Origin: Nitrospirales bacterium
GTDB taxonomy: Bacteria; Nitrospirota; Nitrospiria; Nitrospirales; UBA8639
Direction: 5' to 3'
NCBI GenBank assembly: GCA_963555755.3
Contig: OY820905.2
Coordinates: forward strand, 3,488,001-3,552,000
Length of the DNA: 64,000 nt
Shown: piece by piece, positions 1 through 64,000 of the stretch
Numbering within the stretch: the first letter of the stretch is position 1
Layout: every line of letters starts with the position of its first letter
Program-made: the position numbers and the translations under genes
Notes under the pieces: model-generated
Database searches by the model: none
What the model saw: the letters and a program-made list of their open reading frames with translations, nothing else
What the model was told of the DNA's origin: nothing

Positions 1-751
1 GAGTGGAAAGATTTCGTGCAGCTTCTTGATCGAGGAACCAAGTCAATTGGCCGAAAATCGGACGTATAGCCTGGGATGGCAACATTTCCGGCTGAAACGG
101 ACCTTCCATCACCTCTCGCAACACCTCGGCCTTTCCCACACCGGTGATCAAAAAGGTGACCTGCCGGGCCTGATTGATAATAGGAGGGGTCAAGGTGATT
201 CGAAAGGTTTGAAATTTTTCCACCCAAGGAGCCGCGACGAACCGAGCCGATTCGTGAACGGCATCAGTGCCGGGAAACAAAGAGGCCGTATGCCCATCGG
301 GACCCATTCCTAATAAAACCAAATCGATACAAGGAATGGGGGAATCGGAAGACCCTAACCGATCCCGAAGCCGGTCTTCATACTGATCTGCGGCTGCTTG
401 GGCTTGTGGCAATTCGCCGTGTATCCGATGAATCTGTTTTTCAGAAATCGCGAGAGGCGAAAGCATGGCTTCATGCGCCATTCGATAATTGCTTTCCGCA
501 TGGTCAGGTGGCACGTGCCGTTCATCGCCCCAGAAAAATTCAATCTTTCCCCAATCGATGCGGGTTCGGTACTCGGGGTTGGCGAGCAGTGCATATAAAC
601 TCTTCGGGGTCGAACCTCCGCCCAGGGCAATCGTGAACCTCCCCCGAGTACTAATGGCAAGGGAAGCCTGCTGGATCACGTGTTCAGCGGCTGCATGCGT
701 AAAGCTTGGCGTGTCCGGAAACACACGAATTTCGGATCTTGCAGAAGTCAT
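1..751 (-). CDS. pgl: 6-phosphogluconolactonase (3' end runs off window; absent from ORF track)
   Basis: Manual minus-strand translation from ATG 751: MTSARSEIRVFPD...ALGGGSTPKSLY...FFWGDERHVPPDHAESNYRM...LLGMGPDGHTASLFPG, which are the canonical 6PGL motifs. Confidence 0.93.
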   Translation of the reverse strand, partial: MTSARSEIRVFPDTPSFTHAAAEHVIQQASLAISTRGRFTIALGGGSTPKSLYALLANPEYRTRIDWGKIEFFWGDERHVPPDHAESNYRMAHEAMLSPLAISEKQIHRIHGELPQAQAAADQYEDRLRDRLGSSDSPIPCIDLVLLGMGPDGHTASLFPGTDAVHESARFVAAPWVEKFQTFRITLTPPIINQARQVTFLITGVGKAEVLREVMEGPFQPEMLPSQAIRPIFGQLTWFLDQEAARNLST

Positions 752-789
752 GGGTATGGGAATAAAGATCAAGAACCACGAGAAGAAAC

Positions 790-1101
790 CTAGCAACCCG
801 AATATTTCGAATCTTCTAGTTTTCCTTCTTTATCAAAATCCAGACTGATTTGGCATTCGTTGGGCTCGTAATTAAAAAAAGGAAACGTCGTTTTTCCACC
901 AGCCATGCGGAAGTAGCTCCAGGTTTCCCCACCAAAAAACCGTTGGGCTTTGGCGCTGGGCTTGCCCCAATTTTCTTCGAACCACGATTGGGGTTTGCCC
1001 TGAAGTTCTGCGGGATCCAACGAAGCGTCCAAGTAAGGATTCCCTCCGCATCCTGCCAAAAGTAAGACAGCACTGATAAGAACAATTTGAGGGATTGACA
1101 T
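790..1101 (-). CDS. small lipoprotein (SmpA/BamE-like fold possible)
   Basis: From ATG 1101 MSIPQIVLISAVLLLAGC lipobox; WGKP...W.Y...LDFDKEGKL pattern. Confidence 0.7.
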   Translation of the reverse strand: MSIPQIVLISAVLLLAGCGGNPYLDASLDPAELQGKPQSWFEENWGKPSAKAQRFFGGETWSYFRMAGGKTTFPFFNYEPNECQISLDFDKEGKLEDSKYSGC

Positions 1102-1267
1102 GAGGGCCCCCTTTTGAAAATTGGTCGGGTAAAAACCCAAATCCGGAATTAATTAAATCTCTTGAAAAATTCTAACCCTGGCCTCCACCGCAGTCAAATC
1201 GACCGGGCGAAGGACAGGCCTTACCGAAGCAAGGCCCGTTGTTTCTTCACGCTTCACGCATTACTCA

Positions 1268-1951
1268 TCACCCTTCTACCAATTTTCGCGCGTGTTGAAA
1301 CACGCCATGAAACATGGGGCGGGTAAGCCTCCCAGTGAAGGTATTTTGTTGGCTTGGATGATATGATCCTAGGAGGGTCACCCCCCACGGGGCTGGATAC
1401 ACAGACCCATGTCCAAACTTCGGTAAGGGCTTGCTCAATGAATGCCCTAATGCCCTGCACGACTTCAAATACTCATCAAACGCAATTTTCCCCAAGACAA
1501 CCACGACCGTCATATTTTTCAACAGTCGAAGTTCATCCAGCAAATAGGGACGACAGGTATTAAACTCTTCTTTGGTCGGCTTATTGTCTGGCGGCGCACA
1601 ACGCACCGCCGCGGCCACATAACAGTCGTGCAATTTCAGCCCATCGCCCCGATGTGTTGCTTCCGCTTGGTTGGCGAATCCAAATTGAAATAATGCATCA
1701 TAAAGCCAATCCCCACTGCGATCCCCGGTAAACACCCGTCCTGTGCGATTTCCACCATGAGCGGCAGGAGCCAATCCCAGAACATAGAGTCGGGCCTTGG
1801 GATCACCAAACCCTGAGATCGGTCGTCCCCAATATTCCCACTCCTGAAACCGTTTGACTTTGGTTTGCGCGATTCCTCGCCGGTAAGTGTTTAATCGAGG
1901 ACAAAGAGTGCAATCTGCAATCGTCTGGTGTAAAACCTTGAGGGCTCGCAT
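1268..1951 (-). CDS. uracil-DNA glycosylase, family 5 (UdgB type)
   Basis: CTLCPRL Fe-S cysteines, GLAPAAHGGNRTGRVFTGDRSG, YHPSQQNTFTGRLT. Confidence 0.93.
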   Translation of the reverse strand: MRALKVLHQTIADCTLCPRLNTYRRGIAQTKVKRFQEWEYWGRPISGFGDPKARLYVLGLAPAAHGGNRTGRVFTGDRSGDWLYDALFQFGFANQAEATHRGDGLKLHDCYVAAAVRCAPPDNKPTKEEFNTCRPYLLDELRLLKNMTVVVVLGKIAFDEYLKSCRALGHSLSKPLPKFGHGSVYPAPWGVTLLGSYHPSQQNTFTGRLTRPMFHGVFQHARKLVEG

Positions 1952-1972
1952 GGATTAGATCGTAGCATAGCT

Positions 1973-2134
1973 TAGGGTTCGCGCAAGACTAACTTTCCTT
2001 GTTTGGGTGCTGAGACACCTGTCTGGCAAGGCGCGAGGACTGCGCATACTCATCGTATGGAAAGGACGAGCAACGCCGCCAAACGGGATGGATCGACGCC
2101 CAAACAGGGGAAGTTATTCTTGCGCAAGCCCTTA
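1973..2134. repeat. MITE-like element, family A copy 1
   Basis: Terminal inverted repeats TAGGGTTCGCGCAAG...CTTGCGCAAGCCCTTA; near-identical copy at 19099-19261. Confidence 0.85.
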
Positions 2135-2176
2135 ATCCTGCGAGAACACTGGCAAAGTTCTGTTCGAGATGTCGCC

Positions 2177-2320
2177 AAACTCGAAATACGAATGTCGAAA
2201 TACGAAACAAATTTGAAGTGCAAAACTCGAATACTGCAAACAGAGAATTCCCAATTTTCCACGGTTTTTTATTTGGTCCTTGAGATTTGTTTCGGATTTC
2301 GATATTCGAGTTTCGGATTT
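2177..2320. repeat. heptamer-based (CGAAAT/ATTTCG) inverted repeat cassette
   Basis: AAACTCGAAATACGAATGTCGAAATACGAAAC ... GTTTCGGATTTCGATATTCGAGTTTCGGATTT; similar copy at 38351-38463. Confidence 0.75.
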
Positions 2321-2378
2321 ATCCACGAATTTCTGGGCAGAAACATAGCTTTCCCATGGTAAGGACAGACAAACTCCG

Positions 2379-3734
2379 ATGGCGACAAACATGAAGATCA
2401 ACATCAATTTCCACAACCGAAAAGTTCGGACAATCCTGAAACAATTGCTCCAAGAGGGACTTCACGCGGCAGATCCGATTCTTGCCATGAAGAAAGCCTT
2501 GTCCGTTGAGGGATCAATGCTTCGAGTGGGGCGTCGCCAATACGACCTTAAAAAGTTTGACCGGATCGTGTGTGTGGGCGCGGGGAAGGCATCCGGCATG
2601 ATGGCCATGGCGCTGGAACAACGATTAGGGTCTCGCCTATCCGGAGGCCTTGTCGCGGTCAAAGATCACTCCGGATACAAGACGAAGTATATTCGGGTCG
2701 TTGAAACACGTCACCCCATTCCTGATGGACGAAGTGTCCGAGCAGCCAAGGAAATCTTCACTCTTGCTCAATCGCTGACCCGTCGGGATTTGCTGGTCGT
2801 TCTGATTTCCGGTGGAGCATCGAGTCTTCTCGCAGTTCCAGCATCGGGGTTGACCTTAACGGACAAGAAACACACGACAACCGAGTTGCTTTGCAGCGGA
2901 GCCACTATTCAAGAAATCAATACGGTTCGGAAGCATCTTTCCGCGATCAAAGGGGGGCGACTCGCAGCGGCTACCTCCGCCACAATCGTATCTCTCGTCC
3001 TATCTGATGTGCTGGGCGACGATCTGGCGACCATCGGTTCCGGACCAACTGCTCCTGATCCAACGACATTTCAGGATGCCCGAGGCATCCTGAAAAAATT
3101 TCAGCTTTGGCCGCGGGTATCCACGGCCGTGCGAGTTCATCTTGAGAAAGGCATCGATGGGCACATTGCCGACACGCCAAAAACCCAGGCAGCCGAGTTC
3201 TCCAGGGTCCACCATGCCATCATTGGAAATAATCGACTGGCGGTAGACGCCATTGTCAAACAGGCTAAAGATTTAGGTCTTCATCCCTTAGTGCTCACCA
3301 CCACCCTTGAAGGCGAAGCGCGAGAAATTGGCAAAATGATTGGTGCCATGGCCAAGAAAATTCAGGCTTCCGGGCAACCCGTGCAAAGACCGGCCTGTCT
3401 GGTATGGGGAGGCGAGCCAACCGTGACTGTGAAGGGAAAGGGGAAAGGAGGCCGAGCCCAAGAATTGGTATTATCAGCCGCGATTCAGGTTGCTGGACTC
3501 CCGAACATGTATGTGGCAGGGTTCGGAACGGATGGCAACGATGGCCAAACAAACGTGGCCGGGGCAATCGTCGATGGCCTCACGGTTGAAAGAGGCATAA
3601 AACAACACGTCGATCCTTGGGAAGCGCTCAACCGCAACGACAGCTATAGCTTCTTTAAGAAGATCGGCGGCCATATTCACACAGGCACAACCGGGACCAA
3701 CGTGAATGACGTGTATGTTCTGCTTGCGTTGTAA
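2379..3734 (+). CDS. glycerate 2-kinase (DUF4147/MOFRL family)
   Basis: VGAGKAS, HPIPD, LISGGASSL, INTVRKHLSAIKGGRLA, GGEPTV, GGRAQE, TGTNVND. Confidence 0.93.
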   Translation: MATNMKININFHNRKVRTILKQLLQEGLHAADPILAMKKALSVEGSMLRVGRRQYDLKKFDRIVCVGAGKASGMMAMALEQRLGSRLSGGLVAVKDHSGYKTKYIRVVETRHPIPDGRSVRAAKEIFTLAQSLTRRDLLVVLISGGASSLLAVPASGLTLTDKKHTTTELLCSGATIQEINTVRKHLSAIKGGRLAAATSATIVSLVLSDVLGDDLATIGSGPTAPDPTTFQDARGILKKFQLWPRVSTAVRVHLEKGIDGHIADTPKTQAAEFSRVHHAIIGNNRLAVDAIVKQAKDLGLHPLVLTTTLEGEAREIGKMIGAMAKKIQASGQPVQRPACLVWGGEPTVTVKGKGKGGRAQELVLSAAIQVAGLPNMYVAGFGTDGNDGQTNVAGAIVDGLTVERGIKQHVDPWEALNRNDSYSFFKKIGGHIHTGTTGTNVNDVYVLLAL

Positions 3735-3831
3735 AATATTGGAAGTTTACAAAATGGGACCGTTGAGTAATTGAAAAGTTTTCATAATGCCGTTCACATG
3801 TGACTCATCTTATGAAACGCCAAGAGCAACA

Positions 3832-4128
3832 GGGGATGTTCAAAAAGGTGCGCTCAGCCAGATGGTCTCCAGGCTTCCCATCTGGCTTTCCCAGGGGCTC
3901 CGCCCCTAGGACGGCCCGAACAGCAGGGCCTATGACCCCTCGAAGGGGGAACACCCCCTTCGAGCATCCCCCACACCGAGTGATACTAAACACCCGGTGT
4001 GTAAGGCCGCAGGCCCTTTGACGCGCGGAGCGTACTCATAGTACGTGAGCACGACAAAGGGCCGAGAAGGTCGCTGGCTTGTCTGCCGTAGCCTTGGCGA
4101 AGGCTGACGCCCTTTTTCAACATTCCCC
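3832..4128. repeat. MITE-like element, family B copy 1 (with nested extra sequence)
   Basis: Ends GGGGATGTTCAAAAAG...CTTTTTCAACATTCCCC; core GCGCGGAGCGTACTCATAGTACGTGAGCACG shared with 18857, 22945 and 27863 copies. Confidence 0.8.
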
Positions 4129-4157
4129 AAAAACAGGGAACGAGGGAGGAGAACAAC

Positions 4158-4541
4158 GTGTACGAAGCACAACAGATGGTTCTCGAATTTCACAAAGAAT
4201 TTAACATTCATGTGGCGAACGTACCCACCGTGCCTGATGGGAAAACCCACGCCTTGCGTGTTCGGCTGATTCAAGAAGAGTTTGACGAACTGAAAGAAGC
4301 GTTGGAAGCAAAGGACTTACCCAACATCGCGAAGGAACTCGCCGATCTCTTGTACGTGGTCTACGGCACAGCGATGTCTTATGGCATTGATATGGAGCCG
4401 GTGTTCCAAGAAGTCCAGCGGTCCAACATGAGCAAAGTCGGCGGCTACAAACGTGAAGATGGTAAATGGGTCAAACCCGCCACGTACTCACCGGCAGACA
4501 TTGCTCCTATTCTGGCATCCCAGACAATGAAAGATATGTGA
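4158..4541 (+). CDS. MazG-like nucleoside triphosphate pyrophosphohydrolase
   Basis: GTG start after GGAGG; LIQEEFDEL...KELADLLYVVYG...EVQRSNMSK. Confidence 0.85.
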   Translation: MYEAQQMVLEFHKEFNIHVANVPTVPDGKTHALRVRLIQEEFDELKEALEAKDLPNIAKELADLLYVVYGTAMSYGIDMEPVFQEVQRSNMSKVGGYKREDGKWVKPATYSPADIAPILASQTMKDM

Positions 4542-4604
4542 GATGAGACCACGACTTTTTTTGGCTCTTCTCCAAATCGTGTGGGTAACTTCTGGGGTTT
4601 TTCA

Positions 4605-4778
4605 CTCCCCTCCTTTGTAAGGAGGGGTAGGGGAGGTAGAGGGCCACGACAGCCGCTCAGGTCGCTCTTGGAGCACCCCATCCAGATTCGTGACCACGTT
4701 AGCAGCCTGCTGTCGAATTTCAGCATGGCTGCAGCTCGTTCCTTGCTACGGGCTCAGCCTCCCCTTACAAAGGGGAGG
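4605..4778. repeat. pair of REP-like palindromes
   Basis: CTCCCCTCCTTTGTAAGGAGGGG (4605) and CCTCCCCTTACAAAGGGGAGG (4758) in an intergenic region between convergent genes. Confidence 0.6.
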
Positions 4779-5012
4779 GATGATCAGGGTGAAGCCTCAA
4801 GAAAGCCTGGCCACTTTTCCCACGGTCGAAAAACCCACCAACCTCTTCTCCAGCAAGCCTTTCAGGAAATTACTCGCCCAAATTTACCCACTCACTTGGG
4901 AGTAGACCCTTATTTTATGGTAAAACTCTTGAGGCTGGTTCTAAAAACCCTCGAACTTTAATACCGGGAGGTATAGGAATCTCGGATATCCTCGAAACAA
5001 GAGAATAAACTG

Positions 5013-6398
5013 TTATTCCTGAGATTCCCGAACCAATTTCTTATAGATCATTTTTCGTCCTATAACAATAAGGAGGATCGATAACCCTAAGGTGATGGGG
5101 ACAAACACGCCAGAGGCGACTGACGCGCTCGAGATCCAGCCTATTTTTTCCAAGGCCTTGAACACGTAACTCCCGAGGCCGCTCAGATAATACGAAATAA
5201 CAATGACCGATAATCCCTCGACCGTGCGTTGGAGAATGGCTTGGCTCCGGGTGGTTTTATCCACGCTGCGCAAGAGTTGTAAGTTCTGATCCTGGAGTGC
5301 CAAATTTTGGTCTTGGAGTTGTAGCTCGACCTTGGTCCGGATCACCGCAATGGAGCCTTGGAAATCATTCACCAACGCATTGATTCGCTTGACTAGCTGC
5401 TGGTAACCATCGGCCACCCCAATGGTTTTCCCATCCACGTATTCGGATATCTGGCGGCAGCCTGGTACCGCTTGTTCTTGAAGCGAGACTAAGTTTGATC
5501 GAATGATACGGTCGTAGGGCACGGAGGCCGAGAGCCTAAATCGCATGGACTCCGCCAGACGACTGACTTTCATAAAATCTTGCGTGAGCACAGTGAGCCA
5601 GTGCTGGAGCTTTTCCGGCCTAGAGGCTTCTATCTCCGTGGTGATCAAACCGCGTTGGTAGAGATGGCGTTGTTCAAACTGATGCACTTGGTCGATGGAC
5701 TGGGCAAAAGCCTGAAGCGGGAGTAGGATCAGATGTGTATAATTTTCAATGGCCACGAGCGTATCGATGGTTCGAGCCAATTGATTGAGCAACACATCAA
5801 ACGACGGTGACATGACGAGATAGCGTTCGCGTTGATAGTCATCCGGGGTAAAGGTGGTCATCACGGAAATATCATGTCCGAAAATACGGCTGCCATAAAC
5901 CTGAGGGCCGGGCATGGTATTTTTAACTTCCTCAACCGTGAGGGTGGTGTGCGGCAAGACCAAGATGTCCAAGGCATTGACTTGAATTCCCAAGGGCGAC
6001 AAGGGCATCGCATAGTCAGGAAACATGAGCGGCCCGAATTCGAGTGGTTTTAATTTATCGTCAGGCATATGCCACACCTGATAACTGTAATATTCGGTGT
6101 GAGCCTCCCATGTGACTAACAATCGATCGCCATTCGAAGCCACTTTGGCCCCATGGCCAAACTTTTCATGAATGACAGTATGCTCTTCGGGGATACCAAG
6201 ACATTGGAGCAGTTGCTGAAACTCTTGCCGGCTTTGCGGCCGATCCATGGGTGGATTGGCCATCCGATGCGCGACGTGGTGGATATGCGCAGGCACATCA
6301 AACCATTCTTCCAAATATTTTTTGGCGGGTTCGTGAAGATGCCGGAGGAAACTGTGGGTGGATGCTGGTTGTTTTGGGCTCATGGTCTTTTGCTTCAC
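5013..6398 (-). CDS. DUF3422 family membrane-anchored protein
   Basis: VTWEAHTEYYSY motif; C-terminal LQRTVEGLSVIVISYY followed by two TM helices. Confidence 0.8.
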   Translation of the reverse strand: MKQKTMSPKQPASTHSFLRHLHEPAKKYLEEWFDVPAHIHHVAHRMANPPMDRPQSRQEFQQLLQCLGIPEEHTVIHEKFGHGAKVASNGDRLLVTWEAHTEYYSYQVWHMPDDKLKPLEFGPLMFPDYAMPLSPLGIQVNALDILVLPHTTLTVEEVKNTMPGPQVYGSRIFGHDISVMTTFTPDDYQRERYLVMSPSFDVLLNQLARTIDTLVAIENYTHLILLPLQAFAQSIDQVHQFEQRHLYQRGLITTEIEASRPEKLQHWLTVLTQDFMKVSRLAESMRFRLSASVPYDRIIRSNLVSLQEQAVPGCRQISEYVDGKTIGVADGYQQLVKRINALVNDFQGSIAVIRTKVELQLQDQNLALQDQNLQLLRSVDKTTRSQAILQRTVEGLSVIVISYYLSGLGSYVFKALEKIGWISSASVASGVFVPITLGLSILLIVIGRKMIYKKLVRESQE

Positions 6399-6627
6399 GG
6401 GATATCGCCAGTCATTTCCTTAGACACGTTCTACCCAATCCCTCCGAAGGGATCAAGGGGAAAAGGGTATGCCTGTTTTTGAGAGCATGGGAAATTAACC
6501 GTGCCTGAGGGGTTCATGGATGCCCCACGGGCCTTGACTGGTGAAATTAGTCTGACTAGAGTTCCATCTTTTCCATCAAAAACATATCTATTCTAATCGA
6601 GTCATCAAAAAAAAGGTATGCTAAATC

Positions 6628-7533
6628 ATGAATGATGTGTGGAAATCTCCAGCCGTGATTGAAACCAACCTTGCCGGCCTTGGCCAGAAGCGGCAAGGCA
6701 AGGTGCGCGATATGTACGATTTGGGCGATTGCTTGTTATTGATTGCCAGCGATCGGATTTCGGCTTTTGATGTCGTGTTGCCGGAAGGCATCACTGGCAA
6801 AGGCTATGTGCTCACACAACTGTCAAAGTTTTGGTTTGAACGTTTATGGCAAGAAGGGGGCTTAGTGCCACATCACTTGAGGACGATGAATCCTGATGAT
6901 TTCCCTGATTCGTGCAAACCGCATATGGACCTGTTGGAAGGCCGCAGCATGATTGTCGAAAAAGCCGAGCCGTTGCCGGTGGAATGCATTGTCCGTGGCT
7001 ATCTGTCCGGGTCAGCGTGGAAAGAATATACAAAGCAGGGCACTGTGTGCGAACAACCCTTGCCTGCGGGTTTACGGGAATCCGACAAATTCACCGAGCC
7101 CCTGTTCACCCCTTCGACGAAAGCCACCGAGGGGCACGATGAAAATATTTCGTTTGAAAAAATGAAAGCCCTCATTGGCGACGAGTTGGCCGAACAAGTC
7201 AAGACGGTCAGTCTCACGATGTATCAACGGGCAGCGGCCTTAGCCAAAGAGCGTGGTATCATCATCGCCGATACGAAATTTGAATTTGGGCTGCATCGGG
7301 GCACGAAGCAGCTTTTGGTCATCGACGAGTTGCTCACCCCCGACTCTTCCCGCTTTTGGCCGAACGATCGCTATGAAGCTGGCACGTCGCAACCCAGTTT
7401 CGATAAACAATTTGTTCGGGATTATCTGGATTCGGTGGGCTGGGATCATAACCCGCCGCCGCCTCACTTACCGGAAGAGGTCGTGCGGCAAACAAGTGCA
7501 AAGTATCGTGAAGCGCTAGAACGTTTTGTCTGA
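6628..7533 (+). CDS. purC: phosphoribosylaminoimidazolesuccinocarboxamide synthase
   Basis: GKVRDMY, SDRISAFD, PVECIVRGYL, IIADTKFEFG, DELLTPDSSRFW, SFDKQFVRDYL. Confidence 0.97.
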   Translation: MNDVWKSPAVIETNLAGLGQKRQGKVRDMYDLGDCLLLIASDRISAFDVVLPEGITGKGYVLTQLSKFWFERLWQEGGLVPHHLRTMNPDDFPDSCKPHMDLLEGRSMIVEKAEPLPVECIVRGYLSGSAWKEYTKQGTVCEQPLPAGLRESDKFTEPLFTPSTKATEGHDENISFEKMKALIGDELAEQVKTVSLTMYQRAAALAKERGIIIADTKFEFGLHRGTKQLLVIDELLTPDSSRFWPNDRYEAGTSQPSFDKQFVRDYLDSVGWDHNPPPPHLPEEVVRQTSAKYREALERFV

Positions 7534-7702
7534 TTCCGGCTATTGAACCTAGGAGCCTGCCCTCCGCTGAAGCGGGGGTGGCACCAGCCATGCTCCCCAT
7601 GCCATCCCTATCCTCTCCCAGGTGTCTTTATTGCCCCACCGTTTTCAAACTTGTTAGGATTGTATCTTGTCTCCTTCAACGTGTGACGTTTTTTGAGTAA
7701 TC

Positions 7703-8494
7703 ATGATGGTGTATCGATTCCTTGTTTCTATATTGATCCTGTGGCTGTTGACGAGTTGTACCACAGCACCACCACGAATCGTCGATTTAACCTATCCGTT
7801 CGACGAACAGACGGTGTATTGGCCCAAGAACAAACATTTTCACCGGCAAGACACGGCAAGAGGCATAACCGCCAACGGCTATTGGTATGCATCCGGGACA
7901 TTTTCCGCATCGGAACATGGCGGGACACATCTCGATGCACCCGTACATTTTTCCTCTTCCGGAATGAGCCTCGATGAGATCCCGGTGAAGAGTCTTCTGG
8001 GACCTGCCATTGTCCTCGATATTCACGAGGCATGTCAGGAAAATGCTGATTACGAACTCACGGTGCAAGACATTCACAATTGGGAACAGCAGTATGGTCT
8101 CATTGAGCGGAATGACCTTGTACTCCTTCGAACCGGATGGGGAGCCTATTGGCCCGACCCACAACAATACCTTGGCAGCACAACACCGGATAATTCTCAA
8201 ACCTTGCATTTTCCAGGTTTTTCAGCAGAGGCCATGGCCTTTCTTGTCCACGAGCGGCAGATTCGTGGTGTAGGAATTGATACGGCCAGTATCGACCCTG
8301 GACAATCAAAGCATTTTCAAGCGCATCAAATTTTAGGCAAAGCCAACAGGTACGGCATCGAGAATGTGGCGTATTTAGACCACTTACCTCCTCGCGGAGC
8401 CACAGTGTATGCGCTGCCTATCAAGATCAAAAACGGGACGGGCGGCCCCGTTCGAATAATTGCCCTGATTCCCCAACAACCCTGGACCTTCTAG
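7703..8494 (+). CDS. cyclase-family metallohydrolase (kynurenine formamidase-like), probable lipoprotein
   Basis: HGGTHLDAPVH motif, GIDTASID, IENV; LLTSC lipobox. Confidence 0.88.
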   Translation: MMVYRFLVSILILWLLTSCTTAPPRIVDLTYPFDEQTVYWPKNKHFHRQDTARGITANGYWYASGTFSASEHGGTHLDAPVHFSSSGMSLDEIPVKSLLGPAIVLDIHEACQENADYELTVQDIHNWEQQYGLIERNDLVLLRTGWGAYWPDPQQYLGSTTPDNSQTLHFPGFSAEAMAFLVHERQIRGVGIDTASIDPGQSKHFQAHQILGKANRYGIENVAYLDHLPPRGATVYALPIKIKNGTGGPVRIIALIPQQPWTF

Positions 8495-8532
8495 AGATAG
8501 AAACAACATCCGAAAAAAAAGAGGAACAACCG

Positions 8533-8808
8533 ATGATCACAATTTCCCTCATGGGACAATTAGAAACGGCCGATGGCGAGCGCAGCTTCGCCTGTGAGAT
8601 CGAAGACGCCATGCCGGTCAAACAATTACTTCATCGGCAGGGGCGCAAGCTTCGTCAGGTCACGAGGCTGCTACGGGAAAAACGGGTCATGGTGACCGTG
8701 AACAGACGTGTGGCCAGTGAAGATACGCAGGTGTATGACGGCGACGAGATTAGTCTCGTCGCCCATGATGGTGGGAGTACAAAAGGACTGAATCCATCAT
8801 TTTTTTAA
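8533..8808 (+). CDS. MoaD/ThiS family ubiquitin-like protein with C-terminal extension
   Basis: VMVTVNRR...VYDGDEISLVAHDGG then 10 further residues; GAGGA RBS. Confidence 0.75.
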   Translation: MITISLMGQLETADGERSFACEIEDAMPVKQLLHRQGRKLRQVTRLLREKRVMVTVNRRVASEDTQVYDGDEISLVAHDGGSTKGLNPSFF

Positions 8809-8838
8809 ATCCTGCCCTCTCCCCCAAGGCGCAGGTCC

Positions 8839-8949
8839 TAAGCGATCGTCATGAGGGGGTGTGGGTTTGAGCTAGATGTTTCGATCGTGTGGAGCGAATA
8901 GTGGGACTCATCAACGAAAACGGGGAAGGTATTCTTGCGCGAACCCTAA
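8839..8949. repeat. chimeric MITE remnant (family E body + family A end)
   Basis: AGCGATCGTCA...AGATGTTTCGATC...GCGAATAGTGGGACT matches 44840-44920; ends in TATTCTTGCGCGAACCCTAA like family A. Confidence 0.65.
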
Positions 8950-8950
8950 G

Positions 8951-8994
8951 AAACACCAAAGGGCCGCTACGGTAGTAGTGGCCCCTTGGTGTTT
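8951..8994. terminator. probable bidirectional intrinsic terminator
   Basis: AAACACCAAAGGGCCGCTAC-GGTA-GTAGTGGCCCCTTGGTGTTT hairpin downstream of the HU gene. Confidence 0.6.
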
Positions 8995-9082
8995 ACTTAA
9001 AAATGAAGCCTAGTTAGGTTTCGGTAAAGGGTCTCTGGCAAAGCAGACAGAAATTCAAAGATCGGACTACCCAATCCAACAA

Positions 9083-9373
9083 TTACTTCTTCACACCGAG
9101 GATCGAATCCTTTGCCGCTTTGGCCACTCTGAATTTAACCACTTTTTTGGCTGGGATCTTAATCGGCTCTCCCGTTTGGGGATTCCGACCAATTCGGGCC
9201 TTGCGGTGAGACAACACCAATTTCCCAATCCCTGGAAGGGTAAAGGCATTTTTTGCTTCCTTGTAAGCCAGTGCTGCCAAATTGTCTAGTAACTCTGTTG
9301 CGGTCTTCTTGGTCACACCAGATTTACCAGCAAGGTGATCAGCGATCTGGGACTTGGTCATCGCTTTTCCCAT
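9083..9373 (-). CDS. hup: HU family DNA-binding protein
   Basis: MTKSQI..., LPGIGKL, RKARIGRNPQTGEPIKIPAKKVVKFR. Confidence 0.95.
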   Translation of the reverse strand: MGKAMTKSQIADHLAGKSGVTKKTATELLDNLAALAYKEAKNAFTLPGIGKLVLSHRKARIGRNPQTGEPIKIPAKKVVKFRVAKAAKDSILGVKK

Positions 9374-9560
9374 ACAGACCTCCTCTTCATGAGTGTAAGA
9401 TGATGTGGGTAGCGCTCAACAAAATTGAGAACCAACAGTGGCCAATCCACTGATTTATGAATCGAACTTCGTATTGTCCCAAGTGAATCCAGAAACTAGA
9501 TGAGATGGGGCGAGATATTACCGAAAGCATCCTACCCTGTCAACCACAAAACACGCATGA

Positions 9561-10280
9561 ATGCAGGAAAATGTTCCATTCAACATTCAACACCGAATCT
9601 ATTCTTCGCTTGATGGTCAGACGCCTGACACGGTAGAGTGGAAATTCGACGATCCTTGTCACCCTTTGAACGAATTGAGGTCCAGCATGGGTAAAGAAAT
9701 TCCTGTATTTTCCGCGACTAAGACGGATGAGGCTGGTGATACGCTCATCTATTGCCGGGTATTTTGCCAACGAGAAGAGCCGCCCCCGTTGCGCTTATTA
9801 CTCGACTTTTTGAAATCCAAAAGCCAAGTGCCCCTTGTCCCCAAAATGGATCCCGAAGCGCTTGAGGACTGGAGCTGGGTACAAATTGCCTTGGGCTACC
9901 ATCGTGATCGGAAACCGATCCAACTTTTTTGCGTTCGCAACCAAGGCACCTATCAAGATGTATTTGAACAAGAGCAAACCGGATTCAGTAAACAACTCTC
10001 CGCCTTTGGTGAGCAGGAAGCCGAACTTGCCCGGGAGTTTGTGGTTCGAGCCAAGTTTATTTTGACGGCTCGACTCAGTAAGAACGATATCACGGACGAA
10101 GGGTACGATTTTAACGGGTGGATTTTAGAATTTTTCCAGGACAACTGTACGGGCATTGTACAAATCGATGAACAAGGGTTTTTTTCCCCCAAAGGCGAAC
10201 TGATCGTGAATTTGCAAAGTGACCCAGAGGAGGATTTTTCCGTCCCGCAGATCAAACCCTCAAAGGATAATGGCTCTTGA
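9561..10280 (+). CDS. hypothetical protein
   Basis: 239-aa ORF with normal protein-like composition; no motif recognised. Confidence 0.65.
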   Translation: MQENVPFNIQHRIYSSLDGQTPDTVEWKFDDPCHPLNELRSSMGKEIPVFSATKTDEAGDTLIYCRVFCQREEPPPLRLLLDFLKSKSQVPLVPKMDPEALEDWSWVQIALGYHRDRKPIQLFCVRNQGTYQDVFEQEQTGFSKQLSAFGEQEAELAREFVVRAKFILTARLSKNDITDEGYDFNGWILEFFQDNCTGIVQIDEQGFFSPKGELIVNLQSDPEEDFSVPQIKPSKDNGS

Positions 10281-10312
10281 GGATTTCGTGATCCGTAATG
10301 CGTGATGGGTGG

Positions 10313-10453
10313 GTAACTACTCAGGTTGCTTCAATTTTGGCTCAGGACAAGGCGCGAGGAGCGCAGAACCGGAGCGTATGTGGGAATACGTGAGGATTTG
10401 AGCACCACAGCAACGCCGTCATGAGCCAAAAGGGAAGTGACCTGAGTAGTTAC
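10313..10453. mobile_element. 141-bp MITE (family D) with 8-bp target duplication
   Basis: TIR GTAACTACTCAGG/CCTGAGTAGTTAC; ATGGGTGG repeated at 10305-10312 and 10454-10461. Confidence 0.85.
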
Positions 10454-10550
10454 ATGGGTGGAAGAAACACCTCTGGTTTTCCCCTACGCTTCACGTCCCC
10501 AAAGAACGCCGTTGGCGGACACTCAGGTTGGTTCAACAGCCCAATTTCCT

Positions 10551-11858
10551 CTAAGAAGGTGGGGCAAGACTGTCACGAACAGTAGACCCAAAGGTTCGTT
10601 GAGGAATATCGGCCACGGCCCCTCGATACCCAATTCCGTCTTTGATCACTTCGACCAACGCGTCTTGGTCGAATAAGGCCGGATTCTCGATCACATCACT
10701 GGCACTCAGGAGAAGGTCGGCCCGTTTTCCCGGCACGAGACTCCCTGTATCATCCTGCCCGATTCGCTCAGCTGCCAATCCTGTCCCCGCATACCACGCT
10801 GAAAGCGGAGAGAGGCCATCCTGAATCAACGACACGACTTCCATGTAATTGCGTCCGTGCATGTTCGGCAAAATAGGATCGGTGCCCGTCAACATTTTCA
10901 GTCCGCTTGCGTGAGCAATCCGAACGGCTTCCGCATGAACCTCTGAAACTTGTTGCACTTTCTCCATCACAAAGGGCGTGAGCCCTTCAGCCGAGGATAA
11001 GGTTCGGCTAATCCAGGACGTGGGGGTCACGGTACACCCTTTGGCATACGCCCGTTCTGCCAAGTCCTGATCCATAAAAGAGATATGTTGAATATCCTGC
11101 ACCCCACAGTCGATGGCTAGACCAATTCCTCGCTTACTGTGAGCATGGGCCGCGACCATGAGGCCTCGGCCCGCAGCCTCATCACAAATGGCGTCAATCT
11201 CCGCTTGAGTAAAATCGCGGTCCTCTAATTTATCAGAAGGTGAGACCACTCCAGGGCTGGTACAAATTTTTATGAGATCGCCACCACATGCTGCGATCTC
11301 TCGCACACGCTTTCGACATTCCCAAGGCCCATCCACAATACTCGACGGCTGACCGGGACCAGGCGGCCACAATCGCGACACCGCGGCATGACACCGATCC
11401 GGCCCACGAAAATCCGCATGGCCACCGGTTGTCGACAGCATGCAAATGGCAATTTTCAAACGAGGGCCAATGATCATGCCCTCCTCCACCATGCGTTTCA
11501 AAAAATGTGTGGCCCCACCGACATCACGGACTGTCGTCACGCCGCCGTTGACCAGCGTGGCATATAAAATACGCTCGGCATACAACAACCCCGCCTGCGT
11601 ATTCATCGTATCCATATCCTCACTGCGGATGCCCACCACCGTCACATGGCTGTGGCAATCAATCAGGCCCGGCGTCACGGTATACGAGGAGCAATCCACT
11701 CGACGGATCTCCGAGCCAGTGGGACCTTGAGAATCGTGCGGTTTCACGGCGTGAACCTTGCCTTGATCAATCCAAAGATCCACACCTTCATGAACCGCTT
11801 TCGGAGAGGCTGATGTCCCATCATACAATTTTCGAATATTGGCAAGAACGATCATCAC
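10551..11858 (-). CDS. amidohydrolase family protein (Xaa-Pro dipeptidase-like)
   Basis: TPGLIDCHSH, GVTTVRDVGG, TGGHAD, VAAHAH, GTD, GKRADLL. Confidence 0.9.
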   Translation of the reverse strand: MMIVLANIRKLYDGTSASPKAVHEGVDLWIDQGKVHAVKPHDSQGPTGSEIRRVDCSSYTVTPGLIDCHSHVTVVGIRSEDMDTMNTQAGLLYAERILYATLVNGGVTTVRDVGGATHFLKRMVEEGMIIGPRLKIAICMLSTTGGHADFRGPDRCHAAVSRLWPPGPGQPSSIVDGPWECRKRVREIAACGGDLIKICTSPGVVSPSDKLEDRDFTQAEIDAICDEAAGRGLMVAAHAHSKRGIGLAIDCGVQDIQHISFMDQDLAERAYAKGCTVTPTSWISRTLSSAEGLTPFVMEKVQQVSEVHAEAVRIAHASGLKMLTGTDPILPNMHGRNYMEVVSLIQDGLSPLSAWYAGTGLAAERIGQDDTGSLVPGKRADLLLSASDVIENPALFDQDALVEVIKDGIGYRGAVADIPQRTFGSTVRDSLAPPS

Positions 11859-12005
11859 TTCACCTCATAAGAACCAAACTTCTTCTACTCACCATCCTCT
11901 ATCGCATTCGAGAGAATTTCTCAATGCCGTCAGCATTCCAACCGATTGAAACACCAGAATATTTTGATTAGATCGGCAAAAATAACCCTTCTATCGCACG
12001 GGTTT

Positions 12006-12032
12006 GTCAACCAAAGCCGATAGTACACGTTA
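12006..12032 (+). promoter_or_regulatory. ECF-type promoter candidate
   Basis: GTCAAC-N16-CGTT (AAC 12009-12011, CGT 12028-12030) upstream of an operon that encodes an ECF sigma factor. Confidence 0.55.
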
Positions 12033-12085
12033 GAGGAGTTATAGGGGGACGATTTCACAAATATTTTTTTCACTTGGAGGGATTC

Positions 12086-12658
12086 ATGATTAAAACACAA
12101 TGGCTCTGGACATTAACGTTGATCGCAGTACTGGCGGTTTCACCTGCCTTCGCTCAAGAAAATCGAGTAGATCGCATTGGGGATCGGATTGATCACCGAC
12201 TTGATCGCAAGGGAGAAGGAATCGACAATCGGCTCGATCGACGAGGAGACCGTCTCGAAGAACGTTTTGATCGGAAAGGGGATCGGATTGAAAACCGATT
12301 AGATCGCAAGGGAGAAATAATCGACAATCGGTTGGACCGAAAAGCCAACCGGGCACGTGAAGCAGGCCAGGACCAACTGGCTGATCGGCTCGATCAAAAG
12401 GGAAATCGTATTGAAAATCGGCTGGAACGAAAAGGAGACCGGATTGACAGACGGTTGGATCGTAAAGGAAACCGAGTTGGCCGGCATTTGGATCGAAAAG
12501 GCGATCGGGTGGAACAACGCATGGACCGAAAAGGTGACCGAATCAACAATCGATTAGACCGACGAGGGGAACGCCTCGGGGGGCAACGAGGTACGCCCCG
12601 GCAACGCCCAGCCAGGTCTGCTCCACAGCGCGCCCCCCATCGTAGCGGACGAAAGTGA
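12086..12658 (+). CDS. secreted protein with 11-aa tandem repeats (GDRIENRLDRK)
   Basis: GGAGG RBS, Sec signal ending AFA-Q, about a dozen GxRI(D/E)xRLDR(K/R) units. Confidence 0.85.
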   Translation: MIKTQWLWTLTLIAVLAVSPAFAQENRVDRIGDRIDHRLDRKGEGIDNRLDRRGDRLEERFDRKGDRIENRLDRKGEIIDNRLDRKANRAREAGQDQLADRLDQKGNRIENRLERKGDRIDRRLDRKGNRVGRHLDRKGDRVEQRMDRKGDRINNRLDRRGERLGGQRGTPRQRPARSAPQRAPHRSGRK

Positions 12659-13128
12659 GGAGTGAAATTCCTCTGGCTTCTTGAGGTCAATCAGGCATGA
12701 CCTCGTGGCTATTGGGTGATGTGGGAGGCCGACGACTCTGGAAGCACCTCAGGCATTGGACTATTTTCTGGCTGGAGTAGAGCGGCGCGCCTTCCGTATG
12801 GCCCAACTGGCCACTGAAGATCAGGCTGAGGCATTGGACATTGTCCAAGATTCCATGGTCAAATTAGTTCAAAAGTATGCCGGTCGCCAAGAATCAGAAT
12901 TGGGTCCCCTCTTTCATACTATCGTTCAGAGCCGCATTAAGGATTGGCACCGAAGAAATTGGGTTCGAACCCGGTGGCGAGTCTGGTTTACCGGAAGCAC
13001 TCAAGCGGAGGAGAATGAAGGGGACAATCCGATCCAGCAACTTCCCGACACCCTATCTGCTGACCCAAGTGAGCAGACCGAAAGAACGCAAGCCATGGCC
13101 GTTCTAGAACAATCATTGCGCACACTTC

Positions 13129-14116
13129 CCTGCATACCGGCTTAACTCCAGTTGCTACTAGATTTTGTGGGTCCTCTGAATTTTTTGGAGCGGAGCCGGG
13201 TCGACTGCGATAGCATTTTCCAGGAGTCGATGAAACAAGAGGCCCCGAGAGCGCGAGGTCCGACGATTGAATCGAAAGATAAATTCATTCAGGTAGGCGT
13301 CGAGGTACTTATGATCAAGGCGTCCCTGGTATGTGCCCAGTAGCCAACGTTTCACCAGCGAAATGGCACGGTGGACTCGTGGCAACAGGTTGTCCGCGTC
13401 TGGGTCGTGATTTCCCCCAACATCGGACGTTCGCATTGGTTTGTGCCCATACCCTTCGTCTGCCAGACAGCAATAACTTGTGAGTCCGTCGGTTATAATC
13501 GTACTGCCAGGCTCAACATGCTGCTGAACGAAATTCTTGACATCCGCGCTCGTCCGGCCCTTAAGCGTTTGCCTTCGCATTCGCCCACTTCCTTTGTCTT
13601 TGATTTCCACGGCAACGCCAACAAGTTGCTTGTTTCCTTCTCCACCCAAATAGGCTTCAGCCACTTCAACTGGCCCGGCAAGACGGTTGCGGGAGGGGCG
13701 ACCCATCGCAACCCGTAATTTATGAAGCATGAGCCACGCAGGCTCGTGACCGCTCATCCCCAACACCCTTTGCAACGTTTGAGCACTCGCGCCATTTTTC
13801 TGGCTTGTAAACCACCAGATTGCCTGAAACCAAATGCGCAACGGGATACGAGAATCTTGAAAAATCGTTCCGGCCAAGGGTGACTGCTGATATTGACAGC
13901 TGGAGCACATCGACAACCCTCGCTTGGTTTTCCACCTCTTTTGATTCCCACATTTCACACAGGTATACCCGTCTGGCCATCGAAGCTTCTCAATATGGGT
14001 GGGACAGGCCTCCTCAGTAAAAAAACGGGTCATCAGATCGGCCATGTCCTTGGGGTAACTCACCATGTCGCAAAACACTACATAGTGGGACAACTGGAGT
14101 CAAGCCGGTATGCAGG
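13129..14116 (-). mobile_element. IS1595-family insertion sequence
   Basis: 26-bp TIR CCTGCATACCGGCTT(A/G)ACTCCAGTTG; 8-bp TSD CACACTTC at 13121-13128 and 14117-14124. Confidence 0.93.
13158..14093 (-). CDS. IS1595 transposase (first catalytic Asp appears replaced)
   Basis: Zn ribbon [11 protein letters not shown]...[14 protein letters not shown] (family consensus VEVDE); [15 protein letters not shown]. Confidence 0.88.
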
Positions 14117-14278
14117 CACACTTCCACTCAGGCAACAACAAGCTTTCTTGCTACGAGCGTGGGAAGGATGCGATGTCGCGGAAACCGCACAAGCCATGGG
14201 GTGCTCAGAAGGCAGTGTCAAAACCCATTATTCCCGCGCCGTGCATTCGTTGCGAAAACACTTACAAGAGTTTGGACC

Positions 14279-14632
14279 ATGACCCCTGCTGAACACGAAG
14301 AAGCTCTTGTCGCAAAGGTCAAAGACCAACTGAACCAAAGTGTCGAACAGTTGGATGCAGAAGTCGTGGCACGATTACGGAGTGCTCGATACGAGGCGCT
14401 GCATAGCCAGCCTCAACGGACTCCCTGGTTGTGGCCCGTCTCGGGTTTGGCCACCGCCTGCAGCGCCCTTCTGGTGGCTTTATTGTGGTGGGGTTCTCCT
14501 CTGGAACAAGCCCCGCCCGAAACCGCACAAATCATCGAAGACGTAGAGGTGCTAATAGCCGATGACCCATTAGATTTGTATGAAAATTTGGAATTTTATG
14601 GATGGTTAGCGGAACAGGAGCATGCGAGTTAA
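14279..14632 (+). CDS. anti-sigma factor-like membrane protein (DUF3619-like)
   Basis: ATGA overlap with the sigma stop; [10 protein letters not shown], one TM helix, [12 protein letters not shown]. Confidence 0.75.
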
Positions 14633-14657
14633 GGGCTCGTGGTAGGGGTATCTCCCC

Positions 14658-15137
14658 ATGAAAGTGCCATTCATGAATAGACCGTTGATCCAGGCCTGGA
14701 TATTCGTTCTGGCGACGCTGGTCGCTGGCCACGCCTGGGCTCAATCGGGTTCGGCTACCATCCCCTGGAGTCAACTATCCCCCAGTGAGCAAAAAGTCCT
14801 CGCTCCGCTTAAAGAATCTTGGAATCAACTCCCCGCCGTTCGCCAACACCGGATGCAAAATGGAGCCGAACGTTGGGCAGGTATGTCAGCCGAGCAACGG
14901 CTAAAGGCACAAAAACGGCTTAAAAAGTGGAAACAATTGGGACCGGAGCGAAAAAAACGCATTCGGGAGTCGTTCAAAGAGTTTAAGGAATTACCCATTT
15001 TAAAAAGACAATTTCTTCGTGAACGACGAAGAATATTTCAAAACCTTCCTAGGGAACACCAAAGACGACTCCGCGATAAGTGGCAGAAGCGAGGCTTAAG
15101 ACTCAAGGGCACCTCTAAAAACCGTCCTTTTCCGTGA
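14658..15137 (+). CDS. DUF3106 family exported protein
   Basis: Signal peptide; WSQLSPSEQKVLAPL..WNQLP..., repeated W/F..L..E helices; last codons derive from a MITE. Confidence 0.8.
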   Translation: MKVPFMNRPLIQAWIFVLATLVAGHAWAQSGSATIPWSQLSPSEQKVLAPLKESWNQLPAVRQHRMQNGAERWAGMSAEQRLKAQKRLKKWKQLGPERKKRIRESFKEFKELPILKRQFLRERRRIFQNLPREHQRRLRDKWQKRGLRLKGTSKNRPFP

Positions 15138-15247
15138 TGGCGGCGTCAGCCGCGTGCTCACATCCTCATGTATTCGCCCATACACTCCGGTTTTCCGCGC
15201 GCGGCTTCCTTGCCCTCACAAAAAATGCCTGGTTTGTAGAGGTGCCC
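15107..15247. repeat. MITE-like element, family C copy 1 (141 bp)
   Basis: TIR GGGCACCTCTA/TAGAGGTGCCC; reverse complement of 18618-18758. Confidence 0.88.
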
Positions 15248-15636
15248 TCAAGAAACGGTTTGATGCAGGCAGAGGGAACAATCAAGACTAAAAATGAACA
15301 ATTCGATCACTTCCAAATTTAGGCCCATGATAATTCCTGCATCTGCCTCTGAGCAGAAAGAATTATCCTTCTTTACGGAATTGAAAGTACCAATAAAATC
15401 GAGCCCATGCCAATCAACTTGGCAGGATTTATTCAACCATGATACGCTAACCTCATGGTAATCAGATTCGATTGAACACGCCTGTCATTTCTGCCAGGAC
15501 AACAAGATCTCAAACTCAAAAACATCCCTTGAATTCCCTTCAGCCTCAAACCAAAATACCCATTCCCCAAAGGGTGCAAGAATAGAGGGACCTGTTTGTT
15601 TCGATACCCTTGTGACACTATGGTGTTGGAACACAC

Positions 15637-18531
15637 GTGATGGCTACTCAAACTGGACATAATTGGTTCTTTGAGCCAGAGACCTTCCCGGCCAGGCATA
15701 TTGGTCCCACAGAGACAGAAATCCAGGAAATGTTGGGTGTGTTGGGATTAGCCTCCCTTGATGCCTTAGTGCAAACCACTATTCCCGATGACATTCGGCT
15801 TAAGCAACCGCTGAACCTCCCATCACAACGAAACGAACACGAGGTACTACGTGAACTCAAAGGCTTAGCCCAGCAAAACAAAGTTTTTCGATCATTTATT
15901 GGGATGGGGTATTACGATTGTTTCCCGCCACCAGTCATCCTTCGAAATATTTTAGAGAACCCGGCTTGGTACACCCAATACACCCCCTATCAAGCAGAAA
16001 TTGCTCAAGGACGATTAGAAGCCCTCCTTAACTTTCAGACAGTGATCACCGATCTCACGGGATTACCGTTAGCCAATGCCTCATTATTGGATGAAGGAAC
16101 TGCTGCCGCAGAAGCCATGGCCATGTGCCTCGCCATTGGAAAATCTTCCCGAACTAAATTTTTTGCCTCCCAAGGGTGTCACCCCCAAACCCTGGCGGTG
16201 CTTAGCACGCGGGCTAGCTCACTGGGGATTTCGCTAGATATTGCCCCCGTTGATAGCATTGATTGGGAACAGAGCTCGTACTGTGGCCTTCTTCTCCAAT
16301 ACCCGACGACCGACGGGTATCTTCGCGATTATCAGGATTTGACCCAGCGCGCTCATGATGCTGGAACAAAAGTCGTTGTGGCCACGGACCTGTTAGCCCT
16401 TACGCTATTGAAACCACCAGGAGAATTTGGTGCGGACATTGCGGTGGGATCGAGTCAACGATTTGGGGTCCCTCTTGGCTTTGGGGGTCCCCACGCAGCC
16501 TTCCTGTCAACCAAAGAAGAGTATAAACGGCAAATACCGGGACGGATCGTCGGAGCATCCAAAGACGCCAACGGTAAGACCGCCTATCGCCTTGCCCTCC
16601 AAACGCGCGAACAACATATTCGCCGGGATCGGGCCACAAGTAACATCTGCACAGCTCAAGTGCTGTTGGCGAATATCGCCGGTTTCTACGCCGTGTACCA
16701 TGGTCCCAATGGGCTCAAACGTATCGCGGAACGGGTGCACGGACTCACACAGGTTTTGGCTGAAGGCTTGACACGACTCGGATGGCAAGTCACCGACGAA
16801 CTGTTTTTCGATACGATGCGCGTTTCATCCGGGCCGTTAAAGCTGGAGAAACTGATCAAGCAAGCCACACATCATCGCATCAACTTTCGACATTTTGATG
16901 ATGGCACGTTCGGCATATCGCTAGACGAAGCCACGACGCTGGATGACCTCGATATTCTGTTTAAAACCTTCTCCAAAGATGGGCGCCTCTGGTTTTCTGC
17001 TAAAGAACTGGCTGAGCAGACAACCGTCTCTATTCCGGCGCCTTTTGCTCGAACCACGCCTTTTCTAACCCATGAAGTTTTTAATCGCTATCACTCGGAA
17101 CACGAGCTGTTGCGATACATGCATCGACTCCAATCCCGAGATCTTTCCTTGGTGCATTCGATGATTCCATTAGGATCGTGCACGATGAAACTCAATGCGA
17201 CGACTGAAATGATCCCCGTGACCTGGCCTGAATTCGGCCGAATTCATCCGTTTGCACCAAAAAACCAAACCACCGGGTATGATCAACTCTTTCAACAACT
17301 CGAGTCTTGGCTGGCGGAAATCTCGGGCTTTGCCGCAGTCTCGCTACAGCCGAATGCGGGATCTCAAGGGGAGTATGCCGGCCTAATGGTTATCAAGGCC
17401 TACCAAGTGGACCGAGGGGAGGGTCAACGGAATGTCTGTCTCATTCCTGTGTCCGCACATGGAACCAACCCAGCCAGTGCGGTGATTGCCGGACTCAAAA
17501 TGGTCCCGGTGTCCTGTGACGAACAGGGCAACATTGATGTCGCCGATCTACAGGCGAAAGCCAGCCAACATAAAGAAAATCTTACGGCCCTGATGGTGAC
17601 GTACCCTTCAACACACGGCGTGTTCGAGGAAACCATACGTGATGTATGTCGCATTGTTCATGAACATGGCGGGCAAGTCTATATGGACGGGGCCAACATG
17701 AATGCCATGGTCGGCCTCTGTCGGCCTGGGGACATGGGGGCCGATGTCTGTCATCTCAATTTGCATAAAACATTCTGCATTCCTCACGGCGGGGGCGGAC
17801 CGGGCATGGGGCCTATTGCCGTTGCTGGGCATTTGGCGCCATTCTTACCAGGGCACCCGATTCACAACCCCAGCGGAGATCAAGCCATTGGCGCGGTGTC
17901 AGCAGCACCATATGGCAGTCCCAGCATCCTGCCCATTTCCTGGGCATTCATCGCTCTGATGGGGGGAGATGGGCTTACGTATTCCACACAAGTCGCCATT
18001 CTCAGCGCCAACTATATGGCGAAGCGCCTTGAGAAAGACTACACGGTGCTGTACAGGGGCAAGGGTGGATTGTCGGCGCATGAGTTTATTCTTGACCTAC
18101 GCCCATTTAAAAAATCAGCGGACGTCGAGGTCGAAGACGTGGCCAAACGCCTCATGGATTTTGGCTTTCATGCGCCAACGATTTCTTGGCCGGTTCCCGG
18201 CACCATGATGATCGAACCCACGGAGAGCGAGTCAAAGACCGAGCTGGATCGGTATTGTGAAGCCCTGATTACGATTCGCAGAGAAATTGAGGCCATTGAA
18301 GAGGGCCGACTCCCTCGAGATGATAATCCCTTGAAGAACGCCCCCCACACCATCGAAGTGGTCAGCAGTTCCCAATGGACCCATCCATATACCCAGGAAC
18401 AGGCTGCGTTTCCCGTGCCCTGGTTGCGTGAGTACAAGTTCTGGCCATCCGTCTCGCGGATAGATAATGCCTATGGCGATCGGAATCTGGTGTGTACCTG
18501 TCCACCAATGGAAAGTTTTCAGGACTCGTAG
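15637..18531 (+). CDS. gcvP: glycine dehydrogenase (decarboxylating), glycine cleavage P protein
   Basis: [62 protein letters not shown]. Confidence 0.98.
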
Positions 18532-18617
18532 TCTCCACCCCCACCCCCCAGAAGCCTGTCAAAAGGCTATCGTTTAATGGGTAAGGAACATCATTGCCCA
18601 GGGGCACAACCCCGCTA

Positions 18618-18758
18618 GGGCACCTCTAAAAACCAGGCATTTTTTGTGAGGGCAAGGAAGCCGCGCGCGGAAAACCGGAGTGTATGGGCGAATACATGAG
18701 GATGTGAGCACGCGGCTGACGCCGCCATCACGGAAAAGGACGGTTTTTAGAGGTGCCC
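18618..18758. repeat. MITE-like element, family C copy 2 (inverted relative to copy 1)
   Basis: Near-exact reverse complement of 15107-15247. Confidence 0.88.
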
Positions 18759-18856
18759 ATTAGATAGAAAAACAAAAAAATCCCTAAGAGGTCTGTTGAA
18801 TATTTCAGGTCAAGGACCCAAAGATGCTCCAGGAAAGACGGCTCACATCAGTGGGA

Positions 18857-19098
18857 GGGAATGTTCAAAAAAGCATGCCCTGAGTCTTTCCGAAGGGTCC
18901 GTCCAGCAAGGCCGCAACTCTTCCCGGCCTTCGTAGCTCACTTCGGCGGAGTAGGCTTGACGCGCGGAGCGTACTCTCAGTACGTGAGCACGACAAAAGG
19001 GCGACCTGCCTGCGCGAAGCCGCTCCGGCAGGCAAGGAACGCTCTGGCTTGTCAGCCGTAGCTTTACCGAAGGCTGGCGGCTTTTTTCAACATTCCCC
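18857..19098. repeat. MITE-like element, family B copy 2
   Basis: GGGAATGTTCAAAAA...TTTTTCAACATTCCC with the shared core. Confidence 0.8.
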
Positions 19099-19261
19099 TA
19101 AGGGTTCGCGCAAGAATAACTCCCCATGTTTGGGTGCTGAGACACCTGTCTGGCCAGGCGCGAGGACTGCGCATACTCCTCGTATGGAAAGGACGAGCAA
19201 CGCCGCCAGACGGGATGGATCGACGCCCAAACATGGGGAGTTATTCTTGCGCGAACCCTAA
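19099..19261. repeat. MITE-like element, family A copy 2
   Basis: Long TIR AGGGTTCGCGCAAGAATAACTCCCCATGTTTGGG / CCCAAACATGGGGAGTTATTCTTGCGCGAACCCT; abuts family B copy 2. Confidence 0.88.
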
Positions 19262-19797
19262 GGGTTGGGCGCGGACCATTGCGGGATGCGAGAGGGTTGG
19301 TTTTCTAAATGACTGGTATCGTAAATCCGTTCTTCCCCGGTAATGCCATCTTCATGAGGATCGGACCACATTTCGCCTTTGGACGTTTCAAATTCCCCAT
19401 TGCCATTGAGATCGACCCAATAAAACAAGGGGGACCCGACCGTCACTACCACGGGCGTTCCAAATTCATCGAGCCACACTTTGTAGGTTCGCCGGGCGGT
19501 CATGTAATCCACGTGGCCCGACCCGTTCATATCGAATTCACGGAAGAATAAATCGTTGCGCCAATCGTAATACGCTTTGACCTCTCGATCATCAAATTCA
19601 TCGGGCTCTTGAGGGATGGGGGAATAATCTCGAAGGTGTTTGCCTCGGTTGACCTCCGGATGTGTTTCACTCTTCCCATCTATGGATGCAGAGGGTGAGG
19701 TCTCTTCACCCAACACAGGAGTAATGGGTAGACAAATGACAAGCAAAAGACTCGCCATTGAACATGCGACTAGTGATGCCACTTGTTTTTGATTCAT
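19258..19797 (-). CDS. exported hypothetical protein with two DxNGxG (EF-hand-like) loops
   Basis: Signal peptide; DMNGSGHVD and DLNGNGEFE. Confidence 0.7.
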   Translation of the reverse strand: MNQKQVASLVACSMASLLLVICLPITPVLGEETSPSASIDGKSETHPEVNRGKHLRDYSPIPQEPDEFDDREVKAYYDWRNDLFFREFDMNGSGHVDYMTARRTYKVWLDEFGTPVVVTVGSPLFYWVDLNGNGEFETSKGEMWSDPHEDGITGEERIYDTSHLENQPSRIPQWSAPNP

Positions 19798-20004
19798 GAA
19801 TCAGGTTAGCGATTTCAGTTGAACATTTAATTGATACATTCGGGGAACCTGCTTGGGACTCATATAATCGCCTAGCCACCCTTGCTCTTTGAGTTCATCT
19901 TACCACAAAACCGGCAGTGTCCCGCAGTACCCGAATAGATGGTGGGCCATCTTTTCCTTGTCACATTGTGAGCTTATCCCCGGTCTGGCACAATGTGCAT
20001 CCTT

Positions 20005-22278
20005 ATGCCACCGATCTTTGCTGAAGTTATTTTCCCTCAACGCGTATCGCAATCTTTCACCTACCGGGTTCCAGCTTCTTGGCACGAATCCCTGAAGGTC
20101 GGCCATTGGGTTTTAGCTCCGTTTGGACACACCGCCCGTCCAGGCTTTGTGGTAGCTATGGCAGAACACCCATCCGACCCCACCCTGCCCGAAAACCGAA
20201 TCCGCGAACTTGAAGAACATCTTTCTGCATCACCTGACTTTGATGTTGATCCCACACTAATTGCCCTCGCTGAATGGATGGCGGACTATTACATCGCGCC
20301 GTTGGGTGTATGCTTTCAACTCATTCAGTCACCTCGCCTTCCGTTTAAAACCTCATCGCGACTCCAGATCACACCCTTGGGACAACAGGCCATGGAAAGG
20401 GGTCGATTATCCGACTCTGCCAAAAACCTGTTGGAGGCATTAAACCGGAGAGCAAAAGGGTTGACCCTCGCCTCTCTTAAAAAGATCGTCACAACGGCTT
20501 CTACAACTGTCACTCAGCTCAAACGGAAGAAATGGCTCGAAGAGATTCACACCTACACCATCGCCTCAGGCTTTGAAGAACTAAGACCGGATGCCAAAAC
20601 CTTTCGCCCTTCACAGAGCAAGAAGGTTTCCCCCCGAGAAAAAAAATTAACCGACGCACCATCTTGGTGGAAGGACTTTCAACAACACCTCACTCGGAAA
20701 TCTTTCGGAGAGTATTTCACGAATGATACGGGTCGGCAATTCACCACCCTTCTCGACCGTATGATCCGAGAAACCCTTCACCAAAAACGAACGGCCCTAA
20801 TCATTTTGCCTGATATTAACCAGGCCACATCATGGGCTCATATCTTGGGTACAGACTTGGGAATCCCAGTGGGAATCTTCCATAGCGGATTAACGGACAC
20901 GGCTCGAATGAAAGAATGGCAGGCGATCAATCAACGACGCTACCAAGTGGTCGTCGGAACCAGGTCAGCGGTGTTTGTCCCGATTTCTTCCTTGGGCCTC
21001 ATGTGTCTCAGTCATGAAGAAGACTTCTCCTTTAAAGATGAACAAAGCCCGTATTATCACACGCGCGAAGTGGCGAGGAAACGAGCACGACTGAGCCATG
21101 GCACCTTACTTCTGCACTCTCCTCACCCATCATTGGAAACGGTTCATCACTTCTCAACATCCACCAAACCGGACAATGAAGTTTCCTGCGAGGCCCGCAG
21201 TGAAGAGAACTCCATCCAAGTCGTGGATCACCATCACATTCCTTATGGTACGACGATTTCTCATGAGATGCGACAAGGAATCGAACACGCACTCTCGACT
21301 GGTGGTGGGATTGTGATCTTCCACAATCGAAAAGGATTTTCCTCCTCAATCGTGTGCCGGGATTGCGGAACGGCTGCGCAATGTGCAAGCTGCCAGATAC
21401 CCTTTGGGCTCCTCGCGGCTCCACCGCAACTGCGGTGTCCATATTGTGGGATCACGGAATCGGTTCCGGTGGTGTGTCCGGCCTGTTCTGGCTCCCTCCT
21501 CGACCCCAGCGGCTTTGGCACGGAACGGCTCGAACAAGAATTACGGCGAGAATTTCCAGACGCCACGGTGGGACGATTGGACCGCAATAACGTTCGAACA
21601 GAATCTGCTGCCCGGAGCATCCGTGCCCAATTTTGCCAGGGAGCCATTCAGATACTCGTCGGCACGGAAATGTTGTTCCATGGAACGCCCCTATCGCCCG
21701 TACGATTTGTCGGCATCCCCTATGCTGACGCCGGACTTCATCTTCCCGATTTCCGTTCCGCTGAACGGGTCTATCACCACATGCAATCAGCGATCAATCT
21801 CATGACGGACTGGGGCAAGATTGGCCAAGTTGTCATTCAAACTCGCCTACCATCTCATCATGTGATGCAAGCCATTACCCGACAACTTCCGTCATTCTTT
21901 TATAACCACGAGCTGGCCTTCCGTGAAGCCGTCGGGTATCCACCCTTTGTCCACTTTATTCAGATGGCCGTGTCAGGAAACAATCAGGGCTTGGTACAAG
22001 AGGCAGCGGGGCAATGGGTTCAATCCTTGGCCAGTCAGGTCGCACACGGCTTGTCGAATCGACCATTCAATCTGGCTGTAGACACAAACATTTTAGGACC
22101 GATCGCCTCGCATACGTTTAAGCATCGACGGCTTCATCGTGAAACCATTCTATTCAAAGCAGTTGATGTTGATCAGGCTAGGACCGCCATTCGCCGCACG
22201 TATGCAACAATGGCCGCAAACAAGCTCTACAAGGGATTGCAGTTTGGCATCAACGTCGATCCGATGCAGATGTTGTAG
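20005..22278 (+). CDS. priA: primosomal protein N' (helicase motifs degenerate)
   Basis: N-terminal 3'-binding domain (FTYRVP...VLAPFG), VVVGTRSAVF, four CxxC pairs, GFGTERLE, PDFRSAER, YPPF, VDP. Confidence 0.88.
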   Translation: MPPIFAEVIFPQRVSQSFTYRVPASWHESLKVGHWVLAPFGHTARPGFVVAMAEHPSDPTLPENRIRELEEHLSASPDFDVDPTLIALAEWMADYYIAPLGVCFQLIQSPRLPFKTSSRLQITPLGQQAMERGRLSDSAKNLLEALNRRAKGLTLASLKKIVTTASTTVTQLKRKKWLEEIHTYTIASGFEELRPDAKTFRPSQSKKVSPREKKLTDAPSWWKDFQQHLTRKSFGEYFTNDTGRQFTTLLDRMIRETLHQKRTALIILPDINQATSWAHILGTDLGIPVGIFHSGLTDTARMKEWQAINQRRYQVVVGTRSAVFVPISSLGLMCLSHEEDFSFKDEQSPYYHTREVARKRARLSHGTLLLHSPHPSLETVHHFSTSTKPDNEVSCEARSEENSIQVVDHHHIPYGTTISHEMRQGIEHALSTGGGIVIFHNRKGFSSSIVCRDCGTAAQCASCQIPFGLLAAPPQLRCPYCGITESVPVVCPACSGSLLDPSGFGTERLEQELRREFPDATVGRLDRNNVRTESAARSIRAQFCQGAIQILVGTEMLFHGTPLSPVRFVGIPYADAGLHLPDFRSAERVYHHMQSAINLMTDWGKIGQVVIQTRLPSHHVMQAITRQLPSFFYNHELAFREAVGYPPFVHFIQMAVSGNNQGLVQEAAGQWVQSLASQVAHGLSNRPFNLAVDTNILGPIASHTFKHRRLHRETILFKAVDVDQARTAIRRTYATMAANKLYKGLQFGINVDPMQML

Positions 22279-22286
22279 GGGGGGAA

Positions 22287-22364
22287 GCGTAACGCGTGAT
22301 GCGTGATGAGAAAAAACCAGTATTCTTTTCTTTACGCTTCACGGATCACGCGTTACGCATCACG
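22287..22364. repeat. heptamer (GCGTGAT/ATCACGC) palindromic element between convergent genes
   Basis: GCGTAACGCGTGATGCGTGA...TCACGGATCACGCGTTACGCATCACG. Confidence 0.65.
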
Positions 22365-22372
22365 AAGGTTTC

Positions 22373-22816
22373 CTACCGTTTCTTTCTCCGTTGTGCTTTG
22401 GCCTGGTTAGCCGATAGGGATTCAATCGATGAAGGATCTTCGACTTTGGGTCGAATGCGGCGAAAAATTCCATAGGCAAACGTTAACCAGAAGACACCGG
22501 AAAACACCCCAAACATGACGGCGGTAAAGACACGTTGCATGTCTTCGAGCGGAGGTTCCGGGCCAAATTGTTCCAGCTCTCCTACCATTTGAAATGGCCA
22601 GGACAAACTTTCCAACCCTAAAAGCATGGTTGACCACATCCATATATGCCCGGTAGTCGGGCACACCTTGGCATAGAGGATCGTCAATCCGACAATCATG
22701 ACGACGGTAATCGATGAAGAAAGATCTCCTTGAAGAAACCATAGCCCCACAGTCACAGCTATGGCTCCAAGAACAGCGTTGATTAAAAAGACAGGGGTAT
22801 TCGGCATGGAACGCAC
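22373..22816 (-). CDS. hypothetical membrane protein (4 TM)
   Basis: Four hydrophobic segments and a basic C-terminus. Confidence 0.7.
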   Translation of the reverse strand: MRSMPNTPVFLINAVLGAIAVTVGLWFLQGDLSSSITVVMIVGLTILYAKVCPTTGHIWMWSTMLLGLESLSWPFQMVGELEQFGPEPPLEDMQRVFTAVMFGVFSGVFWLTFAYGIFRRIRPKVEDPSSIESLSANQAKAQRRKKR

Positions 22817-22944
22817 CTTATCACATTAATTCTTGCTTCCACACGGAGCCCATGCCTGTTCTGGGAAAGTTAAAACGGGCCGGTTGAACATTTCACTCCA
22901 ACAGCCAATAAAAGCTCCAGATGAGCCACGCATTGTCAGTGGGA

Positions 22945-23066
22945 GGGAATGTTCAAAAAAGTTCGTCCAGCAAGGCCGCAGCCGTTTTGACGAGCGGAGC
23001 GTACTCATAGTACGTGAGCACGGCAAAAGGGGGAGAACGCCGCTGGCGGCTTTTTTCAACATTCCC
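22945..23066. repeat. MITE-like element, family B copy 3
   Basis: GGGAATGTTCAAAAAA...TTTTTTCAACATTCCC with the shared core. Confidence 0.85.
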
Positions 23067-23143
23067 AAAACGGAATCTGAAAAACGATGCAAAAAACCCA
23101 AGGACAGGTCAGACTCAAAGATACGGCTGTACAGAGAAGGAAG

Positions 23144-23860
23144 TTAGACAATATCCGAAGACAATGGTTCTTCTTCGGCAGAGGTATGAGAGGAAAGCCC
23201 AGTCGAAGGCAGTTCTTTGGGATGGATCAGGGTCAAGCAATCTTCCGCCACAGGGTCTTTGTGGAACAGGGCATAGATTGGAAATATTTTAGACGCATGG
23301 CCTCCCTGCTGAGAAGGCAATAACACTGGGACTTCTACCCACGGTGAGGGTGTATCCAAACTTGCCAAGCGAAGGCGAACGGCTAACAGCATATCTCGGA
23401 TTCGGGTCTCTCCCTCAGGAGTCCCAACTTCCGATGAATCGGCGATACTCCGACTCCACAAAGACTTGGTGATGCCAACGGCCAAATTAAATCCTACACC
23501 TTTGGCCTTCTTGCTCACATCGATAAGCAGACCTGCATCAATCGCTTCCTGGCGAGACGTAATGTGACGAGAAGGCTCCTGTGCCTCGGATGCTGGGATC
23601 ACCGTCTGTTCTTCCGATGATGCGCCAAGATTTAAGGTTTCTTCGAAAAGCCCCTCCGCCCCCACCGGGATCTCGATTGAATCAACATCCGTTTCAACTG
23701 GCTCGAAGGAATCAACGGTTAAGCCTCTCGCATGCAACACTCCGTCATACACGGCCCGGGCCGACTTGGACCAAGACGAATGAAAGGGCCTTCCTTGGTA
23801 CGCCGCTTCCGCCGCTTTTTTCTCATCATGGCTCAAGGCACGTGGTAGTTTCATATCCAT
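23144..23860 (-). CDS. hypothetical protein, C-terminal DUF6573-like domain
   Basis: SRQEAIDAGLLIDVS...GF...VGITKSLW...RIRDML...LTLIHPKE. Confidence 0.6.
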   Translation of the reverse strand: MDMKLPRALSHDEKKAAEAAYQGRPFHSSWSKSARAVYDGVLHARGLTVDSFEPVETDVDSIEIPVGAEGLFEETLNLGASSEEQTVIPASEAQEPSRHITSRQEAIDAGLLIDVSKKAKGVGFNLAVGITKSLWSRSIADSSEVGTPEGETRIRDMLLAVRLRLASLDTPSPWVEVPVLLPSQQGGHASKIFPIYALFHKDPVAEDCLTLIHPKELPSTGLSSHTSAEEEPLSSDIV

Positions 23861-24035
23861 ACTTCAAATTAATAAGGCTCAGAGATCCACAAGTCAAGGT
23901 CTGTGCATTTTTAAACTTGACAAATATTCATGTTTATTCACAGCCCCCAATTATACGATGTGGTTTTCGCAATGAAAAATAAGGAAATCCGCGTAAAAAA
24001 TGGGGCATTGGGCAACAAACACATCTATTCAGACT

Positions 24036-25544
24036 TTACGGAATGAGGCCTGGGGAAGATTGGGCAAATTGTACTCCACCCACCTGGTTCACCAAATGCG
24101 TGACACTGGCATCCATCATTTCCATCAATGGACCAGGATACAGGCCAATCCACAGCACGAGGACGGCTAAGGGAATGACCGTTGCTAATTCACGATAGCT
24201 TAAGTCAGGGAGAAGCGAGGCGGCTTTTGTATTGGGCTCACCCAGGGCCACTCGTTGCAACATCCAAAGCATATAGGCCGCAGCCAAGACGATGCCCACC
24301 ATCGCGAGTAACACCATCACAAAACTTTTGAAGGAGGTACCGATGAGTACCAAGAATTCACCGATAAAATTACACGTACCCGGCAGGCCAAATGACGCAA
24401 TGGAGAAAAGACAAAACAACGTCACAAACCGAGGCATGGTTTTGTGAAGGCCGCCATAGGCACTGATGTCGCGATTGTGTGTCCGGTCATACAACTGACC
24501 GACTGCCAAAAATAGGGCTCCTGTTGTAATACCATGATTAAACATCTGAAGAATCGCGCCCTGAATGCCCTGGCTATTGAAGACAAAAATTCCAAGCGTC
24601 ACAAATCCCATATGGGAAATCGAAGAATAGGCGACCAGCTTTTTAAGATCCGACTGTGCCAAGGCCATGTACCCGCCGTAGATGATAGCCGCGATCGACA
24701 ACCATAAAATAAACGGCGCAAATTGTGCTGAAGCCTCTGGAAACATAGGCAGGCAAAATCGCAAAAACCCATACCCGCCCATTTTCAACAACACTCCAGC
24801 GAGAAGAACACTTCCCGCGGTTGGGGCTTCCGCATGGGCATCAGGCAACCACGTATGGAAAGGCAGCATGGGTATCTTGATGGCAAAGGCTAAAAAGAAC
24901 GCTAAGAAAATCCAAAACTGTACATCCGATGAATAGGTGTGATTGGTGAGGGCCACAATATCAAAAGTGCGGCCCCCTTCGAGATACAGACCTAAAATCC
25001 CCACGAGTAACAACAAGCTACCCGTGAGGCTGTACAGAACAAACTTGATGCCTGCGGCAATCCGGTCGGGTCCTCCCCACAGGATAATCATGAAATACAT
25101 GGGAATCATGGTGATTTCCCACAGCATGAAGAAGAGGAAAAGATCCAGTGCGGTAAAGACCACAATCATGGCGCCTTCAACTAGAAGGATCAGCATCATG
25201 AAGGCTCTGACCCTCGTGGTGATGGACGTCCAAGAGCAGAGGACACAAAGCGGACAGAGAAGAGCCGTTAACAAAACCAGCAGGATGCTAATTCCATCGA
25301 CACCCACGGCATACTGAATGTTGAAGGTGGGCATCCACTGCATACGCTCAACGAACTGCATGCTATGCTGTCCGAAATCAAAACCAGACCAGAGCATGAG
25401 GGACAGCCCAAAATTTAGCAGGGTAGCAGCGAGCGCCGTTCGACGAATCCACTCTTGATTTTGAACGAATGCCAGAGCGGCAATTCCAAGAACAGGAATG
25501 GCAATCATCCAACTAAGAATGTGATCGGCAAAGATAAAGCTCAT
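24036..25544 (-). CDS. NuoM-like antiporter subunit
   Basis: GVDGIS, FFMLWE, AIKIPMLPFHTWLPDAHAEAPT, LLKMGGYG, AYSSISHMG, NFIGE. Confidence 0.92.
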   Translation of the reverse strand: MSFIFADHILSWMIAIPVLGIAALAFVQNQEWIRRTALAATLLNFGLSLMLWSGFDFGQHSMQFVERMQWMPTFNIQYAVGVDGISILLVLLTALLCPLCVLCSWTSITTRVRAFMMLILLVEGAMIVVFTALDLFLFFMLWEITMIPMYFMIILWGGPDRIAAGIKFVLYSLTGSLLLLVGILGLYLEGGRTFDIVALTNHTYSSDVQFWIFLAFFLAFAIKIPMLPFHTWLPDAHAEAPTAGSVLLAGVLLKMGGYGFLRFCLPMFPEASAQFAPFILWLSIAAIIYGGYMALAQSDLKKLVAYSSISHMGFVTLGIFVFNSQGIQGAILQMFNHGITTGALFLAVGQLYDRTHNRDISAYGGLHKTMPRFVTLFCLFSIASFGLPGTCNFIGEFLVLIGTSFKSFVMVLLAMVGIVLAAAYMLWMLQRVALGEPNTKAASLLPDLSYRELATVIPLAVLVLWIGLYPGPLMEMMDASVTHLVNQVGGVQFAQSSPGLIP

Positions 25545-25585
25545 GGGATCCCCTTCTCCCTACACAAGTTCCAATAGGGTTCTCA

Positions 25586-27760
25586 TTACACAAGCCAATA
25601 GAAAAGCCCTATAGCTGCCACTAACCAAAAAATCATGACCAATAAATGGTGCTGAAGCGTCCGTGGTTCGATTCTCTGCAAAAGATGACCTGTTGCATCG
25701 GCCTCCCGTCCCAACCGTTCGACATTCTTTTCAATCCCGCGAATATCGATAACCTGCCAGAGCCACTGAGCCAGGTTCACGGTTTGACCACCAATCCCAA
25801 CTACCCTTCGATCAATGCCTTTGACATCCACTACTTGCCACAGCCAACGAGCGAGGCTCACGGTTTGACGCCCAATCCCAACCACCCCGCGATCTATTCC
25901 TCTGACATCTACAACCTGCCACAGCCATCTGGCCAACGTAACCGATACCCCAGCAATACCACTAATGAAGCGATCAATACCTCCAAGATCAACAGTCCGC
26001 CATAACCATGTGGACAATCGAAGTGTGGGTTGAATCACATAGACTTCGTAGATCTCATCAAAATACAATTTATTCAAAAAAAGTACATACAAAGTTTTTC
26101 CCCATTCCGACTGTGCCAGGAATGATGGTCGGGGTTTGATATGAAGGAAGTAGGCAAAACCCCATCCGCAAAATGCCACGACAAGCGGTAACATGATCCA
26201 CAAAGAGATTCCCCCAAACGTGGTCTGTTCATTGAGGAGTGGAACAGGCTGCCCCAATGCCGGTGCCAGGAATTGAACAAACCACCCCCACAACACCATG
26301 AGAACGCTCACCAACATCACGCCCGCAACGAAAAGTCCTACGAGGTGTGAAGGCGAAAACAACTGGGGCTGGACGACAAACGATTTCCCACCTTCCACAT
26401 CTCTGACTGAGGGTCCGCCCTGAAAGAATAAGAGGATTCCCCGAAAGAGATACATCGCCGTAAAAAAGACAGTGGCTAAGCCCATCACCCAAAAGACAGT
26501 TTTGGCTGAAGCAAAATTATGCACGGTCCACAAATATTCATAAGGCCCTGAAAAGATCACGAAAGGAGGAATGCAGGCTAACACCAGTGCGCCAACAGAC
26601 AAAGACCATGCTGGCCTCGAGGTCGGCCCATGGCCAACATCAGACTGAGGATGGCCGTGGGCTTGAACCGACCGTAGGGCGTTCCCTGTAGACAGGAATA
26701 AAAATGCTTTCAAACATCCATGAGCTAACACATGAAACGTCGCGGCCACAAACGCCCCAATGCCGCAGGTCATGATCATGAACCCAATTTGACTGATCGT
26801 GGAGTAAGCGAGAATCTTTTTAATATCGGTCTGCGTCAGTGAGACAATCGCCGCGAACAGAGCCGTCACCGCACCGACAACCGCGATGACGGTCATAGCC
26901 AGTGGCGAGAAAACAATCAACGGACTTAAACGAATGAGAAGGAAGGGCCCCGCATTCACCATGGTTGCCGCATGGATCAGCGCTGAGACAGGGGTGGGCG
27001 CTTCCATGGCAAACGGCAACCATACATGGAAAGGAAGTTGCGCGGACTTTCCCATTGCACCCATCAACAATAAAAGGGAAATCACTGTCAGGGTGTGAAC
27101 TGAGTATTCAAGCCCTATCCATCCCAACAGATTCATCGTATGCCCACGCATGCTGTCCGCCTGAATCAAAATTTGTTGAATGTCGAGAGTCCCAAATGTG
27201 GCAAAGGTCAGGATGATTCCGAACCCGAGTCCAACATCCGCAACGGCGTTGACTAAAAACGCTTTCGTGGCGGCCTGGCATGCTGATTGTCTTTGAGCAT
27301 AATGGGAGATCAAGAGATAGGAACAGATCCCCATGATCTCCCAACAGATAAACAACATGAGCAGGTTGCTACTCATCACCAACATCACCATGGAAAAGGT
27401 AAACAACGCGATGACCGCGAAGAAACGATTGTAACGGGGATCCCCGATCATGTATCGGGAAGAGTAGATGTGAACGATGCTGCTGACCCCTGTGACCAAC
27501 ATCAACAAGAGGACGGTGAGTTGGTCGATATACAGACCAAGGTCGACGACGAGATTTCCGGACTGAATGAAGCGGTAGAGAGGAACTGATATGGCTCCGT
27601 TCCTTACAACCTCAATGAATGCGCCTACCGACAATCCGAAGGATACACCTATCGCAGGAATCGCAACTTTGTGGCTTTTCTCTCCCACCCACCGCCCGCC
27701 CAACGCGAGAGTAAGAAACGCCACCAAAGGAAGAAGCGGGATCAGAACGTAAACTGACAT
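25586..27760 (-). CDS. NuoL/MrpA/DabB-like antiporter subunit with repeat-extended C-terminal helix
   Basis: WEIMGICSYLLI, KSAQLPFHVWLP.AMEAPTPVSALIHAATMV, KKILAYSTISQIG, HGCLKAFLFL. Confidence 0.92.
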   Translation of the reverse strand: MSVYVLIPLLPLVAFLTLALGGRWVGEKSHKVAIPAIGVSFGLSVGAFIEVVRNGAISVPLYRFIQSGNLVVDLGLYIDQLTVLLLMLVTGVSSIVHIYSSRYMIGDPRYNRFFAVIALFTFSMVMLVMSSNLLMLFICWEIMGICSYLLISHYAQRQSACQAATKAFLVNAVADVGLGFGIILTFATFGTLDIQQILIQADSMRGHTMNLLGWIGLEYSVHTLTVISLLLLMGAMGKSAQLPFHVWLPFAMEAPTPVSALIHAATMVNAGPFLLIRLSPLIVFSPLAMTVIAVVGAVTALFAAIVSLTQTDIKKILAYSTISQIGFMIMTCGIGAFVAATFHVLAHGCLKAFLFLSTGNALRSVQAHGHPQSDVGHGPTSRPAWSLSVGALVLACIPPFVIFSGPYEYLWTVHNFASAKTVFWVMGLATVFFTAMYLFRGILLFFQGGPSVRDVEGGKSFVVQPQLFSPSHLVGLFVAGVMLVSVLMVLWGWFVQFLAPALGQPVPLLNEQTTFGGISLWIMLPLVVAFCGWGFAYFLHIKPRPSFLAQSEWGKTLYVLFLNKLYFDEIYEVYVIQPTLRLSTWLWRTVDLGGIDRFISGIAGVSVTLARWLWQVVDVRGIDRGVVGIGRQTVSLARWLWQVVDVKGIDRRVVGIGGQTVNLAQWLWQVIDIRGIEKNVERLGREADATGHLLQRIEPRTLQHHLLVMIFWLVAAIGLFYWLV
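25685..26008 (-). repeat. 4 x 81-bp (27-aa) tandem repeat inside the NuoL-like gene
   Basis: WLW codons begin at 26008, 25927, 25846 and 25765, an exact 81-bp period. Confidence 0.95.
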
Positions 27761-27862
27761 AGGCTATCTAAAGAATGAACGATTATGAAATTGTTGAACA
27801 ATTCATTTTTCTGACATCAACTGTGCTATCTGATCGATTAAGATAGATTGCCAAGTAGGAAT

Positions 27863-27985
27863 GGGGAATGTTCAAAAAGGTTGTCCAGCAAGGCCGCAGG
27901 GCCTTTGGCGCGCGCAGCGTACACGGAGTACGTGAGCACGACAAAGGCTCGAGAACGCAGCTGGCGGCCTTTTTCAACATTCCCC
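27863..27985. repeat. MITE-like element, family B copy 4 (inside the operon)
   Basis: GGGGAATGTTCAAAAAGG...CCTTTTTCAACATTCCCC. Confidence 0.85.
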
Positions 27986-27991
27986 TTAAGA

Positions 27992-29461
27992 TTACAGCCC
28001 CGCGGGCAGAGCTGAATCAAGCAAAAACCCTACAATGGGATCACTGAACAACCCTAAAAGGATGATCGCGGCTGACACAACACCTATACTCACTTTCATA
28101 GATAATGGCGCCTCAACAGAAATGATCCCTGAAGATGGTTGAGTATCACGAAAAATACGTTCAAAGAGCTTAATGAAATAGGCCAACGTCAAAACAGTAG
28201 AGATGATCACCGCCGCAACCGCGAGATAATTCTGGGCTTCAAGAGCGCCAAGGATGATATACCATTTGCCAAAAAATCCACCGGTTGGGGGAAATCCAAC
28301 CATCGACATGGCCATGATGATGAGCGCACCCGTCATCCATGGCGCTTGTCCTCGCAAACGGCCCAAATCCTCGATGGTCCGAACGCCATACTGATACATC
28401 GCGGCACCTGCCAGGAAAAAGAGGGCGGCCTGCATAACCGCATCATTGATTAAATAAAACACCCCTCCTGCAAAACCCGTCGGATTTCCAATACCGACCC
28501 CGATGAGGATCAACCCAATATGAGAAATCCCACCATAGGCGAACATTCGTTTAACTTCATGTTGTGTCAATGCCAGAAATGCCCCAACCACTGCGGCAAG
28601 GGCCCCCAACTCCACCAGAAGGAACAGGACTGGAACATGTTCAATTTCCGCATTCGCACCCACCACCCAAAACATGATCCGGATCCAGGCGAGTAAGGCC
28701 ACTTTGGTGACCAAAGAAGCGAGGAAAGGTGAAATGGCGTCCGGTGCATGAGTATAGGCATCAGGCAACCACCCATGAAGTGGCATGAGTGCCATCTTAA
28801 TTCCGAGGCCGAGGAACATGAAAATCAACCCTCCAACGATGGCTTTGGAAGTTAATAATTCAGGCACTCGCTGAGCCAAGTCCGCCATGTTGAGCGTTCC
28901 CGTCGCCGCATAAAAGTAGCCCACCCCTAATAAATACAAGGAGGCCCCAAGCGTGCCCAAAATGAGATATCGAAAGGCGGAGACGAGAGCTTTCCCACCT
29001 GCAACTCCTACCAGGGCATACCCGGATAACGCGGCAACTTCCAGGAACACAAACACGTTAAATAAATCCCCAGCGAAGACGATCCCTGTAACCGCTGCAA
29101 TCAACAAAAGGATCAAGGTGTAGTAGGGCACAATCCGTTGTCCAAGCGCAGAAGACGATGTCGGACCTGCATTGATCAAGGAAATCAATGCCAATAGGCT
29201 GAGGGTCACCATGATGACACTCGCCAGCCCATCATCGACCCATTCAATGCCAATGGGAGGCGCCCAGCCGCTGAAGGCATAACGAATTTCTCCTGAATCC
29301 ATGACGACGACAATATTGGCAATCGATGCGACACTCATGGCAGAGACAGCCGCTATTGCCATCGGTTGACACCACTCACGATGTTTCAATCCGACCATGG
29401 GCAAAGAGATGGCTGTCAAGAAGGGAAGCAGGAAGAGGAGCGCGGGAAGGTGATGACTCAT
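27992..29461 (-). CDS. mrpD: Mrp antiporter subunit D-like
   Basis: GWAPPIGIE, GDLFNVFVFLE, TGTLNMADL, IKMALMPLHGWLPDAY, PPTGGFFGKW. Confidence 0.88.
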   Translation of the reverse strand: MSHHLPALLFLLPFLTAISLPMVGLKHREWCQPMAIAAVSAMSVASIANIVVVMDSGEIRYAFSGWAPPIGIEWVDDGLASVIMVTLSLLALISLINAGPTSSSALGQRIVPYYTLILLLIAAVTGIVFAGDLFNVFVFLEVAALSGYALVGVAGGKALVSAFRYLILGTLGASLYLLGVGYFYAATGTLNMADLAQRVPELLTSKAIVGGLIFMFLGLGIKMALMPLHGWLPDAYTHAPDAISPFLASLVTKVALLAWIRIMFWVVGANAEIEHVPVLFLLVELGALAAVVGAFLALTQHEVKRMFAYGGISHIGLILIGVGIGNPTGFAGGVFYLINDAVMQAALFFLAGAAMYQYGVRTIEDLGRLRGQAPWMTGALIIMAMSMVGFPPTGGFFGKWYIILGALEAQNYLAVAAVIISTVLTLAYFIKLFERIFRDTQPSSGIISVEAPLSMKVSIGVVSAAIILLGLFSDPIVGFLLDSALPAGL

Positions 29462-29835
29462 TCCAATCTCTTCAAAATTTCATCTTCATCCAAGGTGCCA
29501 TATTTCCGATAAATCGCCGCGACCAAGGCCAAAGAGACGCCCAAGGTCGCGACCTGGACCACGATCGCCGTTAACGTCAAGACATGCGGTAATGGATTGG
29601 TATAGGTGGCAGCTTGGACTGGGCCTGTTCCGGACAACAGAATAGGAACCGTGGCTCCTGTTTTCGCACTGATTGCCACGAGAAAAAAAATCACGCTGGT
29701 CTGCACGATGTACATGCCAATGAGCTTTTTGACAAGGTTATGGTGGGTCACCATGATGTAGAAGCCCCAGAGAAACAGGATCACGAAGGCAATAAAGTTT
29801 GACCGGTGAAGCCACGTCTCAATGAGTTCAAGCAT
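29458..29835 (-). CDS. mrpC: Mrp antiporter subunit C-like
   Basis: NLVKKLIG, NPLPHVLTLTAIVV, YGTLDEDEI; ATG 29835 overlaps the upstream stop. Confidence 0.88.
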   Translation of the reverse strand: MLELIETWLHRSNFIAFVILFLWGFYIMVTHHNLVKKLIGMYIVQTSVIFFLVAISAKTGATVPILLSGTGPVQAATYTNPLPHVLTLTAIVVQVATLGVSLALVAAIYRKYGTLDEDEILKRLE

Positions 29836-30277
29836 GTGAGTCCTCGTCGTTGTCGTTGGACGACAAACTAAACACAATAGAGATAACCGTCACGGCGACA
29901 TCGACCGCTACACCAATTTGTGTCAGCATGATGCCCACATAACGGCGTGAAGCGACCTCGAGGCCGTAGATTTCGAGGGCGGCGTAATTCAAAAACTCCC
30001 CTCCCCCGATCAGACACAACCCACCGACCCCAGCAAATATCAGCAAACCAAGCCCATCACCATGCACCACCTTCTGCGCCACATTGCTATACGAAGCGTG
30101 AGGACCAAAAATGAGGATCGATAAAATCATACTCGTGCCAAAAATCACCCCACCCACAAATCCTCCCCCGGGGCCATACTGTCCAAAGAACAGCACATAC
30201 AATCCATACAATTGCATTAAGGGAATCAAGAGTCGTCCTAACATGAGAACAATGACACTATCGTGCGCTTGGATCAT
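29828..30277 (-). CDS. mrpB: Mrp antiporter subunit B-like (MnhB domain)
   Basis: GQYGPGGGFVGG motif; 4 TM. Confidence 0.85.
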   Translation of the reverse strand: MIQAHDSVIVLMLGRLLIPLMQLYGLYVLFFGQYGPGGGFVGGVIFGTSMILSILIFGPHASYSNVAQKVVHGDGLGLLIFAGVGGLCLIGGGEFLNYAALEIYGLEVASRRYVGIMLTQIGVAVDVAVTVISIVFSLSSNDNDEDSHA

Positions 30278-30804
30278 GCCTTGTTTCTCCTGAGCAACAA
30301 GGCACAGGCAATCCCGGCTGTAAAAATCACAACGGTCTCAAGCAACGTATCGAAAGCGCGGTAGTCCATAAGAACCGAGGTCACGACATTGGGGGTAAGG
30401 GTATCGTGCATACTGTTTTCCAAGTACACGGGAGAAATATGAACGCTTGCAGGAGAGGCAGGATCTCCAAATTTGGGAAGATCCTCGGCCGCATACAAGA
30501 GGAGAAAGCCAAGCAGAGGCAATCCGATCAACGCGGCCCAGGGAGGGGGCGGACGATGAAGGCGAGTATCCTTTGGAGCTGTCTCAAATAGCGTCAAGAG
30601 AAAAAACACCGTCCCCAAGCCCGCGCCCACGACTGCTTCAACAAACGCCACATCTACAGCTCCAATCCATGCCCACACCAACGCTAAAAAGAAACTGTAG
30701 GACCCCAAAATAAACACCGCTGGCACCAAGTCTTTGACCAGAATGGCTCCACCCGCTGTCAGAATCAGGAGAATCAGTAGAGGAATTTCAAATGAAAACG
30801 TCAT
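30274..30804 (-). CDS. DUF4040 / MrpB N-terminal-like subunit
   Basis: AVDVAFVEAVVGAG; PNVVTSVLMDYRAFDTLLE. Confidence 0.85.
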   Translation of the reverse strand: MTFSFEIPLLILLILTAGGAILVKDLVPAVFILGSYSFFLALVWAWIGAVDVAFVEAVVGAGLGTVFFLLTLFETAPKDTRLHRPPPPWAALIGLPLLGFLLLYAAEDLPKFGDPASPASVHISPVYLENSMHDTLTPNVVTSVLMDYRAFDTLLETVVIFTAGIACALLLRRNKA

Positions 30805-31100
30805 GGTTGTTCTCGCCCCCAAGGTTTGAGGCCAGAGCGAAGCGCCGCGCGAATGGTGGCATGTGAAACGACAGGATTCAATAGATACAGAAGAGCCAGA
30901 ACCACGAGAATTTTGAGCAGGTTCAAGCTGAATCCTTGGTAAATGGCCAACCCTGCCAATACCAGAAACGCACCCAAGGAGTCAGTCAGTGAGAGGGCAT
31001 GTGAGCGGGTAAACACATCTGGCAAACGCAGCATGCCAATGGCCGCGACGATCAGAAAAAACAATCCTGCGAGAATAAAAACGATGGCAATCAGAGACAT
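30801..31100 (-). CDS. mrpG: Mrp antiporter subunit G-like
   Basis: GMLRLPDVFTRSHA..D, NPVVSHA. Confidence 0.88.
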   Translation of the reverse strand: MSLIAIVFILAGLFFLIVAAIGMLRLPDVFTRSHALSLTDSLGAFLVLAGLAIYQGFSLNLLKILVVLALLYLLNPVVSHATIRAALRSGLKPWGREQP

Positions 31101-31367
31101 TTACGCCCTTCCTCGCTGTTCAAGAAATTTGGCAATGGCCAAGGCACCCACGAGATTGAGCAAGGCATATCCCGTGGAGATATCCACGAACATGTCCACC
31201 CGCCCATATACGGTCCCGATCACCACCAGCAAAATAATGGCTTTCGTCGAGATGCCATTGAGGCCCAACACTTGGTCAAACACTGTGGGGCCTTGGACCA
31301 CACGGTACAAATACGCCAAAATTAAGATCACAAGGACGATCAACACGAACAGAAAAAAGAATTTCAT
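31101..31367 (-). CDS. mrpF: Mrp antiporter subunit F-like
   Basis: RVVQGPTVFD, VDISTGYALLN, AKFL. Confidence 0.88.
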   Translation of the reverse strand: MKFFFLFVLIVLVILILAYLYRVVQGPTVFDQVLGLNGISTKAIILLVVIGTVYGRVDMFVDISTGYALLNLVGALAIAKFLEQRGRA

Positions 31368-31861
31368 GCTGAACCCTCTTGCTGCCGAAACACCTTGGCA
31401 ATTTTTTGTTCGAGCCGTTGACTGGTCAAATCATCGCCAGATGCATCATCCATCGCATGGACGATGAGTTCCTGAGCATTCACTTCAGCCGTGATCGTGC
31501 CAGGAGTCAGCGTAATGGAATTTCCTAGAAGAACGATGGCGGCTTGGCCCTGCAACTTGGTTCGGTAGTGAATAAGCTTCGGATCAATGGGAAGAGCAGG
31601 ATGAAGAATGAGGGCAGTCAGATGAAGACTGCTGAGCACAATGCGCCCAAAGAGCCACGGGAAATACCCCAAAATTCGCAACAGGGGTAAGTTTCGGAAA
31701 GGAGAGTCTGCGTGGCCTGAATTCAGCCAAGCCACGCCAAAAGACACCACGAGCCCGAGGCCCATATGAAACGGGTTATATTTTCCTGACAAAATGAGCC
31801 AAATGACAAAAAAAACCAAACTCTTCAAGATGAGTGTTTTATAGAGGCTAGAGTTCATCAT
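31364..31861 (-). CDS. mrpE: Mrp antiporter subunit E-like
   Basis: WLILSG, NSITLTPGT, VHAM. Confidence 0.88.
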   Translation of the reverse strand: MMNSSLYKTLILKSLVFFVIWLILSGKYNPFHMGLGLVVSFGVAWLNSGHADSPFRNLPLLRILGYFPWLFGRIVLSSLHLTALILHPALPIDPKLIHYRTKLQGQAAIVLLGNSITLTPGTITAEVNAQELIVHAMDDASGDDLTSQRLEQKIAKVFRQQEGSA

Positions 31862-31882
31862 GTTTCTGGGTCTATGAAAATC

Positions 31883-34800
31883 CTACCCACCCGCGGTCAA
31901 CGCCATGTGTTCCCAAGTTGCATCAGGGTTATATCGATGAATCTCAAAGGTGTTGGGGTCCAGTGCAATAAGATTAAGCCATTGGTTATGGAAAAGCTGC
32001 TGAAGGATCGCGTGTTTTTGAACGATGGACGAGATGACACTCGGCATCGCTTCAATGATAGCCAGCAGCCGAACCGGTTCGTGGTAATGAACATCACCGT
32101 TGTTGACGGTCTGTAGGGGAAAGCCCATTTGTAAATCGCTTTGGCTTCCCAACATCATCCCAACACCACCCACCACATTGTGCAGAACCTTACTCCCACT
32201 GCCATAGACCCATGGGTCAACCGCCGAGAAATAATAGCCCAGATTAATCCACTCTCCGACAATCAAGGGCGCTGTCATAATTTTTTCGAGGATGGCGCCT
32301 TGGGGATCGGCAATTGGATCATAGGAATGTAAAAAGACACGGCCGCCCAAATTCAAGCCTTTGGTCAGCTTTCGTCTTCCAATTAAAAAGGCGGCATTTC
32401 CTGCCAGTCCCCATTCCGGACGAGGGTTGGCCCAATCGCAGCTACGTTCCTCCACATGAGCAAAGGCCTTTTCTGGAGAAATCTCTGTCGGAGCGTTTGG
32501 GATGCGACGGCACCGTTCCAGAGCCTGATTGGCTCCGGCTTCTTCGAGATCCTTGCGCAACACCTGTAAATCCTCTCTATGAGTTTCGGGAAATACTTCC
32601 AGGTCGTAAAACGTGACCCGATCAGTGGTGGTATTGTGCTTGCCCGGAAGAAACCAGGTGTCATCAGGAATGGGTAATCCCTTCTCTTTGAGGATGCGAC
32701 GAACTTCCGGCTCGTTGGCCATTGCGGCAAAGACGCGTGCGTTCGGATCCCCTGGAGCTCCACCGCACGCGCCACAATCCAATGCTCCAAAATAGGGATT
32801 GTTGTCGGTCTCACTGCCATGCCCACACAGGCAAACTAACCGACCATAATTTTGTGTGAGCCCCATCGCACGCAGTCCGTTTTCTATGAACGTGGCCCGT
32901 TCCGTCAGAGAGAAACCCTGTGAGAGCCCAACAGGAATCCCTTCAGCATTCACATCTCCTACTTTTGGGTGTTGAGGATCGGATGGTGCTGACACCGAAA
33001 TCTGTGTCGGCACCGTATGGGTAAACCAACCCCCGATGGTCGATGTGATTGCGTGAAATGGTTTTTGGAGCAGCGTTTTGCCAACCAGACCTAAACTAAA
33101 AAAGACCCCCAGCACATCAATCACCATCATCGAGCCAATCGGGTTATGCTTTAGATCGTGGAACAGATGATGACCGAGCTGATGCCAGCGCGTGCCAGAA
33201 GAATATTTTTGCAATGCCCGTTCTTCTCCCAGCCGAGGCACTTCTGTGACCGCATGGTTGGGTGAAAGTAACACAGGGCATAAGGCTAAACGTTGGTCAC
33301 TATCAAAGGCTTGATGACTGATTGGAATGCCAAAAAATCCGGCGAACCCTAAGGTTTCATAGGGGCCTTGGGCTTCAATATGGCGGCGAAATGATTCGGA
33401 TCGCACATCAATACAAAACACGAGTTGCGCCCGCGGGCGCATTTCTAAGGCCGGAACAGTCCCTCGATGCGCAGAAATTTTTTGAAGGATCTCCCCGCGA
33501 AAACCCTCTTCATACGCCTCGAGCCACACTGGGCCATGGCGATCTGCGGGAAAACCTTCCAGCCAACTCAACAAGGTCTGGGCATCCGAGAAGGAGAGGT
33601 CGTGCAGCTCTATTGGAGACAGCTCAAGAAACTGTGCAAGGTGAAACAACCGCCAGGCATCCCGGCAAATAGCCTGTGTCCGGGGATCAACAGCATGAGC
33701 GCTTTCCCTCACTTGGTTCTCATATTCATCCGGTCGATCCTGCCAAAAGGCGATCAACGCGGAAGCGGTTCCATCAATCCCCCACTCTCGCTGACAGATG
33801 ATTTGGGCCAGTTCCAGTTCATAGAACAGGCGAACGGCTAGATACTGTGTGGTGTCAATGGGGTGCTTGTGTTGCGCATGATACGCTGGATTTTCCCCAA
33901 GCCATCGAATGTACCGCGTCCAACCCGGCAATAATGATAACTGCCTTGACAGATAATCTTTCCATTGTTCTTGTGGGATTCCAAGACGATGCAAACTGGC
34001 TACGACTGCATCTTCAGGTTCGTTTGGAAGATCGTGGATTTTTTGTGAGAAATCTTTTATCCCAAGAAATGTTCCTGAATGATCTTGTTGAACCAATTCT
34101 CGCCAAGCCTGATAAAAGCCTTCGTGTCGTAAGGGCATTTCCCATCCGGCTAACCCTTCATCAAGAAAGGCCGCCACCCATTTGATGAGTTGACCGTTGA
34201 TTGACTCGACCAATGTTGTTCCGGCCAACACATCCACCCAATCGCTGAGCGTTCGCTGAGCTGGAAGCGAAATATTCAATTGAGCGTGAGGGTCATCTGA
34301 AACGCCAGAGAGGGAACTCCTCGATGTTGGATCGCTGGAATGGGCATCAGATAGTTGCAGGACGGCCAAAGTGCTCTTCCACAAATTTGTGAGATAGGCC
34401 TCCTCAGGATAATCTCGACAATGCTCACATTCTCTGATCGTTCGTTCGATGATTCGTTGCCGAGATTCATCTGAAAGGTCTTGACGAAAACGCTTGGTGG
34501 CCCTACCCCCACTGAGTTCCCATTGCAGGAGGGTTGTCTCACAAGGTTCAAACCCATGGACGAGGTGCAATGCCCAAATATCAAGGGCCGTCACCCGGCG
34601 GCTTCCTATTTGGACAGAATCTTGTTTTTCTGGTCGAGGTCCAACTCTCGCGAAAGCACGCTTGAGGCTTTCGGGGGTAATGCGACCATCTCGATAGAAC
34701 TGCCGATACTCTTCATTTGGCAGATACCCATTTCCGCCTACCAGGCGTTTGCCTTTTCGAACCGCCTGGTCAAACGGAAGATATTCCAATCCATGAATAG

Positions 34801-34924
34801 GATTCTGGGCGACCATCGTTCTCATAGGCCAAAACGGAGCAATCGGTTCGCTCGCCTGTTCAACAGTCTGTCGTACCTGATCGCGCTCTTCTTGGGAAAT
34901 CGTATTTGTGGAAGTGATGCTCAT
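31883..34924 (-). CDS. dabA: inorganic carbon transporter subunit DabA/MpsB (DUF2309)
   Basis: IAPFWP...NP, FCIDVRSE, GFAGFFG, CGHGS, LDCGACGG, HNTTTD, RPEWGLAGNA, GSGSKVLHNV, HEPVRL. Start placed at ATG 34924, downstream of the leader terminator. Confidence 0.95.
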   Translation of the reverse strand: MSITSTNTISQEERDQVRQTVEQASEPIAPFWPMRTMVAQNPIHGLEYLPFDQAVRKGKRLVGGNGYLPNEEYRQFYRDGRITPESLKRAFARVGPRPEKQDSVQIGSRRVTALDIWALHLVHGFEPCETTLLQWELSGGRATKRFRQDLSDESRQRIIERTIRECEHCRDYPEEAYLTNLWKSTLAVLQLSDAHSSDPTSRSSLSGVSDDPHAQLNISLPAQRTLSDWVDVLAGTTLVESINGQLIKWVAAFLDEGLAGWEMPLRHEGFYQAWRELVQQDHSGTFLGIKDFSQKIHDLPNEPEDAVVASLHRLGIPQEQWKDYLSRQLSLLPGWTRYIRWLGENPAYHAQHKHPIDTTQYLAVRLFYELELAQIICQREWGIDGTASALIAFWQDRPDEYENQVRESAHAVDPRTQAICRDAWRLFHLAQFLELSPIELHDLSFSDAQTLLSWLEGFPADRHGPVWLEAYEEGFRGEILQKISAHRGTVPALEMRPRAQLVFCIDVRSESFRRHIEAQGPYETLGFAGFFGIPISHQAFDSDQRLALCPVLLSPNHAVTEVPRLGEERALQKYSSGTRWHQLGHHLFHDLKHNPIGSMMVIDVLGVFFSLGLVGKTLLQKPFHAITSTIGGWFTHTVPTQISVSAPSDPQHPKVGDVNAEGIPVGLSQGFSLTERATFIENGLRAMGLTQNYGRLVCLCGHGSETDNNPYFGALDCGACGGAPGDPNARVFAAMANEPEVRRILKEKGLPIPDDTWFLPGKHNTTTDRVTFYDLEVFPETHREDLQVLRKDLEEAGANQALERCRRIPNAPTEISPEKAFAHVEERSCDWANPRPEWGLAGNAAFLIGRRKLTKGLNLGGRVFLHSYDPIADPQGAILEKIMTAPLIVGEWINLGYYFSAVDPWVYGSGSKVLHNVVGGVGMMLGSQSDLQMGFPLQTVNNGDVHYHEPVRLLAIIEAMPSVISSIVQKHAILQQLFHNQWLNLIALDPNTFEIHRYNPDATWEHMALTAGG

Positions 34925-34956
34925 GAATCGTCGTGTACGGAACAATGATTGAACAT

Positions 34957-35055
34957 AAAAAAAGCCAACCGCTTTTACCTCCTGTTCAGAGGACCACGGT
35001 TGGCTTGCACTGTGGCTGACCGTATTCACCTAGCGAGTCAACCACCCCACAGCCT
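34957..35055 (-). promoter_or_regulatory. candidate cis-regulatory RNA (hairpin + AGUGCAA + intrinsic terminator) in the dabA leader
   Basis: Minus strand GCUGUG-GGGUGG-UUGAC..GUCAG-C-CAC-AGUGCAA-GCCAACCG...CGGUUGGC-U7; same architecture at 38120-38218. Confidence 0.75.
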
Positions 35056-35220
35056 ATGTTGAAAGGTTAGGCTCAATCCTAGAATTCCTGCCACCCTCAG
35101 CTGAAACCCGTGAAGGAAGCAGGGGCCTATCCTTGACCTCTCAAAAATCAATAGCTTATATCATCTTTTTTAGCAAGGACTCTTGGTCGGAACAAGAGAT
35201 TTTTAGTCAGCAGGAGACTA

Positions 35221-35628
35221 TTGCCCATGGGTTATGGACAAAGCAAAGGCGAGGCGGAGACAGCCATCCGCAATGCCATCATTAAATTCGAACAAGAATT
35301 TATGGGACGCGGGCCAACGGACGTCAAAGCCTTCATCCTTCGTGACATGGTCTTGGTGAGACTGAAAGGGGTGTTAACTCCAGCGGAACGCCAACTTGCC
35401 AAGAATCCCGAAGGTGTTGAAATGGTCAAACAGATGCGACAAAACTTGATCTCACAAGGGCGAGAAAAACTCTGTAGCCAAATTTCCGCTATTACCGGGA
35501 CCGAGGTCACAGGATTATTTACCGATATCGAGACCCAAATCGGTGAACGCGTGATGGTCTTTACCCTCGAAAACGACCTTGACGCGACCTTCCGCGAGCC
35601 CTCAACTTTTTCAAAAACTTCACAGTAG
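35221..35628 (+). CDS. DUF2294 (MpsC/YbcI-like) protein
   Basis: SKGEAE..I..AIIKFEQEFMGRGP..VK...DMVLVRLKGVLTPAE..L, LFTDI....GERVMVFTL. Confidence 0.9.
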   Translation: MPMGYGQSKGEAETAIRNAIIKFEQEFMGRGPTDVKAFILRDMVLVRLKGVLTPAERQLAKNPEGVEMVKQMRQNLISQGREKLCSQISAITGTEVTGLFTDIETQIGERVMVFTLENDLDATFREPSTFSKTSQ

Positions 35629-35790
35629 TTTGGAAAGAATATAGACAATTCGGTCCCGTGATCCTTCGGAGGAGGATTGGGGAAAAATAGGATTGTAAAC
35701 AATACCAGAGCGGTGACAAGAGGTTTGTCCCAGGGACGGGCGACCGGAAGCAGGCAAACGGCGAGAGGTGAGCGGAGAGAATCGATCTAT

Positions 35791-35946
35791 TTAGAAAATC
35801 TTAGCAAGCAACGCGCGGATTGGATTCACAGGCGCTTCAGAATGTGAAGGACTTTTGTTTTCGGAGGATGAAGCGTCCTTTTCGACTTTCTTCGTGACCT
35901 TTTGATCACGATGAAGACTTCTGTACAAGAGATCAAAATCACTCAT
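35791..35946 (-). CDS. 51-aa small protein (below ORF-track cutoff)
   Basis: GGAGG RBS; MSDFDLLYRSLHRDQKVTKKVEKDASSSENKSPSHSEAPVNPIRALLAKIF; sigma54 promoter upstream. Confidence 0.7.
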   Translation of the reverse strand: MSDFDLLYRSLHRDQKVTKKVEKDASSSENKSPSHSEAPVNPIRALLAKIF

Positions 35947-35984
35947 GATATTCCCTCCAGGTAATTATCAATTACCTATAACAA

Positions 35985-36129
35985 AGCAAAGATGATGCCA
36001 AATCCCACAAAGATAATTTTTCAGAAAATTGATAAAAAACAATAACTTATGAATGCAAAATGGCTTATTGAATAACAACAATTCATCAATGAGCAAAGAC
36101 GCACAGGTTCGAATGAGCGAATTCGCACA
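35985..36129 (-). promoter_or_regulatory. sigma54 promoter with two upstream activator-like sites
   Basis: Minus strand TTGGCATCATCTTTGCT (GG-N10-GC); TGAGC-N6-GCACA boxes at 36090-36105 and 36114-36129. Confidence 0.7.
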
Positions 36130-36295
36130 CAAATGTTGAAATCTGATCTAGAGAGGAGGGTGAAGAAGTACACTAGAAGGCCAGGCGTGGCGATGCGCCG
36201 TCAAGAGAAAGAAGAGTGGAAAAGTGTATAAACCTGCATTTCATCTTTCCGGCACTGTCAGGTAAAAGAAAGTCCTATGAAGAGAAATCCTCCTT

Positions 36296-36392
36296 TCGTC
36301 ATCCTCGCAATTTTTAAGCGGGGATCCATCTGCTTTTTTTCCTGGCAGAAACAGCAAGATGGATTCCCGCTAACGACCGGCGGGAATGACGG
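36296..36392. repeat. REP-like inverted pair downstream of sulP
   Basis: CGTCATCCTCGC...GCGGGGATCCATC and GATGGATTCCCGC...GCGGGAATGACG. Confidence 0.65.
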
Positions 36393-36417
36393 GGCAAGAG
36401 TAAAGTTACCTCTTTCT

Positions 36418-38082
36418 TTATGAATCGTGAAGGTCCTTTTGCCAGAGTTTTGGCTTCTTATGAGCAGCGACGATAGAATCAGCAATGGGTTGATGCTCTG
36501 CTAACCCCCGAACCAATAATTCACAATCTTTTTCCTCGAATTCTATAATCCATTCATAGAGCTTGGACATCACGGTGTGATCGACTAATCGAGTGTCGGC
36601 GAAATTCAGCCTGACGTTTTTTCCTTCTTCCAGGTAGCGATGAAGATACTTGCGCAACGGGATCCAGGTGCTAAAAACAGCTGAATCTTTCACATAGATG
36701 GTCACGGTGTTGTCATCTGATTCGACAACCTCAACGTTCAATTTGAAAAACGAGGAAACCGGGGCTCCATTGATGAGATGAATAACCACTTTCACTCCGA
36801 TCCCAATAGCAATGCCTTTCAGAAGATCAGTTGCGAGGACTCCCACGATCGTAGACATAAAAACAATGAACTGGTCTTTTCCCAAATGATACATGTGGAC
36901 AAATTCTTGGGGTGACGCCAATCGAAAACCCGTAAAGACTAACAATGCGCCCAAAGCCGCCAACGGGATTTGATTGATCAGCCCGGGGATTAAAGCCACA
37001 AACACCAATAGAAAAAGCCCATGATACATATTGGCAAACCGCGTCCTCGCTCCATTGTCGATATTCGCCTTACTTCGAATAATCTCTGAAATCATCGGCA
37101 ATCCACCAACCAAGGCCGCCAGCGTATTGCCGACACCCACCGCAAGCAAATCTTGATCCATATTTGTCTTTCGTCCCCAGGGATCAATACCATCAATCGC
37201 CTTCGCACTGAGCAACGACTCCAGGCTCCCGATTAACGCAAACATGATCACGTACTTTATGCCGATCGAAGTCGTGAGCCCCGAAAAATCGGGAAGGGTC
37301 AGAGCACTGAACATGTTTTTCGGAACATTCACCAAGAACTGTGTTCCTAAGACATATGTCTGATCATGAAAGGCATACGTTCCTTCCTGTCCTACACCCA
37401 AAAATAGCCCCAGAGGAACGGCGACGAACAACACGATCATCGGCGCCGGCACGATTTTCAATTTTTGATTTTTGATGAAGGTATACCCAAACATGATCAG
37501 TATGCTCACAATTCCAATTAAGCCAATTTTTGGATTCATCTCCATCACAAATGTTGGGAAGTTGGCTAAGAGGTCTAATGGTGTCCCTTCAGAACTAAGC
37601 CCCATCATGATCGGAAACTGCTTGGCGATAATGATGACCCCAATGGCTGCCAACAATCCATGAATCGCCGTCGTTGGGAAAAACTCTCCCAGGATCCCTG
37701 CCCGGAACACCCCAAGGAAAATTTGAAGAACACCAGCGGCGACCCCAACGCCCAGAGCCAACCGGTACGCTTGGTAATCCGCTGCCGGATCCTTTCCTCC
37801 TGTAAAACCAAATTCAGTGACGCAGCCAATCGCGATGACAATGAGCCCCGCAGCTGGGCCTTTAATCGTGAGTTCGGAATTACTGAAGAACGTGGCTAAG
37901 AGACCACCGATGATGGCAGTAAAAATTCCAGAAATGGCTGGATACCCACAGGCTAAAGAAATGCCGAGGCACAGGGGAAGGGCAATGAGAAACACCAGAA
38001 ACCCAGACAGAAGATCTTCCGGGAAATGCGCTCGCAGCCCTGCGAGATTTCCTTTTGGTATGGATGCAGTGTTTGATTGCAT
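36418..38082 (-). CDS. SulP/SLC26 family anion (probably bicarbonate) transporter with STAS-like tail
   Basis: DLLSGFLVFLIALPLCLGISLACG, IKGPAAGL, ESLLSAKA, GGLPMISEIIRS..N; start at ATG 38082, after the leader terminator. Confidence 0.92.
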   Translation of the reverse strand: MQSNTASIPKGNLAGLRAHFPEDLLSGFLVFLIALPLCLGISLACGYPAISGIFTAIIGGLLATFFSNSELTIKGPAAGLIVIAIGCVTEFGFTGGKDPAADYQAYRLALGVGVAAGVLQIFLGVFRAGILGEFFPTTAIHGLLAAIGVIIIAKQFPIMMGLSSEGTPLDLLANFPTFVMEMNPKIGLIGIVSILIMFGYTFIKNQKLKIVPAPMIVLFVAVPLGLFLGVGQEGTYAFHDQTYVLGTQFLVNVPKNMFSALTLPDFSGLTTSIGIKYVIMFALIGSLESLLSAKAIDGIDPWGRKTNMDQDLLAVGVGNTLAALVGGLPMISEIIRSKANIDNGARTRFANMYHGLFLLVFVALIPGLINQIPLAALGALLVFTGFRLASPQEFVHMYHLGKDQFIVFMSTIVGVLATDLLKGIAIGIGVKVVIHLINGAPVSSFFKLNVEVVESDDNTVTIYVKDSAVFSTWIPLRKYLHRYLEEGKNVRLNFADTRLVDHTVMSKLYEWIIEFEEKDCELLVRGLAEHQPIADSIVAAHKKPKLWQKDLHDS

Positions 38083-38119
38083 TAAAATGGACTTTCTTAA
38101 TCCCTCAACACACTGGCAC

Positions 38120-38218
38120 AAAAAACCAGTCAGAATTCAGGGAGACCCTCCACGAATCCTCAACTGGCTTGCACTGTACCTGGGCTTAAACATCTGAAAC
38201 CCAGCTACCCTACCTACC
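38120..38218 (-). promoter_or_regulatory. candidate cis-regulatory RNA in the sulP leader (same motif as dabA leader)
   Basis: Minus strand GUA-GGGUAG-CUGGGUUU..AAGCCCAG-G-UAC-AGUGCAA-GCCAGUU...GACUGGU-U5. Confidence 0.75.
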
Positions 38219-38350
38219 GATGTATAAAGTGGGACCACAACCATGACATCCCACCATTTGCCTGTCTTCTGTTCAAAAGAATTTTAGCTTGAGCACCCAA
38301 ATGGAGCAACTAGTTTTTTTTGTTGGGGGATCGAGTAAAAGGCATCACAG

Positions 38351-38463
38351 AAAACTCGAAATCCGAATATCGAAATTCGAAACAAATCAGAAATCCTAAA
38401 TTCGAACTTTTCAATTGGGATATTCCCATGTGTTTCGGATTTCGATATTCGTGCTTCGGATTT
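38351..38463. repeat. heptamer-based inverted repeat cassette, copy 2
   Basis: AAACTCGAAATCCGAATATCGAAATTCGAAAC...GTTTCGGATTTCGATATTCGTGCTTCGGATTT. Confidence 0.75.
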
Positions 38464-38615
38464 ACGCTCTTATTCTTCCTCCATCAACAAAGAGAACGCA
38501 AATATTTTGAAAAAGCTATAAATAGCCGACAGCACAATTGAGGAAATCAGGGATGGCTTGCCTAAGTATATCGAACCATGCGCAATGAGGGGTTCACAAA
38601 AGGTCGGACGACGAA

Positions 38616-39230
38616 TCACTCCAGCGGGACTTCAAGGACGAGTCCGCCCATCACATCATTCAATTTGAAATCACGTTTGGTAGATTCGGTATGCGCATTA
38701 TGGCAAGAGACGCAGGCACGGCTGACAGCGCGATCTGGGTAGATCGCTTTAAAATACGGTTTGTTGTTGACCATAATCTCTTCCTCAACCACTTCCCCAA
38801 ATTTCACGACCTGGTCTAACATCTCACGCTCATGGTCCGAGGCCGGAGTATTTCGTGAATTGAGGGGCCAAGGACTGATCAGGCGATAGCGAAAGGGCGC
38901 ATCCCGGACATGAAGACTGCGAGAGGCCTCGCGCAAAAACTGAACGGGCAGAGGCAGGGTCTTTTCTTTCACCCAATTTTCAGAGGCCGTCACAATAAGC
39001 ATGGCTTCCATCCGCTCAACAATATGTTGCGTATAAAATGTCCGATCCGCTTCAATAACGGCATGAAGATAATCTGCTGCCGTACGAGCAGGAATAAAGT
39101 TAGCTGGAGGGATCTGAGATCGGATGCCCCATCCTAAACCCATTCCCACTATTAGCATGAGAACCGAGAGGCCTATCAGTCGGACATTCATGCTTATTCC
39201 ATCACCTTTCTTCTCATCTACTGGAATCAT
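38616..39230 (-). CDS. DUF3365 (Tll0287-like) c-type heme protein
   Basis: TM/signal segment, DRTFYT, PLP, YRLIS..PLN, ACVSCHN, FKLNDVMGG. Confidence 0.85.
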   Translation of the reverse strand: MIPVDEKKGDGISMNVRLIGLSVLMLIVGMGLGWGIRSQIPPANFIPARTAADYLHAVIEADRTFYTQHIVERMEAMLIVTASENWVKEKTLPLPVQFLREASRSLHVRDAPFRYRLISPWPLNSRNTPASDHEREMLDQVVKFGEVVEEEIMVNNKPYFKAIYPDRAVSRACVSCHNAHTESTKRDFKLNDVMGGLVLEVPLE

Positions 39231-39364
39231 ACGAAACGGATTTTACTAAAAGACTGAATCAAGGGCCTATCATACCTGAACACAATCTTCCCCACCAGAG
39301 GAAACGGGAGCGGTTGTGTTTGACACTCAGGGAGGGCAACCTTAGGATACGGTCCAGGCTAACC

Positions 39365-41293
39365 ATGCGTATTTTTAAACGATTTAACAACCTTCCGATC
39401 GAGAAAAAACTTCTCCTTGTCTTGGTGATTCCCATTCTCGGTTTGGGAGTGCTCAGCTTCGTCACCTATAATAGCGTTCAAACCTTCTCCCAAGATGAAG
39501 ACCGTCTAAACAGGGTGTACCACGTGCAAACCACCGCTGCCGAATACATGCGACTGATTGTCGATATAGAAACAGGTTTTCGTGGGTTTGTGGTGACCCT
39601 TCAGCCGAAGTTCTTGAAACCCTACCACGCCGCCAAGCAACGAGTGTTGCAGGTGGGGCAGGCTCTTGCGTACATGGTGGAGAGCAATCCGGAACAACAT
39701 ACTGAAATTCTCAAAACCCAATCGTTAGTTCAAACATTAATGAAAGACAAAGATCGATTGATTGCACGTGCCACGGAAGGCCATCCCGATGAAGCGCTCC
39801 ACTACATTGAGTCGGGAGAAGGGTGGCAACTGATGTTAACCATTCGCGAGGAACTCTCCAAATTCAATCGTCGCGAGGGCGAAGTCCTCAGGGAAACCTT
39901 AGGGCGAACCGCACAAGATCGTTCATTTCTTTTGAGTGTGATTCTTGGCGGCGGTTCACTGGCACTCATCCCCATGGTGATTGCGTTACGGGTGTTAGCC
40001 CAGTCTATTACGGGCCCCTTAGTCACCCTGGCCAAGACAGTCGAAAACCGACCCGGTGGGATCGTCCCCGAGGTCACAGTCTTAGACCGAGGAGATGAAA
40101 TCGGCGACTTAACACGCGTCATGCATGAGATGAGTCGACAAATTCATGAGTACATTACCCAAGTTCAAAAATCCGAAGCTGAACTCAGAACATTAAACCT
40201 TGACCTGTCGACTTCAGAGTCCAAATACCGAGGCATTGTTGACCATGCCCCCTTTGGAATTTTCACGGCGAAACAAGGACGAATTATTTTTAGCAACCGA
40301 CACAATTGGATACTCGCCGGACGCAATCCCGAAGACGCGAGCAACCCCGAAGAAATCTGGGACGCGATCCACCCGGATGACCGAGAACGCGTGTCTCAAA
40401 CATTTTCTGACGCATTGGACCAACATGTGCTCTTTGAGAGCGTCTTTCGATTTCTCCACCCAGACGGCACCATTCTCAAAATCTTAAGTCGGGCTATTCC
40501 CATTCAGGATGCAGAGGGTCAAGAAATTTTGTATCAAGGTTTCAATGTTGACATTACCACGTTAGAGCAAATGCGAGAACAACTCAATCGCACCGAACAC
40601 CTGGCCACCTTGGGCCAGGTCGCGGCAGGCATTGCCCACGAAATCCGAAATCCCTTGGTCGGCATTGGCTCCACCACGTCATTATTAATGGAGGACTTTT
40701 CTCCAGGAGATGCCCAACACGAAGACCTGTTGACCATTCTTAAAGAAACCCGACGACTTGATCGCATTGTGAATCAAATCGTGGAATATGCCAGACCACA
40801 GAAATTGGTCCTGTCCTCCTTTCACATGAAATCGTTGATTGAAGAAACGTTGGAACTGGTCCAAACTCCTATTGCACAGAAGGGAATTCACGCCGCATTG
40901 GACTGTGCACCCGACCTTCCATTGATTCAGGCAGATCGTGACCAAATTAAACAGATTGTGCTCAATGCCCTTCATAATGCCATTGATGCCCTCAAACCCG
41001 AAGGAGAGCTCTCCATCGACATACAAGAAAAAACTCAAGATGGGGGACAAGGCGTGGTGGCGCATATCCAAGATAATGGCAAAGGCATTTCACCGGAAGA
41101 CCTTTCAAAAATTTTCGATCCATTTTTTACCTCTGGAAAAGAACGAGGCACAGGCCTTGGACTGGCCATCTGTCGGAATATCATTGACGCCCATGGAGGA
41201 ACCCTCAATGCCACCAGTCAAGTGGGAATCGGGACGGTATTCTCCGTGTGGTTACCCTTTACCTTACAAAACCAATCTGCCATGGTGACCTAA
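39365..41293 (+). CDS. sensor histidine kinase (CHASE3-HAMP-PAS-HisKA-HATPase)
   Basis: DIETGFRGF...FLKPY, DEIGDL, IHPDDRE, AHEIRNPL, DNGKGI, GTGLGL. Confidence 0.93.
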   Translation: MRIFKRFNNLPIEKKLLLVLVIPILGLGVLSFVTYNSVQTFSQDEDRLNRVYHVQTTAAEYMRLIVDIETGFRGFVVTLQPKFLKPYHAAKQRVLQVGQALAYMVESNPEQHTEILKTQSLVQTLMKDKDRLIARATEGHPDEALHYIESGEGWQLMLTIREELSKFNRREGEVLRETLGRTAQDRSFLLSVILGGGSLALIPMVIALRVLAQSITGPLVTLAKTVENRPGGIVPEVTVLDRGDEIGDLTRVMHEMSRQIHEYITQVQKSEAELRTLNLDLSTSESKYRGIVDHAPFGIFTAKQGRIIFSNRHNWILAGRNPEDASNPEEIWDAIHPDDRERVSQTFSDALDQHVLFESVFRFLHPDGTILKILSRAIPIQDAEGQEILYQGFNVDITTLEQMREQLNRTEHLATLGQVAAGIAHEIRNPLVGIGSTTSLLMEDFSPGDAQHEDLLTILKETRRLDRIVNQIVEYARPQKLVLSSFHMKSLIEETLELVQTPIAQKGIHAALDCAPDLPLIQADRDQIKQIVLNALHNAIDALKPEGELSIDIQEKTQDGGQGVVAHIQDNGKGISPEDLSKIFDPFFTSGKERGTGLGLAICRNIIDAHGGTLNATSQVGIGTVFSVWLPFTLQNQSAMVT

Positions 41294-41294
41294 C

Positions 41295-42698
41295 ATGCGC
41301 GCAACCATTTTTGTTACAGATGATGATGATGCCGTTCGAGCAGCGATCACTCGACGATTATCGCGAGGAGGCGTTCACGAAGTACGCAATTTTGACTCAG
41401 GGGAAGCGCTCCTGGAAGCTCTGGATCATGATATTCCCGACATCGTCCTGCTCGACCTTAAAATGACCGGCATCAGCGGTCTGGAAACCCTCAAGCTCCT
41501 CCGCCCCAAAGCCCCACACACCTTAGTCATTCTTCTCACTGCCTTTGGCACAGTTGAGGATGCCGTCGAAGCCATGAAGCTCGGGGCCTATGATTTTTTG
41601 ATCAAAAGCGTTGATCTCTCTGGAGTCAATCCGGTAGTCCAACGTGCCGTGGAATATCTAACCTTAAAGCGCCGCGTCTTGTTCGAATCAGAAGACGTCT
41701 CCAATCGTTATGCCTTCAACAATCTCATTGCCAACAGCGCCAGCATGCGAGAGCTCATGTCCCAAGTACAAGAGCTCACAAATAACACGAAAACGACGGT
41801 CTTGTTACAAGGTGACACTGGGACCGGAAAGGAATACATCGCCCGAATTCTTCATCACAACGGACCTCGCAAAGACGGCCCATTTGTCGGAGTCAACTGC
41901 ACCGCCATTCCCCAAGAATTATTTGAAAGCGAGTTATTTGGCTATGAACGCGGGGCGTTTACTGGCGCGACTCACCGAAAACCTGGGTTATGCGAACAAG
42001 CGGAAGGGGGCACCCTGTTTCTTGATGAAATCGGCGACCTCAATCCGTCCTTGCAAGCCAAACTGTTACGTGTCCTCCAAGAACGATCGTTTCGCCGACT
42101 GGGTGGTCAAGAAGATATCGAAGTTGATTTCCGTCTAATCGCCGCGACGAATCGCGATTTGAAAAAAGAAGTCAGCCAGGGCCACTTTCGAGAAGATTTA
42201 TTCTTTCGCCTCAATGTCGTGGCCTTGGAACTTCCACTTCTTCGCAATCGGGTTGAAGATATTTCACCATTAAGCCTTAGTTTTCTGTGTCAACACAGCA
42301 AAGACATTGGCAAAGACATCACGAACATCGAAGACGAAGCACGTGGCATGCTTGAACGCTACGACTACCCCGGCAATATTCGCGAATTGGAAAATATCAT
42401 TGAACGCGCTGTGATTTTTTGTAAGGGCAAATCATTAATGTCCGGGGACTTGCCACGAGAACTCCATGAAAGCAGTTCAAGGAAGGTGGTTGAAGCCTCA
42501 ACACAACACGACCAACAAATTTTGCGCATGGAAATGGTCTTAGGCGAACAATCACTCGCTGACGTTGAAGCGGCCATCATCGAAGAAGCCATGAGCCTAT
42601 GCGGACACAACAAAAGCTTAGCCGCACAAAAACTCGGACTCACTCGGTTCGCACTCGATCGCCGTTTAAAGAAAACCTCTGAAGAAGGGGAAGAATAA
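41295..42698 (+). CDS. sigma54-dependent response regulator (NtrC family)
   Basis: REC (DDDD, LLDLKM), [32 protein letters not shown], Fis-type HTH. Confidence 0.95.
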
Positions 42699-42713
42699 CC
42701 TGGAAGGTCGAAG

Positions 42714-44369
42714 CTAACTTGCTGCGTATTGTTCCCGCGCAGACCGACTCAGGACATTCTCAATTCTTGGTTCAGGGTGGTGATTAGACTCAACAAACTC
42801 TAACCCGGCTCGATGAGATTGAGCCCAAATAACCTTGGCCCGTAGAAAAAGAGGCAGTCCGTAATCAGAAGAGTAGAGGGTAAGATCAAGAAGACTGCCT
42901 TCTCCAATGGGTTGCTCGAGTTGCTCAAGTCCCATACCTCTAGGGCTCCAATCACTAATTTCCCCCCAAGACTGGGTTCCGAAGAGTTGAACGGCGGCGC
43001 GCCCTTGTCCAGGAACACGAGAAACCTGTCGATCATCTCTATCGATGACCGTATGAATGCGCATGAACCGTTCACGGCCCTTCACCCGGACTTCATCAAG
43101 ATAGCGTGAGTGGCAGGAGAAGGCCATAGCTTGATGGGTCGATTCGCTCATAACAATCGGCACACGGTACACCTTCGAAAGCTCTTCAAGATTCGCGGCA
43201 AGATTCACCGTATCACCAACAGCCGTATAATCAGTCCGTTGGGCTGATCCCATTGTGCCGACTAAGACCTCACCAGTGTGAATGCCAATCCCACAGGCCA
43301 GGGCGCTGCCATACTGCTTCTGAAAATGTGCGGCAAGACGCCGAAGCCGCCGTTGACAATCCAAAGCCGTGTGCACAGCTCGACGTGCATGATCGGGCTG
43401 TGAATGTGAGGCATAAAACAAGGCCATGACTGCATCCCCCATGTACTTATCAATCGTCCCACCATGGAGGACAACCGCCTCTGTCATTTCTGTGTAATAC
43501 TCACCTAAAAAATCACAGACTTCTTCAGGGGATAAGGTCTCAGCCATTCGTGAAAATCCACGAATATCCGCAAACAATACCGTGACTATTCGGCGTTGTT
43601 GAGAAACAGACCGCGGCGAATACTTTGAGGAGGGTAGGGCTGCATGAGGAGAGGAACACTCAGAAGTATAACCAGCAAACTTAGATGTCTCTTGAATCAG
43701 TCCCTTGGTGAAGAACGCGGCACACCCAAACACCAAAGCCAAAGGAACAGGGACAAGATCCACCCATAAAATTGTATGGGCGACCAACCCATAGGCCGTA
43801 GCCAAATACGCGACTCCTAGCAGTCCTACAACCCCGACACCAAGGACACTCCCCAAACGACTGGAAAGCCAAACAGCAACAAGACTCCCGACGAGAATCA
43901 AGAACAGCATGACGGGTTCGGATACTCGAGTGGGAAAGGGCGAAGGGGTTTTCCCAGCCTGGTTCCCAAGAGTCATGGCCTCATTTTTCAAAGCCATCTG
44001 AAGGGAATCAGGAACCGTATCCCCCGAAATAGTGTAGGCATTTGCCAACACCTTGCTCCACCTAAGAGTACAAGGAGGGGTACAGAATTCGTTCTTAAAA
44101 AAAATGGGATCAGTTTGTTGAAGAAAGTCCCTTGGAAATGTTAAAGGAACAAATTGTTTGTTCATAGGGAGGGAAGAAAATTCTATGGCATCCGGCTGAA
44201 TAGATCCTTGAACTCGAAGTTGCGCATGGAGGCCCCATTGTTCAATGGGCTCAAATACCCCACCAATAAAGGCTACAGTAACCGTCATGGCCACCAACAG
44301 CCCCTGAAATATTAGAAGGAGCCTTGGTTTAAACGGACTCACGAAGGAGAGCGCATGCGACCACGTCAT
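42714..44369 (-). CDS. membrane-bound class III adenylate/guanylate cyclase with C-terminal PilZ domain
   Basis: VLFADIRGFS, IDKYMGDAVMA, GIGIHTG, DYTAVGDTVNLAA; RQVSR...DWSPRG. Start uncertain; the longer ORF begins in REP repeats. Confidence 0.82.
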   Translation of the reverse strand: MTWSHALSFVSPFKPRLLLIFQGLLVAMTVTVAFIGGVFEPIEQWGLHAQLRVQGSIQPDAIEFSSLPMNKQFVPLTFPRDFLQQTDPIFFKNEFCTPPCTLRWSKVLANAYTISGDTVPDSLQMALKNEAMTLGNQAGKTPSPFPTRVSEPVMLFLILVGSLVAVWLSSRLGSVLGVGVVGLLGVAYLATAYGLVAHTILWVDLVPVPLALVFGCAAFFTKGLIQETSKFAGYTSECSSPHAALPSSKYSPRSVSQQRRIVTVLFADIRGFSRMAETLSPEEVCDFLGEYYTEMTEAVVLHGGTIDKYMGDAVMALFYASHSQPDHARRAVHTALDCQRRLRRLAAHFQKQYGSALACGIGIHTGEVLVGTMGSAQRTDYTAVGDTVNLAANLEELSKVYRVPIVMSESTHQAMAFSCHSRYLDEVRVKGRERFMRIHTVIDRDDRQVSRVPGQGRAAVQLFGTQSWGEISDWSPRGMGLEQLEQPIGEGSLLDLTLYSSDYGLPLFLRAKVIWAQSHRAGLEFVESNHHPEPRIENVLSRSAREQYAAS

Positions 44370-44520
44370 GGTCGTCAAACAACGCTTCCAATGCTCGGGC
44401 AAGAAAAAGAAAAACAGGACTAGAAAAATAAGAAAACTCGCAAGGTTAATGGGATCAATCCCAATTTTGGTGGAGTAAGGCGAAACCCTCTTACACTCCG
44501 CTCGTATCACCCCTCGTCCA

Positions 44521-44700
44521 TTGTCATTTTGACCCTTGGGAGAACTCTCCCCCATTCCCGCCCGGGTCACGTTCTTTCGGGCCAAGCGATTTCTCCTTGC
44601 ACTCGAAATGACAGAAGGAAGCCTTCTAGTTGTTCATCCAACCAGACTTGCTCCTTACCACTTCCGCCTCTTGTCATTTCGACCCTTGGGAGAAATCTCG
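44521..44700. repeat. REP-like repeats
   Basis: TTGTCATTT(T/C)GACCCTTGGGAGAA twice, plus an inverted GATTTCTCC...CGAAATGACAG. Confidence 0.6.
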
Positions 44701-44821
44701 CCATTCCTGCCACGCCTGAGCAGGCTGTTCACCCCTCAACACGGTCCCCATAACCTGCGGCGGGCCATGGAATAGGTCCCAATTCCACCAAAATTGCAAC
44801 TGGTCCGGTTAATGGTGATCC

Positions 44822-44987
44822 CTAGGAGCCTGTCCGAGATTAGCGATCGTCACGAGAATGTGCTGGTTTGAGTCAGATGTTTCGATCATTTGAGGCGAAT
44901 AGTGGGACTATTCAACGAAAGATCGGAAGATCTGGCCACATCCAGCAACCCCGCAGCAGATCAGTCTAATCTTGGACAGGCTCCTAG
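44822..44987. repeat. MITE-like element, family E
   Basis: TIR CTAGGAGCCTGTCC(G/A)AGATTAG; a partial copy starts near 46735. Confidence 0.8.
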
Positions 44988-45174
44988 AACACGGCATTTG
45001 CTCTAACCTTTATGAGCAATTTTTATTCCTTGCGAATACATCGCTCTAATCCATTGAAAGTACTAGAGATTTGAAGTTGGTGAAAATTAAATGATTCTAG
45101 AGACATCCCAAAAATGGAAAAAGCGTATGAAAAAAGTGACACAGATGTAGGGCATAGCCTACGGTTGGTTTAAC

Positions 45175-46590
45175 CTAGAAACGGCAGTTGGGCGCAAAAA
45201 AGACGTGTAAGATATTGGGGTGCATGGTGAAATAAAAAAAGTCGTGGTCACCTCGGTGAGTCAAGCCCAAAGTTAGTTGAAATTCTCCACGGCTCCAGGG
45301 GTCATGGTACGCGGCCTTCTTGGTCGTGGGCATCTTAAGTGTGAGTTCCCGTCGTAGGGCTTCCCGCAAGCGGTGCAAGTGCCGATAGCCTTTCACCTTG
45401 TTGAGCCGCGGCTCGATATCCAGCAACGCCGTGGCCAACCAGCGCTGCCGCTGGTTCGAGTTCGTCCACCGATCTACCTTGGCACATCGTTCTTCGACCA
45501 AAGCCTTGATCGACTCCAGACCGTGGGTCGTTTTCAAGGAGGTCCCCAAGAGGGCAACCACTCCTAATCGATGCCGCGTCAACGTTTCCTCCAGCCCTTC
45601 TGCGAGACTCTGCGTGGCCGATTGATTTCGAGTCTCCAGGTCCCGTTGCAGGCGGTGTAACGCCGTCCGGGCTTCCGCATACGTCGGGCGCTGATACGCC
45701 CGTTGCAGCCGGGTGCGCCAGGTAGCCTGTTCGCCTTTGGGGAAATGCTTCACCACATTTTCCCGTGTGTGCCACTGGAACCGTTGGCCTAGGGCTAAAG
45801 AGCCAAAGGCCTGCCGCACTGCCGCTCGCAAGCCCTTCCCGCCATCGATGATGACCAACAGGCCCTGAGCACTGTCGAGCCCGCGGTCACCCACCGACTG
45901 GAGGAACGAGGTCAGGACCTCCGCGTTTTCGGTGCCCGTCTCGACAAAGCCAAGAAGGTGTTTCTCGCCGGTGAGCGTGATGCCTACGGCGACCACCATC
46001 AGCATGTCGGCGAAGGCCTTCCCATCCAGAAACACCGCCACCAGATCCAGCTGGCTCAGGTCCCGTTCTTGGAGGGCCTTGAGCTGTTGGGCGCTGGCTT
46101 GCGTAAACGTGCGCGACACCGTGGAACTCGACAAGCCGATCGCCCCTGGCACCGCGGCGGCCGCTGTCTCATAATTGCGACACGAAATCCCCTACAGCAC
46201 ACGTTTGAGGAGCACGTCATCCAAGGCCCCGTGCGCCCGCAAGGGGGGGAGCACGGTTAACGGAATTTCGGTCTCCCCATCGGGTTGGCGCACCCGCGGA
46301 ATCCGGAGCGGCACTTGTTGGCCGGCGAGTCGGACACTGCCGGGATTACTCCCATGCCGCCGCCCGGGAAGCGGCGAGGCTTTCCGGGCATAGCGGGGCC
46401 CGGCTACCGTACAGACCTCTGCTTCCAAGAGGGCCTGAACATGGAGGAGGCCCAAGGGGCTGAGGGCCCGAATACATTCGACTTTCGTCTCCACATCAAA
46501 CGCCTCATACTGGTAGGGTCGGAGGACCTGGGCCGGCCCCAACCGTTTGGTCTTCTTGCTTCGCTTCGTGGTTTGCGCAATACTCTTCAT
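45175..46590 (-). pseudogene. IS256 transposase with in-frame TAG (46192-46194)
   Basis: VL*GISCRNYE joins the two ORFs in one frame; VFLDG, IIDGGKGL, Q.H, KTT..LES. Confidence 0.85.
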
Positions 46591-46699
46591 GAAGTGGCTC
46601 CTTTCGGCTGCTGGGAAAGATGTCGGTTCTTGGTCGAACGCCATCTCACCACAGTTGAGGCAGCCACTTCAATTTTCAACTAACCTTTAGCACACACTC
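45258..46699 (-). mobile_element. IS256-family element
   Basis: Imperfect TIR GAGT....C.AAAG(G)TTAGTTGAAA; 8-bp TSD ACCTCGGT at 45250-45257 and 46700-46707. Confidence 0.88.
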
Positions 46700-47971
46700 A
46701 CCTCGGTGGCGATAAGACATTTTTTTATTGTGCGAGGAGCCTGTCCGAGATTAGGGATCGTGACGAGGGGACGCCGGTTTGATACTACACGCTTTAAGGA
46801 GTGGTTCAAGGCTTGGATCGAAACCGAATGGTGAGGTTGGGAATGGCTGTAACGGAGAAAATATATTAATCTCATTGCCGTAACGGAGAGAATATATTAA
46901 TCTAATTAAGGGTCAGTGAAAGACCAACTACCTTTTTGTGTTATGCAACCGTGTACCCTGTTCAACAAACTTACCCCCCAATACCTCACGCATCCGGTGC
47001 AACGCATGGGTGAACGTCCGGACAAATATTGCAGGTGGCTGCCACCTGTCTGCATGCTAAGCCTTCTGTTGTTCCTGGTGGGGTGTACAATGCCATCCCT
47101 GAAGAAGGGGGGAGAGTATGCGGTTCTGGTAGAAGCCTACAAGACAAAAAATGCTCAGTTGCAAGCACAACGCCAACAAGCTCTGTCAAAGGGCATCAGG
47201 GAACTGCAAGTTATCAAGGGCGAACCGCCGGACCACTTTCGCGTCAGTGTTGATCTGACCAATGCTTTGCTGCCAGTGGTCGTCGGTCGGGTGCTGGACG
47301 CCACCGAAATCCCCTACCTGTTCAATGAGACCGTGTTGACCGGAAAAGTTACGGCCCGATTTCAGAACCTTCCACTACAACTTGCGCTCAATTTACTCCT
47401 GGACTCAAGGGGACTTTCGGTCGTGTGGAAGGATAACGTGTTAGTCTTCCGCAGGGGTGTGGCAGAAGGTCCGGTAATCGCCTCACCTGCACAACCTGAT
47501 GACGTCGCAGGGAAATCTAATGGCGCCGCCGGAGAACCGCCCGGTCCAAATCCCAAAGCCACTAAGTACCTGGAAATCCCGATGCAATATATTGATATGG
47601 AGACAGTTAGCAATTTTTTAAGCGGTCTTTTTCCCAACAACGACGATGAGGGAGGTTTCCTCTCTTATGGACTACAACCCAATACCAACACCGTCTTTTT
47701 ACTCGGGCCGGGTGACCAAGTGAACAGGGCTGCCGCGCTCCTGCGTAAGGCCGATCACGCTCCGGCACATGTCTTCATCGAGGCGTTGGTGGTCCAGTTC
47801 AGTTCCGAAGAGTTAGAAGCGCTGGGTATTGATATTACCAACATCTCAGCCGGACAGTTTAGCGACGTTGTCAGTAACTTTGGCAGTCTGGCCTCGCCTG
47901 CGGCTGTCGTTACCTTCATCAATAGCGATCGCAATATTACCAGTTTGACAGCCACAATTGAAGCGTTGGTC

Positions 47972-49875
47972 CAGGGCCATTTCATTCTTTTTATAAGCAA
48001 GGGATTCCATGAGGTTTTTTGTGCCCTCTTTTTCAGGGCAGGGCCATGCGGATGGCTAAATGGGGCTTGCCCCAGAGCAGTCTACACGCCTGCGCGATAT
48101 TGGTGTAGCCTTTCAGGCGTAAGAGACTGATGGCATAGCGTCTCAGACAGGTCATGACCATTGGGCCATTGAGACTTCGTATCTGACTCCTGTCTTCATC
48201 AAAGGTGACGTCCAACACATAATGCTGCTTATTCTCCACACTCCAATGCTTTCGGTTTTGCGAGAGGATGGTCTTCGGCCCCGCCTTGTCTTTGGACTGA
48301 CTCGTGACACCGCAGACCGCTTCGACGGTCGTGAGGCCCTGCTTGAGATGCGTCACTTCCCTCTCAATGCAGAAGACTTGCTGGACATGAGGAAAGTTGA
48401 CATAGGCATTCAGGGAGTCATCGCACCAGATCCTGCGGGTCGTGATCTGCCCATGGCCTTTCTCGGTGGTGGCATAATCGCACCGGCGTGCTCGCAACGC
48501 TAAGGCCTCAATGTCGTGCTTCAAGGTGGGCTGGTTTCCCTTGACGGTGAAGACGAAGTCGGCGCCGCGTTCGTGCACCAGGTACTCGGCAATCTCTTTC
48601 TGGGTGAGGAGCGCATCCGCCGTGATCACCTTCCCTGCGATCTCGAGCGCATCTAACAGGGGCCGCACGCAGGGGATCTCATTGGTCTTGGAGTGAACTT
48701 TTTTTGGGTGAGGTGGCGCCCGGCTTGATGGGTGACGGCGCTGAGGACGTGGGGCTGTTCGCTTGGGACCTTCGACGTCCCCCGCATGGTCTTCCCATCA
48801 ATGGCAATGCCCTGATCCTCCCCGCCGAAGGTGTCCAGCCACCGGCCGAGCAGGGTATCGACTTCACAGGGGTCGACGGCCGTGATAAAGCGGTAAAGAG
48901 TGCTGCGGCTCGGGACGAGGTAGCGCCCCCCTCGCTGAGTACAGCCTAGCCGCTTGCGCATCGGCTGCGATAACTGCTGGGCCCAGTCCGAGATCGCTTC
49001 ATAGCCGCGCGCGCCGCACAAGGTGGCACAGAACATGATCGCCGTGAGGGCGCGTCGGGTGTGCCGTTGCCCTTGCAAATGGCGGGGATCGGTCAGCTGC
49101 ACCACATACGTAAAGAGGGAGTCCGTCTGTTTTGTATTCAATCTCATCTGAGGCGCTTCTCCTTTCTGATAGGGCTGATCAAGCATCGGGCGTGCAAGGA
49201 TCTCTCGGGCTTGGGGATGCAGCCGCACGACTAGGATGCGCTTCGGTCTCTCATGCTGAACATAACACGTGTTCGACTTGCGAAACCCTCGTGTCAGACC
49301 GAGCTCGTGCCACCCGGCGGCCCGATAGCAGGTCCCGGTGAAGCGGGCAGGATCGACGAAGGTCTCTAAGAGGAGCAAGGGGTAGCCGTGGTACAGTTGC
49401 CAATCGGCCGAGATCCGTTTCGCGCAGAGCGACAGGACTTTCGAGGCGAGGTTCTTTTGCGAACAGCCCGGCAGCATGAGAAACCGGGTGTTGTTGGCCA
49501 GTAAATGGAGTCGTTGCCATTGAAAACAGGGGGGCCAGCCGATCCAGTGGTCTCGCGGTCTCGATTTGAGGGCCGCCGCCGCAAACACCAGCAAGGCCAG
49601 CCAGCGATCCTGCACACAGGCGAGATATTGTATCGATTGGCCAATCAGCGGGGCATGACCGAGGTAGTGGTGTCTGTCGAGAAGGGTCTTGAAGGCGTCC
49701 TTTTCGTCTCGGACAATTGGGCGAACCACGACTTGCCTCAGATCAATGTCCGGCTGTCCGCTTGGCGATTCGTCTGGCATGCAAAAGAGTATGCCGTAAA
49801 CGAAAAGAAAAAGCCAGCCTAAATCGATTATTCCTTATTATCTATAAAGTTACACTTTAATATGAAATAGCCCTG
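47972..49875 (-). mobile_element. ISAs1-family element, copy 1
   Basis: TIR CAGGGC(C/T)ATTTCAT; DDE motifs AIDGKT, KTNEIP, ITADALLTQ, VKGNQ, HWSVEN, LDVTFDED. Confidence 0.92.
48033..49780 (-). CDS. DUF4338-fused ISAs1 transposase, -1 frameshift at A7G
   Basis: ORFs 48653-49780 and 48033-48668 overlap at AAAAAAAG (48698-48705); the shifted frame gives KVHSKTNEIPCVRPLL. Confidence 0.85.
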
Positions 49876-49913
49876 GCACCCATTGGGTGATGGGGTCCAA
49901 TAAAGGAGAAATT

Positions 49914-51008
49914 TCACGAAGACTGGAAAACGGCTTCAATTTCTACGAGAAGATCGTTCCGACAAATATCCCCTTGCAGATAAAGAACTTCCAGAGAATT
50001 CCCAAGATGGTTGGTGACCATTTCCTCAATCTCGCAAAAGTGCTCACGATTTCTGATATACACTTTTGCTAGGGATTGCCTTGCTGCCAAACTACATGAA
50101 ACTGGGAATATTTCTTGGGCATGACGAACGACAGCATCGATGTTACGAAGAGTTTCCTGTGTTTGTTTGGTCGGGTTGCCTGAGTGTTGTGTGGCATGGC
50201 CTACGATACTTGCTGTTCCGGCGAGGAACAGGTGGTGATGGTCCCCGGCTATAGCCATGGTGGCTCTAGCAAAAGATGGGCTTTTCGGTCCATAAAGGTC
50301 AGGGTATTCATAGGCGCTCAGTTGGCGAGGGTTTTCGACATGATTGCCAGGTTGTTTGCCGGCCAGGAAATAAATCTGCAAAGACCCGCTAGGAGTTCCC
50401 ACGGCTGTGGCTGCAGGAAGAATGGCTTGGAATTCCTTTGTCCGGTAGGAAAAGGCTCGATGCCTCCCTTTACAAAACTGCTGATATCGCTCAAGACCAT
50501 GATTTGTGAGGTTAATTTCTGGGAAGTAATTCCACACACGAAAAAGATGAGGATAGCCCAGTTCCGAGATCTGATCCAAGATTAATTGATAGGTTTCACA
50601 AGTGAGATCTTCTAGCGAGAGCGCTGACGATTCCCATACTTGCACTGATCCAAAAAGATAATGTGGGTTGCAGGCAACTTGAAGTCCCTTTTCTTGGACA
50701 TACATAAAAGGATGCTCCCCCAACCACACTTCAACAATCGACTCCTTCTTGAATGGTCTCAGGGGTATGTTTGTTACCGGAATCTGATCCGTTTCTTGAC
50801 CAATAAAGGAAAGAGGTTCACCAAAGCAAACAAGTCCGGCAATGCAGTTTTGAGGGGATTGCAAAATGTCGGCAACCTGGGACACCTCAAGATGTCGGAC
50901 TTGAATGGGATAAAAAGCTGGCTTTCTTAATTCCCAGGCAAAGCGATTTGGCCTTGACTCGGAAGTAGCCTTCCCGGGACCATTGCCTGGAGATGGTTGC
51001 CTAGTCAA
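49914..51008 (-). CDS. chorismatase, FkbO/Hyg5 (XanB2 N-terminal) family
   Basis: RVWNY, ERYQQFCKGR, PAATAVG, ENPRQLSAYEYP..YGPKSPSFARA, GTASIVGH, DICRNDLLVEIE. Confidence 0.88.
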   Translation of the reverse strand: MTRQPSPGNGPGKATSESRPNRFAWELRKPAFYPIQVRHLEVSQVADILQSPQNCIAGLVCFGEPLSFIGQETDQIPVTNIPLRPFKKESIVEVWLGEHPFMYVQEKGLQVACNPHYLFGSVQVWESSALSLEDLTCETYQLILDQISELGYPHLFRVWNYFPEINLTNHGLERYQQFCKGRHRAFSYRTKEFQAILPAATAVGTPSGSLQIYFLAGKQPGNHVENPRQLSAYEYPDLYGPKSPSFARATMAIAGDHHHLFLAGTASIVGHATQHSGNPTKQTQETLRNIDAVVRHAQEIFPVSCSLAARQSLAKVYIRNREHFCEIEEMVTNHLGNSLEVLYLQGDICRNDLLVEIEAVFQSS

Positions 51009-51761
51009 AATACACCCCTTATGACCACATTACTAAATTCCCTGCTTCCTTAGTTTGTAGGTTTCAAAGTTATCGATAGAATCATGAGGTCGTAGGCCAA
51101 CTTAAAGAGGTCCAAAGGAAATCATGTTGGCGTGGTTCCAAAAATATCATCTGAAATCAAAAATGAAAAACCCAAAAAGTCGGGTTGGCAAAAAAGATTC
51201 TCTTTTCAATTCTAAAAACTGCGAATGTGTATACTGAGGAAAAGTAACCATTATTATCAAATTTTTCGGAAAAGGTGAAGGCTTGTTTGCCAAGATTTGA
51301 CTCATTTGTTGTGCCTCCGTTTTTTGATAACCAACGGGCAGCTGAAACCAAGGCTTCCCTTTTATACGTGAAGGGCTCTAGCCTTCCTTCTCATAAATTT
51401 GCACTCCTCGGCAATAATCTTTCTTCCTCTGAGGAAGTCGATTCATTGTAAAATCTCAAAAGTATTTTCATCTTGTGCTCAATATAGACCCCCAAATATT
51501 TGATGTATGCCATTGCCTCTTTATGAAATTGGCGAGTGAGTGGCATAAAACTTCTTTTGGAGGGGACCGTGTAATCATGAGGGAATACTTTGGGCATCTC
51601 ATGGGACCTCTTCCTAAATGAAAGAATTAGCCCTTGCCTTAATTTTTGAGTTATGAGGTAATGGCAGCCATAATTTTTGGGTTTTTCTTGGGGAACAGTA
51701 ACTTCCCTGATATGTAGACACAGGGTATAGTGGCAACTTTTTTTACTTTCAAGGAAATCTT

Positions 51762-52190
51762 ATGGACAAAAAATTTACTAGAAGTTCCCTATGTACTGGA
51801 CAGTTTCCCCATCCATCCCGCCATTCCTGCTTGGTTTTGGCATTGATTCTTTCCTTCTTGTTCCTCCCGGGCTGTGTATTTGTTCGAGGAAATGTAGGGG
51901 AAGCTTTCAAAGATGAAGATATCGCACTTATCCATAAGGGGAGTTCAACCCGGGAACGTGTGGCAATTCTCCTTGGCGCCCCCATAGAAATTCTGGACGT
52001 AAGCGGATATGAAATTTTTCACTATCGTCGCTTTGATAGTAAATTAGGATACTTCCTGTTTTTATCACGGATGAATATCACGAGTGATCATGTGTATGTA
52101 TTTTTTAATGAAAAAGGGATTGTGGAGGAACTGGTGTATGGGAAACGCAGTCCCAATCTCCAATTCCAAATATGGCCATTTGGGGAATAG
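51762..52190 (+). CDS. SmpA/OmlA-like lipoprotein
   Basis: LPGC lipobox; GSSTRERV..LLGAP, VFFNEKGIV. Confidence 0.75.
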   Translation: MDKKFTRSSLCTGQFPHPSRHSCLVLALILSFLFLPGCVFVRGNVGEAFKDEDIALIHKGSSTRERVAILLGAPIEILDVSGYEIFHYRRFDSKLGYFLFLSRMNITSDHVYVFFNEKGIVEELVYGKRSPNLQFQIWPFGE

Positions 52191-52197
52191 GTTAGTC

Positions 52198-52617
52198 ATG
52201 CACATGAATCGTCTCTCAGTAATTATTGGATGTCTTCTCCTGCCTTCACTTCTTATAGGTTGTGAATTTCGAAAAGTCGTTGTCAATGATCCCATCCGTC
52301 CAGAAGACGTGGCCTTTATCAAGTCTGGCAAGACTACAATGCAAGAAGTCGTGTCCCAATTGGGCGCCCCCGATGAAATTTTGGGGACCTCTGACCATCT
52401 TTGGTTTCAGTACCACTTTAAGACAACAAAGTTTTTAAGAATTGACTTTGGGGTGTTGCTTCGTCTTTGGAGCCCTGTGTCTCCTCCTCTGAGTATTGGC
52501 CAAAGTAATGCTGGTACGGATGTATTGTTGATTGCCTTTGACCCTAAGTGGGTCACCCAAGACCTGAACTTTCCTCCGTCCAATGAAACAGACAAAGTAG
52601 GTTTTTGGCCTTTTTAA
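52198..52617 (+). CDS. SmpA/OmlA-like lipoprotein
   Basis: LIGC lipobox; GKTTMQEVVSQLGAP, DVLLIAFD. Confidence 0.75.
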   Translation: MHMNRLSVIIGCLLLPSLLIGCEFRKVVVNDPIRPEDVAFIKSGKTTMQEVVSQLGAPDEILGTSDHLWFQYHFKTTKFLRIDFGVLLRLWSPVSPPLSIGQSNAGTDVLLIAFDPKWVTQDLNFPPSNETDKVGFWPF

Positions 52618-52902
52618 CGTTAAGAGTACATCAGAGCCAGGCAATCTTCTATTGGAGACCAATATAAGACCATGACTTTGAAGAAAAGATCTTTTAGCGA
52701 GGCATGAGTAGGAAGGAACGTCGGAAGTTCCCTATTTTGAATTTCAAGACAGTTGTATTGGTCACGTATTCTTGGGAACTGGGATAATAAGGTAGTTCCG
52801 AAATCGTGGCTGGAATTCGCATGAGATGAAGTCTCCCTCATACCCAATGAAGAGGCTAACCCCCTCATGCCTTCACTTTGTCCCGGGCACACAATAGGAA
52901 GG

Positions 52903-54805
52903 CAGGGCCATTTCATTCTTTTTATAAGCAAGGGATTCCATGAGTTTTTTTTGATCACTTTTTCAGGGCAGAGCCATGCGGATGGCTACATGGGGCTTGG
53001 CCCAGAGCCATCGAAACGCCTGCGCGATATTGGTTTGGCCTTTCACGCGTAAGAGACTGATGGCATAGCGTCGCAGACAGGTCATGACCATCGGGCCATT
53101 GAGCCGTCGGATCTGACTCCGGTCTTCATCAAAGGTGACATCCAACACATAATGCTGCTTATTCTCCACACTCCAATGCTTCCGGTTTTGCGAGAGGATT
53201 TTCTTCGGCGAGGCCTTCGCTGGTGACTGACTTGTGACTCCGCATACGGTATCTACCGTCGTGATGCCCTTCTTGAGATGCGCGACTTCCCTCTCAATGC
53301 AGAAGACTTGCTGCACATGGGGAAAGGTGACAGAGGCATTCAGGGAGTCGTCGCACCAGATCCTGCGGATCGTGATTCGCCCATGGCCCTTATCGGTCGT
53401 CTCATCATCACATCGTTGTGCGGTCAAATCCAAGGCCTCAATGTCGTGCTTCAAGGTCGGCTGGTTCCCCTTGACGGTGAAGACGAAGTCGGCCCCGCGT
53501 TCTTGCACAAGGTAATTTGCGATCTCTTTCTGGGTGAGGAGCGCATCCGCCGTGATGACCTTCCCTTCGATCTCCAGCTCATCTAATAAGGGACGCACGC
53601 AGGGGATCTCATTGGTCTTGGTGTCGACTTTTTTGGGGTGAGGTGGCGCCCCTCGTCATGGGTGACGGCGCTGAGGACATGGGTCTGTTCGCTCGGGACC
53701 TTCGAAGTCCCCCGCATGGTCTTGCCATCAATGGCGATGCCCTGATCCTCCCCCCCAAAGGTGTCCAGCCACCGGCCGAGCAGGGTGTCGACTTCCCAGG
53801 GGTCGACGGCCGAGATAAATCGGTAGAGTGTGCTGCGGCTCGGGACGAGGTAGCGGCCCCCTCGTTTGGTGCATCCCAGCCGCTTGCGCATCGTCTGAGA
53901 TAACTGCTGGGCCCAGTCCGAGATCGCTTCATAGCCATCGGCGCCGCACAAGGTGGCACAGAACATGATCGCGGTGAGGGCGCGTCGGGTGTGTCGTTGC
54001 CCTTGCAAATTGCGTGGATCGGTCAATTGCACCACATAGGTAAACAGGGAGTTCGTCTGCTTGGCATTCAATCGCATCTGAGGTACCTCTCCTTTCTGAT
54101 AGAGCGGCTCCAACATCGGGCGGGCCAGGATCGCTCGGGCTTGGGGATGCAGACTTCTGACCAGAATTCGTTTGGGGTGGTCATGCGGAACATACCGCGT
54201 ATTGGCCTTGCGAAACCCTCGGGTCAGCCCGAGCTCCTGCCACCCGGCGGCTCGATAGCAGGTCCCGGTGAAGCGGGCAGGATCGACGAAGGTTTCTAAG
54301 AGGAGCACGGGGTAGCCGTGGCACATTTGCCAATCAGCCGTGATCCGTTTCGTGCAGAGCGACAGGACTTTCGAGGCAAGGTTCTTTTGCGAACAGCCCG
54401 GCAGGATGAGAAACCGGGTGTTGTTGGCTAGTAAATGGAGGCGTTGCCAGTGAAAACAGGGGGGCCAGCCGATCCAGTGGTCGCGCGGTTTCGATTTGAG
54501 GGCCGCCGCCGCAAACACCAGCAAGGCCAGCCAGCGATCCTGCACACAGGCGAGGTATTGGATCGATGGGCCAATCAGCGGGGCAGACCCGAGGTAGTGA
54601 TGTCTGTCGAGCAGGGTCTTGAAGGTGTCCTTCTCGTCCCGGACAATTGGGCGAACCACCACTTGCCCCAGATCGATGTCCGGCTGTCCGCTTGGGGATT
54701 CGTCTGGCATGAAAAAGAGTATGCCTCAAACGAAAAGAAAAAGCCAGCCTAAATCGATTATTCCTTATTATTTATGAAGTTACACTCTAATATGAAATAG
54801 CCCTG
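52903..54805 (-). mobile_element. ISAs1-family element, copy 2 (diverged from copy 1)
   Basis: Same TIRs and organisation as 47972-49875, with many substitutions. Confidence 0.92.
52963..54710 (-). CDS. DUF4338-fused ISAs1 transposase, -1 frameshift at A6G
   Basis: AAAAAAG at 53628-53634; the shifted frame gives KVDTKTNEIPCVRPLL. Confidence 0.85.
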
Positions 54806-55876
54806 GCGTTGGTCGCACAGGACTACGCCCACCTAGTGTCCAGGCCCTATGTCTCCACGTTGAGTGGCAAAGAGGCCACAATCACTATTACCCGCAGCAA
54901 GTTTGTCGTGGTGAGCAAGCCTGAGGAAGGCGCATCGGTAATAGCCCTGAATCCCGTCGAAGCCGGCCTGATCTTGAAAGTCACACCAACAATCATGGCG
55001 CAAGGCTCGATTCGTTTAGTCATTAGTATCGAGGACTCCCAGTTTGTACCCACGGCATCTGCGGATCCGGGCAGTGTCACGATAGAAGTGTTTAAGAACA
55101 TGGGGACTACCGAGATGCAAGTGGTAAGTGGTGAAACGATCATCATTGGTGGTCTCACAAGGCATCAAGCAGCCAGGGCGAATTCCGGGATGCCCTGGTT
55201 ACGGCATGTGCCACTTTTCAAGTTGCTCTTTGCAAAACGGACTGAATTCAAATCCAATGACGAGGTCGTCATCTATTTGACGCCCTATGTCTTGGAGCCT
55301 AGCATGGAGACCCCTCTAGTTGCCCCCGATGCGTATGCCGTTCCCGAGGATCAAGGGGGACTGAGTCGTTTTGAACGATTTGGTCGCCCACCATCAGTTG
55401 AAAAATAATTACCGGACATTTTCCGTCCTCCAATCCCGAAAACCCCAATGCCCCTTCAAAATGGTTCCGAAACTCTCACTATGCAACCTGGCCATACGCT
55501 TGACCCTCAAGCCTTGTAGCGCACTCGCCGGATAAAAAAGTCTTGCCCCCCGGAGGTCTTCGAAGAAGGGAAGACCGGATCATGCAGAATGTAGGGTTCT
55601 GGCAGCACAATACGATCAGGTGCACATAAATTTATGGCACTCCTCGTGGGGTATGTCGCCTCTCCTTTTGAGCGAATGGCGTCGTCTTGTATTGTTAGGT
55701 CGCTGCAGCATCTCATGCTGCCTCTTCCTGGCGTCATAGCCCCTTGGTCCGTGGGAAGAGGGCACGATACGATCGTGCAGCGACACAAGCAAGAACGCTC
55801 ACAGGAAGCAACGCCATGGCCAAGAAACTCCATGTGGCCAGAATTGGATAGCGGTAGGATAGAACCATATATTCTG

Positions 55877-57905
55877 GTGCGACCAGGCAAGGCTGGTCTG
55901 ATGGGAAAGGAGGCTGCGATGACTCTTTGAAAATCAGTTCATGGTCCAGTGGGTGCAAAACCCACCCAACCAAAGCGGAGCCCGGCAGGGTGGTAGCAAG
56001 CCTTGCGCCAGCGCGGGTAACCGTTATGGCGATGCGTAGGCATGCGAGCGTATGGGCCGCAGGAAATGCAGCCTCGAAAAGTGGAATATCCTGGATGTCT
56101 AGGGGCTCGGAATCTCTGAAGACCACGGCGTCGTCGCCGGTATGGGGCAAGGCGGCGGGGCATCCGGCGGGGTGAACGACTGGGGCACGTACGAAGAGGA
56201 TGATCCAGGAACCTGGGAGGCCCTCATTTCTCCCTGGGAGATACCCGGTGCCACGGGGACCCGGTGACCACTCTCCGACGAACACGCGGACGCGGGTGCC
56301 TGCGTGACTCGGTGTAGAACAAGCACTCGCCTCAGGGTAGGCCGACGGCAAGGGGAACCGGAGCTGCGGCTGAGGGGGATGAGGGAGTCGGAGGGCGGCA
56401 TAGGAGCGACAACGTCGGGGAACGGGGTGGTGCCTGGACCGGACCGAGCAAAGGCTGCCCGTGTTGATAGGAACGTCAGGAGGGAACCATGACCAAGGCA
56501 TTGATGTGGGATTCCATGTCACCGGAACTTTTGACGGTAGCGGAACGAGCGAAACGGGAACCCGAAGGACGATTTCACGCCTTGGCCCATCTCATCGATG
56601 TGCCAGCTCTGACACGCGCCTACCGACGACTCCGCAGGAATGCCGCGGTAGGTGTGGATGGTATCACCAAGGAGCAGTATGGGCAGGAGCTGGAGCGGAA
56701 TCTCCAGGATCTGCATCACCGGCTGAAGACGAAGCGGTATCGTCATCAACCGATTCTCCGGGGATATGTGCCAAAGGGGCAGGGTCGGCACAGGCCGATT
56801 GGGATATCGGCGACAGAGGACAAAGTGGTCCAAGGGGCGCTGCGGGACGTATGGGAGGCCATATACGAGACGGAGGTTACCGATAGCTCGTATGGGTTTC
56901 GACCGAAACGCGGTGCGCATGACGCGCTTCGGACTTTGAACCGAGCGGGGCATGGTGGGGAAATGAACTGGATCGTGGAGGCGGACATCGTCTCGTACTT
57001 TGACAGCTTGGATCGCACCAAGCTGAAGGAGATGATTCAGAAACGGGTCGCCGATGGGGCGCTCATGCGGCTCATTGGCAAATGCTTGAATGTGGGCGTG
57101 CTGGACGGCGAGGTGTATTCCGAGCCGGACGTGGGCACGGCCCAAGGATCGGTCCTCTCCCCGCTCCTCGGGAACAGCTACCTCCATTACGTGCTCGATC
57201 TCTGGGTAGAATCCGAAGTGAAGCCACACCTCCGGGGGAAGTGCATCTTCGTCCGGTATTGTGATGACTTCATCTTTGGTTTCGAATGCCAGGACGATGC
57301 GGAGTGGGTGATGCTGCTGCTGGGAAAGCGGATGGGAACATATGGACTGACCCTCCATCCGGACAAGACTCGCCTGTTGTACTTTGGGCGACCGTTCAAG
57401 GGGCAGCAGGCAGGCAAGGGGCCGGCCAGTTTCGATTTCCTCGGGTTCACGCTGTAGTGGAAGCGGTCCCGATATGGACGCTGGATCTTGGCATTCAAGA
57501 CCCGAGGTGCACGCCTCACGCGGGCCATTCGGTCTGTGTACGACCGGTGCCGACGCCATCGGCACCGGTCGGTGAAGGAGCAGCACATGGCGCTCGGGAG
57601 GCACGTGCGCGGCCACATGAACTATTTTGGCGTGAACGGGAATATCCGTAGCCTGCATCTTCTTCTGGTGCAGGTTCAACGTGCCTGGTTCAAGTGGCTT
57701 CGGCGTCGCAGCCAACGGACGCGCCTCACGTGGGAGAGGTATCAGGACCTGTTACGGGACTTTCCTCTTCCCCGTCCACGGATCGTCGTCCAGATCTGGG
57801 GGCGGTAACCCGCGAGCCATATCAGCGGAGGAGCCGGATGGTCGAAATGTCCTTGTCCGGTTCTGGCGAGGGCCTCGGCTGGGTGACTGGCCGGGGCTAC
57901 TCTAC
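55877..57905 (+). mobile_element. group II intron
   Basis: 5' GTGCG; domain V GAGCCGGATG...GTCCGGTTC; domain VI ending CTACTCTAC; candidate EBS1 CGGAAT (56108-56113) pairs with exon end ATTCTG. Confidence 0.9.
56489..57808 (+). pseudogene. ltrA: intron reverse transcriptase/maturase with in-frame TAG (57455-57457); no endonuclease domain
   Basis: GVDG, RPIGI, SYGFRP, DIVSYFD, GTAQGSVLSPLL, RYCDD, HPDKT, FDFLGFTL*W; maturase GHMNYFG...WLRRRSQ. Confidence 0.88.
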
Positions 57906-57906
57906 T

Positions 57907-58315
57907 ATGATCCATCCTTACTCGCAGAGTCGGCCAGACCATCAGAATCGGAGACGACGTGTCCATTACCGTGCTCGGCGTTAAAGGCACTCAAGTAAAG
58001 GTCGGAATCAACGCACCAAAAACTCTTCCAGTACACCGCGAGGAAATCTACAGACGGATTCAGCGGGAGTTGAGCAGAAGCGGCAGAGTCAATCCCGCAA
58101 AAGCCATCAGGGGGTTGGTCAATATGGAAGAAGATGATTTCGATGAGTTCGTAGACACGGTTCAGGAAGTGACCAACAGGGGAATATCCATAGCTTGGAC
58201 ACCGGCTGGAAGCGACGACGTGTCGATCCAAACTCCTGTAGACGACGATGAAGCAAAATTGATCGAAGACATAGCCAGTCATATGGGCATCTCCATCATC
58301 AGTTGGGCATACTAG
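57907..58315 (+). CDS. csrA: CsrA-domain protein with C-terminal extension; ATG is out of frame by one base
   Basis: [46 protein letters not shown] from 57914; ATG at 57907 lies in another frame. Confidence 0.75.
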
Positions 58316-58488
58316 CCAAATCCGATTTGGAATGCTGCCGGGAGGTTGAGATAATTGTGGTGTGAAAGATGAGCGACAACATTCTTACGGAAGAGGCAAT
58401 GACTGCGCTTGATCGAGCCAAACAGATCGTCGCGGATATGGAAGAAATCAGCATCCCACACTCTGTCCGGGAAGAGTGTTCTGAGTTC

Positions 58489-58737
58489 TGTAGTAGTCGC
58501 GACTTAATCTGACAGTTACCGGTTAGAGTCGAGTGACTGTCAGGTCAAGTTTAAGCGATCAACTTTTCCCTCCAGATTTGTTTGCCGTCTTCCAATGTTT
58601 CCATCGGTGTTCGACCACAACACATCTTACCCTGATGAGTTCGTTGCGTGTTGTATTTCACCAGCCACTTAACCAAGTCAACCTGAAGCAATTCTAGATC
58701 GCCGTAGAGCTTCCTGCGGAAAGTGACCTGGCAAAAG
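58489..58737 (-). mobile_element. IS481-family remnant (transposase C-terminus and one end)
   Basis: Minus-strand QVTFRRKLY..LQVDL..W...YNTQRTHQGKMCCGRTPMETL; terminal TGTAGTAG. Confidence 0.8.
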
Positions 58738-58844
58738 GTCTTTTTGACGCCTTCCGCCCCTATCGGGACGGCAAAGGAGCCACCAACTTCAACTCATGTT
58801 TTTAGCAATGAATGGGACATCCCCTTCGTCTCAACCCGTTCGAA

Positions 58845-59333
58845 TCACCAGCTCACGGTGCCCCGCGACTTGCACCGGTTGTTGTTGAGGCTCGTGCCGC
58901 CCGAGCTGAATTTCGCACCCTTTTTAATTCCGTATTTGTAGTATAGCCGGCTACTCTTGCGGCAGCTCTTGGTGTCGCCTCCCTGTATCTCGATCACGAG
59001 CCAGACCTCGTCTCCTTCGTTGGGCCAATCATCGTATACATCAAGCTCGCAATATGCCTTCTGGCCACCGTTGTACCAGTTTTTCTCTCCATCGAAGAAC
59101 GAGGAGCCGATCTCCTTTGTGCACTTGGCACCGTATGTCTTCACGTTGCCAGTGTCCTGGTCCTTTACTTTGATCTTGACATGCGCTCTATAGGAACCGT
59201 TGTTCTTCCATTGCAAAAGCGATACCTGGTCTGCTAGAGCGACGCTGGCGGGCACCAGCAGGATCATCGTCACAACCAGCATCAGGCACCAGTTGACCGA
59301 CCCTGTCATGCGGTTCTTGTGTGTATTCATCAC
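58845..59333 (-). CDS. exported hypothetical protein
   Basis: AAGGAG RBS, signal peptide ending ALA-D, four Cys in the mature part. Confidence 0.7.
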   Translation of the reverse strand: MMNTHKNRMTGSVNWCLMLVVTMILLVPASVALADQVSLLQWKNNGSYRAHVKIKVKDQDTGNVKTYGAKCTKEIGSSFFDGEKNWYNGGQKAYCELDVYDDWPNEGDEVWLVIEIQGGDTKSCRKSSRLYYKYGIKKGAKFSSGGTSLNNNRCKSRGTVSW

Positions 59334-59594
59334 CTTCTCCTTAGTGAAAATGTGAGTGTGTGCTTAATGTTAGTTGGAATTTGAAGCGGCTCCCCCACCT
59401 GTGGTGAGATGGCGTTCGACAAAGAATCGGCATCTCGTCAACAGAACAAAGGAGCCACTTCATGAGCAGTATTGCGGAAATCAAGAGACGAAGCAAGAAG
59501 GAGTCTCTTCCAATATGAAATGATACTGAAGGGAGAGCATGATTCTACCATGAAATGATACTGAACAGGGTCCGGGTTCTGTTCATGATGAGGA

Positions 59595-60848
59595 ATGCAC
59601 ATCATCATGAACGACACAACAATCAAGACCATCGAACACGTTCGTCAATTTCTCAACGGGGTCGGAGCCATTGAATGCAGTATTGAAGGTAAGGATGCCC
59701 GTTATGCCTGGATTCAGACCCTGTTGCTCCGTTTCCACTACCACCAGCTCGGCAAAGCCGAGAAGGGGCGCCTGCTGGACTTTCTCCAGAAGGTCAGCGA
59801 CTATTCCCGGATCCAGGCCAAACGGTTGAGTCAGCAGGACCTCCAAACCGGCCAACTCCAACGGCGTCAGCGCACCGTCCAAGGGTTTCGCTGCACCTAT
59901 ACGCTAGCGGACATCCGGTTGGTGGCGCAGACCGATGAGCTGCACGGCACGCTCTCGGGGCCAGCCACCAAGAAGCTGTGTGAGCGTGCCTGGATGCGCT
60001 TTGGGCAGTCCGAGTACCACCGGTTGGCTGGCATCTCCGTGAGCTACCTGTATGTCCTACGGCACAGCTCCAGTTCCCCACATGTTTGCCAGCACTTCGA
60101 CAAGACCCGCCACACGGGCTCCAGTCTCGGCGAGCGTCGGCAACCCCAGCCCAATGGCCAGCCAGGATATCTGCGAGTGGATACGGTCCACCAGGGCGAT
60201 TTCGATGGCGTGAAGGGGGTCTCCCCTATTAACGCCGTCGATGAAGTGACGCCGTTCGAAATCGTCTGGTCGGTAGAGAACATCAGTGAACGGTACCTGA
60301 TTCCCGTGTTGGCAGACCTCCTCGATCAATTTCCGTTTGTGATTCTCGCCTTCCATGCCGATAACGGCTCGGAGTATATCAACACGCACGTGGTCACAGT
60401 GCTCAACAAACTGCTGATCGAACTGACCAAATCCCGTGCTCGACACTGCAACGACAATGCCTTAGTGGAAAGTAAGAACGGGGCGATCATTCGGAAACAG
60501 CTGGGTTACGTCCACATTCCCCAACAGTGGGCGCCCCAGCTCAAGGCCTTCCATCGCGACCACCTCAATCCCTACATTACCTTTCACCGGCCCTGTTTTT
60601 TCCCGGTCGTACTCATTGACGCCAAGGGCAAAGCTCGGAAGCGGTATCCCTACGAGGCCATGATGACCCCCTATGACAAATTCACATCCTTGCCCAAGCC
60701 GGCGCAATACCTCAAACCAGGAAGGACCCTTCAACAACTCGACGCCTTGGCCACGGCGAGCAGCGATACTGAGGCCGCCAAACAATTGAACGCGGCCAAG
60801 CTGAAACTCTATCAACGCATCTTTGAACAGAAACATCGGACGGCCTGA
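59595..60848 (+). mobile_element. rve/integrase-core transposase (ISNCY-like), probably decaying
   Basis: PGYLRVDTVHQGD, FHADNGSEYIN, TKSR..H.NDNALVESKNG, TPYDK. Confidence 0.82.
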
Positions 60849-60971
60849 TGACTCAGATGCATGGCACGTCTCGACTCCCGGCTTTCAGTGTCATTTATGG
60901 ATTAGAAAATGCTAGGATGCGCATGTTCAGGCTATTCTATCCGGCCACCAGGTGTGGGTAACCATGACGCC

Positions 60972-61505
60972 ATGAAAAAATTAATTCATAGTTTGTTGAC
61001 CATGCTTCTGATCTGTCTGAGTTATTTAGGAACCATGGGGGCCACGACAGCAGGGGAGGAAGGTTCCTTACGCGATCCGTTTGCCTATTGCGCAACGGTG
61101 GGAACCATCGATGCCCCCGGACCCCGGTACATCGGGCCGGCCATGCCGGAAGGGATTATTCGACAGCTCAAGGATGCGTTCGGCTTGGCTGCGGATGTCT
61201 CCCTTGCGCCCTTGCTCAAGGGTTGGGCCTGGCGGTGTATGGAGGGCAAGGTCTACGCGTGTATGGTGGGTGCAAATCTTCCCTGTACGACGAAGGCTGA
61301 TAGCAGTCCCGAACCAGCCAAGCCCCTACGGGAGTTCTGCCGTACTCGATTCAACGCCGCCGCAATTCCCGCAGTCGTGACCGGACGGGCCACGATCTAT
61401 GCTTGGCGTTGCTCGGGAGGCCAGCCGATCATCGATAGACAAATGAGTCAGGTCGACCACGCTGGCTTCCTTTCCGACATCTGGTACCAGATCAGTCCCG
61501 AATGA
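60972..61505 (+). CDS. exported cysteine-rich hypothetical protein
   Basis: MKK signal peptide; DPFAYC..VGTIDAP, WRCMEGKVYAC.VGANLPC, WRC. Confidence 0.7.
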   Translation: MKKLIHSLLTMLLICLSYLGTMGATTAGEEGSLRDPFAYCATVGTIDAPGPRYIGPAMPEGIIRQLKDAFGLAADVSLAPLLKGWAWRCMEGKVYACMVGANLPCTTKADSSPEPAKPLREFCRTRFNAAAIPAVVTGRATIYAWRCSGGQPIIDRQMSQVDHAGFLSDIWYQISPE

Positions 61506-61569
61506 CTGGCACGCCAGATTTGGTCCGGTCACGACCCTCCGGTTAGGGGTCAGGTTAGGGGTCAGGTCT

Positions 61570-63038
61570 CAATACTGTTCACTTAGATATCTTCGGTGGT
61601 TTGATGGATGGTGTCCAGTCAATTTGCGCAACGGGCGGTCTCGGACGTTTGTACGGTGCGTATGGAGAGTTTCGGCGTTTCACCATCCTCGGCTTGATTT
61701 TTCCACGACTGGATTCACACAACAGTTTCGCCGTCGCCTCAAACAGCAGCCGATACCATGTTTTTTGGCGCTCAGGGGGGAAGGGCCCCAGATTGGGGCA
61801 GGGTTCGACGCACTAACTGCACCGTGGCCGTAAAAGATACTGTGCGGTCCGGGATGTCTGCCTGGGTGGCCCCTTGATACATCAACCAGCGCACGGCGTA
61901 GTGGGCCATCACCCATCCGTAGAACTCTTGACGCACCAACTCTGGCGTTTTACTGCGCAGGACGCGACGACGTTGCCTCAGGTGCGTCTTCAGCTCATCA
62001 AACACCAATTCCACCTCCCAGCGCTCGTGATACAGTTGAGCCAGGTCCTGGGCGGGTGCGCCTTGGTCATCCAGCAGCGTGGTGACGAGACGGTACAGCG
62101 GTTCGCTATTGGGCCCCTGCGGTAAGACATACTCAATCACCCTGATGGCGATCCCATCAATTCGCTTTCTTCTGGCGCGTTCACTGGGATACAGATGGCT
62201 CAGGTACGAGCCATCGTCCAACAGCTTGTCAACTGGAAGGATCAAGCTCTTCGGCATGCGCCAGAGTAGTTGCGCTCCGGTCTGAAGGCCGGCCTGCCAA
62301 TGGGCGTACCCGACAAAGCCGCGATCGGCCATGCAGAGCATGTCGGGCGTGAGGCGACGCACCAAGGGCGCGGCCACCTCCCATTCGGCCTGCTTATAGG
62401 CCCCTAGTTCGGCATCCAAAATGGCGTGACTGGCACATTCCGTCAAAATGGCGCACTGGGCTTGGGGGTAGCCGGCCTGCCCGGTTCGGCTGCCTGGGTA
62501 CCCAAAGGCTTGCACATTGGCTTCCTCATCCGGGACCTCAAAGTTGGAGCCATCTATCGCGACGAGTCGGTAGCCTGCAAAAAAGGCGTGGGCATGCTCT
62601 GGACGAGCCAACGGGCGCAAGCAGCGCTGTCCAATGGCTTTCAGCGCCTGCCACGTCAGCCGTGAGCGGGCTTTGCTGGTGGCGGATTTGACAACGCTCA
62701 CGGGAGCAACGGGTTTGTGGTCTTTCCATGCCAGCCCTTGGGCCACAGCGGCAAACACCGCTTCGTACGCGGCCTCGCTGTATAAGCTCAACGCCATGGT
62801 GTAGTACACCACGGCAGAAGCGGGAAAGGTGCGGACACGTTCACTGTTACAATGATGTGCGTCAAGTTCTTCGTTGATGATGGCCACCGGAAAGGCACGA
62901 GCCAGTAATCCCGTGCTCAAATAATCCGCCAATCGAGCCCCCGCCCCCAAGCCGACTTTCTTTCTTGCCATGTTGCCTCCTCCCAGATTACGTGTGGAGG
63001 CGAAGTATAACAGATTTTCATCTAAGTGAACAGTATTG
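61570..63038 (-). mobile_element. IS4-family element, copy 1
   Basis: TIR CAATACTGTTCACTTAGAT; 10-bp TSD GGTCAGGTCT at 61560-61569 and 63039-63048. Confidence 0.95.
61772..62971 (-). CDS. IS4 transposase
   Basis: VAIDGS, MADRGF, YHERWEVELVFDELK, LRSKTPELVRQE. Confidence 0.93.
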   Translation of the reverse strand: MARKKVGLGAGARLADYLSTGLLARAFPVAIINEELDAHHCNSERVRTFPASAVVYYTMALSLYSEAAYEAVFAAVAQGLAWKDHKPVAPVSVVKSATSKARSRLTWQALKAIGQRCLRPLARPEHAHAFFAGYRLVAIDGSNFEVPDEEANVQAFGYPGSRTGQAGYPQAQCAILTECASHAILDAELGAYKQAEWEVAAPLVRRLTPDMLCMADRGFVGYAHWQAGLQTGAQLLWRMPKSLILPVDKLLDDGSYLSHLYPSERARRKRIDGIAIRVIEYVLPQGPNSEPLYRLVTTLLDDQGAPAQDLAQLYHERWEVELVFDELKTHLRQRRRVLRSKTPELVRQEFYGWVMAHYAVRWLMYQGATQADIPDRTVSFTATVQLVRRTLPQSGALPP

Positions 63039-63240
63039 GGTCAGGTCTTGCAATGCCATATCACTTCGGCTTCTCTTCCTCCGCTCACTTTACCACTCGA
63101 CTGACGATACTGTCATGGACGCCAAAATACTCGGCAATGTCCTTTTTGGTGTATCCCCCAGAAGTAAACGCAAGGGTTATCGTACGATAAATGTTGCGGG
63201 TGGTCAGGGCACCCCGTATGTGGCACTGCAAGACCTGACC
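63039..63240 (-). pseudogene. remnant of a REP-associated tyrosine transposase (C-terminal HTH) between inverted REP-like ends
   Basis: Ends GGTCAGGTCTTGCA / TGCAAGACCTGACC; minus-strand AFTSGGYTKKDIAEYFGVHDSIVSRVVK*. Confidence 0.6.
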
Positions 63241-64000
63241 CAATACTGTTCACTTAGATGAAAATCTGTTATACTTCGCCTCCACACGTAATCTGGGAGG
63301 AGGCAACATGGCAAGAAAGAAAGTCGGCTTGGGGGCGGGGGCTCGATTGGCGGATTATTTGAGCACGGGATTACTGGCTCGTGCCTTTCCGGTGGCCATC
63401 ATCAACGAAGAACTTGACGCACATCATTGTAACAGTGAACGTGTCCGCACCTTTCCCGCTTCTGCCGTGGTGTACTACACCATGGCGTTGAGCTTATACA
63501 GCGAGGCCGCGTACGAAGCGGTGTTTGCCGCTGTGGCCCAAGGGCTGGCATGGAAAGACCACAAACCCGTTGCTCCCGTGAGCGTTGTCAAATCCGCCAT
63601 CAGCAAAGCCCGCTCACGGCTGACGTGGCAGGCGCTGAAAGCCATTGGACAGCGCTGCTTGCGCCCGTTGGCTCGTCCAGAGCATGCCCACGCCTTTTTT
63701 GCAGGCTACCGACTCGTCGCGATAGATGGCTCCAACTTTGAGGTCCCGGATGAGGAAGCCAATGTGCAAGCCTTTGGGTACCCAGGCAGCCGAACCGGGC
63801 AGGCCGGCTACCCCCAAGCCCAGTGCGCCATTTTGACGGAATGTGCCAGTCACGCCATTTTGGATGCCGAACTAGGGGCCTATAAGCAGGCCGAATGGGA
63901 GGTGGCCGCGCCCTTGGTGCGTCGCCTCACGCCCGACATGCTCTGCATGGCCGATCGCGGCTTTGTCGGGTACGCCCATTGGCAGGCCGGCCTTCAGACC
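63241..64000 (+). mobile_element. IS4-family element, copy 2 (partial, inverted; transposase starts at 63308)
   Basis: Near-identical reverse complement of copy 1 (ACC vs ATC seen at KSA[T/I]SK); preceded by AGACCTGACC. Confidence 0.95.

Follow-up and report, generated by a model that had tools for sequence, protein, structure and literature searches.

In the DAB pumps, DAB1 of Thermocrinis albus (PMC13684180) and DAB2/MpsAB (PDB 9rd0), DabA has all five β-carbonic anhydrase (β-CA) residues, a GFFG lid, the NNP..CGACGG and DW...RPEWGL motifs and an acidic elbow. Its partner is a NuoL-family subunit with H254 and H334/H338/K342 and no TM12 lysine, and there is no redox module. All of these features recur in the locus described here. 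In DAB2, Glu444, the equivalent of the DabA elbow acid, stands in for K399/D400 (10.64898/2026.03.13.711513), and the DAB2 of H. neapolitanus failed to rescue a Na+-transporter mutant. The two halves of the present locus are already published, and a link between DabA and Mrp was not found in the literature. The available text of Klimchuk 2017 (PMC5700660) describes ‘Clade C’ ybcC operons, in which ybcC (dabA) precedes a nuoL homologue and sulP and nuoM are also present, and suggests that the number of ions moved rises with the number of membrane subunits. That of Daebeler 2020 (PMC7784846) describes a ‘Ca. Nitrospira alkalitolerans’ locus with group-3 mrp followed by nuoL/M-like genes near bicA. 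Within these portions, the former names no Mrp subunits, the latter no dabA, and neither proposes a DabA-Mrp complex.

We analyzed a stretch of 64,000 nucleotides (the window) from a Nitrospirales bacterium. The ten co-directional genes of the initial annotation, dabA-mrpE-F-G-DUF4040-B-C-D-nuoL-nuoM, were confirmed by profile matches and all lie on the minus strand (Table 1). The tight packing described there holds from mrpE to mrpD, where the successive spacings are −4, 0, −4, −4, −8 and −4 bp; dabA-mrpE and nuoL-nuoM are separated by 21 and 41 bp. It does not hold before nuoL, where a 231-bp gap contains a 126-bp palindromic repeat (fold z −8.2) found at about 298 places in the host genome. 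Because the gap is at most 29 bp in 50 related loci, where nuoL overlaps or abuts mrpD, we regard the longer gap as a strain-level insertion. The absence of redox subunits was also borne out: in the 64-kb window, the only matches to proteins of the host genome's two complex I regions come from L/M/N-family members and short, repeat-like segments. NuoH-type, NuoB/C/D/I and NiFe subunits are absent from both the window and the conserved neighbours. The host genome has a single dabA and a single mrpEFG/DUF4040/B/C set, and lacks a separate dabB. The Mrp set, previously called near-complete, is in fact a complete group-3 set (C-terminal A, B, C, D, E, F and G) in irregular order, since a split MrpA C-terminus and three antiporter subunits are the normal group-3 layout. 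Judged from its sequences, the block is chimeric, combining a group-3 Mrp module with complex-I-derived NuoL and NuoM in place of that module's two distal subunits.

Table 1. Positions of the genes and other features, in window coordinates.
Feature	Position	Strand	Description
DUF6573-like gene	23144..23860	-	3' of nuoM in 20 related loci
nuoM-like	24036..25544	-	TIGR01972 625.9 (cut-off 263.8)
nuoL-like	25586..27760	-	724 aa; TIGR01974 505.9 bits (cut-off 407.5)
Four 27-residue modules, NuoL-like lateral helix	25694..26017	-	ordinary NuoL has one
Palindromic repeat, mrpD-nuoL gap	27860..27985	.	genomic repeat, not part of the system
mrpD	27992..29461	-	E141/K222/K253/K399 intact; orthologue of first MrpD of stand-alone group-3 Mrp
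mrpC (NuoK-like)	29458..29835	-	PF00420; NF005624 94.2 bits, cut-off 95
mrpB	29828..30277	-	PF04039
DUF4040 gene	30274..30804	-	NF009159 above cut-off; MbhD+MbhE-like; split-off MrpA C-terminal domain
mrpG	30801..31100	-	PF03334; TIGR01300 above cut-off
mrpF	31101..31367	-	PF04066; Asn37 at Asp38 position
mrpE	31364..31861	-	PF01899
dabA	31883..34924	-	DabA, 1013 aa, β-CA-like; PF10070 E 7e-267
RNA leader before dabA	34956..35071	-	fold z -4.27; compensatory changes
mpsC/DUF2294	35221..35628	+	divergent from dabA; PF10057 E 2.5e-37
sulP	36418..38121	-	putative bicarbonate (anion) transporter, SulP family; PF00916 E 1e-53
Second leader copy before sulP	38117..38234	-	CM R1 43.4 bits, E 7e-8 in genome

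DabA carries the β-CA-type zinc ligands previously noted: C504, H702 and C717 are invariant in 80/80 orthologues, together with the D506-R508 dyad, W831, L840 and the Asp (D603) of a membrane elbow at approximately residues 590–618. D716 is kept in 68/80, and the two DAB motifs are present. The protein matches PDB 9rd0_A (E 4e-117), and β-CA folds rank at the top but weakly (Z 8.7). The equivalent of E704 is missing from the 80 orthologues, as in DAB2, and the H328/R331 contact motif of DabB, which E704 partners, is also not kept in the NuoL-like protein; these losses, and that of R175 in the NuoL-like protein, speak against the complex proposed below.

The NuoL-like subunit lacks the TM12 Lys/Asp pair (K399/D400), as does DabB. 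The proton-entry lysine, Lys399, is missing from this distal subunit in every cluster protein (0/50) but present in 10/10 complex I NuoL and in all three D subunits of stand-alone group-3 Mrp; R175 is lost in 50/50. E141, H263, H343/H347/K351, a long lateral helix and TM16 are retained. The protein is not a short DabB, given its length, its helix and TM16, and the seven genes between dabA and nuoL. Glu144 couples to the neighbouring subunit. Its position (E141 here) is kept in 50/50 cluster proteins, compared with 0/7 full and 0/4 partial classical DabB, and together with the long lateral helix and TM16 it points to coupling with NuoM and MrpD. By its residue pattern, the NuoL-like protein would serve as both the DabB and the MrpA(N) of the system. 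In a tree that includes TM12–13, its clade is sister to all DabB (95/96); the grouping collapses in a quick tree without TM12–13 and the trait columns and is likewise not recovered in FastTree. The lateral helix of cluster proteins contains 0–5 extra 27-residue modules.

The pairing of DabA with this subunit was also examined by complex prediction. DabA 440–1008 and NuoL-like 76–500 gave a score of 0.77, compared with 0.00 for the best control; the runs agree in at least 78% of contacts, and the partner pLDDT is at least 80. The score mark, only roughly applicable here, was reached by 116/157 solved and 2/215 mismatched pairs, and the pass may reflect likeness to solved DAB structures; the controls contained no canonical NuoL. 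We consider it likely that DabA binds the NuoL-like subunit.

In the Mrp module, five acidic residues of DUF4040, corresponding to the Na+-exit acids defined for the MrpA C-terminal domain (PMC9568556), are kept in 109/109 copies. The Na+-site acids equivalent to D678, D771, D776 and E780 are present in 109/109 cluster copies. The positions of E687 and MrpF D38 are non-acidic in cluster and stand-alone group-3 copies alike, and most of the latter also have Asn37 in MrpF. Compared with stand-alone group-3 proteins, MrpB has His replaced by Phe (98/109) and Glu by Gln (102/109), and MrpG has Lys replaced by Leu, Val, Ile or Met (106/106). With most cluster copies differing at these polar positions, the Na+ transport may be altered or absent. 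The Glu/Lys charges of MrpD are intact in 117/117, and MrpD groups with the stand-alone group-3 D1 (support 99). NuoM is 57% identical to the host genome's own complex I NuoM and groups with complex I NuoM (support 94); E143/K223/K254/E396 are intact, and the charges are kept in 80/80.

Gene order is conserved in both forward and reverse searches, the check that the initial annotation had proposed. The full order, with mrpE downstream of dabA, recurs in 60/61 informative DabA-seeded loci (69 fetched, 8 too short). Conversely, of 80 metagenome loci fetched with MrpD as seed, 39 were too short, and dabA lies upstream in 40 of the 41 informative ones; it also does so in 18/19 informative NuoL-seeded regions (20 fetched; genomes partly shared with the forward search). 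The carriers belong to Nitrospirota, Nitrospinota and a few other phyla, including Acidobacteriota and Myxococcota bins not known as autotrophs, and record titles show a marine and Nitrospinota bias. Several also encode classical DAB1. The cluster is present in 16/24 of the window's family versus 1/50 of the sister family. Among the exceptions, G365 carries nuoL-like and nuoM as a pair, and neither mrpD nor dabA of the cluster type was found there; in G325 the cluster-type dabA is frameshifted and there is no cluster-type nuoL. In G120 the sole dabA lies 262 kb from the mrp-L-M block, both pieces carry the RNA leader, and no other DabB candidate was found. Since mrpE often has its own leader and inserted genes can split off dabA, dabA and the mrpE-headed genes are separable units.

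Four features had been overlooked in the initial annotation: the divergent mpsC, the upstream sulP, the conserved RNA leader and the 27-residue repeats of the lateral helix. The mpsC gene occupies the same place in many Nitrospirales loci, and sulP, which probably starts at an ATG near 38082, lies upstream of dabA in many related loci. The leader, common to dabA, mrpE and sulP, consists of a bulged hairpin and, after it, a second hairpin resembling an intrinsic terminator; the 5' strand of this second hairpin is able to pair with the 5' end of the leader. Compensatory changes occur at 11/19 pairs (38 copies). This architecture is attenuator-like. The leader has no match in Rfam at gathering or at E up to 10. 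We rejected a Na+-I/Li+ riboswitch (DUF1646, nhaA-I, nhaA-II), as these Rfam models gave no match and the leader is unlike the published Na+-I kefB construct (supplement of PMC9337991).

The ten genes probably build one redox-free membrane complex. The larger hybrid complex envisaged earlier is supported by the residue patterns, the synteny and the DabA–NuoL-like prediction; the ten-subunit assembly and the coupling ion are putative. In the proposed arrangement, NuoL, NuoM and MrpD form an arm connected to the sodium module of Mrp, and the NuoL-like subunit at its tip is the predicted docking site of DabA, whose elbow, in the model, wedges against TM11 with D603 on H343. D603, in a DabA that keeps the full active site, would supply what TM12 of the partner lost, as in DAB2. 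As judged from the structures of complex I and Mrp, NuoM and MrpD would be held to the NuoL-like subunit by its lateral helix and TM16, and the remaining subunits (MrpC, DUF4040, B, F, G and E) would complete the arm. A proton entering at D603/TM11 would open the DabA substrate channels, as in DAB, and its charge would be passed on, in the manner of Mrp, from E141/K238 via NuoM E396 and then K399 of MrpD to the Na+ site. An inward direction is proposed because both parent mechanisms take protons in through the L-type subunit; we give slightly less than even odds that this inflow acts as the gate for CO2 hydration and also powers the export of Na+. The products would be cytoplasmic HCO3- and a Na+ gradient usable by the co-regulated SulP for HCO3- symport, which would suit seawater pH and salinity. 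We give somewhat better than even chances to the view that the proton-entry site of the Mrp antiporter has been taken over by a vectorial carbonic anhydrase, so that CO2 hydration is obligatorily coupled to Na+ translocation in a single cycle, and that the system is a living intermediate from complex I NuoL-NuoM to DabB-DabC. A variable gearing of the coupled complex, in which several copies of NuoM, all from the single gene, are recruited by the 27-residue modules (~40 Å each; one for each NuoM in the 1M and 2M complexes of the host genome) to adjust the ion stoichiometry, is distinctly improbable.

The same complex could run in reverse as a redox-free counterpart of cyanobacterial NDH-1MS, with Na+ inflow through the Mrp module pumping out the proton of CO2 hydration and the sodium gradient driving net electroneutral NaHCO3 accumulation. 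We consider this unlikely. In both of the characterised parents protons move inward, and the sequence carries no indication of direction; nevertheless, the same relay residues are intact, the carriers have a marine and Nitrospinota bias, MpsAB has been proposed as Na+-coupled (PMC6689103), and at seawater pH Na+ entry with H+ exit should work without a membrane potential. Similarly doubtful are two separate co-regulated or loosely coupled machines, an ordinary DAB pump (DabA and NuoL-like, with NuoM as a structural DabC-like subunit) beside an Mrp antiporter or scaffold. In their favour, the DAB1 subunit that aligns with NuoM, DabC, does not transport (PMC13684180), many loci have a separate leader before mrpE, G365 retains L-M without mrp, and Daebeler et al. 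took the block as a group-3 Mrp feeding BicA. However, MrpD with the small subunits alone would lack an MrpA-type partner, for which the NuoL-like protein is the sole candidate in the host genome, nuoL overlaps or abuts mrpD in 50 loci, and selection acts on E144, TM16, the lateral helix and every NuoM charge.

There is a slim chance that DabA serves as a CO2/HCO3- gate on a Na+/H+ antiporter whose main output is pH and Na+ homeostasis, not net carbon uptake. The antiporter's proton-entry lysine is missing and only the DabA elbow can supply it, a second pump would be redundant in the carriers with classical DAB1, and some carriers are the bins not known as autotrophs. On the other hand, the DabA catalytic site is fully conserved, the cluster is the host genome's only DAB system, and the leader is shared with sulP. 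An independent role for DabA as a soluble carbonic anhydrase, encoded next to an unusual Mrp operon, is highly improbable: the hydrophobic elbow, D603, W831 and L840 are invariant, the NuoL-like protein is without Lys399 in 50/50, and other DabA proteins are inactive without a membrane subunit, although dabA genes lacking a partner have been reported from two Nitrospira species (PMC13147460) and dabA is unlinked in G120.

If correct, the coupled ten-subunit complex would be an undescribed pump that couples bicarbonate formation to sodium/proton exchange in a marine nitrite-oxidiser. Compared with DAB1 and DAB2, the cluster has seven added Mrp subunits, and dabA is first in the order and not adjacent to its partner. 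The partner differs from DabB in retaining E144, TM16 and a long lateral helix and in having neither R175 nor the H328/R331 motif. DabA lacks the flexible arm of DAB1, and a full NuoM with all charges is found where DAB1 has a half-size uncharged DabC. Group-3 Mrp (classification in PMC5703873; EFG-B'-B-C-D-D-D in 11 Nitrospirota genomes here) has the same small-subunit order, first MrpD, split MrpA C-terminus, Na+-exit acids and three antiporter-like subunits; the Mrp structures compared (6z16, 7qru, 7d3u) are from other groups. In the cluster, NuoL and NuoM of the complex I type take the place of the second and third MrpD, the TM12 proton-entry Lys/Glu of MrpA is missing, dabA is attached, and several MrpB/MrpG polar residues differ. 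With the complex I membrane arm (NuoL-M-N-K-J) the cluster shares the series L-M-(N-like MrpD)-(K-like MrpC) and the lateral helix, and both NuoL and NuoM pass NCBIfam cut-offs; unlike complex I, it has no NuoA/H or NuoB-I, and its NuoL lacks K399/D400 and R175. Cyanobacterial NDH-1MS (CupA on NdhF3; arrangement per the introduction of PMC13684180) likewise has an arm of several subunits whose distal NuoL-family member bears a soluble, CO2-hydrating subunit, but its catalytic subunit is unrelated and it is driven by ferredoxin oxidation, whereas the cluster has no redox input.

Profile searches identify ten ORFs of the claimed families, all on the minus strand and in the order given by the initial annotation. 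The tight gene spacing it described holds from mrpE through mrpD and then breaks: mrpD and nuoL are separated by 231 bp occupied by a palindromic repeat, an interval that is at most 29 bp in 50 related loci. The NCBIfam complex I cut-offs are exceeded by both the NuoL-like and the NuoM-like protein, which places them nearer to the complex I subunits NuoL and NuoM than to the Mrp subunits MrpA and MrpD. The window's own genome (G000, 99% complete) contains a single dabA and a single set of small Mrp genes; its complex I genes form two separate regions, one L-M-N and the other L-M-M-N. Searches of this genome found an alpha-carbonic anhydrase and no separate dabB, RuBisCO large subunit or beta-carbonic anhydrase. 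The sulP gene lies upstream of dabA, and mpsC is divergent from dabA. Contigs of RNA library X1 and of the presumed RNA libraries X2 and X7 cover the cluster in scattered pieces at low depth, among them the nuoL-nuoM and mrpG-DUF4040 junctions; such contigs cannot themselves demonstrate transcription or an operon. A promoter/terminator scan gave counts close to shuffled means (10 vs 12.1; 25 vs 17.0).

Features in and around the cluster, with window positions
Feature	Position	Strand	Remark
DUF6573-like gene after nuoM	23144-23860	-	same place in 20 related loci
Lateral helix of the NuoL-like subunit: four 27-residue modules	25694-26017	-	
Palindromic MITE/REP-like repeat, ~126 bp	27860-27985; also about 22830-23100 and 18850-18950		~298 places in G000
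Structured leader ahead of dabA	34956-35071	-	attenuator-like
Structured leader ahead of sulP	38117-38234	-	attenuator-like
Tll0287-like gene with a PAS histidine kinase / sigma-54 response regulator pair	38616-42698		upstream of sulP

The proposed synteny search found the gene order kept, both in DabA-seeded loci and in reverse searches seeded with MrpD and NuoL. All nine membrane genes are present in 49 of the 69 DabA-seeded genome loci; 11 have mrpE onward up to the locus end, 8 are too short, and only one, L054, has none of them. By record titles these loci belong to Nitrospirota, Nitrospinota, Acidobacteriota, Myxococcota, Gammaproteobacteria and one Deltaproteobacteria bin. Among 80 MrpD-seeded metagenome loci, dabA lies upstream in 40, 39 end too early and one lacks dabA over 452 bp. 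Twenty regions seeded with NuoL-like matches from Nitrospinota and other genome searches gave the full cluster in 18, a cut cluster in one and nuoL-like/nuoM only in one (G365); this set is not independent of the DabA-seeded one, because several regions look like the same genomes. At the G365 locus (L211, G365:C16), CitMHS-family and PMT_2 genes precede the cluster-type pair in place of mrp and dabA.

Of 301 Nitrospirota genomes, G000 and 17 others encode the cluster-type DUF4040, with the gene at most about 14 kb from a dabA in 16 of them. The only dabA of another searched genome, G120, is 262 kb from its cluster-type DUF4040, and no other DabB was found in G120. This DUF4040 type is present in 16/24 genomes of the window's family versus 1/50 in the sister family, and cluster-type NuoL in 32 of the 81 Nitrospinota genomes searched. 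Outside the nitrite oxidisers the cluster is rare: 1/301 Acidobacteriota, which is the centre genome itself, and 3/300 Gammaproteobacteria, a count that includes the centre and the unpublished G744 and leaves G953 out of scoring. The distribution is patchy, and the conservation counts include kin and are not independent. Databases label the cluster subunits as complex I NuoL or ordinary Mrp.

The neighborhood varies in several ways. Downstream of nuoM, the only recurrent extras are the DUF6573 gene (20 loci), DUF2490, an outer-membrane barrel family (6 metagenome loci: L099 13361-14143, L110 9564-10307 and four more), and an OmpA-domain gene (4 loci). At L054 the DUF6573-like gene remains although the mrp-L-M block is missing. 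One lineage carries a DegP/HtrA-type protease gene after dabA and before mrpE (L044 13141-14682, L046, L048, L050, L057, L061, L054, L167, L200), and L009 has a 1226-aa DEAD-box helicase/nuclease gene inserted there (13091-16771). In L030, L065, L067 and L204 the interval from dabA to mrpE contains a classical DAB1 operon (dabB-dabC-dabA), and L013, L020, L029 and L053 have one near the cluster, so some genomes own both systems. Behind a dabA close to the window's, a divergent mrp-L-M clade with a single helix module is found in L001 (13025-18814), L034, L039, L044-L046 and L053, which suggests module exchange. The dabA frameshift in the searched genome G325 cannot be taken as a sign of decay after module loss, as one break is likewise seen in three loci whose module is intact or unknown.

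Eleven of 24 weaker DUF4040 matches were fetched, and all 11 are stand-alone group-3 Mrp operons, E-F-G-B'-B-C followed by two or three D genes, in genomes with no PF10070 match. Group 3 Mrp is described as having irregular gene order and duplicated subunits (PMC5703873). In these operons (L161-L165, L170-L175), the TM7 lysine position is occupied by Asn in 9/9 copies of the third D subunit. In a FastTree of 78 antiporter-like proteins, the cluster MrpD groups with the stand-alone group-3 D1 (support 99), the cluster NuoM with that of the genome's own complex I (support 94), and the NuoL falls in the NuoL/DabB clade (support 100). Judged from these sequence relationships, the cluster is therefore a chimera: a group-3 Mrp in which a complex-I-type L-M pair has taken the place of the two distal subunits, plus dabA. 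The system is real, conserved and chimeric.

How DabA meets this membrane arm is suggested by the NuoL-like subunit. In DAB2, Glu444 from the DabA finger motif is reported to stand in for NuoL K399/D400, and DabB has neither E144 nor the long lateral helix (10.64898/2026.03.13.711513). In DAB1, whose DabC aligns with NuoM, the elbow is wedged against TM11; the authors of that study do not regard it as part of the proton path (PMC13684180). K399 is missing in 50/50 cluster NuoL-like proteins and kept in 10/10 complex I NuoL, while H254, H334, H338 and K342 are retained in 46-50 of the 50. The Glu444 position is Asp in 80/80 cluster DabA, a set that omits one partial cluster DabA binned with the short class. 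Complex prediction of DabA with the NuoL-like subunit passed with a score of 0.77, compared with 0.00 for the best of three controls, which did not include canonical NuoL; contact agreement was at least 78% and partner pLDDT at least 80, and the prediction may echo the solved DAB structures. In the predicted interface, DabA residues 590-618 run along TM11, with D603 on H343. In contrast to all classical DabB proteins compared here, the NuoL-like subunit keeps E144 (50/50 vs 0/11), TM16 and the lateral helix; it has lost the H328/R331 motif and R175, which argues against plain DabB identity. A mixture-model tree (22 rows) places its clade sister to all DabB with support 95/96, a grouping that collapses in a quick tree (25 rows) without TM12-13 and trait columns. 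The AlphaFold monomer (pLDDT 70.5 overall, below 50 in the repeats) best matches complex I NuoL (Z 44, rmsd 6.6, 471 aligned), a match that cannot separate DabB-like from NuoL-like TM12-13 because DabB2 is not among the best 50 matches listed. A Foldseek search with the modelled DabA yielded no match at E 0.001. By alignment and model, we identify the NuoL-like subunit as a putative DabB in a longer membrane arm.

The lateral helix of this subunit varies in length. The stretch between the conserved motif and the C-terminus measures 158 in the window's NuoL-like protein, compared with 73 in E. coli, 76 in the genome's own 1M NuoL and 108 in its 2M NuoL. Chadwick and colleagues, in 2018, reportedly tied a lateral-helix insertion to the second NuoM of 2M complex I, and the genome's own 1M and 2M lengths fit this link. 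Among 91 complete cluster proteins, with three others lacking the motif set aside, extra 27-residue modules number 0 (7 proteins), 1 (7), 2 (51), 3 (24), 4 (1) and 5 (1); relatives with the same genes have 1 to 6 lateral-helix modules. Since there is one nuoM gene whatever the module number, the modules do not count nuoM genes. Several NuoM copies made from one gene are possible. The predicted Shine-Dalgarno sequence is stronger for nuoM than for nuoL in every repeat class (61 loci), and because this includes the class with no extra module, the pattern lends multi-copy NuoM no support.

Several residues of the putative charge relay are retained. Equivalents of E144, K234, K265 and E407 are kept in 80/80 NuoM, and the Glu/Lys set of MrpD in 117/117. 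The DUF4040 protein aligns to residues 648-795 of MrpA (7qru) and has five acidic residues in 109/109 copies, spanning the D678, D771, D776 and E780 sites, which are described as the Na+ exit route of MrpA (PMC9568556). The E687 and MrpF D38 positions are non-acidic in cluster and stand-alone group-3 copies alike. Three polar residues held by the stand-alone copies are altered in most cluster copies; their equivalence to the B. pseudofirmus MrpB sites is putative. According to Steiner and Sazanov (PMC7419157), the lateral helix braces MrpA to MrpD, and complex I has the same points of coupling.

A leader of about 120 nt occurs in G000 before dabA and sulP and nowhere else. Its 38 copies form a bulged hairpin and a terminator-like hairpin (94% paired cells, 11 of 19 pairs covarying), exceeding shuffled and slid controls; the upstream part is predicted to fold so as to sequester the terminator's 5' strand. 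In many loci the leader precedes mrpE, and both separated pieces in G120 carry it. It is found in Nitrospirales and Nitrospinota (L003, L032, L166, L167 and others); a search of 62 sources did not find it in 10 stand-alone Mrp loci, before the classical dabB genes of 7 loci, or at loci from phyla other than the two of the nitrite oxidisers. A known riboswitch was ruled out, as the leader matches no Rfam family and is unlike the Na+-I riboswitch as outlined in PMC9337991 and PMC9646797. One copy precedes a degP-like gene in the searched genome G096 and one weak copy elsewhere an unrelated gene, so strict carbon specificity is unsupported. The attenuator-like leader of dabA, mrpE and sulP is an undescribed element; shared by the three genes, it argues for co-regulation, not for binding. 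One candidate regulator is the divergently encoded MpsC/DUF2294.

We infer that the ten subunits probably assemble into one complex. Its coupling could run as follows: a proton would enter at the DabA elbow/TM11, gating CO2 hydration; this entry would be relayed via NuoM and MrpD so that Na+ is expelled; and the exported Na+ would be available to SulP for HCO3- uptake. This is the simplest model without reversal, because both parents, DAB and Mrp, take protons inward via the L-type subunit. We hold this DabA-gated mechanism, H+ in and Na+ out, tentatively, at a little under even chances. Na+ inflow could instead drive the same complex, with no parts beyond the same subunits, but that mode requires reversal of the inward proton movement of both parents; we consider it the less likely of the two, though the sequence is compatible with either. 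Should the complex be real, it would represent a third way of energising a vectorial carbonic anhydrase and a candidate ancestor state of DabB and DabC. It would also allow lateral charge relay in the complex I/Mrp family to be tested directly and free of redox chemistry, and would bear on the disputed question of whether DAB/MpsAB runs on H+ or Na+. The inorganic-carbon supply of marine Nitrospirales and Nitrospinota, dark-ocean carbon fixers on a very poor electron donor, is discussed as an open question (PMC13147460).

A full-text literature search, with most subscription papers beyond its reach, turned up no account of a DabA-Mrp complex. Klimchuk et al. observed that ybcC precedes a nuoL homologue and is accompanied by sulP and nuoM, and they suggest multi-ion translocation (PMC5700660); Daebeler et al. 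report group-3 mrp and nuoL/M-like genes near bicA, with dabA unmentioned in the text (PMC7784846). Both comparisons are by text, and the neighborhood figures of these papers may show more. Related literature includes 10.1101/476713, PMC8115632 and PMC6689103. Set beside the known systems, the cluster has DAB-like working at one end and Mrp-like working at the other, and falls short of the defining features of each.

Follow-up and report, generated by a model that had tools for sequence, protein, structure and literature searches.

What do two separate inorganic-carbon transport units of one bacterium have in common, and what reads the RNA element that precedes both of them? These questions are raised by a locus of a Nitrospirales bacterium (assembly GCA_963555755.3), analysed here as a window of 64,000 nt, the whole stretch of DNA considered (contig OY820905.2, positions 3,488,001-3,552,000, forward strand). 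In this window, dabA and sulP are each preceded by a leader in which a hairpin runs into an intrinsic terminator, and a small gene, mpsC, stands divergent from dabA (Table 1). Judged from their spacing, dabA and the mrp genes probably form one operon; the substrate of SulP we take to be bicarbonate, from knowledge of the family and from the context.

Table 1. Features of the dabA-sulP locus (window coordinates).
Feature	Position	Strand	Remarks
NuoL/DabB-like membrane subunit (PF00361 + PF00662)	25586..27760	-	
mrpE, F, G, MbhD/E-like, B, C, D-like antiporter genes	27992..31861	-	directly behind dabA
dabA, inorganic carbon transporter subunit (PF10070)	31883..34924	-	start ATG 34924
dabA leader, intrinsic terminator	34957..35006	-	U tract 34957-34963
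dabA leader, predicted antiterminator hairpin	35002..35054	-	same family as that of the sulP leader; R1 58.2 bits (training sequence)
mpsC / DUF2294 (PF10057), candidate RNA-binding antiterminator	35227..35628	+	133 aa; sole genome copy; divergent from dabA
sulP, SulP/SLC26 anion permease (PF00916)	36418..38082	-	start ATG 38082
sulP leader, intrinsic terminator	38120..38170	-	U tract 38120-38125; AA-GCC in 5' arm common to hairpin
sulP leader, predicted antiterminator hairpin	38166..38218	-	R1 64.6 bits (training sequence)

The original prediction, made from the window alone, proposed that the two leaders share an attenuation element, and its structural claims held. The 13-mer that it reported is identical at 35001-35013 and 38165-38177; when 99-nt segments were drawn from the genome in 20,000 random pairs, only 7 pairs had a word of at least 13 nt in common, and the third genomic occurrence of the 13-mer has neither hairpin nor terminator. 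Both leaders pair into stems (fold z about -4, with none of 200 shuffles folding equally well), both terminators have an interrupted stem extension and a U tract, and the architecture is independent of coding: since dabA starts at ATG 34924 and sulP at ATG 38082, both leaders are untranslated. The outer pairing cited as covariation, GUG/CAC versus GUA/UAC, is a real compensatory pair but one of the weakest of the family, being unpaired in 19 of 61 rows. The hairpin reaches beyond the limits first drawn for it, taking in a second internal loop and, at its base, a GG:CC helix, and thus consists of this helix, an internal loop, a 3-bp helix, a GG/AG internal loop and a variable stem, with a core of 53 nt in the dabA and sulP copies. 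Because the basal helix extends the hairpin outward, the terminator stem begins with the 3' end of the hairpin, whose last five bases, AA-GCC, also start the terminator in both leaders. As computed, the terminator fold is favoured over the hairpin by 4.8 kcal/mol in the dabA leader and by 4.0 kcal/mol in the sulP leader, suggesting that the default state of the leader is OFF, since the terminator wins by 4-5 kcal/mol without a helper. A search for a sigma-70 promoter was negative for both leaders. One metatranscriptome gave sparse contigs (depth 2-6) over dabA, mrp and sulP, which by their nature cannot show termination, and two others gave no contigs over these genes.

To define the distribution of this RNA, a covariance model, R1, was built and the downstream genes were tallied. 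In the source genome, R1 matched only the dabA and sulP leaders among the 150 of 1663 candidates scored. Across the order, it matched in 104 of 150 genomes, with 1-4 copies per genome, and a dispersed repeat was rejected on these copy numbers. Compensatory changes were found in 10 of the 16 base pairs, the GG/AG loop bases and the 3' AA are nearly invariant within the order (consensus of 62 rows), and the terminator base includes the paired GCC in 90 of 107 copies. One hundred of these 107 copies lie before dabB, sulP, dabA or mrpE, with mrpE alone downstream of six, and the other seven lie near contig ends. These data bear out a covarying attenuation leader tied to inorganic-carbon transport genes. 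Outside the order, R1 gave two weak matches in 124 genomes, both without a terminator and both rejected. A strict pattern scan of genome contigs (8 of 64 parts) returned 120 loci, three of them true copies, all labelled Nitrospira, Nitrospirales or Nitrospirae; a loose pattern stayed at background level across 151 genomes and served only for picking seeds by eye. Among viral contigs, no sulP relative was found.

In keeping with the original prediction, which placed the leaders in no Rfam family, none of the Rfam 15 models, including those of Na+ and Li+ riboswitches, matched them at E<=10, and a group II intron was the sole Rfam match across the whole window. Rfam searches of 20 homologous loci, and of 20 Bacilli, Planctomycetes and deltaproteobacterial mpsC loci (E<=2), returned no match. 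Na+-I, nhaA-I and nhaA-II riboswitches resemble the leaders in being small predicted ON switches that overlap a terminator upstream of ion-transport genes. Na+-I (RF03071) matched neither leader at E<=10, its best genomic score, 21.6 bits, lying elsewhere (150 of 1019 candidates scored); nhaA-I (RF03057), the parent model of which Na+-II is a rare variant, and nhaA-II (RF03038) did not match the leaders either, with 150 candidates scored per genome search. Na+-I needs a second hairpin, P2, with a conserved GGGGUG loop, according to the accessible part of its description, whereas the leader RNA is a single hairpin, and the Na+-I P1 base, GGUUGGGC...UUUCAAG in the Rfam consensus, is absent from the leader consensus of 62 rows. 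Of the signals originally considered (inorganic carbon, pH and Na+), Na+ is therefore the weakest.

The original prediction left a riboswitch and a protein-bound antiterminator side by side, overlooking the divergent mpsC. We compared the occurrence of leader and gene in the 133 DabA-positive genomes of the order: 94 have both, 8 the leader only, 7 mpsC only and 24 neither, related genomes among them not being independent. On closer inspection, leaders were present in two of the seven mpsC-only genomes and stops interrupted mpsC in two more, so that an intact mpsC lacks a detected leader in only 3 of 99 cases. Six of the eight leader-only genomes retain an intact hairpin and terminator; a protein search confirmed the absence of mpsC in the four of these that it covered, three of which are single-contig, and in another genome, G096, in which the terminator is lost. 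The terminator is also affected elsewhere where mpsC is gone: none of the five genomes with a single dabA and sulP immediately upstream of it has an intact leader terminator. Since mpsC and the dabA/dabB leader adjoin, a single deletion can remove both. The idea that the more distant sulP leader decays specifically upon mpsC loss was weakened by its control: this leader was detectable in 1 of 9 MpsC-less genomes, but among 10 MpsC-intact genomes picked by hand it was likewise detectable in no more than 4.

The mpsC loci of Bacilli and Planctomycetes contain, beside mpsC, a hairpin with the same base and a different sequence. Of the terminators at mpsC loci, 14 of 66 in Bacilli and 7 of 39 in Planctomycetes overlap with this base, GG-N(2-4)-3bp...3bp-RRN-CC; among control terminators, 6 of 329 do. 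In Bacilli, the hairpin lies mostly upstream of SbtA or DabB, and also of TrkH, isocitrate dehydrogenase or an MFS permease; judged from these contexts, mpsC keeps company with the leader rather than with any one transporter. In a Bacilli model, R2, 10 of 13 pairs covary (0 of 500 shuffles). R2 matched 18 of 45 MpsC-positive Bacilli genomes and none of 35 MpsC-negative genomes, a comparison that overlaps with the training set; the other 27 MpsC-positive genomes gave no match, and most matches come from training genomes or close relatives of these. R1 had no match at the Bacilli and Planctomycetes mpsC loci, nor R2 at the leaders of the window. Because both models fail across phyla, homology between phyla is argued from the shared base architecture and the mpsC context, not from model scores. 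The change of core sequence between phyla is more readily explained by co-evolution with a protein than by an invariant ligand pocket. Taken together, the co-occurrence of mpsC and leader in three phyla and the change in RNA sequence between them favour a protein partner over an aptamer for Na+, pH or bicarbonate.

MpsC of the window belongs to PF10057 (E 2e-37), its only domain, and has conserved residues R28, R45, K68, R71 and R79. It had no match in the PDB by sequence, in the ESM Atlas, or by Foldseek at E<=0.001, and the best VIA fold match of its model (Z 6.5, 3.2 A over 85 residues) falls within the common range. Its relative in Staphylococcus aureus, MpsC/YbcI of PF10057, is likewise encoded near DabAB/MpsAB. 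In the accessible parts of the papers searched, S. aureus mpsC, of the mpsABC locus, is described only as dispensable for transport, with no RNA role, ΔmpsC has no growth defect in air, and mpsA is lowered at 5% CO2. The dispensability for transport and the response of mpsA, like the conserved R and K residues, count in favour of MpsC as a candidate antiterminator. The single staphylococcal record searched showed no hairpin of this kind upstream of mpsA. Several observations count against a role of MpsC at the leader: the six MpsC-less genomes with intact leaders, the normal growth of S. aureus ΔmpsC, the lack of resemblance of the model to known RNA-binding antiterminators (best Z 6.5), and the acidic pI of 5.6.

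Among the closest known systems are the RAT elements of BglG, SacY and LicT. According to the accessible part of PMC5393181, these elements, like the leaders, combine two conserved internal loops with an apical part that varies, and share their 3' end with an intrinsic terminator that prevails by default; the regulator gene adjoins its target, as mpsC does. They differ in length (29-33 nt, against about 53 nt for the leader hairpin) and in terminator overlap (6-10 nt, against 3-5 nt). A BglG-type partner has CAT and PRD domains, whereas MpsC has PF10057 only, and BglG/RAT targets are PTS sugar genes rather than inorganic-carbon transporters. The Bacilli mpsC loci also recall the B. subtilis hut operon, in which a terminator separates the gene of a small single-domain alpha/beta protein from the targets behind it; there the terminator is destabilised by a HutP hexamer, which binds NAG triplets (PMC12591593, accessible part). 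HutP is absent among the top 50 fold matches of the MpsC model and has no PDB sequence match to it. We lean, slightly above even, towards MpsC being a BglG/RAT-like antiterminator that responds to inorganic carbon, with binding, signal and read-through all predicted. When inorganic carbon is short, MpsC would bind the conserved internal loops of the hairpin, the base of the terminator could then not close, and transcription would continue into dabA-mrp-dabB and sulP. What we infer here is threefold: MpsC is the RNA-binding partner, its effect is activation and not repression, and the signal is CO2/HCO3- or the resulting pH, sensed by the protein.

Other readers of the hairpin were weighed against this proposal. 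That the hairpin is itself an ON riboswitch for HCO3-/CO2, pH, Na+ or a carbon-status metabolite, with mpsC merely co-inherited, is unlikely in our view. It would suit the near-invariant loop bases, the terminator overlap known from Na+-I riboswitches (PMC9337991, accessible part), the leaders that stay intact in six MpsC-less genomes and, for Na+ or pH, the six copies before mrpE alone. The RNA is, however, a single hairpin whose alignment has no second conserved element, its core varies between phyla, and R2 finds nothing in the 35 MpsC-negative genomes, though three carry SbtA. Such an RNA also leaves the retention of mpsC almost only with the leader unexplained, since mpsC of the window is divergent and does not stand behind a leader. 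We regard as quite unlikely an opposite sign of control, in which the hairpin folds first and permits read-through by itself, MpsC promoting termination at plentiful carbon: the normal growth of S. aureus ΔmpsC in air, the intact leaders without mpsC and the small energy gap between the folds would be accounted for, but at equilibrium the terminator prevails even in the absence of protein, and the terminator is lost or broken in several MpsC-less genomes, which looks like compensation for a lost activator.

Persistence of leaders in the absence of mpsC, and an MpsC without a recognisable RNA-binding fold, would also be expected if another protein, a general RNA-binding or elongation factor, read the hairpin and MpsC acted as a sensor or accessory upstream or on the transporters; we consider this very unlikely, mpsC being the one family, of those checked, to turn up next to the leader in each of the three phyla. 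An element without regulated switching, whether a constitutive attenuator, a site for RNA processing or stability, or a repeat, is highly improbable given the conserved unpaired loop bases, the fixed register of terminator overlap in 90 of 107 copies and the restriction to two genome copies, both upstream of carbon-uptake genes. Returning to MpsC as antiterminator, a broader form of this proposal, which we advance tentatively and with somewhat less than even confidence, is that MpsC/DUF2294 constitutes a new family of RNA-binding antiterminators without a clear solved-fold match, that it senses CO2/bicarbonate directly, and that with the hairpin it forms a cross-phylum regulon (DabAB, SulP, SbtA, Mrp and more) in Nitrospirota, Bacillota and Planctomycetota.

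Literature searches on riboswitches, DUF2294/MpsC/YbcI and Nitrospira DabA/SulP, limited to papers outside subscription, returned no description of this leader RNA, and the accessible part of a 2025 review of antiterminators (PMC12591593) mentions neither MpsC nor CO2 or bicarbonate. Sensing of inorganic carbon outside cyanobacteria and proteobacterial autotrophs is largely an open question, and a 2026 B. subtilis preprint, in its accessible part, describes the mechanisms of carbonic anhydrase and bicarbonate importer gene expression as still to be explored. The compact set of a hairpin, a terminator and a 130-residue protein makes the question directly testable, and the outcome would be a new antiterminator family or a bicarbonate/CO2 riboswitch, either of which would be usable as a CO2 biosensor. 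If true, control by MpsC and its hairpin would be an undescribed bacterial way of controlling carbon uptake, at the RNA level; it would give the widespread orphan family DUF2294 a function, and would account for carbon-uptake control in nitrifying Nitrospirales.

Both minus-strand elements lie where the original prediction had placed them, and the 13-mer said to be common to the dabA and sulP leaders is identical in every base; when 99-nt segments were paired at random, 7 of 20,000 pairs had a word of this length in common. The fold of each leader beats 200 of 200 shuffles (z of -4.07 and -3.91) and displays the anticipated hairpin running into a terminator with a U tract. Pfam agrees that dabA follows the first leader and sulP the second, adds seven mrp-type genes and one NuoL/DabB-like gene behind the dabA leader, and assigns the divergent gene between the two leaders to mpsC (DUF2294), which is single-copy in this genome. 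The mrp-type set, located between dabA and the NuoL/DabB-like gene, possibly belongs to a Dab-Mrp hybrid complex. Forcing the basal helix costs 4.8 kcal/mol in the dabA leader and 4.0 kcal/mol in the sulP leader, and termination is therefore the predicted unaided state.

Features of the window, with positions in nucleotides
Feature	Position	Strand	Remark
mrp-type gene set	27992-31861		
dabA, likely start codon	34924		ATG
dabA leader	34957-35055	minus	
mpsC	35227-35628	plus	133 aa, PF10057
Second palindromic repeat	about 36285-36395		just downstream of sulP; 9 other matching places
sulP, likely start codon	38082		ATG
sulP leader	38120-38218	minus	
Imperfect palindromic repeat	38352-38465		~130 nt upstream of the sulP leader; ~61 genome matches; high depth in a DNA run; MITE/REP-like
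Tll0287-like haem protein gene, CHASE3/PAS histidine kinase, sigma-54 response regulator, adenylate/guanylate cyclase with PilZ	38616-44585		adjoining sulP
Group II intron D1-D4 fragment	55956-56182		119.7 bits

Rfam 15 yielded no match at either leader or at homologous loci, and the Na+-I, nhaA-I and nhaA-II models none at the leader sites; the Na+-I consensus differs in requiring a second conserved hairpin (Rfam consensus; parts of PMC9337991 and PMC9646797). No description of the leader RNA appeared among the papers listed by literature searches. R1, a covariance model of the Nitrospirales hairpin built from eleven seeds chosen by pattern, matched 104 of 150 Nitrospirales genomes (E<=0.05), including two short weak matches in DabA-less genomes, as well as 70 of 80 metagenomic mpsC loci. 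Beyond the order, in 124 genomes of the phylum, it found just two weak sites, both lacking a terminator, and the named records bearing the motif carry the titles Nitrospira, Nitrospirales or Nitrospirae. The consensus reads GGC-N(1-2)-GUA-GG-GY-stem-RC-AG-URC-AA-GCC, its terminal GCC being paired at the terminator base in 90 of 107 copies. The covariation proposed at the outset extends to the family: among 62 distinct rows, fitted to R1 and including one spurious weak match, 88% of cells are paired and 10 of 16 pairs changed on both sides, exceeding 500 of 500 shuffles and every slid control. In the seed alignment, which is not model-fitted, cells changed beat the shuffles (0/500 as high) and pairs changed do not (37/500); the sole support for the basal GG:CC helix is conservation. 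We conclude that the leaders are a real attenuator family, absent from Rfam 15.

Downstream of 107 distinct copies, a tally that leaves out six loci, the genes are NuoL/DabB-like (59, one of them a spurious match), sulP (23), dabA (12) and mrpE (6), with seven copies near contig ends. In some relatives, mrpE is preceded by its own leader copy. In G020, a genome without mpsC, an unrelated 421-aa ORF that by eye resembles a DegP-type protease lies behind a weak leader copy equipped with a terminator (L326:1501-1549).

MpsC is also present in 110 of 201 Bacilli and in 33 of 151 genomes of Pirellulales' class, and in an Anoxybacillus plasmid record a hairpin and a terminator separate mpsC from sbtA downstream. 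A descriptor of the same hairpin base, composed once the loci had been seen and counted on the 30 best loci per group, overlaps terminators in 14 of 66 cases in Bacilli and 7 of 39 in Planctomycetes, versus 6 of 329 in the window's genome. The genes behind the hairpins were assigned with Pfam, which left 9 of 35 ORFs unmatched. In Bacilli they are chiefly SbtA and DabB, the exceptions being TrkH, isocitrate dehydrogenase and an MFS permease; in Planctomycetes, the same hairpin type stands at three loci before a second mpsC copy and elsewhere before other or unassigned genes, while SbtA, DabB and a carbonic anhydrase lie behind hairpins of a related type. The Bacilli model, R2, shows covariation and matched 18 of 45 MpsC-positive versus 0 of 35 MpsC-negative Bacilli genomes, although eight of the 18 had contributed rows to its training, six more are their close kin, and two matches are weak and chance-like; G348 and G352 are independent. 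R2 also reveals new sites distant from mpsC; one of them, at sbtA in G368, lies 11 kb from it. Neither R1 nor R2 matched the other's sites; we infer common ancestry of the hairpins across phyla from their shared base anatomy and mpsC context.

Several further arrangements were seen at these loci. At L361, mpsC and a hairpin stand before a TrkH cation transporter, outside the carbon theme; L372 appears alike. Some Bacilli (L362, L363, L364, L369, L373, L380, L381) have, ~190 nt ahead of mpsC, a different and longer structured leader that carries a terminator of its own, giving the layout terminator-mpsC-terminator-transporter; Rfam returned no match to it in the loci scanned. A second type of hairpin, whose last bases ahead of the terminator are ACAUAG-GCC, occurs at a deltaproteobacterial locus (L351, minus strand, after mpsC) and in Planctomycetes (L382, L383, L385, L393, L396, L399, L407). 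Hairpins stand in tandem at L389, L390 and L396, and in the Bacilli type at L423/L434, and a divergent second mpsC paralogue lies under a leader in Planctomycetes (L386, L397, L401, L408).

Within the order, 133 DabA-positive genomes divide into 94 with leader and mpsC, 8 with leader alone, 7 with mpsC alone and 24 with neither; since related genomes do not count as independent, the p-value of this association is an overstatement. Unfiltered searches recovered leaders in two of the seven mpsC-alone genomes; of the 24 double-negative genomes, the 9 examined yielded no leader. Two further genomes of the seven have stops within mpsC, so that intact mpsC without a detected leader comes down to 3 of 99 genomes. 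Among the eight MpsC-less leader genomes, five searched directly have no mpsC, and six keep hairpin and terminator, the terminator being lost in G096 and the leader decayed in G053. Leader presence predicts mpsC less tightly than mpsC predicts the leader. That the leader is a protein-free riboswitch, acting without MpsC, appears unlikely to us. In small numbers, an intact leader terminator is absent from 5/5 MpsC-less genomes with a single dabA and sulP directly before it, and kept in 3/4 MpsC-less genomes with a second dabA. The sulP leader is detectable in 1/9 MpsC-less versus 4/10 hand-picked MpsC-intact genomes; because it is also missing from most of the latter, its loss is a weak test. 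Decaying mpsC remnants occur at L332, L337, L338, L327 and L343, either in the sulP-dabA interval or next to dabA/dabB.

The structure of MpsC was modelled confidently (pLDDT 91.7; helix, two strands, two helices, two strands), with no clear structural match found, and a GRGP motif, R45, K68, R71, R79 and several acids are conserved. According to a portion of PMC6689103, growth and complementation in S. aureus proceed without mpsC, and the mpsA level drops at 5% CO2. A reversed sign, with MpsC acting in the opposite direction on the leader, seems to us quite improbable, and a reader other than MpsC slightly more so. The leader anatomy resembles in logic the RAT elements of BglG/LicT (PMC5393181, in part), but differs in size and in partner. 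On balance, we lean towards MpsC as the candidate antiterminator, which would open the leader switch when carbon is limiting.

Follow-up and report, generated by a model that had tools for sequence, protein, structure and literature searches.

MpsC (DUF2294) proteins as the likely operators of a hairpin-terminator leader RNA of inorganic carbon genes in Nitrospirales

Our comparative analysis, which started from a 64,000-nucleotide stretch of the genome of a Nitrospirales bacterium (hereafter the window), establishes that the association between the MpsC (DUF2294) family and a structured leader RNA is real and non-random. The hypothesis that protein and RNA form one regulatory unit passes the test that can be computed, with exceptions that we describe below. 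We propose that MpsC is likely the factor which operates the leader as a switch, and that it probably responds to CO2 or bicarbonate.

The MpsC gene of the window occupies 35221..35628 on the plus strand, where the ORF list has it beginning at TTG. A likelier start is the in-frame ATG at 35227, located 10 nt past an AGGAG (35212-35216), and since relatives start at the same methionine the protein is probably 133 residues long. In Pfam searches the ORF is matched by PF10057 (E 2.5e-37; 127.8 bits against a cut-off of 23) over residues 9-117, covering positions 2-110 of the 111-position profile, with no second domain. The gene is single-copy in this 4.6-Mb genome, which is 99.4% complete, and is divergent from dabA (PF10070, minus strand) and convergent with a gene for a SulP-family protein (PF00916). 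The Pfam match and the matches of our RNA model R1 thus bear out the first-pass annotation in its claim that a stand-alone DUF2294 gene is divergent from the dabA leader and lies between two copies of a leader motif. The dabA gene (31883..34924, minus strand, ATG at 34924, 1013 residues) is the first behind leader 1 and is directly followed by nine genes for Mrp/complex-I-like membrane subunits (24036..31861, minus strand), which Pfam identifies as MnhE, F, G, MbhD/E, MnhB, a 4L-like subunit and three PF00361 proteins. DabA here heads a nine-gene cluster with three PF00361 subunits in place of a single DabB. Model R1 detects no extra leader copy between these nine genes; a third copy, before mnhE, is common in relatives and absent here. 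The SulP-family anion transporter (36418..38082, minus strand, likely start ATG 38082) scores below the BicA, DauA and sulP cut-offs.

Upstream of mpsC a promoter-like TTGACC-N17/18-TATA arrangement is found at 35133..35161 on the plus strand, and the pattern recurs in 11 of the 19 relatives checked, while the box is absent from the four sites called by a consensus promoter scan. The box is a putative mpsC promoter, and its TATA half may double as the -10 element of the divergent dabA transcript. Contigs from RNA run X1, which convey neither transcript ends nor levels, touch parts of dabA and sulP at low depth and leave mpsC and the dabA leader uncovered. Just upstream of the sulP leader lies a repeat (38352-38480) with 87 blastn matches in the genome and high contig depth, which looks like a MITE or REP-type element; a smaller second repeat family (36220-36400, with 9 other matches in the genome) lies between mpsC and the 3' end of sulP, and a group II intron fragment (RF02005) is present at 55956-56182.

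The two leaders share an anatomy in which a hairpin and a predicted intrinsic terminator compete for the same bases. The predicted antiterminator hairpin 1, before dabA, spans 35001..35058 on the minus strand, about 160 nt from mpsC, and its basal GGC (35054-35052) pairs with GCC (35004-35002). The predicted terminator 1 (34957..35004, minus strand; a stem followed by U7) begins with the three bases that form the 3' strand of that basal stem. Likewise, the predicted antiterminator hairpin 2, before the SulP gene (38165..38221, minus strand), overlaps by three bases the predicted terminator 2 (38120..38168, minus strand; a long stem followed by U6). Model R1 has exactly two matches in the 4.6-Mb genome, namely these leaders; folded together with their terminators, they have z-scores of -3.85 and -3.46. 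The hairpin of about 55 nt comprises a basal GG(C/U)-GCC pairing, an internal loop with AA on its 3' side, a 3-bp helix, a GG/AG loop and a variable upper stem. The basal GCC doubles as the start of the long terminator stem, which then runs into U6-7, so that hairpin and terminator are mutually exclusive by a 3-nt overlap. Forcing the basal stem costs +4.8 kcal/mol in leader 1 and +4.0 kcal/mol in leader 2. As the terminator fold is thus favored by 4-5 kcal/mol, the predicted default state is OFF, and the base of the hairpin would need to be stabilized to switch the genes ON. Both terminators escaped a simple terminator scan, since their loops are long.

Of the GGGURG/AGUGCAA motif proposed in the first-pass annotation, the two copies are real; AGUGCAA, however, turns out to be a minority variant that this genome happens to carry, the 3' consensus of its relatives being CAGUACAAGCC. 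A strict AGUGCAA-form pattern matched 2 of 81 loci, and the consensus form was used instead. Five near-identical elements resembling IS ends, located near positions 47290, 2074787, 4026526, 3705418 and 38462 of contig C1 of this genome (G000), also fit a loose GGGURG/AGUGCAA pattern and were rejected, as they have no terminator.

To define the element beyond this genome we gathered leader copies from 80 loci fetched with MpsC. In a MAFFT alignment of 47 sequences, 9 of the 15 base pairs show compensatory change, and 88.7% of cells are paired as against 24-46% in slid controls. A model-fitted alignment of 108 rows (102 distinct sequences), which leans toward the structure by construction, gives compensatory change in 11 of 15 pairs and again 88.7% pairing, versus 19-49% in slid controls. 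The basal stem displays no two-sided change and is aligned in two registers. Within the Nitrospirales many loop bases are at least 90% conserved, the copies sit before dabA, dabB, sulP or mnhE, and by a script rule a terminator follows 103 of the 108 model matches. A general hairpin-plus-terminator filter is lossy, overlooking both leaders of the window and those of loci L204, L221 and L223; in a rough control it gave one other match in 4.6 Mb, and it picked out 6 of 14 MpsC-bearing loci against none of 15 DAB loci without mpsC. Among the matches listed from a metagenome pattern scan, 13 of 120 combine stem and terminator, most matches being due to chance; the recognizable ORFs behind these stem-terminators are, again among the matches listed, DabB-, DabA- or SulP-like.

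Searches against Rfam 15 recovered no gathering match at either leader, only chance ones (E 1.5-6.9), and the variants from distant lineages described below are likewise without an Rfam match. The Na+-I riboswitch (RF03071) is a small hairpin ON-switch that lies ahead of ion-transport genes. The leaders resemble it in featuring a small hairpin, and in that some copies precede MnhE-type genes; nevertheless, they differ in that RF03071 does not match either of them up to E 1, its matches lying elsewhere.

We then surveyed 151 Nitrospirales genomes that are at least 90% complete, detecting the RNA with model R2 at E up to 0.05. MpsC is present in 108, the RNA in 110 and DabA in 137; both MpsC and the RNA occur in 103, MpsC alone in 5, the RNA alone in 7 and neither in 36. 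Among the 137 DabA-bearing genomes the RNA is found in 103 of 106 with MpsC versus 7 of 31 without, and hence the motif is uncommon where DUF2294 is missing, contrary to the refuting condition named in the first-pass annotation. The genomes with MpsC alone are G079, G100 and G145, along with G121 and G241, which have pseudogenes; those with the RNA alone have either strong (G127, G234, G256) or weak matches (G073, G170, G208, G216), with G256 being uninformative because it is in 370 contigs. Three genomes were scored as MpsC-positive although the match holds a stop (G225) or is only a distant paralog (G136, G253). Family f2 has numerous genomes with a second, distant MpsC paralog (E 1e-6 to 1e-19), which is often encoded close to another DAB locus.

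The same pattern is apparent at close range: in genus g2, where dabA and sulP are kept in all 36 genomes, the RNA accompanies MpsC in 20 of 20 and is found in 4 of the 16 genomes without it, one of these being a strong match. As related genomes are not independent, we built a SulP tree to obtain independent pairs. Its 56 rows consist of 22 genomes lacking intact MpsC and 34 with MpsC, eleven named loci that resemble duplicates of genomes already included and one partial gene having been omitted. MpsC status changes 12 times on this tree. At a threshold of 35 bits there are 10 independent pairs, in 9.3 of which the RNA follows MpsC with none in the opposite direction (sign test, median p 0.004); at 20 bits, 6.7 pairs go the same way and none the opposite way (p 0.016). 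Given that the RNA models were trained on loci fetched with MpsC, and are therefore biased toward MpsC-positive genomes, we also inspected the upstream DNA directly.

On the tree, the RNA has decayed in 20 of the 22 sulP genomes that lack intact MpsC, while sulP itself is retained. By direct inspection, in ten genomes (G073, G103, G121, G168, G173, G177, G182, G208, G224 and G232) the leader has decayed by substitution in place. The decayed form is one and the same in G121, G168, G182 and G232, whose decay may go back to a single event. Substitution with the DNA still present indicates that the coupled loss is not only a matter of joint deletion. The sulP leader has been deleted outright in G067, G170, G178, G202, G240 and G260, and the terminator is broken in the dabA/dabB leaders of G103, G173, G208 and G224, as expected upon the loss of an activator. 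In G188, MpsC has substitutions at conserved positions and the leaders are weak (28 and 20 bits), compared to 42 bits in its sister G230.

The exceptions fall on both sides. In G234 (2 contigs, 99% complete) mpsC survives only in decayed form, yet the sulP leader, terminator and ORF are intact; G127 (1 contig) is without mpsC and has a near-intact leader with one basal change. The terminator also persists without MpsC before an intact sulP in G073, G121, G168, G182 and G232, and before mnhE in G208 and G216. These terminators count against a strictly required activator, since such a loss would leave the genes off. With terminators kept in some MpsC-less genomes and broken in others, the losses do not fix the direction of control. 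Conversely, no leader was found in the MpsC-bearing G079, G100 and G145, the second of which has three MpsC matches, and four MpsC-positive genomes (G085, G192, G206 and G212) have lost the sulP leader and kept another. G079 carries an SbtA gene (PF05982; L215:8173-10101) divergent from mpsC, and its dabA is a fragment with stops.

In a phylum-wide sample (n=151) MpsC was found in 40 genomes and DabA in 46, and, save for two weak matches, model R1 is restricted to the Nitrospirales. A related hairpin with the same base (GG...AR-GCC running into a terminator) and a purine 2x2 loop placed higher up occurs in other MpsC loci: G019 has it ahead of mpsC as well as of dabB, G082 and G133 ahead of dabB. 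The latter two genomes apparently carry two tandem hairpin-terminator units between mpsC and dabB (L220:8320-8520 and L221:11600-11830). G019 belongs to family f13, in which DabA is present in 7 of 7 genomes while MpsC and this second type of hairpin are confined to G019; in 5 of the 6 other f13 genomes a scan of the DNA upstream of dabB found no such hairpin. Matches to the second-type pattern in G028, G036 (a repeat) and G135 were set aside as chance, for they have no overlapping terminator.

In MpsC-bearing genomes that lack DAB, too, a hairpin-terminator lies near mpsC in 4 of 5. It precedes a beta-carbonic anhydrase-mpsC pair in G025 and G039; in G032 it occurs before isocitrate dehydrogenase (icd) and again before mpsC and ATP-citrate lyase; and in G125 it precedes a Sua5 fusion and purE, albeit with a weak fold (z -1.8). 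In the fifth, G008, where mpsC follows purE, no element was found near mpsC. Both Sua5 and PurE use bicarbonate or CO2. In G019 and G032 mpsC itself sits immediately behind a leader, which suggests that it controls its own expression. The evidence from the Bacillota consists of four plasmid records with MpsC. One from Anoxybacillus has the order DUF2294, hairpin-terminator, SbtA; in one from Acetoanaerobium a weak hairpin-terminator precedes an MFS gene; that of S. pettenkoferi carries a terminator ahead of mpsA, the hairpin upstream of it being weak and devoid of the GG/CC base; and in the B. badius plasmid no hairpin-terminator was seen. Upstream of the Anoxybacillus DUF2294 gene there is, in addition, an extended stretch that seems to be structured and closes with a U-run (L202:7820-7990); it has no Rfam match. 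What is shared across the lineages amounts to a few basal bases and the purine 2x2 loop, with stem lengths varying; we believe that so little shared sequence is more in keeping with a site bound by a protein than with a metabolite pocket. To judge from gene content, the common theme of the leader targets, whose products move, hydrate or fix CO2/bicarbonate, is inorganic carbon, not sodium or pH.

The MpsC protein itself was modeled with AlphaFold using 75 homologs (pLDDT 93), which yielded a helix, two strands, two helices and two strands; the single-sequence fold was poor (pLDDT 61) and its structure search uninformative. No sequence match to MpsC was found in the PDB, and Foldseek returned no match to the model at E<=0.001, an absence that does not by itself make the fold new. 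The best structural Z is 6.7, with RbfA at 5.7, all within the range of common arrangements; of the known RNA-binding folds, KH/RbfA and ribosomal S6/L23 included, none gave a clear match. The GRGP, LTxAE, KxxR, xD and GE motifs are intact, with G29-P32, L52, E56, K70, R73, D102 and E109 being at least 90% conserved in the 75 homologs. Conserved basic residues are R30, R47, K70 and R73 (91-96%) and R81 (83%), and conserved acidic ones are E13, E56, E109 and the invariant D102. Overall the protein is not basic (pI 5.6, net charge -1; family median pI 6.1). Homodimer prediction scored 0.62 versus 0.00 for the best control, with runs agreeing in at least 95% of contacts and pLDDT at least 82; 20 of 30 solved homodimers attained the corresponding mark, compared with 1 of 23 monomers. 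These predictions support MpsC as a putative homodimer. The predicted interface is the sheet and contains R47, position 100 (H/F/Y), D102 and E109, with R30, K70, R73 and R81 lying outside the named interface residues. Fusions of a receiver domain to MpsC, as would suit an output domain, occur in 2 of 39 longer homologs; among 7997 candidates of 302-2000 residues there was no fused form, a result that carries little weight.

Taken together, these observations are, we consider, somewhat better explained than not by a mechanism in which dimeric MpsC binds the base of the hairpin and prevents the terminator, allowing dabA-mrp and sulP to be read when inorganic carbon is low. In such a scheme an MpsC dimer would contact the basal GG..AR-GCC loop and the purine-rich 2x2 loop, and would hold the hairpin closed so that the overlapping predicted terminator could not form; transcription would then read through into dabA-mrp and sulP, probably under a scarcity of inorganic carbon. 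MpsC would be inactivated by high CO2/HCO3- or by a metabolite reporting it, this being the weakest step of the proposal; that MpsC itself binds CO2 or bicarbonate we offer only tentatively. The low-carbon-ON direction derives from the nature of the targets and from the behavior of S. aureus mpsA, whose mRNA falls 1.7-2.5-fold in 5% CO2 (PMC6689103). The idea of an RNA-binding antiterminator or carbon sensor, raised in the first-pass annotation, thereby gains from the co-occurrence, the coupled loss, the antiterminator/terminator anatomy and the inorganic carbon targets, and is weakened by the leaders of G234 and G127 and by the terminators that outlast MpsC.

The exceptions might instead point to the leader being a riboswitch for bicarbonate/CO2 or a related metabolite or ion, with MpsC acting elsewhere in carbon supply, perhaps through allosteric control over the transporters in the way that SbtB governs SbtA, and being lost alongside the leader once regulation is not needed. 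The intact leaders in G234 and G127, the many Nitrospirales loop bases at or above 90% conservation, the silent ΔmpsC of S. aureus and the near-neutral charge of MpsC would all be in keeping with this. We nonetheless consider it unlikely: across lineages the shared bases are few and stem lengths differ, which is scant material for a small-molecule pocket, nearly all MpsC-less genomes that keep sulP have a decayed RNA, and no Rfam family, RF03071 included, matches. Alternatively, MpsC might act indirectly as a sensor or partner, with RNA polymerase, a Nus factor or an unknown RNA binder contacting the RNA. Coupled loss requires only a shared pathway, MpsC has neither a basic net charge nor a known RNA-binding fold, and D102, E109, R47 and H/F/Y100 in the predicted dimer interface could constitute a ligand site. 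Against this, the genome has no match to the CAT domain (PF03123), its one ANTAR protein is encoded 1.8 Mb from the leaders, which are single long hairpins unlike the dual hairpin of ANTAR targets (PMC12591593), and no second gene was seen traveling with the leaders in a non-systematic inspection of loci; we therefore regard such indirect action as distinctly improbable.

The direction of control could also be the reverse, with MpsC binding the leader as a negative or fine-tuning factor that favors termination once inorganic carbon is high; without MpsC the terminator would be leaky. Such a role would account for the terminators and intact sulP genes that outlast MpsC in at least 7 genomes, and for normal growth of ΔmpsC in air, as expected when a repressor is lost. 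It sits poorly with a terminator that is already the favored fold and with conserved bases that form the competing stem, and several MpsC-less lineages have broken or deleted the terminator; we hold it to be quite unlikely. Finally, mpsC and the leader could be mere neighbors in a deletable block with no functional tie, as the short distance between mpsC and the dabA hairpin and the several losses by deletion might suggest. This we view as very improbable, for leaders kilobases away, past an intact sulP or dabA, decay by substitution, and in distant lineages the leader and MpsC are again found together, there with target genes that are unrelated. With regard to the mechanism that we prefer, the joint loss could reflect relaxed selection on the whole regulatory layer, as opposed to physical contact.

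Among known systems, we lean toward antitermination of the RAT/BglG kind, with a new protein family, as the best reading. In BglG, SacY and LicT a dimeric protein binds a short RAT stem-loop that partly overlaps an intrinsic terminator, resulting in read-through (PMC12591593). The corresponding hairpin-terminator overlap is seen here in the sequence, with the MpsC dimer being predicted and its binding inferred, and just as an antiterminator gene can sit behind its own target in those systems, a leader precedes mpsC in G019 and G032. Unlike BglG, SacY and LicT, MpsC has neither a CAT (PF03123) nor a PRD domain but only PF10057; its associated hairpin is about 55 nt with a 3-nt overlap as against about 30 nt for RAT, and the targets are inorganic carbon genes rather than sugar PTS operons. 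MpsC is not mentioned in the available portion of the antitermination review (PMC12591593). A further parallel is offered by the ANTAR regulators AmiR, NasR and EutV, in which a small RNA-binding output domain is likewise found fused to receivers (PMC12591593; PMC3369931), although MpsC is a predicted alpha/beta protein without a PF03861 match and its target is a single long hairpin, not a dual one.

The closest kin by gene content are S. aureus mpsABC and B. subtilis ndhF-ybcC, where a member of the same protein family lies beside the DabAB/MpsAB pump. In S. aureus ΔmpsC grows without a defect in air and mpsC was called dispensable; in E. coli, complementation is achieved by mpsAB alone under the control of its own promoter (PMC6689103). 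The accessible parts of the literature on these two loci give no mechanism, RNA structure or role for MpsC. They do hold hints: S. aureus RsaX05, with a promoter and a terminator, is listed as "Cis-acting leader of ndhF?" (PMC2790875), the 158-nt RNA ncr181 lies upstream of B. subtilis ndhF (PMC2965217), and a computational list flags the same upstream region (PMC4448311). RsaX05 and ncr181 can be seen as earlier hints of the leader described here, with which they could possibly be identical. A search of mostly open-access main texts returned no MpsC function, no regulator of the pump and no description of the leader RNA; nor do the accessible parts of bioRxiv 10.64898/2026.09.08.750065, PMC7857571, PMC11394868, PMC13684180 and PMC7266159 describe the leader or MpsC as a regulator.

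At its broadest, and as a tentative proposal, MpsC would be a CO2/bicarbonate-sensing RNA-binding antiterminator with a fold of its own, which together with the hairpin constitutes a post-initiation inorganic carbon regulon across Nitrospirota and Bacillota, including DAB/Mps pumps, SulP, SbtA, carbonic anhydrase and bicarbonate-consuming enzymes. In that case MpsC would be the long-missing regulator of mpsAB/DAB, with the sensing residing in the protein. The new parts in this proposal would be the protein family, the RNA and the signal, antitermination itself being of a known kind. DAB/MpsAB pumps provide nitrifiers, other autotrophs and heterotrophs such as Bacillus and Staphylococcus with inorganic carbon, and their expression is CO2-responsive (PMC6689103). 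If the proposal holds, the orphan MpsC family would gain a function and a new RNA element would be defined; bacterial CO2/bicarbonate sensing would then include a two-part switch, made of a 133-residue protein and an RNA of about 100 nt, that could be reused as a CO2-responsive tool.
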